Origin: Candidatus Zemynaea palustris
GTDB lineage: Bacteria > Vulcanimicrobiota > Vulcanimicrobiia > Vulcanimicrobiales > Vulcanimicrobiaceae
Direction: 5' to 3'
Length of the DNA stretch: 64,000 nt
Assembly: GCA_003134695.1 (NCBI GenBank)
Contig: PLCB01000016.1
Coordinates: 3,528 to 67,527, forward strand
Of the stretch, positions 1 to 64,000 are shown piece after piece. Below the pieces are notes generated by a model. That model worked only from the letters and a program-made list of their open reading frames with translations. It made no database searches and was not told the origin of the DNA. Made by a program: the position numbers and the translations under genes. Numbering within the stretch: the stretch's first letter is position 1; every line of letters starts with the position of its first letter.

Positions 1-18
1 GGAGAGAAACACGCGTCG

Positions 19-306
19 CTATTTGGCCACGTGCGCAACGTGCGAGAGCAGGGCGGGGACGTTGGCGACGACGAGCAGCAGATAGAAGCCCAGACCCAAC
101 CCGATAATCGGGAACGCCTCCAGCACGCCGATGCCTAAGAACATGAAGAGGAAGATATTGGGGCGCGCTTCGGGTTGACGCGAGATCGCTTCGACGGCCT
201 TCGAAGCGACGATGCCGTCGCCGACTGCCGAACCGAAGGCGACGCCGAGGATGATGATGCCGAACGCGAGGATGGTCGCCGCCGCGACTAAAGCCTCAGA
301 ACTCAC
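19..306 (-). CDS. atpE: F0F1 ATP synthase subunit c
   Basis: 95-aa ORF with two hydrophobic helices joined by the polar loop RQPEARP. Helix 1 is Gly-rich (GIIILGVAFGSAVGDG) and helix 2 has an acidic residue (GVLEAFPI). Lies directly downstream of atpB. Confidence 0.9.
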   Translation of the reverse strand: MSSEALVAAATILAFGIIILGVAFGSAVGDGIVASKAVEAISRQPEARPNIFLFMFLGIGVLEAFPIIGLGLGFYLLLVVANVPALLSHVAHVAK

Positions 307-327
307 GATAGTGCCTTTCTTTGAAGA

Positions 328-1065
328 TCAGTGTTCCTCAGCCGTCGCCAAGGACAGATAGACGATGCCGAGGAGGGTAAAGATGAACGCTTGAATGGTG
401 CCGACGAAAAAGTTGAAGAATTGGATGAACGTCGGCAAGATCGCCGCTGCCAGCGAGAGGTTGAACGGACCGATCATCACTTGCTGGCGGATAACCGAGG
501 CGACCACGATGAACAACAGCTCGCCGACAAAAATATTGAAGAAGAGTCGCGCCGCCAAGGTGACGGGCCGCATCGCCTCGTCCACCACATTGATCGGAAG
601 CATGAACGCGAACGGCTGAGCCAAGTGCTTATAGTACCCGAGCCCCTTTTTTCGAATCGCGACGACTTGAATCATCAAGAAGATGAGCACCGCATACGGG
701 ACGGTCGTATTCAAGTCGCCCGTGGGCGAACCGCTGAAAGGAACGCCGAGCAGGCGTAGCGGGTAGCTGAGAATCCCGAACTGATTCAGAGTGAATAGGT
801 AGATGAAGAGCGCGATGAAGAACGGGACGAAAGGTTCGCCGCTCTTGCCGAGCGAGCCGTAGACCAGATCCGCGATGTAATCGATGACGCCTTCGAAGAT
901 CGTCTGGGTCTTTCCGACCCGGGGGCGCCGGTAACTGTTTCCCACCCAAGCCAAGAAGATCAGCGCCACGAACATCGCGACCCACGTCGTCAATATCGTG
1001 TCGGCGTGAACCGAGCCGACGAGCGGCCACGTCCAGGTGAGGTGTTCGCCGATCTGTTCTTTCAA
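328..1065 (-). CDS. atpB: F0F1 ATP synthase subunit a
   Basis: ORF 328..1161 is a multi-TM protein with the subunit-a Arg helix (LAARLFFNIFVGE). Start placed at TTG 1065, which overlaps the atpI stop (1062-1064). The full ORF would overlap atpI by about 100 nt. Start uncertain. Confidence 0.85.
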   Translation of the reverse strand: MKEQIGEHLTWTWPLVGSVHADTILTTWVAMFVALIFLAWVGNSYRRPRVGKTQTIFEGVIDYIADLVYGSLGKSGEPFVPFFIALFIYLFTLNQFGILSYPLRLLGVPFSGSPTGDLNTTVPYAVLIFLMIQVVAIRKKGLGYYKHLAQPFAFMLPINVVDEAMRPVTLAARLFFNIFVGELLFIVVASVIRQQVMIGPFNLSLAAAILPTFIQFFNFFVGTIQAFIFTLLGIVYLSLATAEEH

Positions 1066-1496
1066 GAGGGAGAGTCCGTTCGGATCGTGCGGACCGCTAC
1101 GAGCGCGTAGACGCCGAGCGGCGTAAAAAACCCGGTGAAGTAGGTCGCCATCGTCCACCACGGACCATGGAGGGCAAACGCCACCGGTACTATACCGAAG
1201 ACAGCGATTCGAAGCACACTACTTAAGACGAAGGCCGCGACGCTGCGATGTTCGCCGAGGCGCTCGTTGCCCCACATCGAGAGCAGTGCGTTCAGGACGC
1301 CGCAGACGGTGCCGAAGACCTCCGCGACCGCCGCCACCGGAGACGCCGGCACGAGGGCCAGCCCAACCGGAAGCGAGAGCGCGAGAGACCAGATCGCCAT
1401 CGACCGCTTGCGCTCGTGATACGCGCGCATCTCGGCCTCCGGCGCAGCGCCTCCCGAGTTTGGGCCGCCTCCGGGCGAACCCTCCTCGACGTTCAT
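1062..1496 (-). CDS. atpI: AtpI/AtpZ-like small membrane protein of the ATP synthase operon
   Basis: Last 144 aa of ORF 1062..1952, from ATG 1496 (MNVEE...). Contains several hydrophobic segments and sits immediately upstream of atpB. The upstream Arg/Pro-rich part of the ORF looks like GC-driven read-through. Confidence 0.6.
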   Translation of the reverse strand: MNVEEGSPGGGPNSGGAAPEAEMRAYHERKRSMAIWSLALSLPVGLALVPASPVAAVAEVFGTVCGVLNALLSMWGNERLGEHRSVAAFVLSSVLRIAVFGIVPVAFALHGPWWTMATYFTGFFTPLGVYALVAVRTIRTDSPS

Positions 1497-2689
1497 CGCA
1501 CCGTCTTGCGGCCCGCAGCCGAGGCTGCTCGAAACTCCTCGGGCAGCGGGCCGCCGCGGAGGCGCGCCAGCAGCCAATCGACGATGCGCCCAGCAGCTTG
1601 GCCGTCGCCGTAGGGATTGTCGGCGCGCGCCATCCGGGCGTACGCGACTTCGTCCTCGAGCAGCGTCCGCGTTTCGGCGACGATCATCGCTCGGTCGGCG
1701 CCGACCAGCTTCAGGGTGCCGGCCGCGATGCCTTCGGGCCGCTCGGTCTCGCGCCGCATGACGAGCACCGGTTTCCCGAGGCACGGCGCTTCCTCTTGAA
1801 GCCCGCCGCTGTCGGTCAGAACGAGCGTCGAGCGCGCGATGCTGCGGACGGTCGCCGAATACGACATCGGCGCGACCAAGTGGACGCCTGCCACACCGTC
1901 GAGGATCTTGTGCGCGATCGGCGCGACGCGGGGCGAGGGGTGGACCGGCCACAGAATCTGTGGATGTCGCGGGAACGCAGCGATCTCGGCGAGCGCACGA
2001 CAGATCTCCGGCATCGCGTCATGATTCTCGCGCCGGTGCGCGGTGACGAAGATCCACGGGCGCTCGGGATCGAGTCCATGCCACTCCCGTTCCGGCGCTT
2101 CGGCGATTCGCTCGGCGCGTTCGGCGGTTTCCAGGAAGGCATCGATGACGGTGTTGCCGGTGACGAAGATGTCGGCGGCTTCGACGTTTTCGCGCTCGAG
2201 GTTGAGCCGCGCGGTCGCCGTCGGCGCAAAATGGTACGACGCGAGCCGGCCCGTCAAGCGGCGGTTCATCTCTTCAGGAAACGGCTCCCAGCGCGTCGTC
2301 GTGCGCAAGCCGGCCTCGACGTGAGCCACCGGAATCTGCCGGTAGAACGCGGCCAGCGCCGCTGCGCTGCTGGTCGTCGTGTCGCCGTGAACGAGGACGA
2401 CGTCGGGCTTGCGCTGGGCGAGCACCCGCTCCATCCCCACGAGGACGCGCGTCGTGATTTCGGTCAGCGTCTGATCGGCAGTCATGATGTCGAGATCGTC
2501 GTCGGGGACGATCTCGAAGAGTTCGAGCACGTCGTCCAGCATCTCGCGGTGTTGCGCGGTCACACACACCAGCGGCTCGATCGCAGGCCGCGCTTCGGCG
2601 AGTGCACGCACGACCGGAGCCATCTTGACGGTGTCGGGGCGCGTTCCGAACACCGTCATAACTTTCAGCGGGGACGTCGCAATCGTCAT
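1493..2689 (-). CDS. wecB: UDP-N-acetylglucosamine 2-epimerase (non-hydrolysing)
   Basis: 398 aa. N-terminal VMTVFGTRPDTVKMAPV, HVEAGLRT and DSGGLQEE motifs are typical of WecB/MnaA. Its ATG overlaps the stop of the upstream gene (ATGA at 2686-2689). Confidence 0.9.
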   Translation of the reverse strand: MTIATSPLKVMTVFGTRPDTVKMAPVVRALAEARPAIEPLVCVTAQHREMLDDVLELFEIVPDDDLDIMTADQTLTEITTRVLVGMERVLAQRKPDVVLVHGDTTTSSAAALAAFYRQIPVAHVEAGLRTTTRWEPFPEEMNRRLTGRLASYHFAPTATARLNLERENVEAADIFVTGNTVIDAFLETAERAERIAEAPEREWHGLDPERPWIFVTAHRRENHDAMPEICRALAEIAAFPRHPQILWPVHPSPRVAPIAHKILDGVAGVHLVAPMSYSATVRSIARSTLVLTDSGGLQEEAPCLGKPVLVMRRETERPEGIAAGTLKLVGADRAMIVAETRTLLEDEVAYARMARADNPYGDGQAAGRIVDWLLARLRGGPLPEEFRAASAAGRKTVR

Positions 2690-3696
2690 ATTCCCGCGAT
2701 CCGCACGTGCGCGAGGCCACCCGACAGAACGTAGGCGGCCGCGCCAAGCGCAAACGAAACGGCGTAGATCAGCAGCACCGCTTGCTTGACGTTGAGCCCG
2801 AAGCGAAAGACCAAAATGTGGTGCAGGTGACCGCGGTCGGCCGTCGCGATCGATTTACCGGCGCGGAGTCGCCGCCAAATCGCGAGCGCCGCATCGACAA
2901 CCGGAAACGCGAGCGCGATCAGCGGTACGAGCAAGCTCACGGTAATCGCGACTTTCGCGGTGACAATAATCGACACCGTCGCGAAAACGTATCCGATGAA
3001 GAGCGAACCGGTGTCACCCAAAATAATCTTCGAAGGATTGAAGTTGTACGGGAGAAAACCGAGCGCTCCGCCGACCAGCGCCGAGAGGGCGAGCGCCGGG
3101 ACGAGATGGCCGTGACCGACGGCGATCGCGAACAGGAACATTCCCGAAATCGCCGTGACGCCGGTCAACAGCCCGTCGAGTCCATCGAGAAAGTTGATCG
3201 CGTTCATCATGCCGAGATACCAGAGGAGCGTGAGCGGGACGCCGAGCCAGAGCGGGACGCTCACATAGACGTGCCAGAACGGCACCTCGAATCCCGAGAC
3301 GATGAAACCGTAGCTCATCGAGACGGCGGCCACGACGACTTGGGCGATGAACTTGTCGCGCGCACGCATCCCCATGATGTCGTCCCACAGTCCCACGATG
3401 ACGATCATCGTTCCGCCGAACAGGAGCCCAAGGACGTCATGGATGTCGTCGGCTCGGTGGAAGAGCGTCGGTGAAAGCTTGAGCGCGAGGCCGATCGACA
3501 CGAAGAGCGCGAACAAAAAACCGAGGTAGATGGCCAGACCGCCGGCACGCGGTTTCGGTTCGGCATGCATTCGCCGGTCGTCGATCTGATCGACGAACCC
3601 GGCCTTTTCCGCGATCCGCCGGATGCGCGGCGTGACGAGCGCTGCGGTAGCCGTCGCGGTAACGAACGCGAACAGGAACAGAAACCAGACGCTCAC
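2686..3696 (-). CDS. MraY/WecA-family (GT4) polyprenyl-phosphate HexNAc-1-phosphate transferase
   Basis: About 10 TM segments with motifs VDQIDDRRMH, NAINFLDGLDGL and ILGDTGSLFIGY. Start set at GTG 3696, which overlaps the deaminase stop (GTGA). The longer ORF to 3921 would overlap the upstream gene. Confidence 0.8.
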   Translation of the reverse strand: MSVWFLFLFAFVTATATAALVTPRIRRIAEKAGFVDQIDDRRMHAEPKPRAGGLAIYLGFLFALFVSIGLALKLSPTLFHRADDIHDVLGLLFGGTMIVIVGLWDDIMGMRARDKFIAQVVVAAVSMSYGFIVSGFEVPFWHVYVSVPLWLGVPLTLLWYLGMMNAINFLDGLDGLLTGVTAISGMFLFAIAVGHGHLVPALALSALVGGALGFLPYNFNPSKIILGDTGSLFIGYVFATVSIIVTAKVAITVSLLVPLIALAFPVVDAALAIWRRLRAGKSIATADRGHLHHILVFRFGLNVKQAVLLIYAVSFALGAAAYVLSGGLAHVRIAGI

Positions 3697-4109
3697 GAGA
3701 ACGGCGCCAATTCGACGTGCGCTTCGGCGAGCAACTTTTGCGCGAACGGATCGAAATAGGGATCCCGATAGACGATTCGCCTCACGCCGGCGCTGATGAA
3801 CAGCTTCGCGCAGGCGACGCATGGTTGGTGCGTGCAATAGGCGGTCGCGCCCTCGAGCCCGACGCCGTGCAACGCACCCTGCACGATCGCGTTCGCTTCG
3901 GCGTGAACGGAACGGATGCAATGGTCATTCAGGATTTCGCAGCCGACCTCGGTACAGTGCGCGACGTGTCGCGGCGCGCCGTTATAACCGGTCGTCAAGA
4001 TGCGATGATCGCGCACCAAGACCGCACCGACGCTCGCACGCGGGCAGGTAGCGCGCGTCGCCACCGTCTCGGCGACGTGCATGAAGTATTCATCCCAACC
4101 TGGCCGCAC
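3693..4109 (-). CDS. deoxycytidylate (dCMP) deaminase, ComEB type
   Basis: 138 aa with zinc motifs HAEANA and PCVACA, and an N-terminal WDEYFM. GTG start. Confidence 0.85.
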   Translation of the reverse strand: MRPGWDEYFMHVAETVATRATCPRASVGAVLVRDHRILTTGYNGAPRHVAHCTEVGCEILNDHCIRSVHAEANAIVQGALHGVGLEGATAYCTHQPCVACAKLFISAGVRRIVYRDPYFDPFAQKLLAEAHVELAPFS

Positions 4110-4112
4110 GAG

Positions 4113-4778
4113 CTATCGCTTCATCCGTTCGCGATACCCGGCCGGCAGCGAAGACGCGCTGCCGAACATTCGGTCGCCGGCGTCGCCGAGGCCCGGCACG
4201 ATGTATCCATGATCGTTCAAGCGTGCGTCGATCGCGCACGTGACGATCCGCGCGCCGGGATGCTTTCCGCTCACGTGCTTGATGCCGTCGGGAGCGGCGA
4301 TCACGCAGACCAGGCTCAACTCGGTGGCGCCGCGCGCGGCGAGGACGTCGAGCGCGGCCGCGCCCGAATGGCCGGTCGCCAGCATGGGATCGAGCGCATA
4401 GACCGCGGAGCCGCTCAAGTCGTCGGGGAGATTCGCGTAGTAGGGGACGGCCGCGAGCGTCTCGGGATCGCGGAAGAAACCGAGGTGCGCGACAACCGCG
4501 TCGTCGACGACCGAGAGGAAGCCGGATAAGAGCCCGAGCCCCGAACGGAGGATCGGCGCTACCACGGGGCGGCGAGCGAAGCGCCGGACGGTCGCCGCCT
4601 CCAGGGGCGTCTCGACCTCTTCCTCGCGTGTCGCGAGATCGCGTGTCGCCTCGTAGGCGAGGAAGACGCCAACTTCTTCAACAAGGCGCCGGAAGACCGG
4701 CGTCGGCGTCGTCTTGTCGCGCAGCCGCGCGAGCCGGTCGGCAACTGCGGGATGATCGATGACGGTTACGCGTTCCAT
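4113..4778 (-). CDS. upp: uracil phosphoribosyltransferase
   Basis: From ATG 4778 (MERVTVIDHP...). PRPP loop is LDPMLATGHS and the C-terminal motif is YIVPGLGDAGDRMFG. The upstream 51 codons of ORF 4113..4931 were discarded. Confidence 0.9.
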   Translation of the reverse strand: MERVTVIDHPAVADRLARLRDKTTPTPVFRRLVEEVGVFLAYEATRDLATREEEVETPLEAATVRRFARRPVVAPILRSGLGLLSGFLSVVDDAVVAHLGFFRDPETLAAVPYYANLPDDLSGSAVYALDPMLATGHSGAAALDVLAARGATELSLVCVIAAPDGIKHVSGKHPGARIVTCAIDARLNDHGYIVPGLGDAGDRMFGSASSLPAGYRERMKR

Positions 4779-4818
4779 CAGTATCAGGCTTCGCCCAGCT
4801 AAAGGAGCGGCCTTGCCC

Positions 4819-5286
4819 ATGCCCCTCTTCAAACACATCACGCTCGCGCTCGCCGCCCTCGCGGCGCTTGGGTTCGCCCTGCCACCGCCGGCCGGTGCGC
4901 AATCGACGCAGATCCGGCGCTTCGTCGGCATCTACAGCGCGACACGCCAGGGTGCCGACTCGGCGCAGCAGCTCCTTAAGCTCGAGCTCGATCCCGGTGG
5001 ACGCGCCGTGCTCACGACCACCTACCCCGGCTACACGAAGAGCGCAGCCGGCGCTGCCGTCTACCCGCAGATCGAAAAAGGGACGTGGTCGGTCGCCAAC
5101 CAGTACGCGATCGTCCACTTCACGCGTCGCGCGAACGTGACCGGCAATGGAACGCACGACACGTACAAGCCCGAAGACATCGCGCTGACGTTTTCGCTAG
5201 GTTTCCGCTGCACGCTCAAACTGGAGCGCGACGACGCGAACCTGTTCGGCAAGGACGGATTGAAAATGCAAGGTCACGGTTGCTAA
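4819..5286 (+). CDS. secreted hypothetical protein
   Basis: From ATG 4819 (MPLFKHITLALAALAALGFALPPPAGA|Q), which has a signal peptide. AAAGGAG lies at 4801-4807. In-frame TTG 4813 is an alternative start. Confidence 0.55.
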   Translation: MPLFKHITLALAALAALGFALPPPAGAQSTQIRRFVGIYSATRQGADSAQQLLKLELDPGGRAVLTTTYPGYTKSAAGAAVYPQIEKGTWSVANQYAIVHFTRRANVTGNGTHDTYKPEDIALTFSLGFRCTLKLERDDANLFGKDGLKMQGHGC

Positions 5287-5291
5287 CAGCG

Positions 5292-6050
5292 GTGCCCACG
5301 CAAAAAACCTGGAAGACTCTTGTCAACGAGGTCGTACTGCGCCTGCCGAAGACGTTTTCGCTGGCTGACGTTACGGCACGCAAGGAATACTTTCAACGAC
5401 ATTATCCCGACAATCGATTCATCGAAGCGAAGATTCGCCAAAGCCTACAAGTCCTTCGCGACCAAGGCACATTAAAGTTTCTCGGCGGTGGCCGATATCA
5501 GTCGATCGATACCCAGCCCAAGTTCAGCCCTCTGCTCGATCCCCGCACAGCAGCGGCCTATACGAACCGAACGCAAATTGGTCGTGTCATGTTAGAAACT
5601 TGGGCCGAGATAAATCTGTTCTGTGTCAATTGTGCGGCAGATTCTCTCAGGCGACTCCCGGCCAACACGCCGGTTGCCGATTTCGCGTGCAATTCGTGCC
5701 ACGACAATTACCAGCTCAAAGCGAAAGACGGCCGATTCGCCTCGATAATTCCAGGGGCGGCGTACGCGCCGACGATCAAAGCTGTACGCGAGGGTCGGAT
5801 GCCGGAATACGTACTGGTTGAGTACGACCCACGCTTTGACACGGTGGTCTTCGTAGATGCGATTCCAGGCCGCTTCATCACCGCAGACCGCGTGAAAGCC
5901 CGAAATAAGCTCGGCGCGACTGCGCGACGCGCCGGTTGGCAAGGATGCAACATCGACGTCTCTAAACTGCCGCGGGCTCGCATCGTCGAACCGGCCGGCC
6001 TCGAGCGGAGCGCTGTCCGCGCGGACTGGCGGCGGATCAACGAATCATGA
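5292..6050 (+). CDS. DpnI-like methyl-directed (type IIM) restriction endonuclease with the winged-helix domain at the N-terminus
   Basis: The C-terminal two thirds align by eye to the S. pneumoniae DpnI catalytic domain: CVNC...NTPVADFACNSC...YQLKAK...GAAY...TARRAGWQGCNIDVSKLP versus CPNC...NRPVADFYCNHC...FELKSK...GAY...TARRAGWIGCNIDLSQVP. The N-terminal FSLADV...IEAKIRQSLQVLRDQGTLKFLGGGRYQSI matches the DpnI C-terminal wH domain (FTLEDM...IKEKIRQQLQILRDKEIIEFKGRGKYRKL). Start is GTG 5292 or TTG 5280. A hand count of 5401-5460 gives 29/60 G+C. Confidence 0.75.
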   Translation: MPTQKTWKTLVNEVVLRLPKTFSLADVTARKEYFQRHYPDNRFIEAKIRQSLQVLRDQGTLKFLGGGRYQSIDTQPKFSPLLDPRTAAAYTNRTQIGRVMLETWAEINLFCVNCAADSLRRLPANTPVADFACNSCHDNYQLKAKDGRFASIIPGAAYAPTIKAVREGRMPEYVLVEYDPRFDTVVFVDAIPGRFITADRVKARNKLGATARRAGWQGCNIDVSKLPRARIVEPAGLERSAVRADWRRINES

Positions 6051-6139
6051 TCGGCATTTCCGCGAACGGTACGCTAGCTGCCGATATTCTGCCGAATACT
6101 CGTTTCGTGTTGCCGTGAAGTTACCTCGATCGTCTGCGA

Positions 6140-7387
6140 CTACGGAACGTCGAAGCGTGCGCTAAGCTCGGCGACACGGCCGCGCAGGTGTTCCAGCTTT
6201 GCGCGGTCGGCGATGTCGCCGAGCGCCTCGCCGATGATCTTGCCGATCTCGCGCGCGTCTGCTTCGCCCATCCCGCGCGACGTGATCGCCGGCGTCCCGA
6301 GCCGGATGCCGCTCGTGACCATAGGCTTCTGCGGATCGAACGGGATCGCGTTCTTGTTAACGGTGATGCGAATCTCGTCGAGGTAAGCCTCGACGGCCTT
6401 GCCGGTCAGGCCGCGCGGCGTCAGATCGACGAGCAAGAGATGCGTGTCGGTGCCGCCGCCGACGAGCCGCGCGCCCGCCCGCTGCAATTCGTCGCCCATC
6501 GCACGCGCGTTGCTGATGACCTGGATCTGGTACGTTTTGAACGAAGGCCGCAACGCTTCTCCGAAAGCGACGGCCTTGGCGGCGATCGCGTGCATGAACG
6601 GCCCACCTTGGATTCCGGGGAAGACGCTCTTGTCGAGTGCCGGCGCGTGCTCGGTCTTGCAGAGGACGAGGCCGCCGCGCGGTCCGCGTAAAGTCTTGTG
6701 CGTCGTCGTCGTCACGTAGTCGGCGAGTGGTACGGGCGACGGGTGCAATCCGACCGCGACGAGCCCGGCGATGTGCGCCATGTCGACCAAGAACGTCGCG
6801 CCGACTTCCTTCGCGATCTCCACGAACGGCGCGTAATCCATCGTGCGCGGATAGGCGCTTGCGCCGGCGATCAGGAGCTTCGGCTTGTGCTCGCGCGCCA
6901 TTTCGCGGACCTGGTCGTAGTCGATGAGTTCGGTCTCGCGGCGCACGCCGTAGGCGACGGCGTTGTAGAGTTTTCCGCTAAAGCTGACTTTCGTGCCGTG
7001 CGTCAGATGGCCGCCGTGCGCGAGCGACATCCCGAGCACGGTGTCACCCGGCTGTAGGACCGCCATGAAAACGGCCATGTTGGCCTGCGCCCCGGCGTGC
7101 GTCTGAACGTTGACGTGCTCGGCGCCGAAGAGTTGCTTCGCGCGATCGATCGCGAGCTGCTCGGCGACGTCGACGAACTCGCAGCCGCCGTAGTAGCGCC
7201 GCCCCGGATAACCTTCGGCGTACTTGTTGGTCATCACGCAGGCCATCGCTTCGCGCACGGCGCGGCTCGCGTAATTCTCAGACGCGATCAACTCGAGGTT
7301 GTCGCGCTGGCGCTGCTCTTCAAAATGAATCGCGGCCGCGATTTCGGGATCTTGAGTGTCGAGCAAGGAACCGTCGAGCAGTTGCAT
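6140..7387 (-). CDS. glyA: serine hydroxymethyltransferase
   Basis: 415 aa with the PLP-Lys motif [14 protein letters not shown] and an N-terminal LELIASENY. Confidence 0.95.
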
Positions 7388-7641
7388 CAGTCCTCTTCGT
7401 CCTTGGGAAGCGCGTAGAGACCGCGCAACCCGAGGGTCACACCCCGTTCGTCAACGAGATGGCGCGGCACTCTCGGATCGTGCCGCCGGACGAACGAGCC
7501 CACGGCGACGCCTGCGACGAGAATCCCCATCCCCGTCCAATACCAGGGATCGGCGAGGTGATCGGGGATTCGCGTTGCCAGAAAATCTCCGAACCAGATT
7601 GCGCCGCCGACGAACACGGCAGCCAACGTCGCGAGCCTCAC
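7387..7641 (-). CDS. small two-TM membrane protein (hypothetical)
   Basis: 84 aa with a GTG start and two hydrophobic helices. Its stop overlaps the glyA ATG (TGATG), which suggests translational coupling. Confidence 0.5.
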
Positions 7642-7657
7642 CGCTCAGCTCAGGAAC

Positions 7658-8110
7658 TTAGCGAGTTTTCGCGATGCGGCGGCTGAGCGTGACCCACCAG
7701 ATCTCGCCGACGATCTTCACGGCGACGAGGGCGAGTGCGAGCCGGAAGACGAGCCACAGGGCGGACATCCCGCCGACGATCACCGTCAGCGTCGCGCCGA
7801 CGACAAAACTGAGGACAGCCGTCTGGTAGATCCGCGAGATCTGTACCACGGTGTTTTCGGCGAGTTCGGCCGACGAGAAAAGCCGCACGAGCCACGATTC
7901 GAGCGGGATCACCGCGATCGTGAGGAGCGCCATCGCAAAAAAGACCGCTGCGATCAGCGGCCGGTCGAAGAACTCGAACGCAGCGTTGATCAGAAAAACG
8001 AAGAGTCCGCCCATCAAGAGTTGCAGCGGCTGCGCGGCTGCCATCCAGCCGGCGATTAGCGGAATCGGGTCGGTCGCCGGTGCGCGGCCGACGTCGTGCT
8101 GCCCGTTCAT
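7658..8110 (-). CDS. four-TM membrane protein (hypothetical)
   Basis: ORF 7658..8134. ATG 8110 (MNGQHD...) is preferred because AGG lies 7 nt upstream and ATG 8134 overlaps the NHase alpha stop. Four predicted hydrophobic helices. Confidence 0.5.
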   Translation of the reverse strand: MNGQHDVGRAPATDPIPLIAGWMAAAQPLQLLMGGLFVFLINAAFEFFDRPLIAAVFFAMALLTIAVIPLESWLVRLFSSAELAENTVVQISRIYQTAVLSFVVGATLTVIVGGMSALWLVFRLALALVAVKIVGEIWWVTLSRRIAKTR

Positions 8111-8123
8111 CAATTGCCTCGAA

Positions 8124-8726
8124 TTATAGCACATTTTTCAGCGAGTCGACCCGCGCAACGCCGATCATCGCGTCGCGCGTCACGAGCATCGCGCATTCGG
8201 CCTCGCTCAACGAGTCGGTCTCCTCGGGCCGCATCGGCAGAACGAGGTAGCGCATGTCGGCGGTGCTGTCGTGGACGCGGACCGTCATGCCGGCGGGCAG
8301 GTGCAGACCGAACTCGGCGAGCACGGCCCGCGGCTCGCGTATGGCGCGCGAGCGATACTCGAGGCTCTTGTACCAATCTGGCGGAAGCCCGAGCAGCATC
8401 CGCGGATAGCACGAACACAGCGTGCACACGATGAGGTTGTGAAGCATGGGCGTGTTCTCGACGACGACCAACTTCAAACTGCGGACCTCGATCCCGAGCT
8501 CGCCGACGGCCGCACTCCCGTCCTCCAGCAGCCGCGCTTTGAAGCCAGGATCGAACCAGGCGCGGGCCACGACGCGCGCGCCGAGTGCAGGGGTGCGGGT
8601 GTACATGAACTCGACCCCCGCGTCGACGGCGGCGTCGCTGACGACCCCCCTCTCGACGAGGAGTTCACGGAAGGCCCGCTCCAGCAGCTCCGCGTTCCGA
8701 TCGTAGCGAGCGTGTTCGAGGCTCAT
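8124..8726 (-). CDS. nitrile hydratase family alpha subunit (Co-type metal site)
   Basis: From ATG 8726 (MSLEHARY...), 200 aa. Contains the metallocentre motif VCTLCSCYP followed by LGLPPDWYK. The N-terminal 104 codons of ORF 8124..9038 overlap the next gene and were discarded. Confidence 0.85.
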   Translation of the reverse strand: MSLEHARYDRNAELLERAFRELLVERGVVSDAAVDAGVEFMYTRTPALGARVVARAWFDPGFKARLLEDGSAAVGELGIEVRSLKLVVVENTPMLHNLIVCTLCSCYPRMLLGLPPDWYKSLEYRSRAIREPRAVLAEFGLHLPAGMTVRVHDSTADMRYLVLPMRPEETDSLSEAECAMLVTRDAMIGVARVDSLKNVL

Positions 8727-9019
8727 CGTTTGTCCTCGGTTTTCTCGAGCCAGTGTTCGTAGATCTCGACGTCGAGCGTATCTTCGGCCGCGCCGACGTA
8801 GTCGGGCCACACCTCGCACTGTGCGAACCGGACGCGATAGAGCGGCTCGCGCTCGCCGGCGTAGCGACCGTAGGCCAATTCTTCGGGCTTGCGAAACTCG
8901 CCGCAGATGCGCTCGACCACGCCGCGCTTGCCGCGGATATAGCGCGGCGTGCGAACGTGGCCGGCGGTAAATTTGTCGAGAACGCGCACCCGTTCGCCCG
9001 GGTTGAAACGCGGCGTCAT
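8723..9019 (-). CDS. nitrile hydratase beta subunit, C-terminal (SH3-like) half as a separate polypeptide
   Basis: 98 aa. FNPGERVRV...GHVRTPRYIRGKRGVV...PLYRVRF...EVW...VEIYEHWLE aligns by eye with the C-terminal half of Rhodococcus NHase beta. The stop and start codons overlap the neighbouring genes. Confidence 0.8.
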   Translation of the reverse strand: MTPRFNPGERVRVLDKFTAGHVRTPRYIRGKRGVVERICGEFRKPEELAYGRYAGEREPLYRVRFAQCEVWPDYVGAAEDTLDVEIYEHWLEKTEDKR

Positions 9020-9360
9020 CGCTCGCCTCGCCGGGCATGCTCTCGCTCGTGCGCGCGCTCGACCTCGGCCAGACGCCGTTCGAGCGCGACGCGTTCGATC
9101 ACGCCTTTCTCAGCCATCACGGCAATCAGCGAATGCAACCAGCGCTCGTAGTAGCCGAGCAAACGGTATTCGTCCGCCGAGAGCGACTCGATCCCGCGTC
9201 GCAACTCGTCGACGCTCATCAGCGCTCCGCCGGGCCGCTGCGGGTCGGACAAGAGTTGCATCAGCGCGTCGACGCGCATCTCCCAAGGGAGGATGGCGTG
9301 CTGTCCGCGCGGGACCGGCGCATCCGTCCGCGTTCCACCGAGATCGTGGTGCCCGCTCAT
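9016..9360 (-). CDS. nitrile hydratase beta subunit, N-terminal half as a separate polypeptide
   Basis: 114 aa starting MSGHHDLGG (NHase beta signature is M.G.HD.GG). Also has ...PWE.R..AL... and YYERWLHSL. Confidence 0.8.
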   Translation of the reverse strand: MSGHHDLGGTRTDAPVPRGQHAILPWEMRVDALMQLLSDPQRPGGALMSVDELRRGIESLSADEYRLLGYYERWLHSLIAVMAEKGVIERVALERRLAEVERAHEREHARRGER

Positions 9361-9372
9361 CGTTTGCGCTGA

Positions 9373-9885
9373 TTATAGCAGGGACTTCGGCGTTTGCGCA
9401 CCTTCGACGTAGCCACGAGCGAGGTCGGCCTCGGCCTTCGTCTGCTCGGCGACGCCGAACGCAAGCTTCGCCACCCGGTGCGAGTGACGACCGCCGCTTT
9501 CGAAAGGCGTCTCCATGAAGATCGCGACAAGCCGCTCGACCATCTCCCAGCCCGTGAGCCGCTCGGAGAGCGCGAGGACGTTGGCGTCGTTGTGACGGCG
9601 CGCCAGCTCGCACGAATACGGCTCAACGACGGCGGCGCAACGGACGCCTTCCACTTTGTTGGCGGCGATGGCGATCCCGAGGCTCGAGCCGCAGACCACG
9701 ATGCCGCGGTCGTAGCGTCCGCTCGCGACGGCGGCACCGACGACGAAGCCGTAGTCGGGGTAGTCGACCGGCGTCGCGTCACGAGTCCCGAAATCGTGGG
9801 TTTCGTGGCCCTGCGCGCGGAGTTGCTCCGCGATCTTGTCCTTGTAACCGAAGCCGGCGTGGTCGGCAGCGAGCGCGATCTTCAT
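9373..9885 (-). CDS. rpiB: ribose-5-phosphate isomerase B
   Basis: MKIALAADHAGF...GIVVCGSSLGIAIAANK...HNDANVLAL is typical of RpiB/LacAB. ATG 9885 is preferred over TTG 9894. Confidence 0.9.
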   Translation of the reverse strand: MKIALAADHAGFGYKDKIAEQLRAQGHETHDFGTRDATPVDYPDYGFVVGAAVASGRYDRGIVVCGSSLGIAIAANKVEGVRCAAVVEPYSCELARRHNDANVLALSERLTGWEMVERLVAIFMETPFESGGRHSHRVAKLAFGVAEQTKAEADLARGYVEGAQTPKSLL

Positions 9886-9945
9886 CTCACCCAAGACTTC
9901 CGCGCCGACGGGAGGGACGCCCGCAGAGCCGAACCTGTTTCATAA

Positions 9946-10689
9946 ATGAAGATCGCTTCGTCGAGCGCGAGCTTCGCGCGAATGCTCGCGCGTGGCGAAC
10001 TCACGCAACTCGAGTGGCTCGATCTGTGCGCCTCCGAACTCGACCTCGACGGCGTGCTGTTCGACACTCGCCACTTCGCACGCACCGACGCCGACTATCT
10101 CGCGCAGCTCAAAAAGACCGCGGTCGACTTGGGTCTCGCGGTCGCGGGACTCGTCGCGCCCGATCTCCCGAGCGCCGGCGAAGCGCCCTTCGAGATAGCG
10201 CTCGCGCTCGGCGCCCCGATCGTCGTCGCCGACGCGCCCCCCGCCGCCGACGATCCGGCCGCGTGGAGTGCGTTCACGGCGGCGCTCAAGCCGGCCGTCA
10301 ACGTGGGAAAACGGCTCAACGTCACGGTCGCCGTGCGCAACGGCTCGTCGACGCTGTGCGCCTCGGCCGCCGACTGCAAGCGGCTGGCCAAAGACGTCGA
10401 TAGCGCCTGGCTGCGCTTCGCAACCGACGCGACCGCGTTCGGGGCACTCGACAAGATTGAAGAGCTCGCGACAAAAACCGTCCTCGCGACGCACGCCATC
10501 GAAAACCTCGAGACGTTCGCGCGCGATGACGATGCCGAAGCGCGGCGCCTGCTCGACGCCTTGCGCGGATTTCGCGGATTCGTCGCGGTCGATCGCGGCG
10601 ACGCCGACGGAGAGCGCGACACGTTTCATCGCGCGATCGGGCGCTTACGCGGGCTGCTGGCGCGGATCGAACTCGAGACCCTCGCGTAG
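9946..10689 (+). CDS. xylose-isomerase-like TIM-barrel protein (sugar phosphate isomerase/epimerase family)
   Basis: 247 aa. The pattern of alternating beta/alpha segments and overall resemblance to AP-endonuclease-2/IolE-type TIM barrels support the call. Function not assignable. Confidence 0.55.
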   Translation: MKIASSSASFARMLARGELTQLEWLDLCASELDLDGVLFDTRHFARTDADYLAQLKKTAVDLGLAVAGLVAPDLPSAGEAPFEIALALGAPIVVADAPPAADDPAAWSAFTAALKPAVNVGKRLNVTVAVRNGSSTLCASAADCKRLAKDVDSAWLRFATDATAFGALDKIEELATKTVLATHAIENLETFARDDDAEARRLLDALRGFRGFVAVDRGDADGERDTFHRAIGRLRGLLARIELETLA

Positions 10690-11018
10690 GGCCGCCGGCA
10701 AACAAAGGGACGACAACCGCACTGCCGTCTGCGAACCCTGGTAGAAACCTGATTCTCTCAGGTGGGTGCGGCCCGGGCGCCGGGGAGGGTTCGGGGTATG
10801 CCGCCCCCTCCAACCGTCGTGTCCGGAGCTTGTGCTCCCTTTGTTGTTACGTTGGTCCTACACCAAGGGAAGGTACGCGCGCGAGCGCAGTCGTCGTCTA
10901 CCGCGCATTATGCCACCGCAGCCTCGGTTTTAACAGACTTGACAAACGATGTTTTCCAAGAACTGTGAGCGGGGCCGCGCGCGAGGACCGGAGCCAACTA
11001 TAGATGTAAGAGCTAGCC

Positions 11019-12023
11019 GTGCATCTGACGGTTCAGCCGCTCGCTCTCTCGCTCGTCCACACCTTCACGATCGCGCGGGGCTCGGCGTCGGTCGCGCGGA
11101 CCGCGATTTTCCGCTTGCAGCACGGCGCTCTAGTCGGCCTCGGAGAGACGGCGCCGAGTGCGCGCTACGACGAAAGTGTCGAGTCAGTGAGCGCCTTCTT
11201 CGCGGCGCATCCGCCGCGTGGCGACGATCCTTACGCGCTCGAAGCCTTGCTCGAAGGGATCCCGCCGGCCGCTCGCTGCGGTCTCGATCTCGCCCTGCAC
11301 GACCTGATCGGAAAGGACGTCGATCGGCCGCTCTGGCGGCTCTTGGGTCTCGATCCGTCGAAAACGCCCGTGACGTCGTTCACGATCGGCATCGACACCG
11401 TCGAGACGATGCTCGCGAAGATCGACGAGGTCCGCGATCACCCGATTCTCAAAGTGAAGTTGGGGACGCCGAACGACCTCGAATTGCTCGCGGCGATTCG
11501 CGAACGTTATGCCGGAACGATCCGCATCGACGCCAACGAGGCATGGACGCCAGAACGTGCCGTCGAGATTCTGCGCGAGCTCGAACGCTTCGATATCGAG
11601 TTCTGCGAGCAGCCGATTCCCGCCGGAAAGCCCGAACGCTTGCGCTGGATTCGCGAGCGCGTCAAGATTCCGATCGTCAGCGACGAAGACTCCGTCACCG
11701 CGAGCGACCTCCCAGCATTGCGCGGCTGCGTCGACGGCATCAACGTGAAGCTCGTCAAGTGCGGCGGGATTCGCGCAGCGCTCGCGATGATCCATACGGC
11801 ACGAGCGCTCGGTCTGAACGTGATGCTCGGCTGCATGGTGGAGAGCGCGATCCTCGCGACCGCTGCGGCACACCTCTCACCGCTCGTCGACTGGGCCGAT
11901 CTCGACGGCCCGTTCCTCACCAAAGACGACCCGTTCGCCGGCATCACGTACGAGCGCGGAAAGATCGTGTTACCGGAAGGTGCCGGGCTCGGCGTGCGCG
12001 AGCGCTCGCGCAGCGCCGCGTGA
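11019..12023 (+). CDS. enolase-superfamily dipeptide epimerase (L-Ala-D/L-Glu epimerase / N-acyl amino acid racemase-like)
   Basis: 334 aa with a GTG start. Muconate-lactonizing-enzyme subgroup motifs are present: KVKLG, IRIDANEAW, EQP, SDED, KLVKCGG. Confidence 0.8.
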   Translation: MHLTVQPLALSLVHTFTIARGSASVARTAIFRLQHGALVGLGETAPSARYDESVESVSAFFAAHPPRGDDPYALEALLEGIPPAARCGLDLALHDLIGKDVDRPLWRLLGLDPSKTPVTSFTIGIDTVETMLAKIDEVRDHPILKVKLGTPNDLELLAAIRERYAGTIRIDANEAWTPERAVEILRELERFDIEFCEQPIPAGKPERLRWIRERVKIPIVSDEDSVTASDLPALRGCVDGINVKLVKCGGIRAALAMIHTARALGLNVMLGCMVESAILATAAAHLSPLVDWADLDGPFLTKDDPFAGITYERGKIVLPEGAGLGVRERSRSAA

Positions 12024-13093
12024 CGAACAAGCGCCGGCGTTACGCGATCCTCACGCCCGGTGACTTTGACGACACGCGCGCGAAGACGGCGCACGGTGTG
12101 ATCGCGTACGCGCAGGATGAAACCATCGCCGTCGTCGACCCGGAACATTCGGGGAAGCGCGTGCGCGACGTGCTGCCGTACTTGGAGAGCGACGCGCCGA
12201 TCGTCGCGAGCGTCGCCGACGCGCTCGCGTTCGGCCCGACCTCGCTCCTGGTCGGCGTCGCGCCGCCCGGCGGCGGGCTGCCCGACGCGTGGCGCGGCGA
12301 AATCATCGCCGCGCTCGAAGCCGGCCTCGAAGTCGTCAGCGGCCTGCACCAAACGCTCGGCGACGATCCCGAGTTCGCCCGGGCGGCTCGGCGCGGCGGC
12401 GCGACGATCTGGGACGTAAGGATCCCGCCGCCGGTCCCGCTGTTCTCGGGCGAAGTCTACGGTGTCGAGGCACGCGTCGTCTTGACCGTCGGCAGCGATT
12501 GCGCGGTCGGAAAGATGACCGTCGCGCTCGAGTTGACCAAAGCCGCGCGCGAACGCGGCGTCCGCTCGCAGTTCGTCGCGACCGGTCAAACGGGGATCAT
12601 GATCGCCGGGGCTGGGATCGCGATCGATCGCGTCATCAGCGACTTCGCGTCGGGCGCAGCCGAGCGAATCGTCGTCGACGCCGCGCGCGACGCGGACCTC
12701 ATCTTCGTAGAAGGTCAAGGTGGGATCAACCATCCCGCGTTCGCGGCGGTCACGCTCGCCCTCGTTTACGGCGCCGCGCCCGACGCGCTCGTCCTCGTGC
12801 ACGAACCGAAGCGCGAGACCGTCAGCGGCTTTGAGACCCCACTGCTCTCGTACCGGCAACTGATTCGAACCTACGAAGGGCTCTGCGCCGGCGTGAAGCC
12901 CGCGCGCGTCGTCGGTGTCGCGCTCAACACGCGCGCGCTCGACGAGGCCGCTGCGCGCGCGGCCCTCGAACGCGCTCGCGAAGAAACCGGTCTGCCCGCC
13001 GACGACGTCGTTCGCTTCGGAGCGTTGGCGCTCTTCGACGCGATGGCGCCGGCGTTCGCCGCGAAGACGCAAGCGCTACGGGCCTCGGGATGA
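12020..13093 (+). CDS. DUF1611-family protein (DgcN-like putative N-acetyltransferase)
   Basis: GTG 12020 overlaps the epimerase stop (GTGA). Motifs VGSDCAVGKMT, ATGQTGIMI and EGQGGINHP match my memory of DUF1611. The first ~357 codons of ORF 10949..13093 are a wrong-frame shadow of the epimerase. Confidence 0.7.
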   Translation: MTNKRRRYAILTPGDFDDTRAKTAHGVIAYAQDETIAVVDPEHSGKRVRDVLPYLESDAPIVASVADALAFGPTSLLVGVAPPGGGLPDAWRGEIIAALEAGLEVVSGLHQTLGDDPEFARAARRGGATIWDVRIPPPVPLFSGEVYGVEARVVLTVGSDCAVGKMTVALELTKAARERGVRSQFVATGQTGIMIAGAGIAIDRVISDFASGAAERIVVDAARDADLIFVEGQGGINHPAFAAVTLALVYGAAPDALVLVHEPKRETVSGFETPLLSYRQLIRTYEGLCAGVKPARVVGVALNTRALDEAAARAALERAREETGLPADDVVRFGALALFDAMAPAFAAKTQALRASG

Positions 13094-14706
13094 TTCGGCG
13101 GATCGCCGCGGCGCTGCTCGTGCTCGCGTTCGCCGGCTGCACGAAGACCGCCGGCCCGAGCGGCCCCGGCGGACGGCACCCATGGACGATCCCGGGTCAC
13201 GTGCGCATCGGCGCGCCCGACGAGCCGGACAACCTCAACCCGATGTTCGCCCATACCGATGCGACCGATCAGATCGACGCGCTGATCTTCGCGCCGGTCT
13301 TTCGCTACGATCCGCGCGGCGAATTCGTCCCCGAACTCGCAACCGAAGTTCCGACCTACCAAAACGGCGGAATCTCGCGCGATTCGAAGACCATCGTGTT
13401 GCATTGGCGGCGCGGCGTGAAGTGGTCGGACGGTGCGCCGCTCACCGCACGCGACCTCCGTTTCACCTGGCGCGCGGTAATGAACAAACGCAACTCGACC
13501 AAAGCCACGTTCGGCTGGGACGACGTCGCCTCGATCGATCTGCCCGACGATTATACGGCCGTCGTTCGTCTCTTACGGCCCAACGCCGACGTCCTCGGGA
13601 TCTTCGGCGGCGGAGGCGGCAGCGCGTATCCGCCGCTGCCCGAACATCTGCTCGGCGCGCTCCCCGACCTCAATCGCGCGTCGTTCAACGTACACCCAAT
13701 CTCGAGCGGCCCGTGGCTACTGACCGCTTGGAAGCACGGTTCGGGCTTCGAGTTTGCGCCGAATCCGCGCTATTGGCGCGGGCCGCCGACGTTACGCGCG
13801 CTGAGCGTCAAAATCGTCCCGAACGCCGACACGCTGGTCGAGGAGTTGCAGACCCACGAGATCGATGTGATTCAAAACGTCGCCGAGACCGCCGTCGCTC
13901 GGCTCGCGTCGATCGAGGGCATCGCGACGCAACGGCATCTCATCGCCAGTTGGCGCCGGCTTGCGATCGATTGCGGGAAGCCGGTGCTGTCCGACGTGCG
14001 CGTGCGCCTGGCGCTGGCCGAAGCGATCGACTGGGATCGAATGAACGCGACGATCTATCACGGCTACAACCTGCGCGCCAGGAGCGACATTCCGCCCGAC
14101 TCTTGGGCCGCGCCGAAGATTCCGTTCTACAAACACGACGTCGCCGACGCCGAACGCCTGCTGGATGCCGCCGGGTGGCGGCGCGGACCCGACGGGATGC
14201 GCGCGAAGAGCGGCGAGCCGCTTACGCTCACCATTTCCTCGTCCAACGCGCCCGGCAACGAGCAAGCTGAGGTCGTGATGCAACAAGAACTCAAAGCGAT
14301 CGGCATCGCGCTCTCGATCAAGAATTATCCGAGCAGTCTGCTCTTCGCGCAAAACGGCCCGCTCTACGGCGGCAAGTACGACCTCGAATGGTCGATCGAA
14401 ACCAACGGCCCAGATCCCGACAACCAAGGATCGTGGAGTGCCGATTTCCTACCGCCGCACGGCGCGAACACGAGCTTCTTGCGAGATTCCGTGCTCACGA
14501 AAATCTCCGACGAGGCGATTCGGACCTTCAATCGCAAGCGGCGCAAGGCGCTCTATCAGAAAGAAGAGGAACGCATCCACGCGCTGGTCCCGGTGATCTT
14601 CTTCTACTGGGAGCGAACGACGACGGCCTACAACAGCGATTTGCTTAACTATAAACCGGCCGAGTATATCACCGACTACTGGAACTCATGGGAATGGGAT
14701 ATTTAG
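13090..14706 (+). CDS. ABC transporter substrate-binding lipoprotein, family 5 (peptide/nickel type)
   Basis: 538 aa with a lipobox (LAFAGC). Length and motifs fit DppA/OppA-like proteins. Its ATG overlaps the upstream stop (ATGA). Confidence 0.85.
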   Translation: MIRRIAAALLVLAFAGCTKTAGPSGPGGRHPWTIPGHVRIGAPDEPDNLNPMFAHTDATDQIDALIFAPVFRYDPRGEFVPELATEVPTYQNGGISRDSKTIVLHWRRGVKWSDGAPLTARDLRFTWRAVMNKRNSTKATFGWDDVASIDLPDDYTAVVRLLRPNADVLGIFGGGGGSAYPPLPEHLLGALPDLNRASFNVHPISSGPWLLTAWKHGSGFEFAPNPRYWRGPPTLRALSVKIVPNADTLVEELQTHEIDVIQNVAETAVARLASIEGIATQRHLIASWRRLAIDCGKPVLSDVRVRLALAEAIDWDRMNATIYHGYNLRARSDIPPDSWAAPKIPFYKHDVADAERLLDAAGWRRGPDGMRAKSGEPLTLTISSSNAPGNEQAEVVMQQELKAIGIALSIKNYPSSLLFAQNGPLYGGKYDLEWSIETNGPDPDNQGSWSADFLPPHGANTSFLRDSVLTKISDEAIRTFNRKRRKALYQKEEERIHALVPVIFFYWERTTTAYNSDLLNYKPAEYITDYWNSWEWDI

Positions 14707-14731
14707 GCTGCGCGTCTTTTTCGCCGGCTCA

Positions 14732-15136
14732 TTACGTCGGGCAGCAGGCCGGCGCTTCGGCGTCGCGCGTCTCGGCTTCTTCGATGACGAAGTACGTCTC
14801 CCAACGGCGCCCGTCGGGATCGGTCGTCCACACTTTCGTCTGCTTGGCGTAGCAGCACGTCTCGTCGCGTTCGACGTCGGCCCGGTAGCCGGACCCTTGG
14901 AGCCGTGCGATCGCGCCGTCGACTTGGTCGAGCGAATCGACCACGATTCCGTAGTGAGCGCCTTCCGCAATCTTGACCGCCGGATCCGCGTCGAGCGCCA
15001 GTTCGAGACCCGGTTTCTCGGTGAGGAACAACGCGTAGTCGGCGAAGTGCTTGGTGGGCGCCGCCGCCAGCAGCGTTTGATAGAACGCGACGCTCTTCGA
15101 GAGGTCGTGGGTGGCGAGGTTGAGATGGACCTTCAT
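14732..15136 (-). CDS. arsI: ArsI/CadI-type VOC (glyoxalase-fold) protein, probable organoarsenical C-As lyase
   Basis: 134 aa with a VOC fold and a vicinal Cys pair in DETCCYAKQTKVW. Divergent from arsR. GGAGAG RBS. Confidence 0.7.
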   Translation of the reverse strand: MKVHLNLATHDLSKSVAFYQTLLAAAPTKHFADYALFLTEKPGLELALDADPAVKIAEGAHYGIVVDSLDQVDGAIARLQGSGYRADVERDETCCYAKQTKVWTTDPDGRRWETYFVIEEAETRDAEAPACCPT

Positions 15137-15150
15137 GGGGCTCTCCTGTA

Positions 15151-15179
15151 TTGACGGTTGTCGATTCTACTGCTAAAAT
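15151..15179 (+). promoter_or_regulatory. arsR promoter, probably giving a leaderless mRNA, overlapping a candidate ArsR operator
   Basis: TTGACG (15151-15156), a 17-nt spacer and TAAAAT (15174-15179), with the arsR ATG only 6 nt downstream. Inverted repeat TCGAT-N12-ATCGA (15161-15182) spans the -10 element. Confidence 0.55.
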
Positions 15180-15185
15180 CGATGA

Positions 15186-15533
15186 ATGTCAATACAGCGT
15201 GCTTGTCCCGAGGCATCGGTCTACAGGCGGGATCTCGACGCCGAGGCTGCGCTCTTCAAAGCGCTGGCCGATCCGGCGCGGTTGGCCATCTTGGCGACGC
15301 TGATTCGCAACGAGCATGAAGTGTGCGTCTGCGACTTCCCGACGGCACTCGCTCTGAACCAGTCGACGATCTCGCATCACCTCAAGATCCTCAAAGAAGT
15401 TGGGTTGGTCTCTTCGGTGCGGCGTGGAACGTGGGGTTATTACTCGCTCGCGCCCGACGCGCGCGCACAGATCGAAACTGCGCTGGCGACCGTCCTTCCG
15501 ACGAAAGTGCGGATACGATCGCGAATAACGTAA
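15186..15533 (+). CDS. arsR: ArsR/SmtB-family metalloregulator
   Basis: 115 aa with the CVCD metalloid-binding motif and the helix-turn-helix QSTISHHLKILKEVGLV. Confidence 0.85.
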   Translation: MSIQRACPEASVYRRDLDAEAALFKALADPARLAILATLIRNEHEVCVCDFPTALALNQSTISHHLKILKEVGLVSSVRRGTWGYYSLAPDARAQIETALATVLPTKVRIRSRIT

Positions 15534-15556
15534 GGGCGCCCCTCGCGCGCAGAGTC

Positions 15557-16210
15557 GTGGCCGAGTTCGTGGGCACGGCCTTCCTGCTGATCGCCGTCGT
15601 CGGATCTGGAATCATGGCGGAGCGGCTTTCATCGGGCAATGTCGCCTTGGCGCTCCTCGCTAACGCGGTCGCGACCGGCGGCGCGCTCGTCGCATTGATT
15701 CTCTGCTTTGCACCAATCTCGGGAGCGCACATCAATCCGGTGGTCACGCTGGTCGAGTTCGCGCGACGGCGCATCGCGGGTCGCGAGGCGCTCTGGTATG
15801 TGGCCGCGCAGGTTCTGGGCGCGCTCGCCGGCGTTGCGCTCGCTAACCTCTTGTTCGGACTCCCGCCGCTCGTCATGTCACACCACGGTCGAAGCGGCCC
15901 GATCCTGATGCTCAGCGAGTTCATCGCGACCGCCGGACTCGTGCTGACGATTCTCGGCTCCGCGCGCCGGACACCGAATCTCACCGCGTTCGCCGTCGCT
16001 TCATATATCGTCGCCGCGTATTGGTTCACGCCCTCGACGTCGTTTGCCAATCCCGCGGTGACGGTCGCGCGTGCGCTGACCGACACGTTCACGGGCATTC
16101 TGCCGAACGACGTGCTTCCGTTCGTCGTCGCCCAGGCGCTCGGCGCGCTCGCCGCCACGTATCTCTTCGCGTGGCTGGTCGAGCCGGAAGTTGAAGAACG
16201 TCGCGCGTGA
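15557..16210 (+). CDS. aqpS: MIP-family aquaglyceroporin (arsenite channel, AqpS-like)
   Basis: Six TM segments with NPV (HINPVVT) and NPA (FANPAVT) boxes. Start taken as GTG 15557 after the arsR stop. Confidence 0.8.
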   Translation: MAEFVGTAFLLIAVVGSGIMAERLSSGNVALALLANAVATGGALVALILCFAPISGAHINPVVTLVEFARRRIAGREALWYVAAQVLGALAGVALANLLFGLPPLVMSHHGRSGPILMLSEFIATAGLVLTILGSARRTPNLTAFAVASYIVAAYWFTPSTSFANPAVTVARALTDTFTGILPNDVLPFVVAQALGALAATYLFAWLVEPEVEERRA

Positions 16211-16611
16211 CCGAAGCCCGGCGTAAACCCTTCGTTCTCTTCGTCTGCCGTCACAACACCGGTCGCAGCCAGATGGCTGAAGCGTTCGTGCGCAAGCTCG
16301 GGGGCGAAGCGATCGACGTCGCTTCGGCCGGGACCATCGCAGCCGATCGGCCCGACCCCGGGGTCGTCGCCGCCATGGCCGAGCTCGGCATCGACATCTC
16401 GCGCGCCCGACCGAAGCTCCTCGACCCTGAGGTGATGACCCGCGCCGATCGCATCATCACGATGGGATGCGACGTCGAAGGCGTACCTCGCATCGACGAC
16501 GACTGGGGCCTGCCCGATCCGAGGGGCCAAGTCTTAGAGCGGGTTCGTGCAATCCGCGACGACGTATACAGAAAGGTTCGAGAACTCATCGCGCAACTGA
16601 GCGAGGAATGA
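16207..16611 (+). CDS. arsC: arsenate reductase, LMW-PTP fold
   Basis: 134 aa with the CX5R P-loop FVCRHNTGRS and a second Cys in TMGCD. Sits in the ars gene context. Confidence 0.75.
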   Translation: MTEARRKPFVLFVCRHNTGRSQMAEAFVRKLGGEAIDVASAGTIAADRPDPGVVAAMAELGIDISRARPKLLDPEVMTRADRIITMGCDVEGVPRIDDDWGLPDPRGQVLERVRAIRDDVYRKVRELIAQLSEE

Positions 16612-17129
16612 GTAGCAGAAGTCCGCAGCCGCGCGATCGCGTCGGCGAGATCCCGCCGAGCGCCCCGCTCCATCTCGCGCTGTACGAGCCGCAGATACCG
16701 CCGAACGCCGGCAACGTCGCACGGCTGTGCGCCGCGACCGGCTGCGCGTTGCATCTGATCGAACCGCTCGGCTTCTCGATCGACGACCGCGAGCTCAAGC
16801 GCGCCGGCCTCGACTACTGGCACTCCGTCGCCGTCACGGTCCACCCGTCACTCGACGCGTTCGTGCAACGCATGGGGATACGAACGATGTGGTTGTTCAG
16901 CACGCGCGCGACGCGCCATTATGGTGACGCCCCCTTCGCGTTCGGCGACGTGCTGCTCTTCGGCAAAGAGACCGCCGGCTTGCCGCAGGCGCTGCTCGAC
17001 GCGCGCTCGGAGCACACCCTGCGCATTCCGATGCGGCCCGACGCTGCGCGCAGCCTGAATCTCTCAACCGCGGTCGGCATCGTCACGTACGCGGCGCTCG
17101 GACGGCTCGGCTTCCCCGGATTGCATTGA
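16608..17129 (+). CDS. trmL: SpoU/TrmL-type tRNA (cytidine/uridine-2'-O)-methyltransferase
   Basis: From ATG 16608, which overlaps the arsC stop (ATGA). Motifs PPNAGNVARLC, LLFGKETAGLP and SLNLSTAVGIV. Confidence 0.8.
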   Translation: MSSRSPQPRDRVGEIPPSAPLHLALYEPQIPPNAGNVARLCAATGCALHLIEPLGFSIDDRELKRAGLDYWHSVAVTVHPSLDAFVQRMGIRTMWLFSTRATRHYGDAPFAFGDVLLFGKETAGLPQALLDARSEHTLRIPMRPDAARSLNLSTAVGIVTYAALGRLGFPGLH

Positions 17130-17857
17130 TGAAACTCACGCTCGCCGCGCTCGAGCGACGCGTCGTCGCATGCCGGCGTTGTCCGGAGCTGCGCGCGTAC
17201 TGCGCCGAAATTGCACGCATCAAGAAACGCGAACATCGCGAGCGAACGTACTGGGGGCGTCCGGTTCCAGCGTTCGGCGATCCGCGAGCGCGTCTGCTGA
17301 TCGTCGGGCTCGCACCCGGGGCGCACGGCTCGAATCGCACCGGGCGCCCGTTTACCGGCGACGCATCGGGGATTTGGTTGTATCGCGCGCTTTATCGCGC
17401 CGGTTACTCGGATCGGGCGGTGTCGCGCGAGCGCGACGACGGACTCGTGCTGCACGACGTCTTGATCACGGCCGCGCTGCGGTGCGCGCCGCCGCACAAC
17501 AAGCCGACGCCGGAGCAGTTACGGCGTTGCGCGCCCTACTTGGATCACGAGCTTTCCCTCTTGCCCGATCTGCAGGCGGTTCTCGGACTCGGCGCGATCG
17601 GGACGCGGGCCGCCGCCGAGGCGCTTCGGCGCGCCGGCTATCGCTTCGAGCGGCCACCGAAGTTCGCACACGGCATGGAAGCCGTCGCCGAGGGTCCGCC
17701 GGACCGGCACGACGTCATCCTCATCGCTTCCTACCATCCGAGCCGCCAGAATACCAACACCGGCGTGCTGACCGAAACGATGTTCGACGCGATCTTCACC
17801 AGGACGAGGGTTCTCATAAACGACCGTGAGGACGCCGGGAAAAGGGCCGCGCCCTAG
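17129..17857 (+). CDS. uracil-DNA glycosylase, family 4/5 (Fe-S type)
   Basis: CRRCPEL... and GLAPGAHGSNRTGRPFTGD motifs, plus HPS near the C-terminus. ATG 17129 (or TTG 17126) overlaps the trmL stop. Confidence 0.8.
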   Translation: MKLTLAALERRVVACRRCPELRAYCAEIARIKKREHRERTYWGRPVPAFGDPRARLLIVGLAPGAHGSNRTGRPFTGDASGIWLYRALYRAGYSDRAVSRERDDGLVLHDVLITAALRCAPPHNKPTPEQLRRCAPYLDHELSLLPDLQAVLGLGAIGTRAAAEALRRAGYRFERPPKFAHGMEAVAEGPPDRHDVILIASYHPSRQNTNTGVLTETMFDAIFTRTRVLINDREDAGKRAAP

Positions 17858-17921
17858 CGGTGGGCAAGTGCGAAGCAATACCCTTGACCCTTCGCACGCC
17901 ATGACCAGCAGGAGAAGAATC

Positions 17922-19331
17922 GTGATCGCATTCGTTCGTTCGCAACGCGGTCGGCTCTCGCTCGCGGCGTTCCTGGCCGCTTTTGCAAGCGGCGGCGTCA
18001 CAGCGCTGGCCGACAGCGCTCCGCCACAGAATTTCGGAACGCCTCCGTCCGGCCAAGTTCCCATCCTCTATAACGACCAGCACGTCTACGCGAGGCCCGA
18101 CAAGATCAAAGCCAACCGCGCGTTGGCCGCTCTCGTCCGCGGCGGCACCATCCTAGTTCCGCTTCGTTCGATGTTCGAACAGATGGGCGCGACGGTGACG
18201 TGGGATCCGGCCTCGCAAACCGCCGACGTCTCAAAGACCGGCGCCGACGTCAAGGTCACGGTAGGCCGGCCCGAAGTCGTCATCAACGGCGAAACCCGTC
18301 CGCTCGACGTTCCGCCTGAAATCTATCACGGCGTCGTCGTCGTTCCGATTCGCGTCATCTCCGAGGGGATGGGCGCGTACGTACAGTGGGTGCCCGACAA
18401 GCGCGTCGTCGTGGTTCGGTACATCCCGGCGCCGCCGGCGACTCTGCCGCCTCCGCCACCGCCGCCGCCTCCTCCGCCAATCCTGAAACCGCCACCACCG
18501 CCGCCACCCCCACCGCCCCGGCCGACGCCCACCCCGGCGCCGATAGTCAGAAATCCGTACGAACACTTCATCGTCGGCGATTACATCTTCGCACCGAAGG
18601 TCTACAACGAGCTCAGTCCGGGCAATTCCGGAAAGGGAATATCGTATGCCGTACGCGGCGCCGCTGAGTTTCCGCTATTCGGACTGCCTTGGATGCTCGA
18701 AGGCGACTACCGGTCGTACAGCTATCCGCACAACAGCGAGATCAACCCCGCGCTGTTCGCGGGCGGTGTGAACCCGTGTCCGCATCCCGGCGTCGGCCCC
18801 TTTCCAGCGGCAGGTGACCCGGGCTGCGTCACCGTCATCGGGGCTTATGGCCAAACCGCCGTCCCCTCGTTCACCGCGAGGGACAGCGATTTCGATGCGC
18901 GCTTCGGCCTCAGGATCGCCCAGCCGCGGATCTACATCGGCGTCGGCTATCTCGTCCGCGAGCTGCAAGGTATCTCGAGTTTGGTGAGCCCGTCCGATGC
19001 CACGAACTTCACCTTGAGCGGCATCGGCGCGGGGATCGAAAAGTTGCCCGATCTCGAAAACACGGTGTCGGTGTACGGCAGCGTCTGGTATTACCCGACC
19101 ATCTCGGGGAACTTCACCTTCCCGGCGGGCGCGCCCCCGGCGTTGGTCGGTACCACCGACAAATTCCAGCAGCGCTTCCTCAAGTACCAAATCGGCGGAA
19201 CGTTGAACCTCGGAAACAGCGGTCTCTTCCTCGATGCCGGTTTCCTCGGCGACACGATCCGCGGTCAGAGTCTCTCGCCCAGCGATGCCAGCCATAACGG
19301 TGGCTATGTTGGCCTCGGGATAAAATTCTGA
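17922..19331 (+). CDS. outer-membrane protein: signal peptide, copper-amine-oxidase-N-like domain, polyproline linker and C-terminal beta-barrel
   Basis: GTG 17922 is preceded by AGGAG (17910-17914); ATG 17901 is the alternative. Signal peptide ends ...GGVTALA|D. The tandem halves LVPLRSMFEQMGATVTWD and VVPIRVISEGMGAYVQW fit Cu_amine_oxidN1. Proline runs are P11 and P10. The C-terminal ~260 aa has alternating beta-strand patterns and ends GLGIKF with a terminal Phe. Confidence 0.7.
   Translation: MIAFVRSQRGRLSLAAFLAAFASGGVTALADSAPPQNFGTPPSGQVPILYNDQHVYARPDKIKANRALAALVRGGTILVPLRSMFEQMGATVTWDPASQTADVSKTGADVKVTVGRPEVVINGETRPLDVPPEIYHGVVVVPIRVISEGMGAYVQWVPDKRVVVVRYIPAPPATLPPPPPPPPPPPILKPPPPPPPPPPRPTPTPAPIVRNPYEHFIVGDYIFAPKVYNELSPGNSGKGISYAVRGAAEFPLFGLPWMLEGDYRSYSYPHNSEINPALFAGGVNPCPHPGVGPFPAAGDPGCVTVIGAYGQTAVPSFTARDSDFDARFGLRIAQPRIYIGVGYLVRELQGISSLVSPSDATNFTLSGIGAGIEKLPDLENTVSVYGSVWYYPTISGNFTFPAGAPPALVGTTDKFQQRFLKYQIGGTLNLGNSGLFLDAGFLGDTIRGQSLSPSDASHNGGYVGLGIKF
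18447..18518 (+). repeat. CCN-codon low-complexity tract encoding P11-ILK-P10
   Basis: Eleven then ten consecutive proline codons inside the outer-membrane protein gene. Confidence 0.9.
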
Positions 19332-19354
19332 CGTAAATCGTTACCAGCCTCAAA

Positions 19355-19390
19355 GAGGGGCGTCGCAGCGGCGGCGCCTCTCTCTTTGTT
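19355..19390 (+). terminator. intrinsic terminator after the outer-membrane protein gene
   Basis: A 12-bp stem pairs GAGGGGCGTCGC with GCGGCGCCTCTC (two G-U pairs), with loop AGCG, followed by TCTTTGTT. Confidence 0.7.
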
Positions 19391-19479
19391 AGCACGGCTC
19401 TCGCGCCGCGTCCGGCAGGGCTCGCGCCACCATCCGAACAACCGGAGCCGCCTATATCGGCGCCGGAGCCCACCAGGAG

Positions 19480-20769
19480 GTGCGCATGCGCTCGCGCTCT
19501 CAGAAAATTCTTTTCGCACTCGTCTCGACGCTTGCGCTGCTCGTGGCGCCGGCGCCGCCGTCGCGCGCCGCCGAGCCGGTGCAAGTCACGTTTTGGTATC
19601 CCGTCGACCTCGGCGGCGGGCTCGCAAACGTCATGCAATCGCTGGTCGACGAATTCAACGCCGGCCACTCCGACGTTCACGTTACCGCGAGTTACACCGG
19701 CAACTACGACCTGACGTTCCAAAAAATCCAAGCTGCGGCGCTTGCGGGGACGCTCCCCGATGTCGCGGTGATCGTCAACGATCACACGCAGGTGCTCGCG
19801 CCGGCCGGAGCTCTCGAAAGTCTCGACGCGTTCGCGCGCAAAGCGGGCGGAAACACGTATCTCGCTCGTTTCTTCCCGGGCTTGCTGCTCAATAGTTATT
19901 CCGGCGGGAAACTTTACTCGCTCCCGTTTCAACGCAGCGTCCCTGTTCTCTATTACAACAAGGACGCGTTCGCCAAGGCCGGTATCGCCGAACCACCCGC
20001 GACCTGGACCCAGTTCGTCGCGGACGCGCAGAAACTGACGGTCCGTAACGGCAACGACGTCACCCGCTGGGGCGCAGAGTTTCCGCTCGAAGCGTACAAT
20101 TGGATCTACTACGCGCTCGTCTATCAAGCGGGAGGCGAGGTCATCAGCCGCGACCTCAAGCACCTCTATCTCGATCGTCCGCAGGCGAACGCGGCGATGC
20201 AATACTGGTGGGACCTGGTCAACAAGTACAAGGTGATGCCGCCGTTCACGCCCTGGCCGCAAGGTCCGCAAGACTTTGCCGGCGAGAAAACGGCGATGAT
20301 CGTCTACTCGTCGGGCGCGCAAGCTTTCTTCAGGCAATCGGTAAAATTTAATTGGGGTTTGGTGCGAATGCCTCAGGGGAAGCGCTCCGGCGTCGCCGTC
20401 GGGGGCGGGAACATCGCGCTGTTCAAGAAGCCGCCCGCCCAGGAAGAAGCCGCTTGGAAGTTCTTGTCATGGATGATCGAACCGGCGCAACAAGCGCATT
20501 GGAGCGCCCGCAGCGGCTACATCGCGGTCGACCGCTCCGCATGGAATCTCCCCGAACTGAAAGTCGTCGTCGCCGAACATCCCGAAGTCCTGAGCACCGT
20601 CAGGCAGCTCGACGAGGCGTACTTCGAGCCGAGCGCGCCGAACTTCACGCAAGTGCGCGACGCGCTGCACGACGCCACGCAAGACATCTTGGCAAATAAA
20701 ATCTCCGTTCGCGACGGCCTCAACGCCGTGAACTCTAAGGGAAACGCGCTGCTGGCCAACAATCCGTGA
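19480..20769 (+). CDS. ABC sugar transporter substrate-binding protein (family 1)
   Basis: 429 aa with a signal peptide (...APPSRAA|E). GGAGG lies 5 nt upstream. Followed by the ATPase and two permease genes. Confidence 0.85.
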   Translation: MRMRSRSQKILFALVSTLALLVAPAPPSRAAEPVQVTFWYPVDLGGGLANVMQSLVDEFNAGHSDVHVTASYTGNYDLTFQKIQAAALAGTLPDVAVIVNDHTQVLAPAGALESLDAFARKAGGNTYLARFFPGLLLNSYSGGKLYSLPFQRSVPVLYYNKDAFAKAGIAEPPATWTQFVADAQKLTVRNGNDVTRWGAEFPLEAYNWIYYALVYQAGGEVISRDLKHLYLDRPQANAAMQYWWDLVNKYKVMPPFTPWPQGPQDFAGEKTAMIVYSSGAQAFFRQSVKFNWGLVRMPQGKRSGVAVGGGNIALFKKPPAQEEAAWKFLSWMIEPAQQAHWSARSGYIAVDRSAWNLPELKVVVAEHPEVLSTVRQLDEAYFEPSAPNFTQVRDALHDATQDILANKISVRDGLNAVNSKGNALLANNP

Positions 20770-21866
20770 CGATTCCCGCGCTTCGGTTCGCCGGGGTTGG
20801 GAAATCGTACGGAGCGACCAAGATCCTCGACGATCTCAACCTCGAGATCGCCGAAGGCGAATTCTTCGTGTTGCTCGGGCCGTCGGGTTGCGGCAAGACG
20901 ACGGTGCTGCGTATGACCGCCGGCTTGCAACCCGTCGACCGCGGGGAAATCTATCTGCGTGACAACCCGCTCTCCGGCGTACCGCCGGAGCGGCGCAACA
21001 TCGCGATGGTCTTTCAGGATTACGCGCTGTATCCGCACATGACCGTCTATCACAACATGGCGTTCGGTTTGCGGCGCCACGGCCATGGCCGAGCCGAGGC
21101 GGACGCGCGCATCCGCAAGACCGCGGCTCTGCTGGGAATCCAACCTCTGCTCGAGCGCCGGCCGCATGAGTTGAGTGGGGGACAGCAACAGCGCGTCGCG
21201 CTCGGCCGCGCGATCGTCCGCGATCCGGCGCTCTATCTGATGGACGAACCGCTCAGCAATCTCGACGCGCAGGTTCGCGCCGGCGTGCGGACCGAGATCA
21301 AGGAACTGCAACGACGGCTCGGCGTCACCACGCTCTACGTCACCCACGATCAGATCGAGGCGCTCACCTTGGCCGACCGGATGGCGGTACTCAACGAAGG
21401 CCGCATCCAACAAGTCGGTCCGCCCCTCGACGTCTACCGCGCGCCCGCGAACGAATTCGTGGCGAGTTTCCTCGCCACGCCGAAACTGAATCTATTCGAC
21501 GGAACGATCGAACGCGTCGATGGCGCCGTTCTGGTTCGCACGGCGATCGGGACCTTTAGATCGCCGAACCCGCCGAGCGCGCTCGGCGGGCGGACGGCGG
21601 TACGCGTCGGTCTACGTCCGGAGGAGATCAAGGTTTCGTTTGCCCTCCGCGAGGGCGAGCCGTCGCTAGCCATACGGCTTCTCGAACCGCTCGGCTCCCA
21701 GGTTCTGGCCATCGCCGAGCGTGACGGCGCGGATGTGACGATCTCGGTTCCGGCGGATGCCGTCCCCGAAAAGGCGGAACGTCTGGGCGTCGTCCCGGCG
21801 GGTTGCGTGGTTCACCTCTTCGATCGCGACGATGGCGTCGCGGTCGCGCACTTTAGGTCGGCTTGA
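20766..21866 (+). CDS. ABC transporter ATP-binding protein (MalK/UgpC type)
   Basis: Walker A GPSGCGKTT, signature LSGGQQQR, Walker B LYLMDEPLS, and a C-terminal regulatory domain. Confidence 0.9.
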   Translation: MTIPALRFAGVGKSYGATKILDDLNLEIAEGEFFVLLGPSGCGKTTVLRMTAGLQPVDRGEIYLRDNPLSGVPPERRNIAMVFQDYALYPHMTVYHNMAFGLRRHGHGRAEADARIRKTAALLGIQPLLERRPHELSGGQQQRVALGRAIVRDPALYLMDEPLSNLDAQVRAGVRTEIKELQRRLGVTTLYVTHDQIEALTLADRMAVLNEGRIQQVGPPLDVYRAPANEFVASFLATPKLNLFDGTIERVDGAVLVRTAIGTFRSPNPPSALGGRTAVRVGLRPEEIKVSFALREGEPSLAIRLLEPLGSQVLAIAERDGADVTISVPADAVPEKAERLGVVPAGCVVHLFDRDDGVAVAHFRSA

Positions 21867-22732
21867 TGATGCCGCCGCGAGTCATGGCAGCGGCACGGCC
21901 GTATCTGTATCTCACTCCGACGCTCGCGGTGCTCGCGGCGTTCACATATTTCCCCATCGCCCGCCTCGCCGAAATGAGCCTGCGCGCTCCCAGCGTTGGA
22001 ACCTCGCTCGGTCCGTGGATCGGACTTTCGGCGTACGCGAAGTTGTTCGCAAACCCGTTGTTCTGGCGGGTTCTCGGACAGACGATACTCTTCGTCTTCG
22101 CGAGCGTCCCGATCGCGATGGCGCTCGCGCTCGGGCTGGCGTTGCTGCTCGATCAGCCGCTGCGCGGACTCAGCGTCTTCCGCGTCTTGTACTACACGCC
22201 GGTCGTCATGCCGACCGTCGCGGTTGCGGCCCTCGCCTTGTGGATGTTCAACGCGAATGGCGGAATCGTCGACTATTTTCTGCGCTCGCTCGGCATTGCG
22301 CCCGTGCCGTGGCTGGTTGAAAGCAAGTGGGCGCTGCCGACGCTGATCCTGATCGCGGTCTGGAAGAACGTCGGCTATTACATGATCATCTATCTCGCAG
22401 GGCTTCAGTCGCTGCCTCGTGCCGTGCTTGACGCCGCTCGCCTCGACGGCGCGCGCCCCATCATGCGCTTCTTCACGATCACGCTGCCGCTGCTCCGCCC
22501 GACGACGTTCTTCATCACCGTCGTCGCGCTGATCGGCTCGTTCCAAGTCTTCGACTTCGTCAACCTCATGACGCAAGGCGGTCCGAGCAACGCAACCAAC
22601 GTCCTGGTGTATTTCGCTTACCAAAACGGTTTCGAATACCTGCAGCTCGGGATGGCGGCCGCGATCAGTCTGATCATGTTCGCGCTCGTGCTGGGGATCT
22701 TGGGCCTGGTTGCAGGGGCGCTCAACCGATGA
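21863..22732 (+). CDS. ABC sugar transporter permease (MalF/UgpA-like)
   Basis: 289 aa, six TM segments, EAA-loop-like AARLDGARPIMRFFTITLPLL. Confidence 0.9.
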   Translation: MMMPPRVMAAARPYLYLTPTLAVLAAFTYFPIARLAEMSLRAPSVGTSLGPWIGLSAYAKLFANPLFWRVLGQTILFVFASVPIAMALALGLALLLDQPLRGLSVFRVLYYTPVVMPTVAVAALALWMFNANGGIVDYFLRSLGIAPVPWLVESKWALPTLILIAVWKNVGYYMIIYLAGLQSLPRAVLDAARLDGARPIMRFFTITLPLLRPTTFFITVVALIGSFQVFDFVNLMTQGGPSNATNVLVYFAYQNGFEYLQLGMAAAISLIMFALVLGILGLVAGALNR

Positions 22733-23544
22733 TTCGCCGCTCCGCGTCCTACGCGGTCCTCGTGGCCGGCCTCGTCCCGCTGCTGCTGCCGTTCTATTGG
22801 ATGGCCGTTACGTCGCTCAAGCCGAAGCGAGAAATCTTCACCGCGACGCCGCAATGGCTGCCGGCACATCCCGCCTGGGACAATTATCTGCTGGCCTGGA
22901 CCGCCGAGCCCTTCGCGCGGTTTTTCTTCAACAGCGCCGTCGTCACGGCGCTGATCGTTGCGTTGCAACTCGTCCTGGCGTCGCTCGCGGCTTTCGCGCT
23001 GTCGCGCTTCGAGTTTCACGGCCGGCGCATCATCTTCTGGATTATCGTCGCGGCCCTGATCGTCCCGGTGCAGGTGACCTTCATCGCCAATTTCATGACG
23101 CTCGCGCACTTCGGTTTACTCAATACCTACGCCGCGCTCATCGCGCCTTACGCGGCAAGCGCTTTCGGCACGTTCCTCCTGCGCCAGGCCTTCGCCGCGG
23201 TGCCGCGCCAGCTCGAAGACGCGGCCCGGCTCGACGGCTGCAGCGGCCTCGCCTTCCTGTGGCACGTCCTGTTGCCGCTCTCACGCCCGACCGTCCTCGC
23301 CTTCGCGCTGGTCGCGATCGTCGCGCACTGGAACGACTATTTCTGGCCCTTGATCGTGACCAACAACAACGCGGTGCGCACCCTGCCGATCGGCCTCGGG
23401 ATGTTCATCGGTCAAGAAGTCACCACCGACTGGAACCTTTTGATGGCGGCGTCGATCTTCGTCTCCGCGCCGATGTTGCTGCTATTCTTCTTCATGCAGC
23501 GCTACTTCGTGCAGTCGATGCTCCGGACCGGAATCAGAGGCTAA
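22729..23544 (+). CDS. ABC sugar transporter permease (MalG/UgpE-like)
   Basis: 271 aa with EAA loop DAARLDGCSGLAFLWHVLLPLSRP. Confidence 0.9.
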   Translation: MIRRSASYAVLVAGLVPLLLPFYWMAVTSLKPKREIFTATPQWLPAHPAWDNYLLAWTAEPFARFFFNSAVVTALIVALQLVLASLAAFALSRFEFHGRRIIFWIIVAALIVPVQVTFIANFMTLAHFGLLNTYAALIAPYAASAFGTFLLRQAFAAVPRQLEDAARLDGCSGLAFLWHVLLPLSRPTVLAFALVAIVAHWNDYFWPLIVTNNNAVRTLPIGLGMFIGQEVTTDWNLLMAASIFVSAPMLLLFFFMQRYFVQSMLRTGIRG

Positions 23545-23656
23545 AGCAAACTCTCTCGCGCGCCTTCGGTATGGAGACCGGACGGCGTTGCGCCGAGGGG
23601 CGTTGCAAGTCGCCGCCGCGGCCCGGAGGGCATACGCGGTGGCGATCTGCCGAGTA

Positions 23657-23682
23657 GCATTTTCGCATGGATGCGAAAATGC
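23657..23682. repeat. perfect 12-2-12 AT-rich inverted repeat between convergent genes
   Basis: GCATTTTCGCAT GG ATGCGAAAATGC, in the 188-nt gap between the ABC permease gene and aspS. Confidence 0.8.
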
Positions 23683-23732
23683 GAACGTACCCGAGACGCT
23701 ATGCCGGCCGGGCTCCGCCGAAGGCGCCGAAC

Positions 23733-25508
23733 CTAGCCGGGAGGTTTTGTTTTAAGCGCGAGGCCGAGGTCGCGTAAGAGGTCGACGGGGACCGAAGAGG
23801 GTGCGTCCATCATCACGTCGCGGAACGTCTGGTTCTTCGGAAAGGCGATGACGTCGCGGATCGACGTCTCGCCGCAGGCAAGCATCGCGAGCCGGTCGAT
23901 GCCCCAGGCCATCCCTCCGTGGGGCGGCGCACCGTAACGGAGCGCTTCCATGAAGAAGCCGAAGCGCGCTTCGATTTCCGCGTCGGAAAGGCCGAAGATC
24001 TCGAAGATGCGACGTTGGAACTCCGGGTCATGAATGCGAATCGAGCCGCTGCCGAGTTCTGAGCCGTTGAGCACGAGATCGTAGTGCTGGGCGCGCATCG
24101 AGAGCGGATCGGTGTCGAGCAGCGCCTCCTGTCCCGGCGCAGGCGAAGTGAACGGATGATGCGTCGGCGTTAGCGCGCCCGTCTCGGGATCGCGCTCGAA
24201 CAGCGGAAAGCCGACGACCCAGCAGAATGCGAACTTCTCCGGATCGCGCAGGCCGAGCCGCTCGCCGACGTGCAGGCGTAACTTCCCGGCGACGTCGGAG
24301 GCGAGATCTCTCGGCCCGGCGACCAGCAGCAGCGCGTCGCCGGTTTGCGAACTCGTCGCCGTTTGGAGTTTGTCGACGGTTGCGTCGTCCAACAATTTTT
24401 GGATCGACGCCTTCCAACCATCGGCGGCGTAGGAGAGCCAAATCAGTCCGCCGGCGCCGAAGGATTTCGCCGTCTCGGTCAACTCGTCGAAATCGCGCCG
24501 CGACAGCGCTGCGCCGCCGGGATAGCGAACCGCGACGATACGGGATGCGTCGCTCGCCGCGTGTTCCTGCAAGAACTTGATCGGCGTCCCGGCAAACGCC
24601 TCGGCGACGTCGACGAGTTCGAGTTCGAAACGCAGGTCGGGTTTATCGCTGCCATAGCGGCGCAACGCTTCGGCATGCGCGAGCCGCGGAACCGGCTGTG
24701 GAATCTCAACCCCGATCGCCGTACGCCAGGTGTAGACGATGCATTCTTCCATCAAGGCCGTCACGGCATCTTCGTCGACGAACGACATCTCGACGTCGAG
24801 CTGTGTGAACTCCGGCTGCCGGTCGGCGCGCGTATCTTCATCGCGGAAGCAGCGCGCGATCTGCATGTAGCGGCCGAGCCCGCCGATCATCAAGAGCTGT
24901 TTGAGAATCTGCGGCGACTGCGGCAACGCGTAGAACGTTCCCTGATGGAGCCGGCTGGGCACGAGGAAGTCGCGCGCGCCCTCGGGCGTTGACTTAATGA
25001 GACAGGGCGTCTCGATTTCGAGGAAATCCCGCGCGTCGAAGAAATCGCGGATCGCCTTGAGGATCTTGTGACGGACCGTGAGATTGTGCTGCAGCCGCGG
25101 GCGCCGCAAATCGAGGTAGCGATACTTCAAGCGCAGCGACTCGTCGACGTCGGCCTCGACGTTGATCGGGAAAGGCGGGACGAGCGAACGGTTGAGAACG
25201 TCCACGCCCTCGGCGGCGACTTCGACCTCGCCCGTAGAAAGTTTCGGATTCTCGGTCCCGGCCGGCCGGCGGCGCACTAGTCCGCGCACGCGCACCACGT
25301 CCTCGTTGCGCAGCGTCTCGGCGACGGCGAACGCCTCCGCCTGCGACGGATCGAAGACCGCTTGCGTGATCCCGTCTCGGTCGCGCAGATCGATGAAGAT
25401 CAAACCGCCGTGATCGCGCCGCCGGTTTACCCAACCGTCGAGTTGGACGGTCGCACCGACGTCGCTCGCGGTCAAGGCGCCGCAGGAACGCCTTCCCAAA
25501 TCAGGCAC
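23733..25508 (-). CDS. aspS: aspartyl-tRNA synthetase
   Basis: Class IIb motifs FIDLRDRDG, QSPQILKQLLM, FRDEDTRADRQPEFTQLD and GGMAWGIDR. Start set at GTG 25508, just overlapping the GT2 stop. The ORF extends to 25574. Confidence 0.95.
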   Translation of the reverse strand: MPDLGRRSCGALTASDVGATVQLDGWVNRRRDHGGLIFIDLRDRDGITQAVFDPSQAEAFAVAETLRNEDVVRVRGLVRRRPAGTENPKLSTGEVEVAAEGVDVLNRSLVPPFPINVEADVDESLRLKYRYLDLRRPRLQHNLTVRHKILKAIRDFFDARDFLEIETPCLIKSTPEGARDFLVPSRLHQGTFYALPQSPQILKQLLMIGGLGRYMQIARCFRDEDTRADRQPEFTQLDVEMSFVDEDAVTALMEECIVYTWRTAIGVEIPQPVPRLAHAEALRRYGSDKPDLRFELELVDVAEAFAGTPIKFLQEHAASDASRIVAVRYPGGAALSRRDFDELTETAKSFGAGGLIWLSYAADGWKASIQKLLDDATVDKLQTATSSQTGDALLLVAGPRDLASDVAGKLRLHVGERLGLRDPEKFAFCWVVGFPLFERDPETGALTPTHHPFTSPAPGQEALLDTDPLSMRAQHYDLVLNGSELGSGSIRIHDPEFQRRIFEIFGLSDAEIEARFGFFMEALRYGAPPHGGMAWGIDRLAMLACGETSIRDVIAFPKNQTFRDVMMDAPSSVPVDLLRDLGLALKTKPPG

Positions 25509-26412
25509 GGTCGTGCTCCAGTGCGTCCTTGATGCCGCTGACGTAGTGATATTGGTAGACGACGTTGCGCGCAAACCCCGGATGGTCGGCGCCGGTGCGC
25601 TCGAGCCGCTCGAGCAGCCGCGGACTCTTTTGGACCACGCTGTGCAGGACGAGCGACAGCGGCGTCATCCCCAGACGCGCCTTGACGCCAAACGCGGGAT
25701 GTTTGCGGTAGAAACGGACGGTCGAACGGCCGGCGAGCTTCATTTTTTCCTTTTGTTCGTCGTAGGGAACCGGATGCCAGTGATAGTTCACGGCGCGCGG
25801 TTCGTACAAGATCCTGACACCCGCCTGCTGCAGGCGGTAACCGAGCTCGAGATCCTCGTGACCGTAGCCCGTGAAACTCTCGTCGAAACAGCCGACGCGC
25901 TCGAGGTCACCTTTGCGAACCGAGGCGTTTCCGGTGAGGAAGTAGAGCCACGACAGGCGCCTGCGTCCGGCGGGGTGGAGCGGCCGGCGCCGCCCGGGAC
26001 GGTCGCGCAAGTGCTCGTACTCGTCGAGCGACCGCACTTGCAATTCCATCCCCACGACGGCGACGTCGCGCCCCGAGCGATGGTGCGCCAGGTGGCGCTC
26101 GAGCAGATCCGGCGACGCGATGATGTCGGCGTCGGTGAAGAGCACGATCTCGCCCAGCGCCGCACCGATCCCCGCGTTACGCGCCGTCGCGCGTCCGTTG
26201 TACGCTCCGGGAAGATGGCGAACGTTCGACCGCTCGGCGGCGACCTGCGCGAGGTACGCGGTCGTGCCGTCGTTCGAATTCGAATCGGCGACGACGATTT
26301 CGTAGTGCTCGGCCGGTAGCGTGCTCGCGAGCAACGACGGCACGACGTGTCGCAACGTCTCGAGGCGGTTGTACGTCGGAATGACGACGGAGAGTTCAGG
26401 TCTTGGCGGCAT
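25501..26412 (-). CDS. family 2 glycosyltransferase (paralog 1)
   Basis: LSVVIPTYNR, DSNSNDGT, FTDADI, and YGHEDLELGYRL (a Glyco_transf_7C-like motif). Confidence 0.85.
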   Translation of the reverse strand: MPPRPELSVVIPTYNRLETLRHVVPSLLASTLPAEHYEIVVADSNSNDGTTAYLAQVAAERSNVRHLPGAYNGRATARNAGIGAALGEIVLFTDADIIASPDLLERHLAHHRSGRDVAVVGMELQVRSLDEYEHLRDRPGRRRPLHPAGRRRLSWLYFLTGNASVRKGDLERVGCFDESFTGYGHEDLELGYRLQQAGVRILYEPRAVNYHWHPVPYDEQKEKMKLAGRSTVRFYRKHPAFGVKARLGMTPLSLVLHSVVQKSPRLLERLERTGADHPGFARNVVYQYHYVSGIKDALEHDRA

Positions 26413-27391
26413 GCAAAAGCGATTCGGTGGCGGCGACGACTTCCGCGCGGGAAGCCGCGAGTTCTCGGGGCGATTCGCCGGCAGGCTTGCGCAGACAAAC
26501 CGACGGGACGCGGTAGGGCGCCCACTCTTGCGAACTCAGATGAAAGTAGCGGTGTTCGAACAGAACGACGGTGGGCCTGCGCAGCGCGCTCGCAAGATGT
26601 GTCGCGCTGGTATCGACCGTCACGACGATGCGACTTTTCTCGAAAACCGCGGCCCACTGTTGAAACGAGAGCCCGCCGACGATCGCGTCGGCTTGGCCGC
26701 CGGCGCTTAAGCGGCGCGCCTCTTCGATCACGTCGATCCCGTGGGTCACGACGATCGGGAGACCGAAGCGGCGCAATTCGGCGAGCAGCGCGAGCGTACT
26801 CTCGAAGGAGCTGCCGTTTTCGAACCAGCGGCGGCCGAGATGGAATGCGATGCCTCCCCCCGGAACGTAATCGACCGCATGCCGATCGATCTCGACGATC
26901 GGAACGACCAAGTCGCGAACCAACTCGCCACCGCCGGCCAGCGTGACGAGCTCGAGTATCTGATCGACTTCGTGCCGGACCTTCACCCCGGGCTGCCGTT
27001 CGCAGATCTCGGGATCGGCCTCGGAGATCGCGACGCGATTGAGAAAGAGCGGCGCGGTCAAGCGCGTGAAGTAGCGGCGCACGTACGTATAGCCGACGCG
27101 ACGCGGCGCTCGCGTCGCGCCGACGAGCATGAAGTCCGGGGCGCACGGCGCGAGCGCGATCGCGAGATCGCATTTTCCGCGAAATTTCTTTCCAATTTCG
27201 GCGACGCCGCGCCCAACCGGCGCCACCACGAGCGCGTCGACGTCCGGATTGCGCTCGACGACGGCCGCATTGTAGCGGCTGCACACGATCGAAACGTGCG
27301 CGTCGGGCCAGGAGCGGCGCACCGAGGCGATCGCCGGCGTCGAGAGGATCAGATCGCCGATGCGATCGAGCCGGCTCAGAACGATGTTCAC
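26396..27391 (-). CDS. family 9 glycosyltransferase (heptosyltransferase-like, paralog 1)
   Basis: GTG 27391 overlaps the upstream stop (GTGA). N-terminal IVLSRLDRIGDLILSTPA and C-terminal VTVDTSATHLASALRRPTVVLF are typical of RfaF/WaaC-type GT9. Confidence 0.8.
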   Translation of the reverse strand: MNIVLSRLDRIGDLILSTPAIASVRRSWPDAHVSIVCSRYNAAVVERNPDVDALVVAPVGRGVAEIGKKFRGKCDLAIALAPCAPDFMLVGATRAPRRVGYTYVRRYFTRLTAPLFLNRVAISEADPEICERQPGVKVRHEVDQILELVTLAGGGELVRDLVVPIVEIDRHAVDYVPGGGIAFHLGRRWFENGSSFESTLALLAELRRFGLPIVVTHGIDVIEEARRLSAGGQADAIVGGLSFQQWAAVFEKSRIVVTVDTSATHLASALRRPTVVLFEHRYFHLSSQEWAPYRVPSVCLRKPAGESPRELAASRAEVVAATESLLHAAKT

Positions 27392-28290
27392 GGCCGCCGA
27401 GCCGAATCCAGTTCTTCGTAATAGGCTCCGCGCGCCAACGCCCGCGCGGCGAACAGCGCCCGCGCCGAGAGCTGCCGGTCGGTGCTCCGCTCGCCGACGA
27501 TTCCGGCGAGCAAATGCGGTACGCCGACGACGCGCGCGATTCGATGCAGAGCGCGGTGCACCGGATCGTTCCCGGTCGCCAACACCACGCGCCAATGCGG
27601 ATGAAGGGCGCGCAACTGCGCGGCGGTGCGCGCCTGCGCCCGCGCTTGGCGCATCATGCCATCGACGTTTGCGGCGGTCGGCCGCGGTTTGTAGTGAAAG
27701 ACGATCGCCTTCTTGTTGAAGATCGATCGCGTCCCAGCGAAACGCAAACGTAGTCCGAGTTCGATGTCTTCCCAGCCGTACTCGCGAAAGGTTTCGGTGA
27801 ATCCGCCGAGCGCGCGCAACTTCGCGAGCGGCAGCGAGACGTTGCTCGTCCAAAAATAGTTGCCGCTGTAGTTCAGCGGCGTCCAGACCGGCAGCGGGAG
27901 GCGCTCGAAGCTCTGCGTGTTGATCACGGCGCCACGTACGATCGCTTGCGGCGCAAGGTCGTGCGAGCGCAGATGTTCGGCGACAAACGAGGGTATCGGC
28001 AGCGTGTCGTCGTCGATGAAGATGATGCGCGCCCCGCTCGCCCGCGCGATCCCGACGTTGCGCGCGCGGGCAAGCCCTGCGTTGGGCTGGCGCACGACGG
28101 TGAAGGCGCAGGTCGCACGAGCCTTCGCCGTTTCGATGACGGCGGCCGTGTCATCGACCGATCCGTCGTCGACGAGCACGACCTCGTACTGTTCGGACGG
28201 CGACGTCTGTTCGAAGCACGCGTCGAGGACGCGTCCCAACAGATGCGCACGGTTGTAGGTGCAGAGCTGAATCGTCGCGCGAATCGCCAT
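27388..28290 (-). CDS. family 2 glycosyltransferase (paralog 2)
   Basis: IQLCTYNR, VDDGSVDDT, FIDDDT, YGWEDIELGLRL. Confidence 0.85.
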   Translation of the reverse strand: MAIRATIQLCTYNRAHLLGRVLDACFEQTSPSEQYEVVLVDDGSVDDTAAVIETAKARATCAFTVVRQPNAGLARARNVGIARASGARIIFIDDDTLPIPSFVAEHLRSHDLAPQAIVRGAVINTQSFERLPLPVWTPLNYSGNYFWTSNVSLPLAKLRALGGFTETFREYGWEDIELGLRLRFAGTRSIFNKKAIVFHYKPRPTAANVDGMMRQARAQARTAAQLRALHPHWRVVLATGNDPVHRALHRIARVVGVPHLLAGIVGERSTDRQLSARALFAARALARGAYYEELDSARRP

Positions 28291-28291
28291 C

Positions 28292-29305
28292 TTAGGTGCC
28301 GGGCGCTTCGGCCTGCGCGGCGAGCAGCCCGCTCAGGGCACTGAGGACGCGCGGCACGTCGAGTGTAGCGACGCAGGCGAAATCGGGACACGTCTCCTTG
28401 CGGTGACCCGGCGGACAAGGGTAGTTCGCCCGGACCGTCGCCGTCCGCCGCCCGAGCGGCGCCCAACGATCGGGTACGTCGGATTGCAGTGCGTAGATCC
28501 CCACCGTCGGCGCGCCCACCGCGGCCGCGACGTGCATCGGTCCGCTGTCCATCGCGACGACGGCGCGCGCGCGCGCTGCGAGCGCACCGAACGTGCCGAG
28601 CGAGGTCTTCGCGGCGAGCGAGATGCCGCCGGATTGGCGCGCGATCTCAGCGGCGATTTCGGCGTCCGCCGCCGTTCCGCTCACGACGAGCGCCGCGCCG
28701 GTCGTCGCGCGTAGCGAACGAGCCAGTGCGACGAGGCCGGCAGTCGGCCAGCGCGCGCGAATCGAGGCGATCGCGCGCGTCGGATGGAGGAGCAGGAATG
28801 GCTCCGCGACATCGTGCTCGCGGAGCAAGCGTTCGGCTTCGGCGTGCTCCGCGTCGTCGATCGGAAAACTCGGCGTCGCGTCGGCGACGTCGCAATCGAG
28901 AGCGCGCGCGAAATCCAGCAAGATCTGCGTCCAATGCGTCGTTCGATCTCCCAGTTCGCTGCGTATGAGGACGCGATGCGTGAACAGCCGCGAATACAAA
29001 CGTCTCGATTGCCCCACACGGATCGGGAGGCGTGCCGCAAACGGCAAGGCCGCCGCCCGTAACGTCGCCCAGGTCACCACCACCGCGTCGAAGTGGGCGG
29101 CGCCGATCCGCCGGGCTTGTGCGGCGAAGTTGCGATCGTCGACCCAAACGTCGGCGAGCATCGTTTGGCGCGACAGAACCTCGCGGTGCGCCGGTGCGGT
29201 CAACGCGACGACGTCTTCGTAGCGCGCGTGCAGTGCTCGCATCACGGGCGTCGCCAGCAAAACGTCGCCGATCCCACCGCCGGCGCAGATGACCAGGGCT
29301 TTCAC
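28292..29305 (-). CDS. family 9 glycosyltransferase (heptosyltransferase-like, paralog 2)
   Basis: GTG 29305 overlaps the upstream stop (GTGA). Motifs VKALVICAGGGIGDVLLATP and AMDSGPMHVAAAVGAPTVGIY. Confidence 0.8.
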   Translation of the reverse strand: MKALVICAGGGIGDVLLATPVMRALHARYEDVVALTAPAHREVLSRQTMLADVWVDDRNFAAQARRIGAAHFDAVVVTWATLRAAALPFAARLPIRVGQSRRLYSRLFTHRVLIRSELGDRTTHWTQILLDFARALDCDVADATPSFPIDDAEHAEAERLLREHDVAEPFLLLHPTRAIASIRARWPTAGLVALARSLRATTGAALVVSGTAADAEIAAEIARQSGGISLAAKTSLGTFGALAARARAVVAMDSGPMHVAAAVGAPTVGIYALQSDVPDRWAPLGRRTATVRANYPCPPGHRKETCPDFACVATLDVPRVLSALSGLLAAQAEAPGT

Positions 29306-30321
29306 GATAGCGAGCCGAGATCGCCGGTCGCGAGCAAACTCTCGAGCTCGCGCGCGACCCGCTCGCCGACGCTCGAACGGTCCTCGACGATGAGCGCGCG
29401 CGCCGGCGCCGCCCAGGGCCGCCAGCGCGCGACGTCGCTCGGCGCCTGCGCACCCGCCGGAAACAGCACGACGGACGGGATGCCGAGCATCCCCGCCACG
29501 TGAGACGCGCCTGAATCTGGGGTCACGATGGCGCGCGCTCCGGCCAAGAGCGCCTTCCATTCACCTAGGTTCGGGGGATGAACGAACGGCGTCGCCGCGC
29601 GCGCCGCAAAGGCCGCGCCGAAGATGTCGTCGTCGGTCATCGCCAGCACCGCGTGACCGCGGCCTGAGAGTTCGCGAGCGATGGCGGCAAATGCAGCGAT
29701 ATCGATCCCGGAACCGACGAACTTGGCGTTCAATTGAACGACGATCGCGCCGTGGCGCTCGGGTTCGGCGTCGAGGACGAGCGGGCGCAGCCGCGCGAGC
29801 AACCGCGTCGGCTCCGTTTCATGGTGGAACCCGTCGCCGAGCCGAAAGAGCGTCTCGACCTCGTGCTCGCGGACGCGCGCCGCCGAGGCCGGACGGACGA
29901 TGGCGCGAGTCAGAAGCGCGCGAAGGCGCACGGTCTTGAACGGTTTCTCCCAACCGTTGATGAAGCCGGTGCGCTGCGGAATCCCCGCATCGCGTGCAAA
30001 CGTGTATGCGTCGGGCTCTTCCGATGCGACGAACGCGGCATCGTATGCCACGCCGCGCGCCTCGCTCAACGCGCGTTCGCGCGATTCCGGCGTCATCCCG
30101 TGTCGCGGCCACGGCGTGCGTTCGACAACGTGAACGTGACTGAAGACGCGCCTGGCAAACGCGTCACGATTGCGCGGCGTCAAGACGGCGCCGAGCTCGT
30201 GACCTGCGTCGCGCAACGCGGCGACGAGCGGCGCGCACGCGAGCGCGTCGCCGACGCCGTCGACGCGAACCAGCAGGATGCGGCTAATGGCGAAGCCCCG
30301 CGAGCGCGCGCCGCAGCGCAC
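29302..30321 (-). CDS. family 9 glycosyltransferase (heptosyltransferase-like, paralog 3)
   Basis: RILLVRVDGVGDALACAP and TPDSGASHVAGMLGIPSVVLF. The start is uncertain: GTG 30321 is chosen, and ATT 30289 just after the upstream TAG is another possibility. Confidence 0.75.
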   Translation of the reverse strand: MRCGARSRGFAISRILLVRVDGVGDALACAPLVAALRDAGHELGAVLTPRNRDAFARRVFSHVHVVERTPWPRHGMTPESRERALSEARGVAYDAAFVASEEPDAYTFARDAGIPQRTGFINGWEKPFKTVRLRALLTRAIVRPASAARVREHEVETLFRLGDGFHHETEPTRLLARLRPLVLDAEPERHGAIVVQLNAKFVGSGIDIAAFAAIARELSGRGHAVLAMTDDDIFGAAFAARAATPFVHPPNLGEWKALLAGARAIVTPDSGASHVAGMLGIPSVVLFPAGAQAPSDVARWRPWAAPARALIVEDRSSVGERVARELESLLATGDLGSLS

Positions 30322-31165
30322 CGGTGTACACCGCGTCGAGATACTGCCCGCGAGCGAACGCGCGCAACGGCGCGAGGAGCTTCGGGTTCTCGGCGGCGCG
30401 GCGGTATGCCGGCGCGAGCCGTTCGGGCGCCAGCAGCGCGGCGCGCCAAAGGTTCGGGAGGTACGCGCCGGTCGCAAGCCTGATGCGCAGACCGCGATCC
30501 TTTTCGAGCAACCGTGCCGCCATCTGCGCGCGTTCGACGGCCTTGGTCGCGAGCGTCGCCAGCGTCTCGCTCTCGGGCGGTTTGATGTGATAGAGGTAGG
30601 CGTCCCACGCGAACGCGCGCCGCACGCCGCTGCGTCGCAGGCGTAGGCCGAGCTCCGTATCTTCCCAACCGTAGAGATCGAAACGAGTGTCGAAGCCGTT
30701 GACGGCGAGCAGCGCCGCGCGCGGAATCGAGACGTTGCACGTGCACAAGAACGCGTTGGAGTAGTTCAAGAACGATGGTTTCGAGCGCGCCTCATACGAC
30801 GCAACGTTGAGGATCGGACCCGAGACCGCCAGCGGAGCCGAGTCGCGATGGGCGCGCGCGTGGGCCTCGAGAAAGCCGGACGGTAGCCGGACGTCGTCGT
30901 CGACGAAGACGACCAGCGCGCCTCGCGCGGCTTCGATGCCGGCGTTACGTGCGGCGCCGCGGTTCGCTTCGGCGACGAAGATGCGACGCACCGCAAACGT
31001 CTCGCTCGCGCGCGCGGCGGCGACTTCGGCGGTCGCGTCGCTCGAACCGTTGTCGACGACGATCGTTTCAAACGGCGGCGCGTTCTGCTGCGCGCCGAGC
31101 GAGTCGAGCGCACGCGCCAGAAACTCCGCCCGGTTGCGCGTCGCGATGACGATCGAGATCAGCAC
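30284..31165 (-). CDS. family 2 glycosyltransferase (paralog 3)
   Basis: GTG 31165 (GTGCTGA overlap with the upstream stop). Motifs ISIVIATRNR, VDNGSSDAT, FVDDDV, YGWEDTELGLRL. Confidence 0.85.
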   Translation of the reverse strand: MLISIVIATRNRAEFLARALDSLGAQQNAPPFETIVVDNGSSDATAEVAAARASETFAVRRIFVAEANRGAARNAGIEAARGALVVFVDDDVRLPSGFLEAHARAHRDSAPLAVSGPILNVASYEARSKPSFLNYSNAFLCTCNVSIPRAALLAVNGFDTRFDLYGWEDTELGLRLRRSGVRRAFAWDAYLYHIKPPESETLATLATKAVERAQMAARLLEKDRGLRIRLATGAYLPNLWRAALLAPERLAPAYRRAAENPKLLAPLRAFARGQYLDAVYTGALRRALAGLRH

Positions 31166-32394
31166 CGTGCGAGCCCCAGCAACGAGCCGGCCATACGTTC
31201 TGCGGCGCCGACGTGAAGAGCGTAGAGCGAACGCAGGCGAGCGACGGCGGCGGTGCGTGCCGCGTCGTCGCGCGCGTACTCGGCGATGCGCTGCGCGACG
31301 TACCCCGGCGTCAGCGTCCCGCGCAACTCCGGCATCAGCGCCTCGCCGGCATCCATGTTCGGCTGCGCTGTGAACGTGAAGCGCGCGTCGACGGCGAGGA
31401 CAGCCGCCCGTTTGAGCGCGACGCCTACGAGCGGGATGCGATCGATGTACTGCAGTGGGCCATTGATCACGACCTGTTCCGGGACGTTGCTCGGCGCGCA
31501 GACGACCGTCGGGACGCCGAGCGCCGCGAGTTCGACGCACTTGGTCCCCGGGATCGTCGCGACCATTCGCGCGCGTACCGCAAAGCGCATCGCGTCGCGG
31601 ACGACGGGAAATCGCGCGCGATCGCCTTCGGCCTGGAGGACGAGCCCGTCTGGTTCGCGCACGAGCGTGCCGCGCATCCCCCACACGTTGGGATGACCGC
31701 CCCCGGCGAGCGCGCGTTCCAACTCGGTTTCATCCGTAAACGGCGATATTCCGAACGCCACCGGAAATTCCGGCGCGAGCGAACGCAGCCTGACGGCCGC
31801 GGCGAGAAAGAACGGGATGAGGCTCGTAATTTCGTTTTTTCGCGCGCCGGGCATGATCAGAACTCCGCCGGGAGCGATCCGCTTGTCGTCATCGGGCCGC
31901 AACGCGAACGCCCCAGCGGCTTCTCCCAGCGCGCCGTCGACCGCAAGGTTTCCGACGATCTCGATGCGTTCGCGCGGGACGCCGCTGCCGGCGAGCTTGT
32001 CGGCGTTGGGTTCGTCGACCGCGTAGGCGCGCGCCAGCGAACGTGCCGCGCGGCGGCGCGCAAACTTGTAGGTCGCGGCCGCGCCGCCAAGACGCGCGTG
32101 GACGCGCGCCGCATGCAAGAGATCCCCGCCGAGGTAGAGCACCGCGTCGGCGGCAGGGGGGACGCCGGCGACGTCACGGCCGAGCGCGAAGCGTACGTAG
32201 TCGCGCGGTGCGACCACGCAAACGTTCGGAAAATAGGCACGTGCCACGTCCGCTTCGCGGCCCGTCGCATAATCGTCGGGAACGAAGAACAGCGTCACCT
32301 CGGATTCAGGCGCGATGCGTTTGAGGCTCGCGACGAGCGGTCGCACCCAGCCCGAGAACTCACCGGGGCCGTTGCTGGTGATGGCTATCCGCAT
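31159..32394 (-). CDS. lipid-A-disaccharide synthase (LpxB, GT19)-related glycosyltransferase
   Basis: 411 aa. IMPGARKNEI versus E. coli LLPGSRGAEV. IPGTKCVELAALGVPTVV versus SGTAALECMLAKCPMVV. FTAQPNMDAGEALMPEL versus YVSLPNLLAGRELVKEL. Divergent overall. Confidence 0.7.
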   Translation of the reverse strand: MRIAITSNGPGEFSGWVRPLVASLKRIAPESEVTLFFVPDDYATGREADVARAYFPNVCVVAPRDYVRFALGRDVAGVPPAADAVLYLGGDLLHAARVHARLGGAAATYKFARRRAARSLARAYAVDEPNADKLAGSGVPRERIEIVGNLAVDGALGEAAGAFALRPDDDKRIAPGGVLIMPGARKNEITSLIPFFLAAAVRLRSLAPEFPVAFGISPFTDETELERALAGGGHPNVWGMRGTLVREPDGLVLQAEGDRARFPVVRDAMRFAVRARMVATIPGTKCVELAALGVPTVVCAPSNVPEQVVINGPLQYIDRIPLVGVALKRAAVLAVDARFTFTAQPNMDAGEALMPELRGTLTPGYVAQRIAEYARDDAARTAAVARLRSLYALHVGAAERMAGSLLGLARC

Positions 32395-32506
32395 GAATTA
32401 CAGCTGCGAGTCATTTTTGCCGAGTTCGAGGACCGAGGAGCGCAGAATGGTGAGACCCATTTAAGCGACGAGGGACGAAGAAATCGGCAAAAAGGACCGC
32501 AGCACG

Positions 32507-33001
32507 CTAGGGGCCGTAGCGCCGGCGAATCTCTGCTATTAAGTCGGTCGTGCTCTTGTGCGCGACGTGCGGCGCGAGCCGGATCTCGCCCCCGTGCTGG
32601 CCGACGACGGCGCGCTCCGGCAGATCCTCGAGACGGTACTGTGCACTCTTGACGTGGACGTCGGGTTTGAGCCGATCCAAGATTTGCTCCGGCGTGCGCT
32701 GCGGGAATCCGATGACCGCGTCGACGCTGCGTAGGGCCGCGAGCACCGCGGCCCGATCTCCGAACGGGACGAGCGGGCGTTCGGGCCCTTTGAGCGCACG
32801 CACCGATTCGTCCGCATTGACGCCGAGCAGCAGCACGTCGCCCTGTTCGCGCGCCCACGCCAGATACGCGACGTGACCGGCGTGCACGATGTCGAAGACG
32901 CCGTTGGTAAAGACGACGCGTTTCCCTTCGGTGCGCAGACGCTCGCGCCACGCGACGGCCGCCTCGAGTTCGAGGATCGGTGCGAACCACCGCTCAGGCA
33001 T
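32507..33001 (-). CDS. hldC: D-beta-D-heptose-1-phosphate adenylyltransferase (RfaE domain II as separate protein)
   Basis: From ATG 33001. Cytidylyltransferase motif FTNGVFDIVHAGHV and C-terminal KSTTDLI. Confidence 0.85.
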   Translation of the reverse strand: MPERWFAPILELEAAVAWRERLRTEGKRVVFTNGVFDIVHAGHVAYLAWAREQGDVLLLGVNADESVRALKGPERPLVPFGDRAAVLAALRSVDAVIGFPQRTPEQILDRLKPDVHVKSAQYRLEDLPERAVVGQHGGEIRLAPHVAHKSTTDLIAEIRRRYGP

Positions 33002-33980
33002 CGCCGTCACCTCCCACGAGCGCGACGATCTCGTCGGGTGACGCGGTCGCCGTCCCCAATTTTTCGACGACCGCGCCGGCCGCAAAGTTTGCCAGTTGCA
33101 AGGCCATCTCGATCGATGCGTCGGCGGCAAGCGCGGCGGTGAGCACCGCGATCACGGTATCGCCGGCACCGCTGACGTCGTAGACCGTATGGGCGACCGA
33201 CGGGACGAGCACGCGCGTCCCGTCGCCGCCGAACAACGCCATCCCGCGCTCGCCGCGCGTTATGACGACGTAGCGGCAACCGAGGCGCTCGAGCAGTGCG
33301 CGACCGGCGCGCTCGAGCGAGGCGTCGTCTCGGATGGCGATGCCGGTCGCCGCCACCGCCTCGGTCGCGTTCGGCGCCAGCACGGTGACGCCGTCGAACA
33401 GCGCGATGTTGCGGGGCTTCGGATCGGCGGTGACGATCGGCGCCGCACGCACCGCTTCGACCAGTTCGCGCGTGAAGAGTCCCTTCGCGTAGTCGCTGAG
33501 CACGACCGCGTCGCACTCGGCTGCGAGTTCGCGAACTCGTTCGCACAGGTTCGTGGAATCGACCGCTGCGATCGACTCGACCGACTCCCAATCGGCGCGC
33601 ACGACCTGCTGATTGTGCGCGACGATCCGTGTCTTGCGCGTCGTCGGACGATCGCCCAATATGACGACCGCGTCGTGATTGACCTCGATGTCGTCGAAAA
33701 GTTTCTTCACGCGATGGCCTTCGGCGTCGTCGCCGACCGCGCCGGCGAAGGCGACGTGCGCGCCGATCGCGCGCAGGTTGTTGGCGACGTTCCCGGCACC
33801 GCCGAGCGTGAACGAATGATCGTTGACCGCGACGACTGGAACGGGAGCCTCGGGCGAGATGCGCGAGACCGTGCCCCAAACCCACTCGTCGAGCATGACG
33901 TCGCCCACGACGAGGATCCTCTTGTCACGCATGCGCTCGAACAACCGGCGCGCGCCGCGTTCCAGCAACGTCTCAGGCAT
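32994..33980 (-). CDS. hldA: D-beta-D-heptose-7-phosphate kinase (RfaE domain I as separate protein)
   Basis: PfkB-family sugar kinase: ILVVGDVMLDEW, GGAGNVA, DVSGAGDTV. Confidence 0.85.
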   Translation of the reverse strand: MPETLLERGARRLFERMRDKRILVVGDVMLDEWVWGTVSRISPEAPVPVVAVNDHSFTLGGAGNVANNLRAIGAHVAFAGAVGDDAEGHRVKKLFDDIEVNHDAVVILGDRPTTRKTRIVAHNQQVVRADWESVESIAAVDSTNLCERVRELAAECDAVVLSDYAKGLFTRELVEAVRAAPIVTADPKPRNIALFDGVTVLAPNATEAVAATGIAIRDDASLERAGRALLERLGCRYVVITRGERGMALFGGDGTRVLVPSVAHTVYDVSGAGDTVIAVLTAALAADASIEMALQLANFAAGAVVEKLGTATASPDEIVALVGGDGDA

Positions 33981-34518
33981 GGACGCGCTCCAAGAAGAGC
34001 TTCACGCCTTCGAGCAGCGTACGCACGCGAAAGAGCGGTTCCGGACCGTCGTAGACGCCGAACTCGTTGACGAGGATCCCGGGGATGCCGAGCGCGTCTG
34101 CCATCGCCATGTCGCCGCCGCGATCGCCGAAGACGACGCTGCGCGCCAGATCGAGTCCGCGCTCCTCTGCCGCACGGTGCGCCATCCCCGGCAGCGGTTT
34201 GCGGCAGTCGCAGTCTTCGAGATGCGCGCAATAGTAAAACGCGTCGACGGCTGCCCCGTGCCGCGCCAGACGCACGGCGAGTTCGCGGTGGACGCGCTCG
34301 ACGTCCGGCTCGCCGAAGATCCCACGCGCGACGCCGGATTGATTGGTGACGACGACGCGTTCGAAACCCGCCTCGCCAAGCAAGCGCAACGCCTCGGGGA
34401 CCCCGGCGAGGATATTGATGCGTTCCATCGTGCCGATGTAACCGGTATCTTCCATCAACGTCCCATCACGATCCAGAAACGCCGCCGGCTTCGCGGCAGT
34501 CTGCGCTCGCTCGCTCAA
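33973..34518 (-). CDS. gmhB: D-glycero-D-manno-heptose-1,7-bisphosphate phosphatase
   Basis: HAD motif FLDRDGTL, VTNQSG, zinc-finger-like CAHLEDCDCRKP, GDRGGDM. TTG start with AGGGA upstream. Confidence 0.85.
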   Translation of the reverse strand: MSERAQTAAKPAAFLDRDGTLMEDTGYIGTMERINILAGVPEALRLLGEAGFERVVVTNQSGVARGIFGEPDVERVHRELAVRLARHGAAVDAFYYCAHLEDCDCRKPLPGMAHRAAEERGLDLARSVVFGDRGGDMAMADALGIPGILVNEFGVYDGPEPLFRVRTLLEGVKLFLERVHA

Positions 34519-34524
34519 AGGTCC

Positions 34525-35109
34525 CTAGACTTCGCTTTCGCGCGTCTGGAACAGCGCCTGTTCGACGAGTTCGCAAACGACGTGTCCCATTGTAATGTGC
34601 ACCTCTTGGATGAGCGCCGAGTGACCGTCGGGCCCCACGAGCGCGATGTCGGCGACGGCGGCGACCTTTCCGCCGCCGTTGCCGGTAAAAGCAATGGTCG
34701 TCGCGCCAAGCCGTTTCGCTTCTTCCAAGCCCGCGACGACATTGGGCGAGTTGCCGCTGGTCGTGATCCCGACGACGACGTCGCCACGCTGCGCGAACGC
34801 TTCGACCTGGCGCGCGAAAACGCGCTCGTAACCGTAGTCGTTCGCGATCGCCGTGACCGCCGACGGATTGACGGATAAGGCCTCAGACGGCAAACCGCGA
34901 CGCTCGCGCAAGAACCGCCCGCTGAATTCGGCGGCGAGGTGTTGGGCGTCGGCGGCGCTGCCGCCGTTGCCGAACCACAAGACTTTCCGCCCCGCCGCGA
35001 ACGCCGCAGTCAAGGTGCGGGCGATGCGGTCGACGACGGCTTCGTACCGATCGGGATCGAGCAAACCGCGCCGGTCGTCCAGGATTTGCCGAAAGCTGCG
35101 CTTGCGCAT
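34525..35109 (-). CDS. gmhA: phosphoheptose (sedoheptulose-7-phosphate) isomerase
   Basis: From ATG 35109. SIS domain with FGNGGSAADAQHLAAEF and TTSGNSPNV. Confidence 0.9.
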   Translation of the reverse strand: MRKRSFRQILDDRRGLLDPDRYEAVVDRIARTLTAAFAAGRKVLWFGNGGSAADAQHLAAEFSGRFLRERRGLPSEALSVNPSAVTAIANDYGYERVFARQVEAFAQRGDVVVGITTSGNSPNVVAGLEEAKRLGATTIAFTGNGGGKVAAVADIALVGPDGHSALIQEVHITMGHVVCELVEQALFQTRESEV

Positions 35110-35543
35110 TATGGTTCGATCCAAAACATCTCCTCGCCGAGCGAGACGAGCGCGCCGTTCTCGGGCAAGATGCGGCGGACGACGCCCGCATAGTCGCTGG
35201 TGATCTCGTTCATCAGCTTCATCGCTTCGAGGATGCAAAGAACTTGGCCGACCTCGACGCGATCGCCGACCTCGACAAACGCCTCGGCTCCAGGTGCCGA
35301 AGCGAGATAGAACACGCCGATGATCGGCGCGGTAACCTTCTTATAATTCGCGGCCGCAACGGCTTCGGCCGACGCAGCGGCCGACACGTTTCCTTCGCTT
35401 GCAGCCGCCGGCGTAGCCGGAGTCCCTTCGACGCGCTGGACCAATTCGTACGTCCGCTCGCCGGAACGCACGGTCAGTGCGTCGAGATCGTTGTCGCGCA
35501 TGATCTCGAGCATCCCCTCGAGTCCCTCGCGTTCTTCGATCAT
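35109..35543 (-). CDS. accB: biotin carboxyl carrier protein (AccB)
   Basis: 144 aa with an Ala/Pro linker and the biotinylation motif CILEAMKLMNEI. Confidence 0.85.
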   Translation of the reverse strand: MIEEREGLEGMLEIMRDNDLDALTVRSGERTYELVQRVEGTPATPAAASEGNVSAAASAEAVAAANYKKVTAPIIGVFYLASAPGAEAFVEVGDRVEVGQVLCILEAMKLMNEITSDYAGVVRRILPENGALVSLGEEMFWIEP

Positions 35544-36859
35544 ACGGCCTCGGGAAAGGCGGTCGCGGGTCGCAATTCGCGATACCAGCGCAGGATTTCG
35601 TCGGCTGTGACTTCGGCCGAAGCCAGCGGCACCGAGAGTTTGGACTGCGTGCGCGCGACCAGATCTCTCGCGACGACGACGCTCGCCGCCACTTCGTCGT
35701 CGCCGAGGATCACCGCCGCTCGTGCGTTGGCCCGGTCGGCGCGTTTGAGTTGGCGCTCGAGTTTCGCCTCGCCGTAATCTTGGATGATCGGCACTCCGGC
35801 GTCGTCGCGCCGGCGCAACGCCGCGAGCAGCTCGAGGCTGAGTTTTCGCGCACGCGCTCCGAGGGCCACGACCGCTATCCCTTCGCGCTCCGCCGCCGCG
35901 CTCGCCCCCATTTCGTCGAGCAGCATCAGAAAACGCTCGAGACCGAGGCCGAACCCGACGCCCGGCGTCGGCGGGCCGCCGAGCGAGCGCACCAAATCGT
36001 CGTAACGTCCGCCGCCGCAGATCGCATTCTGCGAGCCGAGAAATTCCGAGTCGAACTCGAAGACCGTGCGCGTGTAGTAGTCGAAACCGCGAACCAGCCG
36101 CGGTTCGACCTGATGCGGTATGCCGATCGCATCGAGCCCCGCGCGAACCGCATCGAAGTGGGCGCGGCTCTCGGCGGAGAGCAGGTCGAGAAATGTCGGC
36201 GCATTCGCGATGAACGCACGATCCTCGGGAGCTTTGCTATCGAGGATGCGTAGCGGGTTGCGCTCGAGCCGGCGCCGGGAGTCCTCGGATAGCGCGTCGC
36301 GGTGCGGTTCGAAATGGCGCAGGAGCGCTTCGCGATAGGCCGGACGATCGCGTTCGTCGCCGATCGAGTTGAGCCGCAAGACGATACCTGGAATGCGATA
36401 CGCGCGCAGCAGTTCGTAGGCGAGGTGGATGACTTCGACGTCGGCTTCGGGCTCGCCGTAACCGAAACACTCGACACCGAACTGATGCGCTTGACGGTAG
36501 CGCCCTTTCTGGGGACGTTCGTGCCGGAAGAACGAGCCGACGTAGTAGAGCCGCTGCGGACCGCTCGACAAGAGGTTGTGCTCGAGCAGCGCGCGCACGA
36601 CCGGCGCCGTCCACTCGGGCCGAAGCGTGAGACTGCGGCCCCCCTTGTCGGTGAACGTGTACATCTCTTTCTCGACGATGTCGGTCGTATCGCCGACGCC
36701 GCGCACGAAGAGTTCGGTAGCCTCGAACACCGGCGTGCGGATCTCGCCATACCCGAAGCGACGCGCGATCGCGTGGATGCGCGCTTCAAGAGCTTGCCAG
36801 CGGGCGCTCTCGGGGGGATAGACGTCTGCCGTCCCCCGCGGGGCGGCGAGTTTGCTCAC
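35540..36859 (-). CDS. hisS: histidyl-tRNA synthetase
   Basis: 439 aa with PRGTADVYP, LTLRPEWTAPVVRA, FRHERPQKGRYRQ and GGGRYD. Confidence 0.95.
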   Translation of the reverse strand: MSKLAAPRGTADVYPPESARWQALEARIHAIARRFGYGEIRTPVFEATELFVRGVGDTTDIVEKEMYTFTDKGGRSLTLRPEWTAPVVRALLEHNLLSSGPQRLYYVGSFFRHERPQKGRYRQAHQFGVECFGYGEPEADVEVIHLAYELLRAYRIPGIVLRLNSIGDERDRPAYREALLRHFEPHRDALSEDSRRRLERNPLRILDSKAPEDRAFIANAPTFLDLLSAESRAHFDAVRAGLDAIGIPHQVEPRLVRGFDYYTRTVFEFDSEFLGSQNAICGGGRYDDLVRSLGGPPTPGVGFGLGLERFLMLLDEMGASAAAEREGIAVVALGARARKLSLELLAALRRRDDAGVPIIQDYGEAKLERQLKRADRANARAAVILGDDEVAASVVVARDLVARTQSKLSVPLASAEVTADEILRWYRELRPATAFPEAV

Positions 36860-36889
36860 CTCGTCCTTCTTTGACGGCGGCCGCCCGAA

Positions 36890-38047
36890 ATGCCTCGACC
36901 GACCCGCGGGACCCTCGTCCCAGCGTGCGTGGTCCTCGCGCTCATCGCCATCGTCCCACCCGTCTCGCTCGCGGGCGCGCTCGCCGCAGCGGCGGGGACG
37001 CTCTTCGAAGCGCTGCCGTTTGTGGTCGGCGCCGCGCTGCTCCCGCGCGTGCGACTGCTGAAATTTCTGCCGTCGCTCGCGTGCGGTTGCGGCGGGGTCT
37101 TGCCGGCGGCGCTCGCGTTGCCGGCGCTGGCTTTGACGTGGATTTCATTCGGCCCGGTCGTTGCCGTCGCGCGCACCGCAGTGGCGCTGAGCGTCGTCTT
37201 CGTACGACTGCGCCGCCCGTCGGCGCCGCGCCTCGCAGCGGCAGACGAACGCGATCCGCTGGCCGAGTTGACGACGCTCGCGCTGGCGTCGGGTTCGGCA
37301 TCGCTCGTGGCGGAACTCTTCCGCGCACACGTCGTTCTCGCGCATGGTCTCGTAGGCGCCGCCGCATCGCTTTCGCTCGGAGCGTTCATCGGAATCATCG
37401 CCCCCTGCGCGACCACCGGCATCGGTGCCGCGATCGCGTTGCACGCGGCCGATCCCTGGGCGACCTTCGGTTTGCTGGCGACGAGCGGCATCTTCTCGCT
37501 CCACACTCCGCGCATCGCCGCGCCGCACGAGCGCGATGCGCGGTTCGCGTTCGGGCTTTTGGGGTTTGCCTGCCTGATGGTGTGGTCGTGCGGAACGCAC
37601 GGGTTTCTCAATCCACGGTTCGCGCTCGTCCTTCCAACCGGCGCTCTGGTGGCGAGCATCGCCGCGATCCGCCGAACGCCGACGCGAAGCATCGCCTCAT
37701 TCGCCGCTCCCGCTATGGTGCTGAGTGCACTCGTTCTCGGTTCGCCGCCGCCGCTCGATTCGACGGCGACCGTCCCGGTCGACCTCTATCCGGGCCGAAG
37801 CGTCACGTTCATGGGTCGAATCGCGCGCAGCAACTCGTCCTCGACGACGCTAGTTCGCTCGGCCATCCTTTGCTGCCGCGCCGACGCGCAACAACTCTCG
37901 CTGACCCTCGATCGCCGTTTGGATGCCAAAGTGGGCGCGTGGGTCGACGTGCGCGGCATCGCCGCGACGCGAGCACGAAACCTCATCCTGCGTGTCGAGC
38001 GCGCCCGCGTCGTGACGCCGCCGGAAGACCCGTACCTCTACCTGTGA
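36890..38047 (+). CDS. multi-TM permease-like protein with DUF1980/TIGR03943-like C-terminal domain
   Basis: 385 aa, about 8 hydrophobic helices, and an ACGCGG motif in TM2. The C-terminal soluble ~110 aa has ILCCRADAQ...GAWVDVRG...PPEDPYLYL, resembling DUF1980. Confidence 0.6.
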   Translation: MPRPTRGTLVPACVVLALIAIVPPVSLAGALAAAAGTLFEALPFVVGAALLPRVRLLKFLPSLACGCGGVLPAALALPALALTWISFGPVVAVARTAVALSVVFVRLRRPSAPRLAAADERDPLAELTTLALASGSASLVAELFRAHVVLAHGLVGAAASLSLGAFIGIIAPCATTGIGAAIALHAADPWATFGLLATSGIFSLHTPRIAAPHERDARFAFGLLGFACLMVWSCGTHGFLNPRFALVLPTGALVASIAAIRRTPTRSIASFAAPAMVLSALVLGSPPPLDSTATVPVDLYPGRSVTFMGRIARSNSSSTTLVRSAILCCRADAQQLSLTLDRRLDAKVGAWVDVRGIAATRARNLILRVERARVVTPPEDPYLYL

Positions 38048-38048
38048 G

Positions 38049-38438
38049 CTAGCGAGTTCGCGGCTCGAGCAACTCGACCGGGATGCCGTTGGGATCCTCG
38101 ACGAAGGCGATCCAACGCGTCCCGCCCGGCGACTTCTTCGGCCCCTTGATGACCTTCACGCCACCGGCCTGGAGGCGCTCGACGAAGGCCGGCAAGTCGC
38201 CGTCGACCTCGACCGCAAGGTGCTCGTAGCGATTGCCGATCTCGTACGGCGGATGTTTTTCGAGATCGTAGACGAGTTCGATGTACGAGCTCCAATCGGC
38301 GCCGACGAACGCCATGTCGGCGTTTCCGGGAAAATGATTCGGTCCATCGAGCAGCTTGAGCCCGAGCTTCTTGGTGTAGAACTCGATCGATTCGTTCATA
38401 TCGTTGACGAAGATCGACGTGTGCAAATAGCGCGGCAT
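38049..38438 (-). CDS. glyoxalase I / VOC-family lyase
   Basis: 129 aa: HTSIFVNDMNESIEFYTKKLGLK...YEHLAVEVDD-like...FVEDPNGIPVELLE. Confidence 0.8.
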   Translation of the reverse strand: MPRYLHTSIFVNDMNESIEFYTKKLGLKLLDGPNHFPGNADMAFVGADWSSYIELVYDLEKHPPYEIGNRYEHLAVEVDGDLPAFVERLQAGGVKVIKGPKKSPGGTRWIAFVEDPNGIPVELLEPRTR

Positions 38439-38562
38439 GGGTCTTCCGTTCGACTTTTCCGTCGAATTCCCAGTCCCATCTCAGCGTCGTCTAAACAGCC
38501 GGACATACGCTGACTGCACGGGCTCGGCCCGATTCGTTTTCCGTGGCCCGCGGAGGAGATTC

Positions 38563-38955
38563 ATGAAACACACCCTGTTGGCCGTCGTCATCCTCGCGCT
38601 CTGCGCGACCGCCGTCTCGAGGGCGGCGGCCGATGATCCGGCAACGAGCGTAAGCTTCAGCGACGGCGCGATCGCGACCGGATACGACCATTGCGGCGAG
38701 GCCGATCTTTGCGCCAAGATCAAGTATCGCGACGGCGATTCACTGCTGTTTTTCTCGGAAGGGGCCGCTTTAGGCCAGCCGTACGTCGTTCACGTCGTCC
38801 GGACACGCCAGAAGCAGACGCTCTTCGAGTATTCGCGCCGCCTCGAGAACGTGGGAACGAGCCTCACGCTCGATCATGGGCTCGTGCGCTTGATGGCGTA
38901 TTTGAACAAAGACGGGACGCTCCGTTTTACGTTCGTGCCGACGACGGCGAGGTGA
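38563..38955 (+). CDS. secreted hypothetical protein
   Basis: From ATG 38563 with GGAGGAG upstream. Signal peptide MKHTLLAVVILALCATAVSRAAA|D. Confidence 0.55.
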   Translation: MKHTLLAVVILALCATAVSRAAADDPATSVSFSDGAIATGYDHCGEADLCAKIKYRDGDSLLFFSEGAALGQPYVVHVVRTRQKQTLFEYSRRLENVGTSLTLDHGLVRLMAYLNKDGTLRFTFVPTTAR

Positions 38956-40138
38956 GCTCCGGCTTGGTGCGCTTGCGGCCGCCGTAGACGCGGGCGAGCA
39001 CGTCGTCGCGAACGCGGCACTTGGCGCACGCGCCGCAAGCGCGCTCGCCGGCTTCTTCGCATGACCGCGACAGCGCAAACGGAACCTTGAGACGCTTCCC
39101 GAGTTGCACCGTTTGAAACCGCGTGTGGTTGCGCAGCGGCGTCAGGATTTCGAGCTTCTTCAAATCGGTCCAGCGCAGGTCACTCGATTGATCGAACGCC
39201 TTCCCCAGCAGATCGACGAACCGCGGGTGGTCGCCGTACGAGCCCGCGGAAGGCACGCCCTTCGTGTCTTGCCGGCCGCGCCAAGCCAGGGCCATCTTGG
39301 GAACCCCGAGCCCGTCACAATATGATGCCGCTATCCCGAAAAAGATGAAGTTTCGCATCGGAACCCAGCTGTTGAGCGCGTACTTCGAATTCGCCGCATC
39401 CGGGTAGAAAAACGGAAAACGCTTCCAGAGGTCGAGGCGCATCGTCTCCTTCGAGAACTCGCCGTCGTAGTGGCGTGCGATGTTGCGCGCCGCCTCTTCC
39501 TCTTCGGCGGCGGCCGGTTGCCCGTAGTCGATGAAGACGCTATGCGGTTTATAGCCGTTGGCCTTGAGCCATGCGATCGTCACGAGGCTATCGAGGCCAC
39601 CTGAATTCAGGACGATCGCCGGGTTCGAGTACGATGCCCCCGGACAGGCGGCCAATGTGTACTTCAAGTCTTCGAAACCGTGAAGAAAATACTCGGTTTT
39701 CGGCCAGTCGCGGCACCAGCGCGGCCGCGCCTCGTAGACCGTGCAGAGATTGTCGTCGCCGAGGAAGACGCACTGCGTCTTGTCTTCGTAATAGTGCAGC
39801 CGGCCGTCTCTGCCGCGGAGCATCTTGCTCTTGGGAATGCGCGGCGCGTCAGGATAGCGTTCGTAGATCGCTTGCAGGTCGTCCTCGGCGAAGGTGACCC
39901 ACGCGCTCTTTGCCCCCGGCCCGATCATCGTGCAGCAGTTTTGCGGACAACCGAAGCACTTGCTCTGATCGAACTCGACCCCTTCGATGTAGCGAGCTTC
40001 CTCGATGTACTTCTGCGGATGGTCGTCCGGGCTAAAATAGCTTTGCAGAAGATCGACGAACTCGGGGAGACTGGTGGGCTGCTTGACGTCTCTGCGTGGC
40101 CCAGTATCCTGAAGGGTGCGTTTGCGCGAAGGCCGCAT
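38927..40138 (-). CDS. fusion protein: N-terminal YkgJ-type CxxCxxCC cysteine-cluster domain plus C-terminal QueC-like PP-loop ATPase
   Basis: The N-terminal part has CFGCPQNCC ... CVFLGDDNLCTVYEARPRWCRDWP (UPF0153/YkgJ pattern). The C-terminal part has the PP-loop LNSGGLDS, DYGQ, VPMRNFIFFGIAASY and the QueC-type zinc knuckle SC...CGACAKCRVR. Hand counts of 39301-39420 give 64/120 G+C, against 46/60 in a nearby purH sample. Confidence 0.75.
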   Translation of the reverse strand: MRPSRKRTLQDTGPRRDVKQPTSLPEFVDLLQSYFSPDDHPQKYIEEARYIEGVEFDQSKCFGCPQNCCTMIGPGAKSAWVTFAEDDLQAIYERYPDAPRIPKSKMLRGRDGRLHYYEDKTQCVFLGDDNLCTVYEARPRWCRDWPKTEYFLHGFEDLKYTLAACPGASYSNPAIVLNSGGLDSLVTIAWLKANGYKPHSVFIDYGQPAAAEEEEAARNIARHYDGEFSKETMRLDLWKRFPFFYPDAANSKYALNSWVPMRNFIFFGIAASYCDGLGVPKMALAWRGRQDTKGVPSAGSYGDHPRFVDLLGKAFDQSSDLRWTDLKKLEILTPLRNHTRFQTVQLGKRLKVPFALSRSCEEAGERACGACAKCRVRDDVLARVYGGRKRTKPELTSPSSART

Positions 40139-40227
40139 GAGCGCTTCTTATCGGGGCGAGAGAGACGGCGCCTGCCTATTCGGTGCGGTTGGCGCATCGA
40201 CCAATTTGTCATCTGCTGCAAGAACGG

Positions 40228-41136
40228 CTAGGCCCGATGCGCTGGGACGAGTGTCAACGCCAGCGCGAGCACCAGCAGCGCGCCGCCGACGATCGCAACC
40301 GGCCCGAGAGATTCGTGGACCACGAGGATGGAGAGCGTCGTTCCGGTCGCGATCGCAGCGTACTGGCTCCCAGCGGTCGCAATCGTCACGTTGGCCCGCT
40401 TGATCGCCTCGGCGTGCGCCGCCGGTGCGAGCAGCGCCGAAATTACGACCAGCGCCACCAGCACTTTGATTGCGACGTCGGGCGTCGCGAGCGAATGGGC
40501 GACCGCGGTCGGGATAAGCGGCGCGCCGACAAGCGCGACCAGCGCGAAGCCGCCACCCCACGCGATCGCCGTGACGAACGGCGTCGGATAGCGGCTCGTG
40601 AGCCGCAGCATGACGTAGGAGTATGTTGCGAAGACGGCGAGCCAGCCGAACATCACCGCGTCGCCGAAAAGCGATGTCCCGCCGCTCGCCTTTCCAAACG
40701 CGATGAAGGCGACGCCGGCGGCCCCGACGCCGAGCGCGACGCGACGCAGCGTGTCGAGCGGGCGGTGCAGCACGACCGCTTCGAAGGTTGCAACCGCCAG
40801 CGGCGCGAGGCCCTGCAGCAGCACGGCATGCGCGGCGCTCGTGTGCTGAATGGCGAGTTGGTACAAGAAATTCAGGCCGAAGCCGACCAGGAGCGCGGCG
40901 GCCAGAAAAAGCCACGCGTCGCCGCGCTCGATCGTTCCGGCGCGAGGGCGCGTCAGCAGCGCGAGAACCACAAACGGCGGGACCGCCCAAAAACCGCGCG
41001 CAACCGAGAGTGAAAACGCGTCGAACAACGTTCCGCCTTGCGCCAGAAAGAGCAGCTTGGCGGCGGGAGCGAGCATTCCCCATCCGATCCCCGCGCCAAT
41101 CGCCAACGCGGCTCCAAGAGCCGAACTCCGACGCAC
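40228..41136 (-). CDS. DMT-superfamily (EamA-like) transporter
   Basis: 302 aa, ten hydrophobic helices, two EamA-like halves. Confidence 0.8.
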   Translation of the reverse strand: MRRSSALGAALAIGAGIGWGMLAPAAKLLFLAQGGTLFDAFSLSVARGFWAVPPFVVLALLTRPRAGTIERGDAWLFLAAALLVGFGLNFLYQLAIQHTSAAHAVLLQGLAPLAVATFEAVVLHRPLDTLRRVALGVGAAGVAFIAFGKASGGTSLFGDAVMFGWLAVFATYSYVMLRLTSRYPTPFVTAIAWGGGFALVALVGAPLIPTAVAHSLATPDVAIKVLVALVVISALLAPAAHAEAIKRANVTIATAGSQYAAIATGTTLSILVVHESLGPVAIVGGALLVLALALTLVPAHRA

Positions 41137-41142
41137 TGCCGT

Positions 41143-42729
41143 TTAGTGTAGGAAGTAGCGGTGCGTCGAGAACACGAGCGCGATGCCGCGCGCGTCGGCG
41201 GCGGCGACGACCTCGGCGTCGCGAATCGAACCCTGCGGCGCGATCACCGCGGTGCAACCGGCGTCCGCGGCCGCTTCCAGGCCGTCGGCGAACGGAAAGA
41301 AGCCGTCGCTCGCGCACGCCGCTCCATGCGCGAATTCGCCGGCGCGACCGGTGGCGATGCGCACGGCGTCGACGCGGTTGGTTTGACCGGCGCAAATGCC
41401 GCGGGTCACGCCGTCGCGCGCGATCACGACACCGTTACTTTTCACATGGCGCACAACGTCCCACGCGAAGCCGAGCGCGCGCAGTTCATCCTCGGCCGGT
41501 TGTCGCTGCGATGCGACGCGCCAGCGCTCAGGCGCCGCCCTCGGATCGTCGTCTTCGGCGAGCACGCCGCCGAGCGCGCTACGCACCCGTAACTCGCGCG
41601 CGAGCCGTTCGGGAAGATTCGGATCGTAGCGAATGATCCTCAGGTCCCTCTTACGGCGCAGGCTCGCGAGCGCGTCGTCGTCGAACGACGGCGCCGCGAC
41701 GATCTCGAGAAACACGCCCGGGAGCACATCGGCGGTCGCACGGTCCACGGTTCCGCGGAGCGCGACGATGCCGCCGTATGCCGAGATGCGGTCGGCATCG
41801 ATGGCGAGTTGCACCGCCTCGGCGGCACTCGGTCGTTCGGCGACGCCGCACGGAACCGTGTGCTTGACGACGGCCGCGCGCACGACAACCTGCTGCATCG
41901 CAGCATGGGGATTCGGCGCCCGCACCAAGAGGCGCAGCGCCGCATCGAGATCGAGCAGGTTGTTATATGAAAGCGACTTGCCGTTCAGCTGCTCGGGGAG
42001 GACGTCCGTGCGCGACAGATAGAACGCGGCGCGCGATTGTGGATTCTCGCCATAGCGCAGCGACGTCGCGAGCGGGAGGGTGAGTGCGAGCGAACCGGGC
42101 AGGTCGGTCGCGAGCAAACCGGCCTCCAAGTAGCGCGCGATCGCCGAGTCGTATTCGGCCGTTCGTTCGAACGCGCGGGTCGCGAGCGTCCGGCGCGTCG
42201 CTCGATCGACGCGCTGCGGCGCGTCGATGACCTGCGCGTACTGACTTGGATCGACCAGGACCGTGACGTGCTCGAAGTTTTTTGCCGCGGCGCGAATCAG
42301 CGCGACGCCGCCGATGTCGATCTGCTCGATCGCCTCCTCGAGCGTCGCGCTCCCGTCGGCCACGGTGGTTTCGAAAGGATACAGGTTGACGACGACGATC
42401 CCGATGCGCGGGACGCCGTGTTCGACCCGCTCACGTTGGTGTACCGGATCGTTGCGATCCGCCAAGATCCCGCCGAAGACGCGCGGATGCAAGGTCTTCA
42501 CGCGCCCGTCGAAGAGCGAGGGAAAACCGGTGAGTTCGGCGACCTCTTGCGCCGCGATGCCGTGCTCGACCAAGTGCTTGTGCGTTCCGCTTGTCGCGTA
42601 GATCGGCGTCCCGCGGGTTTCGAGCGCGCGCGCCAACCCGACGACGCCGGTGCGGTCGTAGACCGAGATCAGCGCCGCTTCGCGCTCGGCCGGCGGTTCG
42701 CTACCCGGCAAGCGCCGTCTCCGGCGCAA
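41143..42729 (-). CDS. purH: bifunctional AICAR transformylase / IMP cyclohydrolase
   Basis: 528 aa: ALISVYDRTG, GRVKTLHP, VVVNLYPF and a C-terminal RHFLH-like end (HRYFLH). The N-terminus overlaps the smc 3' end by 29 nt, so the true start may be later. Confidence 0.95.
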   Translation of the reverse strand: MRRRRRLPGSEPPAEREAALISVYDRTGVVGLARALETRGTPIYATSGTHKHLVEHGIAAQEVAELTGFPSLFDGRVKTLHPRVFGGILADRNDPVHQRERVEHGVPRIGIVVVNLYPFETTVADGSATLEEAIEQIDIGGVALIRAAAKNFEHVTVLVDPSQYAQVIDAPQRVDRATRRTLATRAFERTAEYDSAIARYLEAGLLATDLPGSLALTLPLATSLRYGENPQSRAAFYLSRTDVLPEQLNGKSLSYNNLLDLDAALRLLVRAPNPHAAMQQVVVRAAVVKHTVPCGVAERPSAAEAVQLAIDADRISAYGGIVALRGTVDRATADVLPGVFLEIVAAPSFDDDALASLRRKRDLRIIRYDPNLPERLARELRVRSALGGVLAEDDDPRAAPERWRVASQRQPAEDELRALGFAWDVVRHVKSNGVVIARDGVTRGICAGQTNRVDAVRIATGRAGEFAHGAACASDGFFPFADGLEAAADAGCTAVIAPQGSIRDAEVVAAADARGIALVFSTHRYFLH

Positions 42730-45700
42730 GCGTCGTGAGGTCGGCTCCGATGACGCTCGAGATTCCGGGTTCGGCCATGGTCACGCCGTACATGCGCGCG
42801 GCCAGCTCCATCGTTCTCTTGTTGTGCGTGACCAAGATGATCTGCGCGTTCGAAGCCAGCTCGCGCACCATCGCCGAGAAGCGGTCGATGTTGGCGTCGT
42901 CGAGCGCCGCGTCGACCTCGTCGAGTAGATAGAAGGGCGACGGCTTCACCGCAATCAGGGCAAAGATCAACGCCGACGCCGACATCGCGCGCTCCCCGCC
43001 CGAGAGCGTGGCCAGGGGCATCATCTTCTTCCCCGGCGGCTGAACCGAGAGCTCGATGCCCGTCTCCGAAAGTGACTCGGGATTGGTCTGCCACATCTTC
43101 GCCTGGCCGCCCGGGAAGAGCCGCGCGTAGACGTCTTCGAAAGCGCGCCGAACCAATTCGAACGTCTCGTTGAAGATCGCTTGCGAGGATGCTTCGATCT
43201 GGCGAATCGAATCGAGCAGCGTCTCGCGGGCACGCGCCAGATCTTCGACCTGCTCGACCAGAAAGCGCTCGCGCTCGACCAGGTCGGCGATCTCGGTTTC
43301 GGCGTTGAGGTTGACGTTCTGCAAGCGCGCCAGCTCTTCGCGCAAGCGGGCCGTCTCCGCCACGAACTCGCCTTCCTCACGCGCGTAACGTGCCTCAACG
43401 TCGGCGCACTCTTCGGCGGTCGCCGGATGCTGCGCGAATTGGGCCGCCAGCATGCCGAGCTCGCCGTCGATCTCGGCCAGACGGAGGCGGCCGCCTTCGC
43501 TCTTCTGGGCCGCTTCGCGCTCGGCGTTGCGCGCCGATTGCGCGTCGCTTTCGAGTCCGTTTGCGCGCGCGCCGAGTTCTTCGCGCTCGAGGCGCGCCGC
43601 TTGATGGTCGGCGTCGACGCGCTCGACCCGGGATTTCAGCCCGACCGCCGCCGATTCGCTCTCGCTCAGGCGCGCGCCGAGCGTCGCAAGTTCTTCGCCG
43701 ACCGCCCTGCGAGCTAGGGCGGCGCGCTCGCGATCGGCATCGAGCAACGCCAAGCGGGTCCCGGCGCCGTCGCGCCGCGCAACCAGGGCCGCGACCATCT
43801 CTCGCACGCTCGCGATCTCCGACGCGACGGCGCGTTCGGCGTCTTGCGCGCGCGCGATGGTCTCACGCGCCGCCGCCAGCGCCCGTTCGAGGCGTTCGCG
43901 TTCGGCCAGCGCGACGCTCGGATCGATGGCCGGCCGCTCCAGGAGCGCGAGCCGCTCGCGAGCGATGTTGGTCTGCGCGTCTCGCTCGCTCGCGCGTTCG
44001 AGCAGCGCAGCGATTTCTTGGTTGAGGCGCGCGCGCTCGTTGCGAATCGTCTCGACACGCGAGCGCGAACCGCGCGACGCGATCGCCAACTCAGCTTCGA
44101 CCGAATGCGCCTCGTCGCGCATCCGCGTCGCGGCCGCGTTCTCTTCCGTCGCCGCGGCGGTGGCGGCTTCGGCAAAGACGAGAGCCTGACGTAGTGACGG
44201 AAGCTTTTCGCCAAGGCTCAGCGCTTGCGCGCGGCGCGACAGAATCGCGCGCTCGCGCTGGACGCGACCGCCGGTCATCGCGCCGCCACCCGAGATCTGG
44301 TCGCCATCGAGCGTGACGATCGTGTCGCGGAAACCCTCGCTGCGTACGAGTCGCGTCCCGACGTCCAGCGTTTCGACCACCAGCGTGTGACCGACCAAGA
44401 ACGCGACGATTCCAGCGTAGCGCGGTTGGGTTTGGACCAGCGTGTGCGCGAACCCGATCACGCCGGGGACGCGCGGCAGCGCCGCCGGCTCGCGGCCGCG
44501 ACGCGTGCCGAGGGCGTCGAGCGGCAAAAACGTCGCGCGGCCGAGTTCGTTCTCGCGCAAGAAGGCGATCGCGCTTTCCGCGTCGCCCGAGGTTTCGGTG
44601 ACGATGTGCGAGAGCGCCGGCCCAAACGCCGCGTCCAGCGCGCGCGCGTATTGCTCGTCGACGCGAATCAGATTCGAGACGACGCCGTGGACGCCGCGGA
44701 ACTCGCCGCCGGCGTGCGCTTCGAGGACCGCACGCGTCCCGGCCGCGTGGCCTTCCAGATTCGCTTCGAGTTCTTCGATCGTGTGGAGGCGCGCTTCGGT
44801 GCCGGCGAGTTCGCTCGTCGCGTCGCGAAAATCCGCTTGCGCGTCGGCGAGCGCCTCCGTCGCCGCGCCGGCGCGCGCGTCGGCTTCGAGCGCCTGGCTC
44901 GCCGCGGCCGCCAGCCGCCGCTCGAGATCGTCGAGTTCGGCTTGTGCGGCTTGGAGTTCGTGCGCCCGCGCCGCCGCGTCCTCGCTCTTCCGTTCGGCCT
45001 CCTCACGAAGTTCGAACGCCTCGCGTTCGAGCCGCTCGTATTCGGCTTGCGTCGCTTGGAATTGGGCGCGCCGCTCGGCCTCGCTCGCGGCATGCGATGC
45101 CGCCGACGCTTCGACTGCGCGCAGTGCCGCGAAGATACGGTCGAGCGCGGCGCGCGCGGTCGCCAGCGCTTCCTGCGCGTGCCGTTCGCGCTCGCGCTGC
45201 GCTTCGAGCGCCACGTTGCGCGGCTCGATCTCCGTTTCGAGGCGTTCGAGCGTCCGGCGCAATTCGGCTTGCTCGGTCTCGGCTCGCGCACGATCGTCGG
45301 TGATCAGCGACGACTGGCCTTCGAGCGCCTCGCGCCGCGCGCCGAGTGCCGCACGTTGCGCTTCGAGTTCGGCGAGCTCGGCACGGGTCTGCTGTGACTC
45401 GGCGTGCAGCGCGTCGAGCCGCCGTTCGAGTTCGAGCAATCGTCCGCGCAGCGCCGCGAGATCGGCCTCGACCGCGGCGGCCTTTCCGGCGGCTCCGGCG
45501 CGTTCGGCTTCGAGCTGCTCGAGATCGGTTTGCAGATGCGCGCGCTCGGCGCGCCGTGACGCACTAGCCCGAAGATACGAAAGGATCTCGAGATCGCGCA
45601 GCCGCGCCGACGCACGACGGTAACGGCGCGCGCGGCGCGCTTGCGTCTCGAGTTCGGGGACCCGCGCGCGAATCTCGGTCAAGAGATCGTTGATGCGGAT

Positions 45701-46264
45701 GCCGTTAATTTCAGTTTGCTCCAGACGGCGCAGCGATTCGGCTTTGCGCGCCAAGAATTTGCTGATTCCGGAAGTCTCCTCGAAGAGGCTGCGACGCTCG
45801 GTCGGCTTCGAGGAGAGGATCGCGTCGATCTGACCTTGCGAAACCATCGAATACGAACCCGGTCCGAGGCCCGTGCCCATCAAGAGATCGATGATGTCGC
45901 GCAAGCGAACCGCCTGCCGATTGATGAAGAATTCGCTCTCGCCGGCCCGATAGGCGCGACGCGTGATCTGCACTTCGAGGGCGTCGATCTTCAGCGCCCC
46001 GTCGGCGTTGTCGAACGTCAGCGCGACCTCGGCCATCCCGAGCGGCTTGCGCCGCTCGTTGCCGACGAAGATCACGTCCTCGGTCTTGCCGGTGCGCAAG
46101 CTTTTGGGGCTCTGTTCGCCGAGCACCCAACGAATCGCGTCGACGAGATTCGACTTCCCTGAGCCGTTTGGTCCGACGACCGCGGTGATGCCTTGTTCGA
46201 ACGAAAGCATCGTCTGCTCGGCGAACGTCTTGAAACCGAAGAGGCGCAGCTCTTTGAGTTTCAT
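42701..46264 (-). CDS. smc: chromosome condensation/segregation protein SMC
   Basis: 1187 aa. N-terminal Walker A GPNGSGKSN, long Ala/Glu/Arg-rich coiled coils with a central hinge, and C-terminal LSGGERA and Walker B FYLLDEVDAALD. Confidence 0.95.
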   Translation of the reverse strand: MKLKELRLFGFKTFAEQTMLSFEQGITAVVGPNGSGKSNLVDAIRWVLGEQSPKSLRTGKTEDVIFVGNERRKPLGMAEVALTFDNADGALKIDALEVQITRRAYRAGESEFFINRQAVRLRDIIDLLMGTGLGPGSYSMVSQGQIDAILSSKPTERRSLFEETSGISKFLARKAESLRRLEQTEINGIRINDLLTEIRARVPELETQARRARRYRRASARLRDLEILSYLRASASRRAERAHLQTDLEQLEAERAGAAGKAAAVEADLAALRGRLLELERRLDALHAESQQTRAELAELEAQRAALGARREALEGQSSLITDDRARAETEQAELRRTLERLETEIEPRNVALEAQRERERHAQEALATARAALDRIFAALRAVEASAASHAASEAERRAQFQATQAEYERLEREAFELREEAERKSEDAAARAHELQAAQAELDDLERRLAAAASQALEADARAGAATEALADAQADFRDATSELAGTEARLHTIEELEANLEGHAAGTRAVLEAHAGGEFRGVHGVVSNLIRVDEQYARALDAAFGPALSHIVTETSGDAESAIAFLRENELGRATFLPLDALGTRRGREPAALPRVPGVIGFAHTLVQTQPRYAGIVAFLVGHTLVVETLDVGTRLVRSEGFRDTIVTLDGDQISGGGAMTGGRVQRERAILSRRAQALSLGEKLPSLRQALVFAEAATAAATEENAAATRMRDEAHSVEAELAIASRGSRSRVETIRNERARLNQEIAALLERASERDAQTNIARERLALLERPAIDPSVALAERERLERALAAARETIARAQDAERAVASEIASVREMVAALVARRDGAGTRLALLDADRERAALARRAVGEELATLGARLSESESAAVGLKSRVERVDADHQAARLEREELGARANGLESDAQSARNAEREAAQKSEGGRLRLAEIDGELGMLAAQFAQHPATAEECADVEARYAREEGEFVAETARLREELARLQNVNLNAETEIADLVERERFLVEQVEDLARARETLLDSIRQIEASSQAIFNETFELVRRAFEDVYARLFPGGQAKMWQTNPESLSETGIELSVQPPGKKMMPLATLSGGERAMSASALIFALIAVKPSPFYLLDEVDAALDDANIDRFSAMVRELASNAQIILVTHNKRTMELAARMYGVTMAEPGISSVIGADLTTLAPETALAG

Positions 46265-47025
46265 TACGCGGTACGCTTCCGAGTCCGAGCGACTCGCGTG
46301 ACCGGCGCCGAGAGCGCGCGCGGAGCCACGTCTTCGTCGCGCGCGCGTAGGACGTCGAGCGCGCCGGCGGCGGCGGCGCGTTGCGCCGCTTTCTTACTCG
46401 GGCCGCTGCCGCTCGCGAGGATTTCTTCGTTGACGGCGACCTCGGCATGGAAAGTACGGTCGTGCGCCGGGCCTTCGAATAGCTCGCGATACGCCGGGAC
46501 GACGGCATAGCGCCGCTGACTCCATTCTTGCAAGATCGTCTTCGGATCGTCGAGCGTCGTGAGCCTCTTCTCGCGCTCGGTCAGATGCTCGCGCACCACG
46601 AACGCCGCGACCTTTTCGAATCCGGCTTCGAAGTAGAGCGCCGCGATAAAAGCCTCGAGCGCGTCGGCAAAGACCGAGACGCGGCGGCGCACCAAACTCA
46701 AGCCCCCGCCGGAGACGACGAGTTCGCCGAACTCGAGCCGCTCGGCCGTCTCCGCGAGCGCGAGGTCGCTACAGAGCGACGCCTTGCGCAGCGACAACTC
46801 GCCCTCGCTCGCGTTGGGGTAGCGCTGGTACAGCCAGCGCGCGACGACCAGACCGAGGATCGCGTCGCCGACGAATTCGAGCCGCTCGTACGACGACGTC
46901 GCGCGCCCCTCGTGAACGGCGCTCGGATGCACGAAGGCCGGCTCGAGCGCCGCGGGATCGACGCCGCGCAGCGCGACGCGCTTGAGCAGTGCTCGCAGGC
47001 GCTGGCGTCGACTCTCGCCCGCCAA
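46264..47025 (-). CDS. rnc: ribonuclease III
   Basis: RNase III signature ERLEFVGDAILG and a C-terminal dsRBD (SGSGPSKKAAQRAAA). Confidence 0.9.
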   Translation of the reverse strand: MAGESRRQRLRALLKRVALRGVDPAALEPAFVHPSAVHEGRATSSYERLEFVGDAILGLVVARWLYQRYPNASEGELSLRKASLCSDLALAETAERLEFGELVVSGGGLSLVRRRVSVFADALEAFIAALYFEAGFEKVAAFVVREHLTEREKRLTTLDDPKTILQEWSQRRYAVVPAYRELFEGPAHDRTFHAEVAVNEEILASGSGPSKKAAQRAAAAGALDVLRARDEDVAPRALSAPVTRVARTRKRTA

Positions 47026-47026
47026 G

Positions 47027-48280
47027 TTACTCTTTGTACTTTCCGAACACTAAGACGCTGTTGTGCCCGCCGAAACCGAACGAATTGGAAAGCGCGATGT
47101 CGACTTTCGCTTTGCGCGCGACGTTCGGAACGTAATCGAGCGTGCACTCGGGATCCGGAAACTCGTAGTTGATCGTCGGCGGCATGATGTCGTGGTGAAC
47201 TGCCAGCGCCGTTACCACGCCTTCCAGCGCGCCAGCCGCGCCGAGCGCGTGCCCGTGCATGCTCTTGGTCGAACTGACCGCGAATTTGTGACCGCCAGCA
47301 CCGATGACGCGGTCGAGCGCTTGCGACTCGGCCAGGTCGCCCATCGGCGTCGAGGTTCCGTGCGCGTTCACGTAATCGACTTGGTCGGAACGAATCCCGA
47401 TGCTTTCGAATGCACGTGACAACGCGAGTTCGACGCCGTGGCCGGTTGGATCGACCGCGACGAGGTCGTAGGCGTCGGCCGATTGACCGTAGCCGAAAAA
47501 CTCGGCATAGATGCGCGCGCCGCGTTTGCGCGCGAAGTCGAGCTCCTCGAGGATCAAGATCGCGCCGCCTTCGGCGAGGACGAACCCGTCGCGTTCTTTG
47601 TCGAACGGACGGCTGGCTTTCGTCGGCTCGTCGTTGCGCGTCGAAAACGCCTTCATCGAATCAAAGCCGCCCATCGCGATGTCGGCGATCGCAGCCTCAG
47701 AACCGCCGCTGACCATCGCGATCGCGTTGCCGTGCGCGATCGAGTCGTAAGCGATCGCGAGCGCATCGTTCGCACTCGCGCAGGCGCTCGAGACCGCGAA
47801 CATCGGCCCGCGCAGCCGTTCCCGCATCGAGATCTGCGCGGGCGCGGCGTTACTCATCAGCATCGGGACGAAGAACGGGCTGATGCGGCCGGCGGTCTTT
47901 TGTTCGCGCGCTTTGGTGACGGTCTCTTGAATCGTAATCATGCCGCCGATGCCGCTCGCGACGATGGCGCCCGTGTCCTTGCGCACCTCGTCGTCCTGGG
48001 GAAAATTCGCATCGGCGAGCGCCTCGCCCGCCGCGACCATCGCGAACTGCGCGAAGCGATCCATCCGGCGCGCGTCGCGCCGACCGAGCAGCACGTCGGG
48101 TTCGAAGCCCTTGACTTCCGCGGCGATGTGGCAGCGCAAGCCGGCGGCCACGGGGTCGAAGGCGGTAACCCGCGCGACGCCGCTCTCACCGGCGACCAGC
48201 CGGCGCCAGAATTCGTCTTTGGTATTCCCCAGGGGCGTGACGGCGCCGAGCCCGGTGATGACGACCCGTTTCTTAACCAA
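47027..48280 (-). CDS. fabF: 3-oxoacyl-ACP synthase II
   Basis: [16 protein letters not shown], active-site [22 protein letters not shown]. Start set at TTG 48280 with GGAG 3 nt upstream. The ORF extends to 48361. Confidence 0.9.
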
Positions 48281-48381
48281 AATCTCCGACTGATTCTCCC
48301 CGCCGCTGTTGCCACCCGCGCCGGTGAGGGGCCTGCCCCGTCGCGGGACGCCCGTCTCCAAGGCCGATCCGGCCCCTCGGG

Positions 48382-48410
48382 TTGCGCGCCCGCAACGGCC
48401 CCTGTATACT
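48382..48410 (+). promoter_or_regulatory. rpmA promoter (very short leader)
   Basis: TTGCGC (48382-48387), a 17-nt spacer and TATACT (48405-48410). The rpmA ATG is at 48421. Confidence 0.5.
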
Positions 48411-48420
48411 GAGGCCCGTC

Positions 48421-48699
48421 ATGTTTCGGTTTGACCTCCAACTCCTCGCCTCGAAGAAGGGCGCCGGCTCGACCCGGAACGGCCGCGATTCCAATGCCCA
48501 GCGCCTGGGCATCAAGCGCTTCGGCGGTGAGTCGGTTTTGGCCGGAAACATCCTCGTACGCCAACGGGGCACGAAGTTCTATCCCGGCGACGGCGTCGGA
48601 ATGGGGAGGGACAACACCCTGTTCGCGCTGGTCGCCGGCACCGTCCGCTTCATCGAAAAGCGCAACCGCAAGCACGTCCACGTACTTGCGGAGGCCTGA
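48421..48699 (+). CDS. rpmA: 50S ribosomal protein L27 with N-terminal propeptide
   Basis: From ATG 48421: [36 protein letters not shown]... The mature-type sequence begins at ASKKG. Confidence 0.9.
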
Positions 48700-48727
48700 C
48701 GGTTCAGAGGAAACGATGACCGCCCCA

Positions 48728-48752
48728 GGAGCCTTCGGGCTCTTTTTGTTTT
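48728..48752 (+). terminator. short intrinsic terminator/attenuator between rpmA and obg
   Basis: GGAGCC-TTCG-GGCTCT hairpin followed by TTTTGTTTT. The obg ATG is 9 nt further on. Confidence 0.5.
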
Positions 48753-48754
48753 AG

Positions 48755-50611
<1,857 letters not shown>

Positions 50612-50622
<11 letters not shown>

Positions 50623-51874
50623 CACGAACGCCGCGCACGCGATCGGCGGAGTCGACGTCGCGGCGCTCGCGAGCGCTTACGCGACGCCGTTATTGGCCCT
50701 CGACACCGACGTCTTCGACGCAGCCGTCGCGCGCTTCGCCGAACTCGGCGCGGCCCTCGAGATCGACGTGGCCTACGCTGGGAAGGCCTTGCTCGTGGTC
50801 GCGCTGGCCGAGCGTTTGAAGAAAACGCCGTTGCGCCTGGACGTCTGCTCGCTCGGCGAATTGCACACGGCCGAACGAGCCGGTTTTCCGGCGGCTCGCA
50901 TGGTGCTGCACGGCTGCGGAAAGACCGATGAAGAACTAGCCGCCGCCGCCGGCGGCCGCGTCGCGCGGGTCGTGGTCGATCACCGCGAAGAGTTGGAGCG
51001 GCTCGCCGAGATTGCCCAGCGTGCGGCGCCGGTCGAGATTCTGTTGCGCCTCAATCCCGGGATCGAGGCGCACACGCACGCCTACGTTCGCACCGGCGGC
51101 GAAGATTCGAAGTTCGGCTTCGCGCTCGGCGACGTCGACGCCGCGATCGAACGTGCGCTTGGCGCACCGGCGTTGCGACTCGTCGGCGTGCACAGTCATC
51201 TCGGCTCGAACATCTTCGAAGCGACGCCGTACGAGGCCAGTCTCAGCATCGCACTCGAGGTTTGCGCGCGCGCCGCCGGGCGGGGAGCGCCGATACGGGA
51301 AGTCATCGTCGGTGGCGGCTTTGGCGTCGACTCACATCCGAACGGCGAACGTTTGGATCTCGCGGCGACGTTGAACGCGCTCGTCGCGCACCTTCATAAG
51401 GAAGCGCGACGGCTCGGCGTCGCCGCACCTCGTCTCGGCATCGAACCCGGCCGCGCCATCGTCGCCGCAGCCGGAACGAGTCTCTATCGCGTCGTCACGG
51501 TCAAGCGTCAAGGGATGCGCCGCTTCGCGATCGTCGACGGAAGCCTCGCCGACAACCCGCGCCCCGCGATCTACGGCGCGTACCATCATCCGGTTGCGGT
51601 CGGCCGCGCTTTCGCAGCCGAATTCGAGGAAACGACGGTGTGCGGACGCTCGTGCGAAAACGACGAGTTGGTCGTGGCGCCGTTACCGCTCGATCTGCGC
51701 GCGGGCGACCTGCTCGCGCTGCACAGTACCGGAGCGTACACGTTCAGCATGGCGAGCAACTACAACCGCTTTCCGCGGCCGCCGGTCGTGTTCGCGGGCG
51801 GCGGCCGACACCGCGCCGTCGTGCGACGCGAGTCGCTGGACGATCTCGTGCGGAACGATGTCGCGGGCGAGTAG
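50612..51874 (+). CDS. lysA: diaminopimelate decarboxylase
   Basis: 420 aa fold-III PLP decarboxylase: YAGKAL, HSHLGS, GGGFGV, CGRSCENDE, GAYTFSMASNYN. Confidence 0.9.
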
Positions 51875-52277
51875 CCTGGCGCTTGCCGCGCTCGCGGCGC
51901 TGGGTGCCTGCGCGCCGGCCGGCGGCGACTCGGGCAACGGCGCGGTCTACCAAGCCTGGGCGGCGCACCGCTCGCGGGTCGAGGTCACGGCGACCGGCAG
52001 CGTCGCCCGGGTCCTGGGGACGCGTTCGGGCCCGAGCGGCCGTCACGAAGGCTTCCTCGTCCACTTGCGCGGCGCGGCCGGGCACGGCCTGACGGTCCGG
52101 GTCGAGGCCAACGTCGATATTACCGGGTTGATTCCGCTGTCGGCGGGGAACGACGTCGAAGTGCGCGGCGAATACATCTACGACGAGCTTGGCGGCCTGA
52201 TTCATTTCACGCATCACGACCCGCGTGGGACGCATTCGGGCGGGTATGTCCGCGTCGGTAGCCTCGTTTACAGCTGA
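51858..52277 (+). CDS. DUF3465-like lipoprotein
   Basis: From ATG 51858. Lipobox LAALGAC. Motif RHEGFLVHL...GEYIYDELGGLIHFTHHDP. Confidence 0.6.
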   Translation: MSRASSLALAALAALGACAPAGGDSGNGAVYQAWAAHRSRVEVTATGSVARVLGTRSGPSGRHEGFLVHLRGAAGHGLTVRVEANVDITGLIPLSAGNDVEVRGEYIYDELGGLIHFTHHDPRGTHSGGYVRVGSLVYS

Positions 52278-52334
52278 AAAGCCACCGATACAGTCTGAAA
52301 GACCACCGCACGCCACGATCGCGATGCGGCTCCC

Positions 52335-52364
52335 TATACAAATCGGTCTTGAAATCTCTATACT
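52335..52364 (+). promoter_or_regulatory. candidate maf-mreBCD-mrdA promoter (leaderless)
   Basis: TATACA (52335-52340), an 18-nt spacer and TATACT (52359-52364). ATG 52370 is 5 nt downstream. The -35 element is weak. Confidence 0.35.
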
Positions 52365-52369
52365 CATCA

Positions 52370-52972
52370 ATGCGTGAACTTCATGAGATCGTGCTTGCGA
52401 GCGTCTCACCCCGGCGACGCGAACTGCTCGCGTCGCTCGGTTTGCGCGTCATCGTCGTCCCCAGTGAGATCGATGAAGGCCACCGGCAAGGATTTCGTCC
52501 CCCCGAATTGGCGCAGCTCCATGCCGACGCAAAGGCGCAGGCCGTCGCCGCGCGCGAGCTCGCCCACGTGATCCTCGCCGCCGACACGGTCGTCGACGTC
52601 GACGGCGTCTCGCTGGGGAAGCCTCGCGACCGCGCTGAGGCTGCCGCGATGCTCGGCCGTCTGGCCGGCCGCGAGCACCTCGTCCACACCGCCTACGCGC
52701 TCGTCGACCCGCCTGGCGGGCGACGGCTTGCCGAGACGGTCACCACCCGCGTCCGCTTCTACCCGCTCGGCCAAGACGAGATCGACGCGTACGTCGCGAC
52801 CGGAGACCCGCTCGACAAGGCCGGCGCCTACGGGATTCAAGGCCGCGGCGCTGCACTCGTCGAGCGAATCGACGGCGATTTCTATACCGTCATGGGGTTG
52901 CCGCTCGGCCGGGTCGTCCGCGGCTTGGAAAGTCTCGGCTACGCCCTTCCGGGAACGCGAGCGATCGAATGA
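52370..52972 (+). CDS. maf: Maf-like nucleoside triphosphate pyrophosphatase
   Basis: From ATG 52370 (MRELHEIVLASVSPRRRELL...). Also KAGAYGIQG. TTG 52349 is the alternative start. Confidence 0.85.
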   Translation: MRELHEIVLASVSPRRRELLASLGLRVIVVPSEIDEGHRQGFRPPELAQLHADAKAQAVAARELAHVILAADTVVDVDGVSLGKPRDRAEAAAMLGRLAGREHLVHTAYALVDPPGGRRLAETVTTRVRFYPLGQDEIDAYVATGDPLDKAGAYGIQGRGAALVERIDGDFYTVMGLPLGRVVRGLESLGYALPGTRAIE

Positions 52973-54066
52973 TAAAGCCCTTCATCGGTTCGATGCGCGC
53001 GACGCTTTCGGGACCCGATATCGGGCTCGATCTCGGCACCGCGAACACGGTCGCTTACGAACGTGGAGCCGGCGTCATCGTCAGCGAGCCGTCGGTGGTA
53101 GCGTACGATACCGGAACCGACGCGGTCATCGCGATCGGCAACTCCGCGAAGGAGATGGAAGGCCGCGCGACCGGCCGCATCAGGATCGTTCGCCCGCTGC
53201 GGCGCGGCACGATCTCGGACTTTCGCGGTGCGCACGCCTTGGTCGGTCGAATCGTGGAGCGTGCAATGACGGCGCGCGTGCGCGTCGCGCCGCGTCTGGT
53301 TGCGTCGATCCCGGGCTGTGCGACCGACATCGAGTGCAAGGCGGTCGAGACCGCCGTGCGTGCGGCGGGGGCGCGTTCGTGCACCTACGTCCCGCAAGCG
53401 ATCGCCGCCGCCGTCGGCGCCGGCATGGACATCATGCGGATCCCCGCGCAGCTGATCGTCGACATCGGGGGCGGCACGACGGAGATCGCGATCATCGCGC
53501 AAATGGGCATCATCCGCATGCTCTCGTTGCAGACCGGCGGGGACGATCTCGACGAAGCCATCCGCCAAAAACTGCGCGCGCAACGCTTCTTGGTCGGGCC
53601 GCTGACGGCCGAGCGACTCAAGATCGAACTCGGCTACGCCGGCCGGCCCCCCGGCCGTGCGCCCGCGATCGTCAAGGGAATCGATCTCGACGCCGCCGCG
53701 CCGCGCGCGCGTGAAGTGTCGGAGGCGCTCATCGGCGAAGGGATGCGTGACGGAATCGACCGTATCGTGCGCGGCATCGTCTCGGTGATCGAGCGAACCG
53801 CCCCGGACGTTGCGGCGGACCTGATCGAAACCGGAATCACGTTGACCGGCGGCGGGGCGTGCATTACGGGAATCGCACACGAAATCGGCAGCCGCACGGG
53901 CGTGCCGACGACGGTTGCGCCCGAACCGCTTCTCTGCGTCGCCCGCGGCGCCGGTGAAATTCTCGGCTCGGCGCCGCTGCTCGAACGGTTACGTCCACAC
54001 GCGGACAAGATCACCAGGTGGTACCAATCTTTACGTATCGGGATGAGAGAAAGTTATTCGCCGTAA
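52969..54066 (+). CDS. mreB: rod shape-determining protein MreB (divergent)
   Basis: Actin-fold motifs IGLDLGTANT, DIGGGTTEIAI and LTGGGA. ATG overlaps the maf stop (ATGA). Confidence 0.9.
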   Translation: MIKPFIGSMRATLSGPDIGLDLGTANTVAYERGAGVIVSEPSVVAYDTGTDAVIAIGNSAKEMEGRATGRIRIVRPLRRGTISDFRGAHALVGRIVERAMTARVRVAPRLVASIPGCATDIECKAVETAVRAAGARSCTYVPQAIAAAVGAGMDIMRIPAQLIVDIGGGTTEIAIIAQMGIIRMLSLQTGGDDLDEAIRQKLRAQRFLVGPLTAERLKIELGYAGRPPGRAPAIVKGIDLDAAAPRAREVSEALIGEGMRDGIDRIVRGIVSVIERTAPDVAADLIETGITLTGGGACITGIAHEIGSRTGVPTTVAPEPLLCVARGAGEILGSAPLLERLRPHADKITRWYQSLRIGMRESYSP

Positions 54067-54812
54067 TCGGCGCGATCATCGTCGCGGCGCTCATCGCTCT
54101 CGTCCAAATCGAAGGGGCCCGCTCCGGTAAACCGAGCTTTCTGAGTTCGGGGGCCACGTCGGTGTTCGGATTTTTGCAGAGCGGAATCTCGGTCGTCGGC
54201 GCATTCTTGAGCGCGCCGCATCTGATCGGCGAGAACGCCGCGCTCGCCGAACGCAACCTCGCGCTCGAAGCGGAAAACGTTCGCCTGCGCGAAGCGCTGT
54301 CGACGCAACCCGACGTTGCCTCGATCCAGCGTGCCTCGGCGCACGAGCCCGGAGGAATCGTCGCTGCGACGATCGGCTTCGATCCGGAAAATCAATCGCG
54401 CATCGTGACGATCAACAAAGGTTCGCAGGCCGGCGTTCGGCTCGACGCCGGCGTAATCGATGAAGCGGGCGTCGTCGGGCGGGTCGTCGTCGTCGAGCCG
54501 TTCACGAGCAAAGTCTTGCTGCTGACCGACGCGACGAGCAAAGTTCCGGCGGTCGTGCAGCGCGGGCGTTGGTGGGGGATCGCCACCGGCACCAACACGC
54601 GCGTCCAGCTCCAGTACGTCTCGCAAGATGCAAAATTGCAGCGCGGCGATCTGATCGTCACCGGCGAAGGCCGATCGTTTCATGCCGGTTTGCCGATCGG
54701 CCGCGTCGTCCAGATTTTCCATTCGGAGGGCGCTCTCTACCAGACCGCACTGGTGGAACCGGTCGTCGCGTTCGGCCGCTTGAGCCGCGTCCTCGTGCTC
54801 GCGCACCGATGA
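54018..54812 (+). CDS. mreC: rod shape-determining protein MreC
   Basis: N-terminal TM segment, coiled coil (ENAALAERNLALEAENVRLREAL), and a beta-rich C-terminal domain (VVGRVVVVEPFTSKVLLLTD). GTG start overlaps the mreB tail. Confidence 0.8.
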   Translation: MVPIFTYRDERKLFAVIGAIIVAALIALVQIEGARSGKPSFLSSGATSVFGFLQSGISVVGAFLSAPHLIGENAALAERNLALEAENVRLREALSTQPDVASIQRASAHEPGGIVAATIGFDPENQSRIVTINKGSQAGVRLDAGVIDEAGVVGRVVVVEPFTSKVLLLTDATSKVPAVVQRGRWWGIATGTNTRVQLQYVSQDAKLQRGDLIVTGEGRSFHAGLPIGRVVQIFHSEGALYQTALVEPVVAFGRLSRVLVLAHR

Positions 54813-55366
54813 GCCGGAGCGTTCGAGCGGTCGGGCCCTTCGGCGGCGCGCCGCCGGCACTCATTTTGGACCCGCCTGCATGGTGGAAGGTCGTGCTGGC
54901 GCTCGTCATCGCGCTGCTCGTTCAGACGACGATCGCACCGTATCTCGCGATCCGCGGCGCGACGCCGAGCCTCGTCTTGCTCTTGGTGCTCTGGTACGGC
55001 CTGCGCACCAATTTCGCGGCCGGACTCTTGTTCGGCACGATTGCCGGCGCGCTGGAAGACGCGCTCGCGGGCTGGACGGGCGCCGCCTGGACGATCTCGA
55101 GTGCGCTCGTCGGCGCGCTCGCGGGAAGAACCGCCGGAACGTTTGTGACCGAGTCGCGTCTGTGGCTCATGCCGTACGTTGCGCTCGCGACCGTGGTGCG
55201 CTACGGCATCTACGCGGTCGTGTTACGCGCCGAGGGACATGTGGTCGCACTGCCGGCGACGCACGCGCACGCGCTGTTCTGGCAAGCGCTCCTCAACGGC
55301 CTGATCGCGTACCTGGTCCTCACCTTCGTCCCCAAATCGGTGGTTTCGCGTGTCGGCCTCCGCTGA
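54809..55366 (+). CDS. mreD: rod shape-determining protein MreD
   Basis: From ATG 54809 (ATGA overlap with the mreC stop). Polytopic small membrane protein in the canonical position. Confidence 0.7.
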   Translation: MSRSVRAVGPFGGAPPALILDPPAWWKVVLALVIALLVQTTIAPYLAIRGATPSLVLLLVLWYGLRTNFAAGLLFGTIAGALEDALAGWTGAAWTISSALVGALAGRTAGTFVTESRLWLMPYVALATVVRYGIYAVVLRAEGHVVALPATHAHALFWQALLNGLIAYLVLTFVPKSVVSRVGLR

Positions 55367-57218
55367 ACCGCGCCGCATCGGGCTTCACCTCCAAAAGCCG
55401 TGGAAGCTCTACTTCTTCATCGGCGCGGTAGCGTTCGCGCTCGTCGGGTTGGTCTTTCGGTTGACGCAGATCCAACTGGTCGACGGACCGAAGTTCGCGC
55501 TGGCCGCGCGCGCCAACCAAATTCGGCGCATCCCCGTCGCCGCACCGCGCGGACGCATCTACGATCGCAACGGCACGCTGATCGTGCGCAGCCGACCGTC
55601 CTTCGTTTGCGCGATCGTGCCCTCCGAAGTACGAGATCCGGCGAGCGTGATAAGCCTGCTTTCGAAAACGCTCGGCATTCCGGAAAGCCGGCTGTGGCAG
55701 CGCTTGCTCCACCATCACGGCATCAACTATAAGAATTTCGACGAGGTTGCCGAGTACGAACCCTACGGGCCGGTCATCCTCGCGCCGAATTTGACGACGG
55801 CGCAGATGGCACGGCTCGCCGAAGCACAGGCGGAATTGACGGGCGTCGATCTCGAGGCCCAACCCGTGCGCGATTATCCCTACGCAAAGATGGGCGCGCA
55901 CGTCCTGGGCTACGTCGGAGCGATTACCGAAAACGAATATCGCGAACTGAAGAACCGCGGCTACACGCCCAACGACGTTGTCGGGAAAGAGGGACTCGAA
56001 GAATACTACGACGAGCTCTTGCGCGGAACGCCGGGCGGCGAGCAAATCGAAGTCGACGCCCAAGGCCGGCTCGTGCGCCGCCTCGGCCCGGTCGATCCCA
56101 TACCGGGCCACAGCCTCGTGCTCACGCTCGATTGGCGCTTACAAACGATCGCCGAGCGGGCGGTCAGCGACGGCTTGAGCGCGTGGGGCGGATCGCACGC
56201 GCGCCGGCTGGCGGGCGCGATGGTCGCCATCGATCCGCGCGACGGCGGCATCCTGGCGCTGGTCTCGTACCCGAACTTCAACCCGAACGATTTCACCAAC
56301 GGTATCACCGAAAAGAACTATCGCCGGTACCTCGACGATCCGCTGCGGCCCTTATACGACCGCGCGATCGGCGCCGCGACCGCGACCGGCTCGACCTTCA
56401 AGATGGTCACCGGCAGCGCGGCGTTGTCGAGCGGCGTCATCGGCAAAGATCAAGTCCTTTATGATTCGGGCTCGTGGTACTGTCACGGCCAGATGTTCAC
56501 CGACGTCGCCGCCGGCGGACTCGGCTCGGTTGATTTCATTCGCGCGCTGGCCGCGTCGTCGGACGGCTACTTCTATCAACTCGGCGACCGGCTCGGCCAC
56601 GAGCGGCTACGCTATTACGCGACGCAGTACGGCATCGGCTCGCAGCTGGGCATCGACATCCCCGGCGAATATCCCGGCAACTGGCCGACCAACGCGTGGT
56701 CGATGAAGACCTACGGTCTCCCGCTCGAGCCGAGCGACGTGTGTCAACTCGCGATCGGTCAGGGCGCGATGCAAGCGACGCCGCTGCAGATCGCCGACGT
56801 CGCGGCGACGGTGGTCAACGGCGGAACGCTCTACAAACCGCACCTGGTCGCAGCGGTGCGCGACGCGTCGGGAAGAATCGTCAAGCGCTTCGACGCGCCG
56901 GTGATCCGTCACGTCCCGGTCACCGGCGAAGCGTTGCGCGAAGTGCGTGCCGGGATGGACAAGGTCACCGACCCCGGCGGGACGGCCTACGGCATGGCGG
57001 TCCCCGGGTTACCGTTCGGCGGAAAAACCGGGACCGTCGAGACCGACGGCGGCCGCGGGCCCAACACGACCTGGTTCATCGCGTACGCGCCGAGCGATCA
57101 TCCGACGATCGCGCTCGCCGTCTACATGGAGCGGACCGGCGGCTACGGCGCCGAGGTCGCTGCTCCCGTCGCGCGCCGCATCCTCGCGGAGTACTTCCAC
57201 AAGAACCTCACGCCTTAG
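55350..57218 (+). CDS. mrdA: penicillin-binding protein 2 (elongasome transpeptidase)
   Basis: 622 aa with an N-terminal TM anchor. Motifs STFK (GSTFKMV), SxD-type (SSDGYF) and KTG (GGKTGT). Confidence 0.9.
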   Translation: MSASAEPRRIGLHLQKPWKLYFFIGAVAFALVGLVFRLTQIQLVDGPKFALAARANQIRRIPVAAPRGRIYDRNGTLIVRSRPSFVCAIVPSEVRDPASVISLLSKTLGIPESRLWQRLLHHHGINYKNFDEVAEYEPYGPVILAPNLTTAQMARLAEAQAELTGVDLEAQPVRDYPYAKMGAHVLGYVGAITENEYRELKNRGYTPNDVVGKEGLEEYYDELLRGTPGGEQIEVDAQGRLVRRLGPVDPIPGHSLVLTLDWRLQTIAERAVSDGLSAWGGSHARRLAGAMVAIDPRDGGILALVSYPNFNPNDFTNGITEKNYRRYLDDPLRPLYDRAIGAATATGSTFKMVTGSAALSSGVIGKDQVLYDSGSWYCHGQMFTDVAAGGLGSVDFIRALAASSDGYFYQLGDRLGHERLRYYATQYGIGSQLGIDIPGEYPGNWPTNAWSMKTYGLPLEPSDVCQLAIGQGAMQATPLQIADVAATVVNGGTLYKPHLVAAVRDASGRIVKRFDAPVIRHVPVTGEALREVRAGMDKVTDPGGTAYGMAVPGLPFGGKTGTVETDGGRGPNTTWFIAYAPSDHPTIALAVYMERTGGYGAEVAAPVARRILAEYFHKNLTP

Positions 57219-57237
57219 AGCCGAAGGGGTCGAGGTT

Positions 57238-58428
57238 ATGCTGGTCAACGCGATCCGCCCGTCGGCGGCGATGTCCCGGCTTTCGAGCGAAGGCGCCTTC
57301 GAGGTCTTGGCACGCGCGCGCGAGCTCGAGGCGCAGGGCCGGCACATCATCCACCTCGAGATCGGCGAGCCCGACTTCGACACGCCCGAGCACATCAAGC
57401 GTGCCGGGATGGCGGCGATCGAGACCAACCACACGCACTACACGCCCTCGGCGGGCATCGCGCCGCTGCGTGAAACGATCGCCGCGCACGCGTCGCGCTT
57501 TCGCGGGATCTCGCCGCCGTTCGGCCCGGGCGAGGTCGTCGTCAGCCCCGGCCTCAAACCGTTGATCTGGAACGTGCTGAGCGCGCTCGTCGATCCGGGC
57601 GACGAAGTCGTCTTCGCCGATCCCGCGTATCCGGCGTATGCCTCGTGCACGTCGTACTTGCAGGCCAAACCCGTCCCGGTGCCCTTGCTCGAACGTACCG
57701 GCTTCCGGCTCGACCTCGACGAGCTGGCGGCAAAGATGACGGACCGGACGCGCGTGCTCATTTTGAATTCGCCGCACAATCCGACCGGCGGCGTGTTGAC
57801 GCGCGCCGACCTCGAGACGATCGCCGAGCTCGCGCAACGCCACGACGTCACCATCGTCTCCGACGAAATCTACAGCCGAAACGTTTACGGTTCGGAGTTC
57901 TTCTCGATCGCGGCGCTGCCCGGGATGCGCGAGCGCACCGTCGTCCTCGACGGTTTCTCGAAAGCCTACGCGATGACCGGCTGGCGGCTCGGCTACGGCA
58001 TCATGCCGGCGCACATCGCGCGCGCGGTGGCACTGATGGGGCAAAATACGTACTCCTGTACCGCCTCGTTCGTCCAGCAGGCCGGCATCACCGCGCTGGA
58101 CGGGCCCGACGCGGCCGTGCAGGCGATGGTCGAAGAATTCCGCCGCCGGCGCGACACGATCGTGGCCGGACTCAACGCGATACCGCGGATTCGTTGCGCG
58201 ACACCCGACGGCGCGTTCTACGTTTTCCCCAACGTCAGCGGCATCACGCCCGACGATCGTCGCTTAGGTTCGTATCTCCTCGAAGAGGCTAACGTCGCCG
58301 CGCTCGCGGGGACGTATTTCGGCTCGGCGGGCCGCGGCTATCTGCGCATGTCGTACGCCAACTCACTCGATCAAATTCGCACCGCGCTCGACCGCATGCG
58401 CGCGGCGTTGGCGAACTTCTCTGACTAA
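57238..58428 (+). CDS. class I/II PLP-dependent (aspartate-type) aminotransferase
   Basis: From ATG 57238 with a GAAGGGG RBS. Motifs NSPHNPTG and the PLP-Lys SKAYAMTGWRLGY. Confidence 0.9.
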   Translation: MLVNAIRPSAAMSRLSSEGAFEVLARARELEAQGRHIIHLEIGEPDFDTPEHIKRAGMAAIETNHTHYTPSAGIAPLRETIAAHASRFRGISPPFGPGEVVVSPGLKPLIWNVLSALVDPGDEVVFADPAYPAYASCTSYLQAKPVPVPLLERTGFRLDLDELAAKMTDRTRVLILNSPHNPTGGVLTRADLETIAELAQRHDVTIVSDEIYSRNVYGSEFFSIAALPGMRERTVVLDGFSKAYAMTGWRLGYGIMPAHIARAVALMGQNTYSCTASFVQQAGITALDGPDAAVQAMVEEFRRRRDTIVAGLNAIPRIRCATPDGAFYVFPNVSGITPDDRRLGSYLLEEANVAALAGTYFGSAGRGYLRMSYANSLDQIRTALDRMRAALANFSD

Positions 58429-58495
58429 GGGAGCCGCCGCCGGACCCGCAACGATCGAGCGTGCCGGAACGAACGACGTCGAGACGCTCGTCCCG

Positions 58496-58897
58496 TTGTT
58501 CGAGGCATACCGCGCATTCTACCGGTGGCCAACGGGCGGCGACGCCGCCGCGGCGTTCTTACGCGAGCGGCTTGAGAAGAGCGAGTCGGTGATCCTCATC
58601 GCGCGTGATCCGGCCGGCGGCGAGCCGCTCGGTTTCGCACAACTCTACCCGCTGTTCAGTTCCGAGCGGATGGCGCGGCTTTGGCTGCTCAACGATCTGT
58701 TTGTCGTTCCCGCGGCGCGCCGCCGCGGGGTCGCGCGTGCGCTGATCCGCGGCGGCGAGGACCTCGCGCGCGAGACCGGCGCGCGCGGCCTCATGCTCTC
58801 GACGCACGTCAACAACCGGACGGCGCAACGCGTCTACGAAGCTGCCGGCTGGCGCCGCGACGACGAGTTCTATTCGTACCTGCGCGACCTCGTGTAG
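58496..58897 (+). CDS. GNAT-family N-acetyltransferase
   Basis: Acetyl-CoA motif VVPAARRRGVARALI. The in-frame upstream codons (ATIERAGTNDVETLVPL) look like the GNAT beta1/alpha1 region but lack ATG/GTG/TTG. The real start may be CTG 58421. Confidence 0.7.
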   Translation: MFEAYRAFYRWPTGGDAAAAFLRERLEKSESVILIARDPAGGEPLGFAQLYPLFSSERMARLWLLNDLFVVPAARRRGVARALIRGGEDLARETGARGLMLSTHVNNRTAQRVYEAAGWRRDDEFYSYLRDLV

Positions 58898-58901
58898 CTG
58901 A

Positions 58902-59375
58902 TTATCCCGGCGCGACGCTTGTGAACGAACCGAGCGTCGCGTAGAGGCAGTTCGCCTGACCCGGGAGTTGGATGCGAACGGTGTAACGCGTGTCCGGACG
59001 CAGCGGCGGCAGCCAGGCCTTCGCGATCTCCATCGAGTCGAGGCTGATGTTCGGCGGCGCGAGATATCCGCTCGTGTCGAGTTGCAGCGTCCCGCCGTCA
59101 TTGGCGTACGGCGTACCGTCGGTCAGCACGACGCGCTGCTCCTCGATCGCCGGGCCGCCGCGCGGAACCGGGACGGCGATCTCGACCCACGTGCCCTGGA
59201 GTGCGACTCCGATCGCGCCATCGGTCGGGAAAAGCAGTATCGGCGCAATGGCCGGCGCCACCGAGCATGCCGTATTGTTGACGTATTCGGCGCGCGCGCT
59301 CTGCGGAGCGCCGAGAAGGGTCAGCGCGCACATCGCGAGCGCGCCGTAGATGAACTTGCAAACGTTCGTATTCAT
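58902..59375 (-). CDS. secreted hypothetical protein
   Basis: From ATG 59375. Signal peptide MNTNVCKFIYGALAMCALTLLGAPQSARA|E. Confidence 0.5.
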   Translation of the reverse strand: MNTNVCKFIYGALAMCALTLLGAPQSARAEYVNNTACSVAPAIAPILLFPTDGAIGVALQGTWVEIAVPVPRGGPAIEEQRVVLTDGTPYANDGGTLQLDTSGYLAPPNISLDSMEIAKAWLPPLRPDTRYTVRIQLPGQANCLYATLGSFTSVAPG

Positions 59376-59507
59376 GGTAACGAGCTTATTCCCAAATCTA
59401 CTGGCCGGGGACGCCAACCGAGCGCCAGCCGCACGCGTCGGCGCGCCGTCAACCTCGCGCTCGATTCGCGCGACGTTGCGCAATCTCGCGCTCGGGATTA
59501 GCTGGCG

Positions 59508-60521
59508 TTAGGGTAACTTCATCGCCGACTTGACGTCGGCGAGCGTCTCTTTCGCGATGACCCGCACTTTCTCGGCGCCGGCATCCAGAATCGCTCCCAC
59601 CGCATTCTCATCGAGGCTCGCGCGCCGCTCTCGAACCGGCCTCATGAAGCCGTTGAGTTTCTCGGCGAGTTCGGCTTTGCAGTCGACGCAGCCGAGCGCG
59701 CCGCTGCGGCAGTTCTCTTCGATCCACGGAACGCGCGATTCGTTGAGGATCTTGTGCAGCGCGAAGACGGGACAAATCTCGGGGCGGCCCGGGTCGTGCC
59801 GGCGAATCTTGAGCGGATCGGTCACCATGGAGCGAACCTTCTGGGTGGTGGTCGGTTCGTCGTCGGCGATTTCGATCTGATTGTCGTACGATTTCGACAT
59901 CTTGCGTCCGTCGGTGCCGGGGACGTCCGGGAATTCGCTGAGCGTCGGCTGCGGTTCGACCAGCGTCGCGCCGTACAGATGATTGAAGCGGCGAACGATC
60001 TCGCGCCCGATCTCGAGGTGCGAGAGCTGATCTTTGCCGACGGGGACCGTGTTCGCGCGGACGATTGCGATGTCGCAGAGCTGCATCAGCGGATATCCCA
60101 GAAAACCGTAGGTCGCGATCTCCGGTCCCAGTTCGGCGATCTGATCCTTGTAGGTTGGGACGCGCTGCAACCACGCGACCGGCACGATCATCGAGAGTAA
60201 CAGATGCAGCTCGCTGATTTCGGGGATGTGCGATTGCACGTATATGGCGCACTTCTGCGGGTCGACGCCGGCCGCCAGCCAGTCGAGTACCAATTCCGTG
60301 GTGTTTCGCCGAATCGACTCGGTGCGCTCGAACGACGTCGTCAGCGCATGCAGGTCGGCGACCTCGAAGAATGCCTCGCTCGTCCGGCAGAACTCGACCC
60401 ATTGCGTCAAGACGCCGAACAGATGGCCGATGTGCAACCGGCCCGTGGGCCGATTGCCCGACATGATCCGCCGCGCGGTTTGCGTCTCTTGCACCACCCC
60501 TAACCCTATGCTAGTATCCAC
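59508..60521 (-). CDS. trpS: tryptophanyl-tRNA synthetase
   Basis: HIGH (RLHIGHLFG) and KMSKS motifs. The start is uncertain: GTG 60521, GTG 60494 or ATG 60464. Confidence 0.95.
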   Translation of the reverse strand: MDTSIGLGVVQETQTARRIMSGNRPTGRLHIGHLFGVLTQWVEFCRTSEAFFEVADLHALTTSFERTESIRRNTTELVLDWLAAGVDPQKCAIYVQSHIPEISELHLLLSMIVPVAWLQRVPTYKDQIAELGPEIATYGFLGYPLMQLCDIAIVRANTVPVGKDQLSHLEIGREIVRRFNHLYGATLVEPQPTLSEFPDVPGTDGRKMSKSYDNQIEIADDEPTTTQKVRSMVTDPLKIRRHDPGRPEICPVFALHKILNESRVPWIEENCRSGALGCVDCKAELAEKLNGFMRPVRERRASLDENAVGAILDAGAEKVRVIAKETLADVKSAMKLP

Positions 60522-60620
60522 GCATACGAGGGCTTCGCTGGCTAGGGCGCCTTACCAATCCGTTGGTCACGAACGTAGCGAGTCGAAACCGATCCTGAAT
60601 CAAGAACGAGGTGGCTCGCT

Positions 60621-60947
60621 TTGTATACCGACGAACGGCTGACCTGCACCGACTGTGGCGCGGAGTTCGTCTTCACGAGTGGGGAACAAGAGTTCTTCGC
60701 CAGCAAGGGTTTTCAGAATAAGCCCAATCGCTGTCCCGACTGCCGCGCCGTGCGCAAAGCTGCGCGCGGCCAAGGTGGCGGCGGCGGCGCTGGACGCGGC
60801 TACGGTGGCAACCGCGAGATGTACACGGTAACGTGCACCGGCTGCGGACAGCCCGCGGAGGTTCCGTTCCAGCCACGCGGGGACAAGCCGGTGTATTGCC
60901 GCGATTGCTTCGCGCAGCGCCAACCACAACGCCCATCGTACCGCTAA
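60621..60947 (+). CDS. double zinc-ribbon protein (zf-trcl-like plus CxxC-x17-CxxC) with Gly/Arg-rich linker
   Basis: TTG start with GAGGTGG upstream. Domains are CTDC...EQEFF...CPDCR and CTGC-x17-CRDC, joined by RGQGGGGGAGRGYGGNR. Confidence 0.7.
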   Translation: MYTDERLTCTDCGAEFVFTSGEQEFFASKGFQNKPNRCPDCRAVRKAARGQGGGGGAGRGYGGNREMYTVTCTGCGQPAEVPFQPRGDKPVYCRDCFAQRQPQRPSYR

Positions 60948-61714
60948 TCGGCGAGGCGCATCGAGCCAAGCTCTAGCGCGCGCGCGATTTTGTCTCGAAC
61001 GTAGGCGCGCGCTTTCGCCACGGCCTCGCGGAGCGACTGACCGTTCGCAAGTGCCGCCGCCAACGCGTCCGCCAAGAGACAACCGGTCCCACGCATCGTC
61101 GCATCGATGCGACACTCTTCGAACACGCGCAACTCGCCGTCAAAAAGGACGTCGAGGGCGCGCTCCGCGAGGTGGCCGCCTTTGACGAGCGCGGCCCCGG
61201 CGCCGTCGGAGACGATGGTCCGCGCAGCGAGGGCCATGGTTTCGACGTCGTCGCAGCGCTCGAGGCCTGCCAGGCGCCGCGCCTCTTCCAGATTCGGCGT
61301 AACGATCGTAACGCGCGGAATCAATTCACGCACGATGGCGGCGACGCCGGCGTGGTCGACGAACGCGCCGCCGCCGCTCGGGCCGAAGACCGGATCGTAG
61401 ACGACGGGGACGCCGACGTCGCGCAAGCGCGCGGCGACGGTGGCGATCGCCGCGACGCCCGGCAGCGCACCGATCCGGTACGCGGCGATCGGCGCATCGG
61501 CCAGCGCGTCGAACTGCGCGTCGATCGTCTCGGCCGGAATCTCGTGCAGCGCGTGGAGGCCACGCGCATCTTGCGCGGAGACGCCGGCGACGACGAGCGC
61601 CGCGCGCGCGCCGCACTCGGCCAACGCGCGGACGTCGAGGCCGAGTCCGGCCGCGTTCCACGGATCGGTCGTTCCGATCGCGCACACGAGCGGAGCGTTT
61701 TCGCGTCTCGTCAT
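60944..61714 (-). CDS. thiD: hydroxymethylpyrimidine/phosphomethylpyrimidine kinase
   Basis: 256 aa: GTTDPWNAAGLGLD, DPVFG, VKGGHL, GTGC. Confidence 0.9.
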   Translation of the reverse strand: MTRRENAPLVCAIGTTDPWNAAGLGLDVRALAECGARAALVVAGVSAQDARGLHALHEIPAETIDAQFDALADAPIAAYRIGALPGVAAIATVAARLRDVGVPVVYDPVFGPSGGGAFVDHAGVAAIVRELIPRVTIVTPNLEEARRLAGLERCDDVETMALAARTIVSDGAGAALVKGGHLAERALDVLFDGELRVFEECRIDATMRGTGCLLADALAAALANGQSLREAVAKARAYVRDKIARALELGSMRLAD

Positions 61715-62325
61715 CGCACCAGTGACGCCCAGCGCGCGACGAGCGCGCGCGCGTTCGCCGCGGGATCGGGACCGCGCGCGATCGCCGAGATCACGGCCGC
61801 CATCTTCGCGCCGCAGCGAACCACCGCGTCGAGATCGGAGAGTTCGATTCCGCCGATCGCGGCGACGGGCAAGGCTGTCGCTTCCGTCACCGCGCGGACA
61901 CCCTCCGCGCCGATCGCGAGGCCCGCGTCGGACTTGCTCGCGGTCGCATGATACGGACCGACGCCGAGATAATCGGCGCCGAGCGCCTCCGCCGCACGCG
62001 CTTCATGCTGCGTCGCGCACGAGATACCGAGCAATCGTCCCCCGAGCCGCGCGCGAATGGCTTGTGCGCCGAGCCGGGAGATGTCTTCTTGACCCGCATG
62101 CAAGCCGTCGGCGTCGAGCGAGGCTTCGAGATCGTCATTGATCAACAACACCGCGCCGCAGCGCCGCGTTCGTTCGTGCAAGGCGCGCACGAGCGCGCGA
62201 TCGACGCCGCGTTTCGCGCGGTACTGAACGAGCCGAACGCCGGCGCCCAAGATACCGTCGGCGAGCGCGAGCGGCGACTCGACCGCGTCGGCGTCGACGA
62301 TCGCGTAGATTCCCGTGAGCTGCAT
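61711..62325 (-). CDS. thiE: thiamine-phosphate synthase
   Basis: From ATG 62325 (MQLTGIYAIVD...). Also VQYRAK, NDD and AIGGI. Confidence 0.9.
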   Translation of the reverse strand: MQLTGIYAIVDADAVESPLALADGILGAGVRLVQYRAKRGVDRALVRALHERTRRCGAVLLINDDLEASLDADGLHAGQEDISRLGAQAIRARLGGRLLGISCATQHEARAAEALGADYLGVGPYHATASKSDAGLAIGAEGVRAVTEATALPVAAIGGIELSDLDAVVRCGAKMAAVISAIARGPDPAANARALVARWASLVR

Positions 62326-62363
62326 ACAAAGAAACGAGGAGGGCGCTTTCGCGACCCTCCTCG
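62326..62363 (-). terminator. intrinsic terminator after the lipoprotein gene, abutting the thiE start
   Basis: Minus strand reads CGAGGAGGGTCGC-GAAA-GCGCCCTCCTCG followed by TTTCTTTGT. The thiE ATG follows immediately. Confidence 0.7.
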
Positions 62364-62386
62364 CCGAGACCGTTAGAACCGAGCTG

Positions 62387-63058
62387 CTATGGCGCCTGCG
62401 AAACGACGACCACAACCGAGCCGATGACGCCGCTGACCGTATGCGTTGCCACGACGCGGATGCAGTAGTTCGCACCGACGGCCGGCGCGATGATCGTGGT
62501 CGGCGCGAACGGCGTTGCGGCGGCCGGCGTCATCGGCGGGCCGATGAAGATCTGCTGGGCCTGTCCGGTGTAGGTCGGGAACGTCCCGACCGGTCCGCTT
62601 CCCGGCGGAGGCTGCGCGAGCAGTTGGTTATACGCACCACTGTACAGCGGATAGGTGCTGAAGGCGGTCGGCGCAGGCCCTTGCTCCAAGAGCGAGTTGA
62701 TCGGAAACGCAGGCGACGGCGGAGCGCCGCACGTACCGCTCCCGTTCGGCGAGGCACCTTTGAGGTACGCCGTGCCGGCCGGCGCGTAGACGGCCGCCCA
62801 CGTGAACGTCGCGTCGGGGACAACGACCGAGCCGGAGCCGCTTCCCTTGATGGCGATTGCCGACACTTGGAGCGGCGCGTTCCCCGTCGGATCGACGAAG
62901 AAATCGTTGACACCCGCGGCGCCGTTTTCGAAGAGGATCGAAGTCGGTGTTTGCGGGTTGTTGGTGCCGCCGCTGTTAAATCCGTAGCCGCCACCCGAGC
63001 ACGCGGCCAATAGCGCGATACCGAATGCGGCGATCAGCGATGGGGCGAGACGACGCAT
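62387..63058 (-). CDS. lipoprotein (hypothetical, Gly/Pro/Thr-rich, beta-rich)
   Basis: Lipobox ALLAAC|S. GGGAG RBS 7 nt upstream. Confidence 0.6.
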   Translation of the reverse strand: MRRLAPSLIAAFGIALLAACSGGGYGFNSGGTNNPQTPTSILFENGAAGVNDFFVDPTGNAPLQVSAIAIKGSGSGSVVVPDATFTWAAVYAPAGTAYLKGASPNGSGTCGAPPSPAFPINSLLEQGPAPTAFSTYPLYSGAYNQLLAQPPPGSGPVGTFPTYTGQAQQIFIGPPMTPAAATPFAPTTIIAPAVGANYCIRVVATHTVSGVIGSVVVVVSQAP

Positions 63059-63221
63059 ATAAAACTCCCGGTTGACACGTAAAAAGAGCCGACGGCCTTC
63101 TGAAAGTTCCGCCGCCGAGTACGTGGCGCGAGTTAGCCTCGGCGCGCTCGGTCTCCTCTCGGGGTGAATCCCCGAAGCGCTGGCTCGCCTCGGGGCCTCA
63201 GAAGGCGACCGGCCCCCGCGG
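63059..63221 (-). other. structured intergenic RNA candidate (multi-hairpin leader/terminator region)
   Basis: On the minus strand, a long-range stem pairs GCCTTCTGA with TCAGAAGGC, enclosing hairpins CCCCGA...TCGGGG, GGGG-ATTCA-CCCC and GCCGAG...CTCGGC. This is followed by a T-run, and GGGAG lies 7 nt before the ATG. Confidence 0.35.
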
Positions 63222-64000
63222 CTAGGGACCGACGGGGATCGCCGGGAGGTCGACGCTGAAGGGCGCGTCCGCCCCGTCGCGGAGTTCGGGCGCGAGGGTC
63301 AGGCTGAGGCTTTTCGGTCTGAACCGGTCGGGGGTGAAGAACGTCAAGGCTCCGGTATATTGGCCGCTGCCCGCGAGGCGGAGCCCGAGGTAGAGGTTCT
63401 TGTCGGTCAGCGACGCGAGCTTGGTCGCGATCAAATGGTAGGATGCGCCCGACTGGTCCTTCAGGACGGACCGGCCGTAGGGCAAGAGCGTAACCGTCTC
63501 GTCGCCGTAGTTGGCGAAATTCACGATGAACTCGGCACGGCCGGTAAAGAATGAGACTTTGCGGACGGTCACACGAAGCTTCTCGACGTCGGCGGTCGCG
63601 TTGTTCGGGACGACGACCCGCCAGGGATGATACGGATCCTTGATCTTCACCGAACCGTTTTCGTTCAAGAGACCGTAGTCGACGCGGGCTGTCGCCGTCG
63701 CCGGCGATTGGTGCGCGTAATCGAAAAACTCGATGTTCTCCGAGACGACCACGAGGACGCCGCGCGCGCCGGCGCTAGACGTGCGCAGCACTTTGTAGCG
63801 ACCGATCTTAAAGTGGTCGGCCTTAAAGACCGACGCGTAATTGTCGGCGGTCACGAAGTAGCGCCGCTCGTCTCCGCTCAAGAGCGCGAATGCCGCCGGA
63901 TAGTTGCCGCTTCCCAGCGCCGTGATGTAACGGTCGAGAACGTCGCGTTGCAGTTTGTCGAGCGCGGGCGGCGCCGGAGCGGCGCCGATCAGCGCGAGGA
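63222..64000 (-). CDS. secreted hypothetical protein, 5'-partial at window edge (DUF4352-like C-terminal Ig-type domain)
   Basis: The frame stays open from 63881 to the window end (...LALIGAAPAPPALDKLQRDVLDRYITALGSGNYPAAFALL-SGDERRYF). The true start therefore lies beyond 64000. Confidence 0.55.
   Translation of the reverse strand, partial: LALIGAAPAPPALDKLQRDVLDRYITALGSGNYPAAFALLSGDERRYFVTADNYASVFKADHFKIGRYKVLRTSSAGARGVLVVVSENIEFFDYAHQSPATATARVDYGLLNENGSVKIKDPYHPWRVVVPNNATADVEKLRVTVRKVSFFTGRAEFIVNFANYGDETVTLLPYGRSVLKDQSGASYHLIATKLASLTDKNLYLGLRLAGSGQYTGALTFFTPDRFRPKSLSLTLAPELRDGADAPFSVDLPAIPVGP

Follow-up and report, generated by a model that had tools for sequence, protein, structure and literature searches.

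The window, a 64,000-nucleotide stretch of Candidatus Zemynaea palustris DNA, contains fourteen tightly coupled minus-strand genes running from hisS to aspS, an arrangement proposed in an earlier note and borne out by both gene calls and a reading of the junctions. Between 25501 and 35109 lie eleven genes, rather than the ten counted in that note, encoding GmhA, GmhB, HldA, HldC, three GT9 and three GT2 glycosyltransferases and one LpxB-like protein (GT19L); the fourteenth gene of the array, previously unnamed, encodes a BCCP-like biotin-carrier protein. From hisS to aspS, the features are:

35540-36859, minus strand: hisS, histidine--tRNA ligase, first of the array (TIGR00442, 473 bits, above cut-off)
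35109-35543, minus strand: BCCP-like biotinyl carrier protein, 144 aa, EAMKLMN motif (PF00364; TIGR00531, 107.6 bits, cut-off 115.2)
34525-35109, minus strand: gmhA, sedoheptulose-7-P isomerase (SIS domain; best match TIGR00441, 184.6 bits, below the cut-off of 209)
33973-34518, minus strand: gmhB, heptose 1,7-bisphosphate 7-phosphatase, HAD-IIIA (best matches NF006506, 133.8 bits, and TIGR00213, 106 bits, both below cut-off)
32994-33980, minus strand: hldA, D-glycero-beta-D-manno-heptose-7-phosphate kinase (TIGR02198, 354.3 bits, above the cut-off of 345)
32507-33001, minus strand: hldC, heptose-1-phosphate adenylyltransferase (TIGR02199, 173 bits, cut-off 181.5; PF01467)
32395-32506, minus strand: intergenic gap, 112 nt, the only non-coupled junction (sequence read)
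31159-32394, minus strand: GT19L, 411 aa, assigned to an LpxB sister family (no Pfam match; TIGR00215, 17.8 bits, cut-off 190)
30284-31165, minus strand: GT2_c, inverting GT-A glycosyltransferase, 293 aa (PF00535, 81.7 bits, and PF02709)
29302-30321, minus strand: GT9_c, heptosyltransferase-like, 339 aa, start as in the public gene call (PF01075, 38.6 bits; best NCBIfam match heptosyltransferase III, 27 bits)
28292-29305, minus strand: GT9_b, heptosyltransferase II-like, 337 aa (PF01075, 110.5 bits; TIGR02195, 101.3 bits, cut-off 134.6)
27388-28290, minus strand: GT2_b, 300 aa (PF00535, 84.5 bits)
26396-27391, minus strand: GT9_a, heptosyltransferase I/III-like, 331 aa (PF01075, 39.2 bits; TIGR02193, 61.6 bits, cut-off 185)
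25501-26412, minus strand: GT2_a, 303 aa (PF00535, 100.6 bits)
23733-25508, minus strand: aspS, aspartate--tRNA ligase, last of the array (NF001750, 786.6 bits, above cut-off)

The operon-like coupling is real, with overlapping or abutting junctions read directly, and all five junction strings quoted earlier are present on the minus strand: GTGA at 27388-27391 and 29302-29305, GTGCTGA at 31159-31165, ATGCCTGA at 32994-33001, and TAATG at 35107-35111, where the BCCP gene meets gmhA. Further overlaps are ATGA, where the hisS stop meets the BCCP start, ATGCCTGA between gmhB and hldA, so that hldA carries this overlap on both sides, and GTGCCTGA between the GT2_a stop and the GTG start of aspS (25508). 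The GT9_a and GT2_a genes overlap by 17 nt, and a 1-nt spacer separates GT9_b from GT2_b. The sole real gap of the array, the 112 nt from hldC to GT19L, contains no promoter-like site and gave no Rfam match, and terminator-like sites occur there at shuffle expectation. The block is probably co-transcribed with hisS and aspS.

Profile matches uphold the family calls for GmhA, GmhB, HldA, HldC, the three GT9 (PF01075) and the three GT2 (PF00535). The GT2 enzymes, 32-39% identical to one another, all carry the YG(W/H)ED.ELG.RL motif reported earlier and a D(A/D)D motif as well (DDD at residue 89 and YGWEDTELGLRL at residue 165 in GT2_c; DDD and YGWEDIELGLRL in GT2_b; DAD and YGHEDLELGYRL in GT2_a). 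Similarity among the GT9 proteins is local only, which marks them as ancient rather than recent paralogues; GT9_c (motifs DSGASHVA and GVGD) is the most divergent and is dispensable, being missing in many genomes, and GT9_a carries DTSATHLA. In PDB searches GT9_b matches WaaF (1PSW, E = 4e-12) and GT9_a matches a Veillonella GT9 (3TOV), WaaF and WaaC.

Compared with the enterobacterial inner-core genes (hldD-waaF-waaC, waaQ, gmhA/gmhB/hldE), the block shares ADP-heptose synthesis and GT9 heptosyltransferases with N-terminal GD and C-terminal D(T/S)G..H(L/V)A motifs, and the best curated GT9 matches run HepI, HepII and HepIII. It differs in that all three GT9 fall below every curated WaaC/F/Q equivalog cut-off, HldA is encoded separately from HldC, the operon itself includes the genes for donor synthesis, GT2 enzymes stand in place of GT4 and GT8 hexosyltransferases, WaaA, WaaP/Y kinases and WaaL are missing from the locus, and an LpxB paralogue and flanking tRNA synthetase genes are present. 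The lipo-oligosaccharide cores of Haemophilus, Neisseria and Campylobacter have a tri-heptose backbone in which every heptose bears a hexose, added for example by the GT2 enzyme LgtF on HepI; by analogy, the number and interleaving of GT9 and GT2 genes here would fit a heptose backbone with one hexose per heptose. Unlike that triple pattern, only two GT9 and two or three GT2 are universal across the phylum, as judged from the approximately 80 genomes fetched.

Searches of the window with E. coli queries (tblastn) returned no hldD, lpxA/C/D/K, waaA or kds gene, in agreement with the reported absence of Kdo and Raetz-pathway genes. The missing hldD had also been read as implying a D,D-heptose donor; that step does not follow, as homology search finds HldD widespread in Eremiobacterota, and its gene lies within the locus in one relative (L074) and approximately 8 kb from hisS in another, so that donor stereochemistry is not readable from the window. 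TonB-dependent receptor genes, in keeping with a diderm envelope, adjoin hldD in a Ca. Cybelea MAG.

Homologues of the window proteins carry the names Candidatus Eremiobacteraeota or Vulcanimicrobiaceae, and metagenome contigs from wood and peat encode identical proteins. We fetched approximately 80 species-level Eremiobacterota genomes for comparison, and in ~80/80 of them the order hisS-BCCP-gmhA-(gmhB)-hldA-hldC-GT19L-GT2-(GT9)-GT9-GT2-GT9-GT2-aspS is kept; many Baltobacteraceae-type genomes lack gmhB at this locus. The BCCP-like gene keeps its position in Eremiobacterota loci and also in an Armatimonadota MAG (L097, 54% identity), which has hisS-BCCP-ABC exporter-hldA-hldC-GT19L-GT9-GT2-GT9-GT2 and one-to-one orthologues of GT9_a, GT9_b (38% identity), GT2_a (48%) and GT2_b (41%). 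A separate lineage (L098) has GT9x4-gmhB-hldA-hldC::GT19L-GT2x3-GT9-aspS, with a GT2_a orthologue at 52% identity. Block GC is 0.65-0.69, in line with the flanks and free of compositional anomaly, and mobility genes were seen neither in the block nor in its flanks. Given the gene order in these genomes, the Armatimonadota orthologues, the normal composition and the lack of mobility genes, the locus appears to be ancestral rather than inserted.

These results run against the interpretation first offered for the locus, that of an accessory system, inserted into a conserved hisS-aspS pair, that makes an oligosaccharide of alternating heptose and hexose on something other than LPS, be it a protein or an atypical glycolipid. 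The Kdo, WaaA and Raetz genes missing from the window, the distance of the GT9 and GT19L proteins from curated LPS equivalogs and the four unidentified glycolipids of V. alpinus (PMC9758169) are all in keeping with that interpretation, which we nevertheless consider highly improbable given the phylum-wide gene order, the cross-phylum orthologues and the flank-like GC. A precedent for activated heptose in non-LPS glycoconjugates is provided by the TibC/AAH autotransporter heptosyltransferases and the GDP-heptose S-layer glycan pathway. Unlike the GDP-alpha-type pathway, however, the kinase and nucleotidyltransferase here are of the ADP-beta-heptose type (TIGR02198, TIGR02199), and the PDB matches of the three GT9 are LPS heptosyltransferases only, with no similarity to the autotransporter heptosyltransferases in the PDB, which argues against a protein acceptor.

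The new element of the locus is the 411-aa GT19L protein. Its earlier description as a GT19 LpxB-like enzyme holds at the superfamily level and fails at the family level on the profile scores listed above; it falls outside all Pfam and NCBIfam models, and the expectation of something undescribed in the locus was in this respect correct. Judged from profile comparisons, GT19L belongs to a large family without a name of its own, sister to the lipid-A-disaccharide synthase LpxB (GT19; PF02684, TIGR00215; PDB 5W8S) and comprising 870 representatives of 50%-identity clusters. The two have in common a GT-B fold (predicted for GT19L in an AF2 model, pLDDT 92) and full-length profile homology: a PDB profile search places LpxB first (E = 4e-24; runner-up 2e-7), and the broad family profile aligns to E. 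coli LpxB with an hhalign probability of 99.2% (E = 7.7e-20). The families nonetheless separate cleanly by score on HMMs built in this analysis, and the window protein (407 bits on the GT19L HMM, 28 bits on that of LpxB) is the least LpxB-like member.

LpxB residues E15, D98, P198-G199-(S200)-R201, T277, E281 and N316 correspond to GT19L E12, D91, P182-G183-(A184)-R185, T284, E288 and N346, so that the catalytic and UDP-binding positions are all kept except the phosphate-binding S200, where the window protein has A184. The SVWAW acyl-groove segment of LpxB aligns with an Arg/Lys-rich segment in GT19L of the window's class. Relative to the rest of the family, GT19L of class Eremiobacteria has changed at near-invariant sites (C40 to D, S184 to T/A, W116 lost), and its activity may therefore have shifted.

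The retained residues, together with the JGI name 'lipid-A-disaccharide synthase' on many family members, would also suit a simpler account, in which GT19L serves class Eremiobacteria as its lipid A disaccharide synthase, being a highly divergent LpxB orthologue or replacement that has moved beside the core genes of an ordinary LPS locus. A search with the canonical LpxB domain found LpxB, at identities as low as 37%, in Xenobiia-type Eremiobacterota, Bacillota, Armatimonadota and Rokubacteria, and no recognisable class-Eremiobacteria contig among the best 120 matches, which is weak evidence of absence; the GT19L and HldD searches had returned that class in great numbers. We regard this account as unlikely, as GT19L and canonical LpxB coexist wherever both are visible. 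In a Bacillota MAG (L096), GT19L adjoins canonical lpxB, an msbA-like gene and lpt genes; an LpxB::GT19L fusion (P0343) adjoins lpxA; and one assembly of 56% GC (GCA_031082125.1), whose class is probably Xenobiia and not that of the window, holds a GT19L::GT2 fusion together with a canonical bamA-lpxD-lpxC-fabZ-gnnB-gnnA-lpxA-lpxB cluster. The clean HMM separation and the companions of GT19L, which are always heptose, GT9 and GT2 genes rather than lpxA or lpxD, point the same way. GT19L is also fused to HldC (P0340/P0390) and, in P0329, to a GT2_c orthologue. Its links elsewhere to lpxA, lpxB, msbA-like and lpt genes weigh in addition against a non-LPS acceptor.

Eremiobacterota (Vulcanimicrobiota) are reported to be diderm with LPS genes (PMC6664022, PMC9758169): LPS-synthesis genes and BamA are reported for WPS-2 genomes (PMC6664022), and the Gram-negative V. 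alpinus shows an outer membrane by TEM, with 3-OH iso-C14/C13 making up 27% of its cellular fatty acids (PMC9758169). The case for a Raetz/Kdo pathway in the window's class rests on these two reports, since neither the window nor 1.45 Mb of class-Eremiobacteria sequence surrounding the locus showed any lipid A, Kdo or Lpt gene. The earlier note had held that a complete canonical Raetz/Kdo pathway, with GT9 proteins inside the WaaC/WaaF/WaaQ clades, would make this an ordinary LPS inner-core locus; the reported diderm, LPS-encoding nature of the phylum agrees with that description and the GT9 scores do not. The acceptor is most likely lipid A/inner core rather than protein.

We therefore favour, with reasonable confidence, the view that the block is an ancestral LPS inner-core/ADP-heptose operon of diderm Eremiobacterota, set between hisS and aspS and including an LpxB-like GT19L step. 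Counting against it are the lack of lipid A, Kdo and Lpt genes in the sequence covered, the scores of the GT9 and GT19L proteins below all curated equivalog cut-offs, the changed near-invariant sites of class-Eremiobacteria GT19L and the probable origin of the coexistence assembly in another class. The acceptor, sugars, order of steps and GT19L reaction that we infer are as follows. GmhA, HldA, GmhB and HldC would convert sedoheptulose-7-P to ADP-D-glycero-beta-D-manno-heptose, possibly epimerised by an HldD encoded elsewhere. At the cytoplasmic face of the inner membrane, the universally kept GT9_a (HepI/III-like) and GT9_b (HepII-like) would add heptoses, the lineage-specific GT9_c may attach another, and the three inverting GT2 enzymes would attach hexoses, giving a heptose/hexose inner core anchored on a lipid of the lipid A type. 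GT19L, the seventh transferase, keeps the nucleotide-binding and catalytic-base residues of LpxB and most likely carries out an LpxB-like inverting transfer from a UDP-sugar to a glucosamine-type lipid acceptor early in the pathway. Where canonical LpxB is present in the same lineage, this step cannot be the one that forms the lipid A disaccharide; within the window's class, GT19L could be an additional step or could have replaced LpxB.

The TIGR03492 'lipid-A-disaccharide synthase-related protein' family is likewise an uncharacterised, LpxB-related GT-B family; GT19L members score 15-35 bits on its model (cut-off 219), which rules out membership. In locus L101, canonical lpxB has a TIGR03492-looking gene in its vicinity, which would be a third paralogue.

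The hisS-to-aspS locus is an array of 14 minus-strand open reading frames with high third-position GC, in which both end genes score above their Pfam/NCBIfam cut-offs. A biotin-carrier gene and an LpxB-like glycosyltransferase gene, whose 411-aa product we call GT19L, lie between them, together with genes for ADP-heptose synthesis and for paralogous glycosyltransferases of families GT9 (GT9_a, GT9_b and GT9_c) and GT2 (GT2_a, GT2_b and GT2_c):

Reference genes of the array
35540-36859, minus strand, hisS
35109-35543, minus strand, BCCP-like biotin-carrier gene, 144 aa, between hisS and gmhA and overlapping both
31159-32394, minus strand, GT19L gene, LpxB-like
23733-25508, minus strand, aspS

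Reading the sequence confirmed every junction string quoted in the earlier note. The hisS/BCCP junction is an ATGA overlap, ATGCCTGA forms the overlap at gmhB/hldA and again at hldA/hldC, GTGCCTGA forms that at GT2_a/aspS, GT9_a and GT2_a overlap by 17 nt, and the GT9_b/GT2_b spacer is 1 nt long. The sole real gap in the array, 112 nt from hldC to the GT19L gene, gave promoter, terminator and Rfam scans at chance level; scans of the region for promoters, terminators, Rfam families and tRNAs likewise returned none beyond chance, and across all 64 kb of the window there is neither a tRNA gene nor an Rfam family that reaches its gathering score. In contrast to the hisS-aspS operon of Firmicutes, no T-box leader precedes hisS or aspS here. 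The interval 25501-35109, earlier said to hold ten genes, contains eleven, and the gene between hisS and gmhA that had been missing from the naming is the BCCP-like biotin carrier. Eremiobacterota throughout keep this gene in the same position, as does an Armatimonadota MAG (L097 319-807, 54% identity); there is no accC or accA partner near the window copy.

The adjacent genes for GmhA, HldA, GmhB and HldC encode a complete ADP-D,D-heptose pathway. With 354 bits on TIGR02198, HldA passes the cut-off; HldC reaches 173 bits against a cut-off of 181.5 with the right family as its best match, and GmhA and GmhB also have their best matches in the right families, the shortfalls of the three ranging from slight to clear. 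These four donor enzymes would produce ADP-D-glycero-beta-D-manno-heptose. HldD was not found anywhere in the window, from which it had been argued that the donor keeps its D,D configuration; this is unsafe, because HldD is common in Eremiobacterota and lies inside or near the locus in relatives. It is encoded within one comparison locus (L074 13026-14063; 357.8 bits, cut-off 274.6), and in OY968762.1, a relative whose locus matches, the gene lies between fabF and rpmA (L095 10001-11032), about 8 kb from hisS. The window's own fabF and rpmA are adjacent (47027-48699), with no hldD between them. The position of hldD shifts from species to species within the phylum, and that of the window organism may lie elsewhere in its genome or be absent.

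Three window proteins belong to GT2 (PF00535) and three to GT9 (PF01075). The GT2 proteins share 32–39% pairwise identity and, as previously observed, all carry YG(H/W)ED.ELG.RL. Similarity among the GT9 trio is local only, and the N-terminal GD and C-terminal D(T/S)G..H(L/V)A motifs are intact in all three. Their best curated matches are heptosyltransferase I for GT9_a (61.6 bits, cut-off 185), heptosyltransferase II for GT9_b (101.3 bits, cut-off 134.6) and heptosyltransferase III for GT9_c (27 bits, cut-off 170), so that all three fall below the cut-offs and are related to, yet outside, the curated WaaC/WaaF/WaaQ equivalogs. Sequence searches of the PDB with the three proteins matched only WaaF, WaaC and a Veillonella GT9. 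A TibC/AAH-type autotransporter heptosyltransferase was also considered and rejected, as the same searches with GT9_a, GT9_b and GT9_c found no similarity to one.

The only cultured member of the phylum, Vulcanimicrobium alpinus, is Gram-negative, with an inner membrane, thin peptidoglycan and an outer membrane seen by TEM, and its fatty acids include 16.5% iso-C14:0-3OH and 11% iso-C13:0-3OH (PMC9758169); Ward et al. reported LPS-synthesis genes and BamA in genomes of the phylum, there called WPS-2 (PMC6664022). The claim that the acceptor of the sugars cannot be named is unsupported. Taking the GT9 matches and this reported diderm envelope together, the economical reading of the product is an LPS inner core of two to three heptoses decorated with hexoses added by the GT2 enzymes; the sugars, linkages and order of steps in such a core are what we infer. 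Presumably it resembles an inner core of the Haemophilus/Neisseria type.

A scan for GT19L in one genome per species found 201 places, of which the best 80, almost all labelled Vulcanimicrobiota or Eremiobacterota, were taken as comparison loci. Homologues of GT19L carry the names Candidatus Eremiobacteraeota or Vulcanimicrobiaceae, and proteins identical to those of the window are encoded on long contigs in wood and peat metagenomes. When the 14 proteins were searched by tblastn against the best 80 of the 201 loci, the order hisS-BCCP-gmhA-(gmhB)-hldA-hldC-GT19L-GT2_c-(GT9_c)-GT9_b-GT2_b-GT9_a-GT2_a-aspS was kept wherever the contig was long enough, with identities of 45–90%; many Baltobacteraceae-type genomes lack gmhB and GT9_c at this locus. 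The earlier note had taken the block for an accessory insertion between hisS and aspS. It occupies the same place in all long-enough Eremiobacterota loci, its GC (0.65–0.69) is like that of its flanks, and the genes on either side of it have housekeeping roles (purH, smc, rnc, fabF, rpmA, obg, mreBCD, ATP synthase and ABC transporter genes), which argues against that view. A genomic island or recent insertion is likewise rejected: there is no patchy distribution, no deviant composition and no flanking mobility gene.

The GT9_b/GT2_b junction is the sole, and a recurrent, break point, holding inserts of 0.4–4.9 kb in other species (L045 3312-8258, L048 13059-16717 and further loci). Examples of their contents, on the opposite strand, are genes for protoporphyrinogen oxidase, ferrochelatase and uroporphyrinogen decarboxylase; that the inserts supply extra LPS functions was ruled out, the contents, haem synthesis genes and unknowns, being unrelated.

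Outside the phylum, the Armatimonadota MAG has the order hisS-BCCP-ABC exporter-hldA-hldC-GT19L-GT9-GT2-GT9-GT2, and a further lineage whose locus ends in aspS has GT9x4-gmhB-hldA-hldC::GT19L-GT2x3-GT9-aspS. Best-match identities in these two are 38% for GT9_b, 33% for GT9_a, 48–52% for GT2_a, 41% for GT2_b and 44% for GT2_c. Because every window paralogue has its own best match in those lineages, the paralogue set is ancient; the gene arrangement predates the phylum, and the locus is an ancestral operon, most likely of LPS-core type.

GT19L itself has no Pfam match, and its 17.8 bits on TIGR00215 fall short of the cut-off, 190. Its AlphaFold model, built with 34 homologues, has a pLDDT of 92 and a GT-B fold; a Foldseek search with this model gave the top rank to UDP-GlcNAc 2-epimerases and rank 13, at a low TM-score, to LpxB, a generic GT-B ranking, and the fold alone therefore has no discriminating power. 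An 87-sequence alignment of the wider family matches E. coli LpxB strongly over its full length (hhalign probability 99.2%, E 7.7e-20), and a PDB profile search gives LpxB at E 4e-24 with the runner-up at 2e-7. WaaA as the primary homology was rejected, its hhalign E being 7e-7 against 7.7e-20 for LpxB.

A profile search over 1.84 billion representatives returned 870 proteins at E<=1e-3, each representing a 50%-identity cluster, and 259 at E<=1e-30. Some of the members come from Armatimonadota and Bacillota MAGs; the family therefore extends far outside the phylum, and no model names it. With HMMs built here for both groups, GT19L members reach 385 bits or more with their own model and no more than 118 with that of LpxB, canonical LpxB proteins score at least 394 bits on theirs and at most 149 on that of GT19L, and the window protein scores 407 against 28 bits. 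Judged by these profile scores, GT19L is a family separate from LpxB. Membership of TIGR03492 was rejected as well: six family members score 15–35 bits against a cut-off of 219, and the window protein has no match to that model at E<=0.01.

The LpxB active-site set comprises E15, D98 (the predicted base), P198-G199-S200-R201, T277, E281 and N316 (Bohl et al., PMC5785501). In the GT19L family these correspond to the conserved positions E12, D91, P182-G183-S184-R185, T284, E288 and N346, and the window protein keeps E12, D91, P182, G183, R185, T284, E288 and N346; where LpxB has S200, the window protein has A and those of its class, Eremiobacteria, have T or A. GT19L proteins of this class depart from near-invariant family sites (C40 to D, S184 to T or A, W116 lost), and the changes at residues 40, 116 and 184 may reflect a substrate shift.

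Genomic associations bear on what the enzyme does. In a Bacillota MAG, the GT19L gene directly follows canonical lpxB and is succeeded by genes for an msbA-like exporter, lptC, lptB and lptFG. One metagenome protein (P0343) is an LpxB::GT19L fusion, with an LpxB part scoring 332 bits on TIGR00215 and a gene beside lpxA and a GnnA-like gene; further fusions are HldC::GT19L, GT19L::GT2 and GT2::GT19L. GCA_031082125.1, labelled Candidatus Eremiobacteraeota, carries the classical cluster bamA-ompH-lpxD-lpxC-fabZ-gnnB-gnnA-lpxA-lpxB, and a separate contig of this assembly encodes a GT19L::GT2 fusion. Given this coexistence and fusion with canonical LpxB, lipid A disaccharide synthesis is probably not the role of GT19L in those lineages; where both are visible, it would be, going by gene context, a second enzyme of the same pathway as LpxB.

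GCA_031082125.1 is probably of another class, Xenobiia, because of its 56% GC and a GT19L distant from that of the window; it is the only MAG labelled Eremiobacterota in which the canonical lpx cluster was seen. In the same genome, L101 12292-13488 encodes a 398-aa protein beginning MAPRILFISNGYGED, two genes past lpxB, which looks like a TIGR03492-type protein and would then be a third LpxB paralogue in one genome. GnnA-like (Gfo/Idh/MocA) and GnnB-like (DegT) genes lie between fabZ and lpxA (L101 6948-9109; also on the contig of P0343), which points to 2,3-diamino-glucose as the lipid A backbone of Xenobiia-type Eremiobacterota.

Within class Eremiobacteria, no canonical LpxB was recognisable in the best 120 matches to a canonical-LpxB query, which is weakly suggestive of its absence from the class. 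In tblastn searches of the window and of 1.45 Mb from 90 Eremiobacteria loci, E. coli LpxA/B/C/D/K, FabZ, WaaA, KdsA/B/C/D, MsbA and LptA/C queries gave only generic ABC ATPase matches, and Xenobiia-type LpxA/B/C/D queries gave these at most. The neighbourhoods of hldD in relatives hold housekeeping or TonB-dependent receptor genes and no other LPS genes; the receptors are outer-membrane proteins, and their genes neighbour hldD in a Ca. Cybelea MAG. Among the matches listed in a metagenome scan for LpxC, phyla were mixed and none was assignable to class Eremiobacteria; a high-GC LpxC group considered as a candidate proved to be Rokubacteria/Methylomirabilota. For lpxA/C/D/K, waaA, kds and lpt in this class we rely on published reports (PMC9758169, PMC6664022), from whose supplementary tables lpx, kds and waa genes are absent. 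A literature search on Eremiobacterota with lpx or KDO, and on "LpxB-like", found nothing relevant.

Two readings remain for GT19L in the window organism: it may catalyse an extra LpxB-like step, or may have taken over the role of LpxB. As to the reaction, we tentatively suggest, while holding it rather doubtful, that GT19L uses a UDP-sugar and LpxB-like inverting chemistry to attach a further sugar to the disaccharide of lipid A or to a precursor of it. The 6' position, which is the normal Kdo site of lipid A, is one example of where this could happen. In Eremiobacterota, Armatimonadota and some diderm Bacillota, such an added sugar would serve to prime the heptose/hexose core or to modify it; in an extreme version, the core of these groups would be attached without Kdo.

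The expectation that the locus contains something undescribed is borne out by GT19L, from a large, unnamed LpxB sister family without a characterised member, and for this reason the locus is more than an ordinary LPS core. Were GT19L merely a divergent LpxB, the locus would be an ordinary one. The family is tightly bound to ADP-heptose, GT9 and GT2 genes, and the inner core made by Eremiobacterota and Armatimonadota should be specified by a compact, deeply conserved set: the ADP-heptose pathway, two to three GT9, two to three GT2 and one LpxB paralogue. Outer-membrane biogenesis in diderm Terrabacteria is central to the debate on the kinship of one- and two-membrane bacteria, and we know of no description of the LPS chemistry of these phyla. 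The GT19L reaction, once found, would be a new step in a pathway held to be fully mapped since Raetz, and would correct automatic annotation, because JGI names family members 'lipid-A-disaccharide synthase'.

Elsewhere in the window, Pfam and public gene calls place a DpnI-like restriction endonuclease gene at about 5292-6050 on the plus strand and genes for nitrile hydratase alpha and beta subunits at about 8124-9360 on the minus strand. Genes for a WecB-like epimerase and a GT4 (WecA/MraY-type) phosphosugar transferase, at about 1493-3700 on the minus strand, adjoin the ATP synthase genes.

Follow-up and report, generated by a model that had tools for sequence, protein, structure and literature searches.

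QueC-family enzymes reach beyond the synthesis of preQ0: in the CBASS and Qat defence systems they link deazaguanines to proteins, and they feed the hypermodification of phage DNA. A third architecture, so far undescribed, is encoded by the gene analysed here, in which a QueC domain of phage type and a metal-cluster domain of YkgJ type form one polypeptide. The gene lies in a stretch of 64,000 nucleotides from an Eremiobacterota genome (the window), where a first-pass annotation had described it as an orphan of atypical composition, unlikely to be housekeeping QueC and possibly a remnant of a defence module. The evidence assembled below leads us to set the fusion apart from housekeeping QueC, the usual enzyme of queuosine synthesis, and from known proteins of defence, QatC and Cap9 among them. 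It probably makes some 7-deazaguanine compound. The more specific reading, that it is an accessory, lineage-restricted two-domain 7-deazaguanine enzyme of phage-related ancestry which activates 7-carboxy-7-deazaguanine (CDG), is one to which we give about an even chance.

Coding sequence and composition

The fusion protein is encoded by a complete reading frame of 403 aa at 38927..40138 on the minus strand, as are all its features given below, and ATG is the sole possible start. The frame, its two domains and the motifs first reported for them are borne out by the list of open reading frames, the Pfam scores and the motif positions. The G+C content of about 53% claimed for positions 39301-39420 was likewise reproduced (52.5% on recount), but the conclusion drawn from it, that the gene is clearly GC-poor and atypical, does not stand. 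The whole gene has 61.5% G+C against 64.3 ± 2.9% for 1.2-kb windows of the genome, which places it at the 14.5th percentile, and its GC3 of 78% equals that of its neighbours (78-82% for hisS, purH, smc and the EamA gene). The difference is confined to codon positions 1 and 2 and thus reflects amino-acid make-up; a foreign composition is ruled out. With dN/dS values of 0.07-0.12 in the N-domain and 0.11-0.19 in the C-domain, both domains are under purifying selection, and the fusion is a real gene that is selectively maintained.

The N-terminal cysteine-cluster domain

Residues ~20-170 (39629..40081) form a YkgJ-type cysteine-cluster domain. The CxxCxxCC family PF03692 matches residues 60-148 (window positions 39695-39961) with 33.4 bits, above its gathering threshold of 23, and both an N-terminal cysteine block and a C...C...RP..C block are present. 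The first block, CFGCPQNCC (residues 61-69; 39932..39958), has the form CxxCxxxCC and comprises C61, C64, C68 and C69; the second, CVFLGDDNLCTVYEARPRWC (residues 123-142; 39713..39772), contributes C123, C132 and C142 in invariant columns and is followed by C165 (39644-39646). These eight cysteines are invariant in all eight known fusions. The domain is 29% identical to a stand-alone YkgJ-like protein of the same genome (BLASTP E 7e-6), and AlphaFold2, run on 74 sequences, gives it no confident model (pLDDT 35-55 over most of its length). Close stand-alone relatives were absent from a word-indexed search and from GenBank phages; three candidates (P0019, P0020 and P0039) proved to be fragments or frameshifted fusions.

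To our knowledge, FliB and DpdM are the sole characterised relatives of this type of domain, and both modify primary amines. FliB, a [4Fe-4S] enzyme that N-methylates flagellin lysines, carries the motif CX4CX3CC (PMC8598068), and the phage protein DpdM, a YkgJ homologue of the DUF3109 type with the motif CxxxCxxCC, is a proposed N-methylase of preQ1/dPreQ1 (10.1101/2023.04.13.536721). The fusion N-domain is not itself a DpdM: the DUF3109 profile gives no match at E<=1, the motif reads CxxCxxxCC instead of CxxxCxxCC, and the genome lacks QueF and a DpdA-like gene.

The C-terminal QueC-family domain

Residues 174-381 (38996..39619) constitute a PP-loop ATP-pyrophosphatase domain of the QueC family (PF06508, 101.4 bits against a gathering threshold of 22). 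In the same 74-sequence run the model reaches a pLDDT above 90 over most of residues ~170-385, and the top Foldseek matches of the predicted fold are Cap9 (9nto_B) and the QueC structures 2pg3 and 3bl5 (E 8e-11 to 1e-9), the TM score of the model against Cap9 being 0.79 on the target. The PP-loop SGGLDS, which binds the alpha- and beta-phosphates of ATP, occupies residues 179-184 (39587..39604). DYGQ at residues 204-207 opens the stretch DYGQPAAAEE (39500..39529), a YxQ(x)5E variant without the His of canonical YxQxHxxE, and VPMRN follows at residues 259-263 (39350..39364), its Arg being the counterpart of Cap9 R86, which stacks on deazaguanine (10.1101/2025.04.06.647259). The substrate motif YPDC appears as SYGDHPRF (39218..39241), with Tyr and Asp kept and Cys replaced by His; it sits within a 33-aa segment, and its D-H-x-x-F form is common to QueC-like proteins in phage contexts. 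The zinc knuckle SCEEAGERACGACAKC (39017..39064), SC-x7-CGACAKC at residues 359-374, supplies C360, C368, C371 and C374 and has Glu where E. coli QueC has its essential Tyr189.

Overall, the domain keeps the PP-loop, the VPxRN Arg and the Tyr-x-Asp pair, which contact AMP and deazaguanine in the Cap9 structure (10.1101/2025.04.06.647259), together with the four cysteines of the zinc knuckle and, where the pattern PL(x)4K has Lys, a basic residue. It was compared with the published motif signatures of QueC and Cap9 (PMC13329287). The suspicion that it is not canonical QueC is upheld by a score of 83 bits on the TIGR00364 equivalog model (cut-off 150.3), by 22.8 against 378 on NF008317 and by a position outside the canonical QueC branch. 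The SGGxDS loop and a four-Cys zinc motif are present, the latter with Cx7C rather than Cx8C spacing, but canonical YxQxHxxE, YPDC and the Tyr after the first zinc Cys have given way to DYGQPAAAEE, SYGDHPRF and SCE. As all three signature residues are missing, the fusion may not form a nitrile; of the three, only Tyr189 was mutated in E. coli, where Y189A is inactive (PMC13329287).

A defence identity fares no better. Cap9 9nto_B is the best PDB match both by sequence (52.9 bits) and by fold, and the fusion shows four of the six elements of the Cap9 signature (LxSGGxDS, Y/FxQ(x)5E, RN, H(x)4YxDCxxxF, PF(x)4K, CE(x)6CxxCxxCxD), with YGDH in place of H(x)4YxDC, PL(x)4R in place of PF(x)4K and no terminal xD. 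On the PADLOC Cap9-type model PDLC00911, however, it scores 73 bits against 180-217 for verified Cap9 proteins, namely those from loci confirmed as Cap9-Cap10-CD-NTase-effector; it falls in another clade, has no Cap10 or CD-NTase neighbour, and its genome holds a single TGT-family gene (PF01702), with no Cap10 or DpdA-like second TGT. The proposed tie to CBASS is therefore not upheld, nor is that to Qat: QatC models give 16.3 (NF041925, cut-off 280) and 16.7 (PDLC02214) bits, the QatC structure 9vlk gives 19.5 bits, and no Qat gene is adjacent. Model scores, phylogeny and gene context together rule out both identities.

Distribution, locus and phage relatives

The architecture, an unusual one, is undescribed and is missing from the 2026 survey of PF06508 (PMC13329287). 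Among 5.8 billion sequences it forms about eight clusters at 90% identity, every one from Eremiobacterota, and within the family four of 201 genomes carry it; the fusion is limited to a few uncultured soil bacteria, Vulcanimicrobium being, as far as we know, the sole genus of Eremiobacterota in culture. In the window's branch the seven species-level orthologues are all intact, with catalytic residues and all eight N-domain cysteines invariant. In a second genus the fusions are of a short type, without the 33-aa segment holding Tyr-x-Asp; some have degenerate PP-loops (SGGLAS, DGDAAS) or have lost zinc cysteines, and frameshifted fragments occur in this second branch. A function shared by all fusions may thus not be CDG catalysis.

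The gene is surrounded by those for an EamA transporter, PurH, an SMC protein, a glyoxalase, a DUF1980 protein and HisRS, which confirms the earlier statement that no que, Qat or CBASS gene adjoins it. The description as an orphan holds in that sense, but synteny is kept in several species of the genus, where orthologues are 73-79% identical. Specifically, in one Eremiobacterota genus the fusion is inserted between purH and the glyoxalase gene, while in three sister genera (g72, g76, g79) the glyoxalase gene comes straight after purH, an empty site that marks the fusion as lineage-specific. Within the genus the fusion evolves faster than its surroundings (74% identity, where the glyoxalase and HisRS reach 95-96%). 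Its 3' end does overlap a convergent open reading frame (38437..38955, plus strand) by 29 nt, as reported. This frame is a real gene, since its product, a small secreted protein of 130 aa read from M43 (38563..38955), is 72% identical to that of the convergent gene in a relative (L013). An EamA/DMT-family transporter gene (40228..41136, likewise on the minus strand) precedes the fusion at a distance of 89 nt; it accompanies the fusion in some relatives (L010, L011) and is missing from others (L012, G157), and its linkage to the fusion is putative. Neither the secreted-protein gene nor the EamA gene occurs in the empty-site genera.

In trees the fusion QueC domain groups with neither canonical QueC nor verified Cap9, and the eight fusions form one clade (99/90) whose sister (100/100) consists of the QueC-like proteins P0009-11, P0018 and P0021. 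The contigs of this sister clade are phage-like and encode QueD, QueE, FolE and a DpdA-type transglycosylase (phrog_887, 145 bits), the QueC-like gene being the sole QueC of these deazaguanine clusters. One of them (L105) contains, about 4.6 kb away from the QueC-like gene, a further gene whose PF03692 product has a DpdM-like CxxxCxxCC motif, and this connects the two types of domain independently of the fusion. The second cysteine block of the fusion aligns with this protein by hhalign, over 29 columns only, and the two show no BLAST similarity; in two further phage contigs (L076, L077) no cysteine-rich gene adjoins the QueC-like gene.

The queuosine pathway of the genome and its class

The window's genome, 96.7% complete, encodes the CDG makers FolK-FolE2, QueD and QueE, as well as TGT and QueA. 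The fusion is its sole QueC-family protein (a weak second Pfam QueC match, on C45, is MnmA). Neither QueF nor a preQ0/preQ1 importer (YhhQ, QueT) was found in it, and phrog_887, a profile also silent in every control genome, detected no DpdA-like transglycosylase. The first-pass annotation had held that a genome with tRNA queuosine genes and no other queC would make this gene the housekeeping enzyme. Such is the genome's content, but the housekeeping role is not thereby decided, because relatives across the whole class show this gap as well. Across the family, QueE is present in 193 of 201 genomes (122/122 of the high-quality ones), TGT in 59 of 60 and QueA in 60 of 60, a real QueC-family match occurs in only five genomes and QueF in none. 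Nearly all of these relatives keep QueE, TGT and QueA without QueC or QueF, and the lineage is thus independent of a recognisable QueC.

The neighbourhoods of tgt, queA and queDE contain no candidate that could fill this gap. The stand-alone YkgJ-like protein was considered for that role and rejected: found in 70/70 genomes of f1 and 2/2 of f2, it is absent from the nine genomes of f3, which also have QueE and no QueC or QueF; its FAD-oxidoreductase neighbour is not conserved. A split-beta nitrile hydratase elsewhere in the window (8124-9360) has no specific co-occurrence with the fusion, as its alpha subunit is found in 78 of the 201 family genomes, the four with the fusion among them.

Proposed activity and competing explanations

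In the preferred reading, the C-domain would bind CDG supplied by the host's FolE2, QueD and QueE and adenylate its carboxylate, which a nitrogen nucleophile, most simply ammonia, could then attack to give 7-amido-7-deazaguanine (ADG); a second ATP-dependent dehydration might yield preQ0. The N-domain, related to YkgJ, FliB and DpdM, may bind one or two metal centres, [4Fe-4S] or zinc, with its eight conserved cysteines and would act on, or pass on, the side chain that carries nitrogen in the C-domain's substrate or product. Counter to this reading, nothing that the genome encodes is an evident consumer of the product; QueF, a DpdA-like gene and a second TGT are all missing.

A plain housekeeping role, in which the fusion makes the preQ0 for the tRNA queuosine of its genus and the cysteine domain is a structural or regulatory add-on, would fit its standing as the only QueC-family protein of a nearly complete genome that encodes QueD, QueE, FolE2, TGT and QueA and no evident importer, and it agrees with the JGI annotation of the orthologues as 7-cyano-7-deazaguanine synthase. 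We nevertheless regard it as unlikely. The family retains QueE almost throughout with only five genomes matching QueC and none QueF, from which it follows that the lineage makes or obtains its queuosine precursor without a recognisable QueC; without QueF, moreover, known enzymes could not convert preQ0 to preQ1 in this genome. The gene is also an insertion relative to the sister genera, diverges faster than its neighbours, falls under the TIGR00364 cut-off and lacks the Tyr189 that is essential in E. coli. Somewhat less probable is a Cap9- or QatC-like deazaguanylation ligase, joining adenylated CDG to a protein or peptide amine with a partner protein as target or the fused domain as adaptor. 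The match to 9nto_B, the DYGQPAAxxE and SCE(x)6C elements held in common with verified Cap9, the loss in both of the canonical His and Tyr, the ready supply of CDG and the lack of a downstream enzyme for a nitrile route all point that way. Against it, true Cap9 proteins group by themselves (100/100, LG+C20), separately from the fusion, the PADLOC score is far below the verified range, no CD-NTase, Cap10, QatA, QatB or QatD is nearby, the genome has one TGT-family gene, and the sister clade resides in biosynthetic phage clusters. Nor was a conserved neighbour with an N-terminal Gly seen: the conserved 135-aa gene upstream of short-type fusions begins MDG and is absent at window-type loci.

The PF06508 family has repeatedly switched substrate (PMC13329287), and it is conceivable that the scaffold has been repurposed, as in LarE, WbpG and the proteins that make up cluster 4 in the PF06508 survey, into an amidoligase for a carboxylate other than 7-deazaguanine. 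An altered YPDC motif, its loss in the short-type relatives and the missing linkage to que genes would agree with this, yet the fusion keeps the Tyr-x-Asp, Arg and zinc knuckle typical of deazaguanine binders and its nearest relatives sit inside FolE/QueD/QueE/DpdA clusters, which makes such a switch of substrate very doubtful. Most improbable is that the gene is a decaying relic of phage or defence origin with no present function. The sporadic spread, the degenerate PP-loops, lost zinc cysteines and frameshifted fragments of the second branch and the divergence relative to flanking genes are what decay would leave, but the intact orthologues, invariant catalytic residues and cysteines, dN/dS of 0.07-0.19 across both domains and fully ameliorated GC3 in the window's branch speak strongly against it.

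It is tempting to go beyond the preferred CDG-activating reading and take the fusion as a "Rosetta stone" that pairs YkgJ-type domains with QueC-type enzymes and turns CDG into a 7-deazaguanine outside the known route, either an N-modified amide or, with the cluster domain acting as a reductase, preQ1 without QueF. We consider this a long shot; if true, it would hint at how an entire class of Eremiobacterota keeps QueD, QueE, TGT and QueA without QueC and QueF. With the unexplained gap between CDG and preQ1 running through its class, the fusion offers a natural entry to a QueC- and QueF-independent queuosine route. Should both domains share one substrate, it would also open a direct way to the function of PF03692, a large family with hardly any characterised member; were it a plain preQ0 synthase, the outcome would be a modest correction of annotation.

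Comparison with known systems

With DpdM and FliB the N-domain has in common the PF03692-type cysteine-cluster fold family, with its CxxCxx(x)CC block and downstream C...C...C block, and in DpdM such a fold is proposed to have a 7-deazaguanine as substrate and to act on its side-chain nitrogen. It differs from them in length (~150 aa against ~230 aa for DpdM and ~400 aa for FliB), and their methyltransferase activity cannot be carried over to it.

Canonical QueC has the same predicted fold as the C-domain (Foldseek E 1e-10 to 1e-9) and the same SGGxDS, YxQ, VPxRN, basic residue after PL and four-Cys zinc knuckle, whereas the fusion carries Ala for His39, His for Cys134 and Glu for Tyr189, bears an additional N-terminal domain of 170 aa and is unlinked to queD and queE. 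Cap9, the deazaguanylation ligase of type IV CBASS (PDB 9NTO), resembles it in LxSGGxDS, DYGQPAAxxE, RN and CE(x)6CxxCxxC but forms a clade of its own, reads YxDC where the fusion reads YGDH, measures only ~185 aa and always occurs with the TGT-like Cap10 and a CD-NTase, neither of which is present at the fusion. In Gat-QueC and ComB-QueC a C-terminal QueC domain likewise stands behind another catalytic domain; there, however, the partner is a different one (GATase_7 or 2-phosphosulpholactate phosphatase) and the QueC part is canonical, with ~165-245 bits on PF06508 and both YPDC and CY present.

The QueC and QueC* proteins of phage FolE-QueD-QueE-QueC-DpdA clusters (work of Hutinet and de Crecy-Lagard, 10.1101/2023.04.13.536721) are stand-alone, of ~230-236 aa, and their genes lie beside those for QueD, QueE, FolE and a DpdA-type protein, whereas the window's protein is chromosomal, fused to a cysteine cluster and encoded in a genome without a DpdA-like gene. 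They are nonetheless the sister clade of the fusions (100/100), are 37-42% identical to the C-domain and have in common with it NSGGLDS, the D-x-H-x-x-F variant of YPDC and the additional segment that surrounds it.

Architecture and genomic setting of the fusion

At roughly even confidence, the fusion can be read as an accessory, phage-related QueC-type amidoligase or nitrile synthase that activates 7-carboxy-7-deazaguanine (CDG), joined to a YkgJ/DpdM-type metal-cluster domain acting on the same substrate or product. Its gene occupies 38927..40138 on the minus strand (403 aa in the ORF list); the ATG at 40138 is the only start codon available upstream of the position where the relatives' proteins begin, which makes the first ~18 residues a lineage-specific extension. 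Both domains described in the first-pass annotation score above Pfam gathering thresholds, CxxCxxCC (PF03692) at residues 60-148 with 33.4 bits and QueC (PF06508) at residues 174-381 with 101.4 bits, and every motif quoted there is present. The hand-counted G+C of 39301-39420 was likewise reproduced (52.5%). These observations largely stand, except for the proposed atypical composition: the whole gene has 61.5% G+C against a genome mean of 64.3 +/- 2.9% in 1.2-kb windows (14.5th percentile), and its GC3 of 78% equals that of hisS, purH, smc and the EamA gene (78-82%), so the composition is not foreign. The 29-nt overlap involves a convergent ORF that is itself a genuine gene: read from M43, its product is 72% identical to that of the fusion's convergent neighbour in relative L013.

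The order SMC-PurH-(EamA)-fusion-glyoxalase-DUF1980-HisRS-BCCP-GmhA is kept in four other assemblies. Three sister genera have the glyoxalase gene immediately after PurH, lacking both the fusion and EamA at this site, and this adjacency identifies the fusion as an insertion into a housekeeping block; precise loss in each other genus is less parsimonious. Within the genus, fusions are 74% identical, the flanking glyoxalase 95% and HisRS 96%.

Distribution and the short type

Eight fusion clusters emerged when 5.8 billion protein clusters were searched by word index; seven share 75-100% identity with the query and one shares 41%, and a later profile search added another, P0164. When 1.84 billion representatives were scanned exhaustively by HMM, few 50%-identity clusters spanned both domains, and fragments also turned up. 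With one genome taken for each of 185,579 species, the fusion appears in just three records ('UBP12_UBA5184', a 'Vulcanimicrobiaceae bacterium' and a 'Candidatus Eremiobacteraeota bacterium'), and the architecture goes unmentioned in the 2026 PF06508 survey (PMC13329287).

A second, short type belongs to another genus and another locus, where its neighbours encode an adenylate cyclase-like protein, a conserved protein of 135 aa and, convergently, an SSF/FecR membrane protein; this type lacks a 33-aa segment bearing the YPDC-equivalent motif. Its loci (L009 721-1128, L016 809-1504 and L028 5420-5989) share the upstream gene of ~135 aa (MDGLSFLKERIPAYADYGDEDARHLV...), which overlaps the start of the fusion and has no Pfam match.

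A lineage largely without recognisable QueC

The genome of the window (G000; 2.7 Mb, 96.7% complete) encodes several deazaguanine-pathway genes: a single 493-aa ORF fusing FolK (HPPK) to FolE2 (GTP cyclohydrolase IB) on C41 (locus L102, 997-2478), adjacent queD-queE (C45:62312-63391), tgt (C41:89128-90258) and queA (C42:63307-64416). At this completeness neither QueF nor type I FolE, the preQ importers YhhQ and QueT, a DpdA-like gene or a second QueC was found there, the weak match to the last being MnmA. Across the family, QueE is present in 193 of 201 genomes (122/122 of high quality), TGT in 59 of 60 and QueA in 60 of 60; QueF occurs in 0/201 and a real QueC-family protein in five, four of them fusions. 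The fifth, a stand-alone 205-aa protein with a CH(x)5CxxCxGC knuckle, is encoded within L080 (G117:C33) 237-2845, flanked on one side by a PfkB-nucleoside 2-deoxyribosyltransferase fusion and on the other by an OGG-like glycosylase, and corresponds to 'cluster 4', an uncharacterised group of the survey (PMC13329287). Two further families of the class likewise have QueE and lack QueC and QueF, while more distant families of the phylum possess ordinary QueC and, in several cases, QueF. The lineage is evidently not dependent on any recognisable QueC, and the fusion is an accessory gene on top of this background. The class-wide gap suggests a QueC/QueF-independent route from CDG to preQ1, or another use of CDG. 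The window also holds a three-gene, split-beta, Co-type nitrile hydratase (8124-9360), whose alpha subunit occurs in 78/201 family genomes and shows no specific co-occurrence with the fusion among these 201.

Phage relatives and the cysteine-cluster domain

Eight fusions form one clade in the tree (99/90), its sister (100/100) being the QueC-like proteins P0009-11, P0018 and P0021; together they belong to a non-canonical clade (100/97) that is separate from canonical QueC. The sister genes lie on phage-like contigs with RuvC, SpoVS, QueD, QueE, FolE and a DpdA-type transglycosylase (phrog_887, 145 bits), in clusters of the 7-deazaguanine DNA-modification type where each is the only QueC. On one such contig, L105, the QueE (radical SAM) gene (474-2189; 571 aa) apparently contains an intein that carries a homing-endonuclease domain of the LAGLIDADG type (Pfam Intein_splicing and LAGLIDADG_3).

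Eight cysteines (C61, C64, C68, C69; C123, C132, C142; C165) are invariant in the N-domain, a divergent member of PF03692 that has no close stand-alone homologue in the word-indexed protein search or among GenBank phages. A YkgJ-like protein of 156 aa encoded elsewhere in the genome (C4:50978-51448; locus L005 1432-1902), whose motif is CPPGCAECC, shares 29% identity with the N-domain (E 7e-6); it is present in 70/70 genomes of the family and 2/2 of a sister family and essentially absent elsewhere in the phylum. That protein in turn shares 36% identity (E 4e-35) with a CxxCxxCC protein of 224 aa from L105 (14328-15002), encoded in the QueD/QueE/FolE cluster ~4.6 kb from the sister-clade QueC-like gene. 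Further cysteine-cluster paralogues in this small genome, two tandem YkgJ-like (PF03692) genes, adjoin purF (C12, locus L003, 1114-2381, minus strand). A characterised member of the fold, FliB, is a [4Fe-4S] lysine N-methyltransferase (PMC8598068), and phage DpdM, which is homologous to YkgJ and has the motif CxxxCxxCC, has been proposed to methylate the preQ1 aminomethyl nitrogen (10.1101/2023.04.13.536721). Published DpdM, the L105 cluster and the fusion are three observations that link the YkgJ-type fold to deazaguanine chemistry. The predicted structure of the N-domain is of low confidence (pLDDT mostly 35-55), even with the 74-sequence alignment that models the C-domain above 90.

Alternative readings and comparison with known systems

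The first-pass annotation held that tRNA queuosine genes without another queC would mark the gene as housekeeping QueC. Formally this is the situation in G000, but the family-wide presence of QueE, TGT and QueA without QueC changes its meaning; with a score of 83 bits against the NCBIfam equivalog cut-off of 150.3, plain housekeeping QueC is unlikely, though it is the strongest of the alternatives. Somewhat less probable is a Cap9-like ligase joining CDG to an amine: Cap9 9nto_B is the best PDB match by sequence (52.9 bits) and the best fold match of the C-domain (E 8e-11, TM 0.79 on the target), with two solved QueCs close behind, but the tree, which included ten short sequences of the kind found at three loci verified as Cap9-Cap10-CD-NTase-effector, places nine of the ten in their own 100/100 clade apart from the fusion. 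The annotation's leaning towards Qat or CBASS remnants falls away, and its view of the gene as non-canonical, unusual and lineage-specific holds.

An amidoligase repurposed for another carboxylate is less probable again; the C-domain departs from QueC at several positions and retains the equivalents of the residues that hold deazaguanine in Cap9. Decay is visible in some short-type members, with degenerate PP-loops or lost zinc cysteines, and in some frameshifted fragments; in four orthologues dN/dS is 0.07-0.12 for the N-domain and 0.11-0.19 for the C-domain, values that are approximate at a dS of ~1 though far below 1, and the eight cysteines and catalytic residues are invariant in the window's type, making a decaying relic very improbable. 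On the favoured reading of an accessory, CDG-activating enzyme, the C-domain would serve as amidoligase or nitrile synthase and the fused metal-cluster domain would work on the same substrate or product. The fusion is a testable entry point to PF03692 and to the unexplained gap in queuosine biosynthesis.

Of the QueC signature as refined by experiment (PMC13329287), the C-domain keeps SGGxDS, Y-x-Q, VPxRN and the zinc knuckle, but has Ala where YxQxHxxE has His, YGDH instead of YPDC, and Glu at the position of Tyr189, where substitution by Ala abolishes activity in E. coli (PMC13329287). With Cap9 it shares the motifs DYGQPAAxxE and SCE(x)6C. In the Cap9-CdnD structure deazaguanine is held by Y115 and D117 (YxDC) and R86 (RN), and the nucleotide is bound by PP-loop serines (10.1101/2025.04.06.647259); the fusion of the window keeps the equivalent Tyr-x-Asp, Arg and PP-loop. 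Most economically, the C-domain would bind and adenylate CDG, and may either halt at the amide or proceed to the nitrile.
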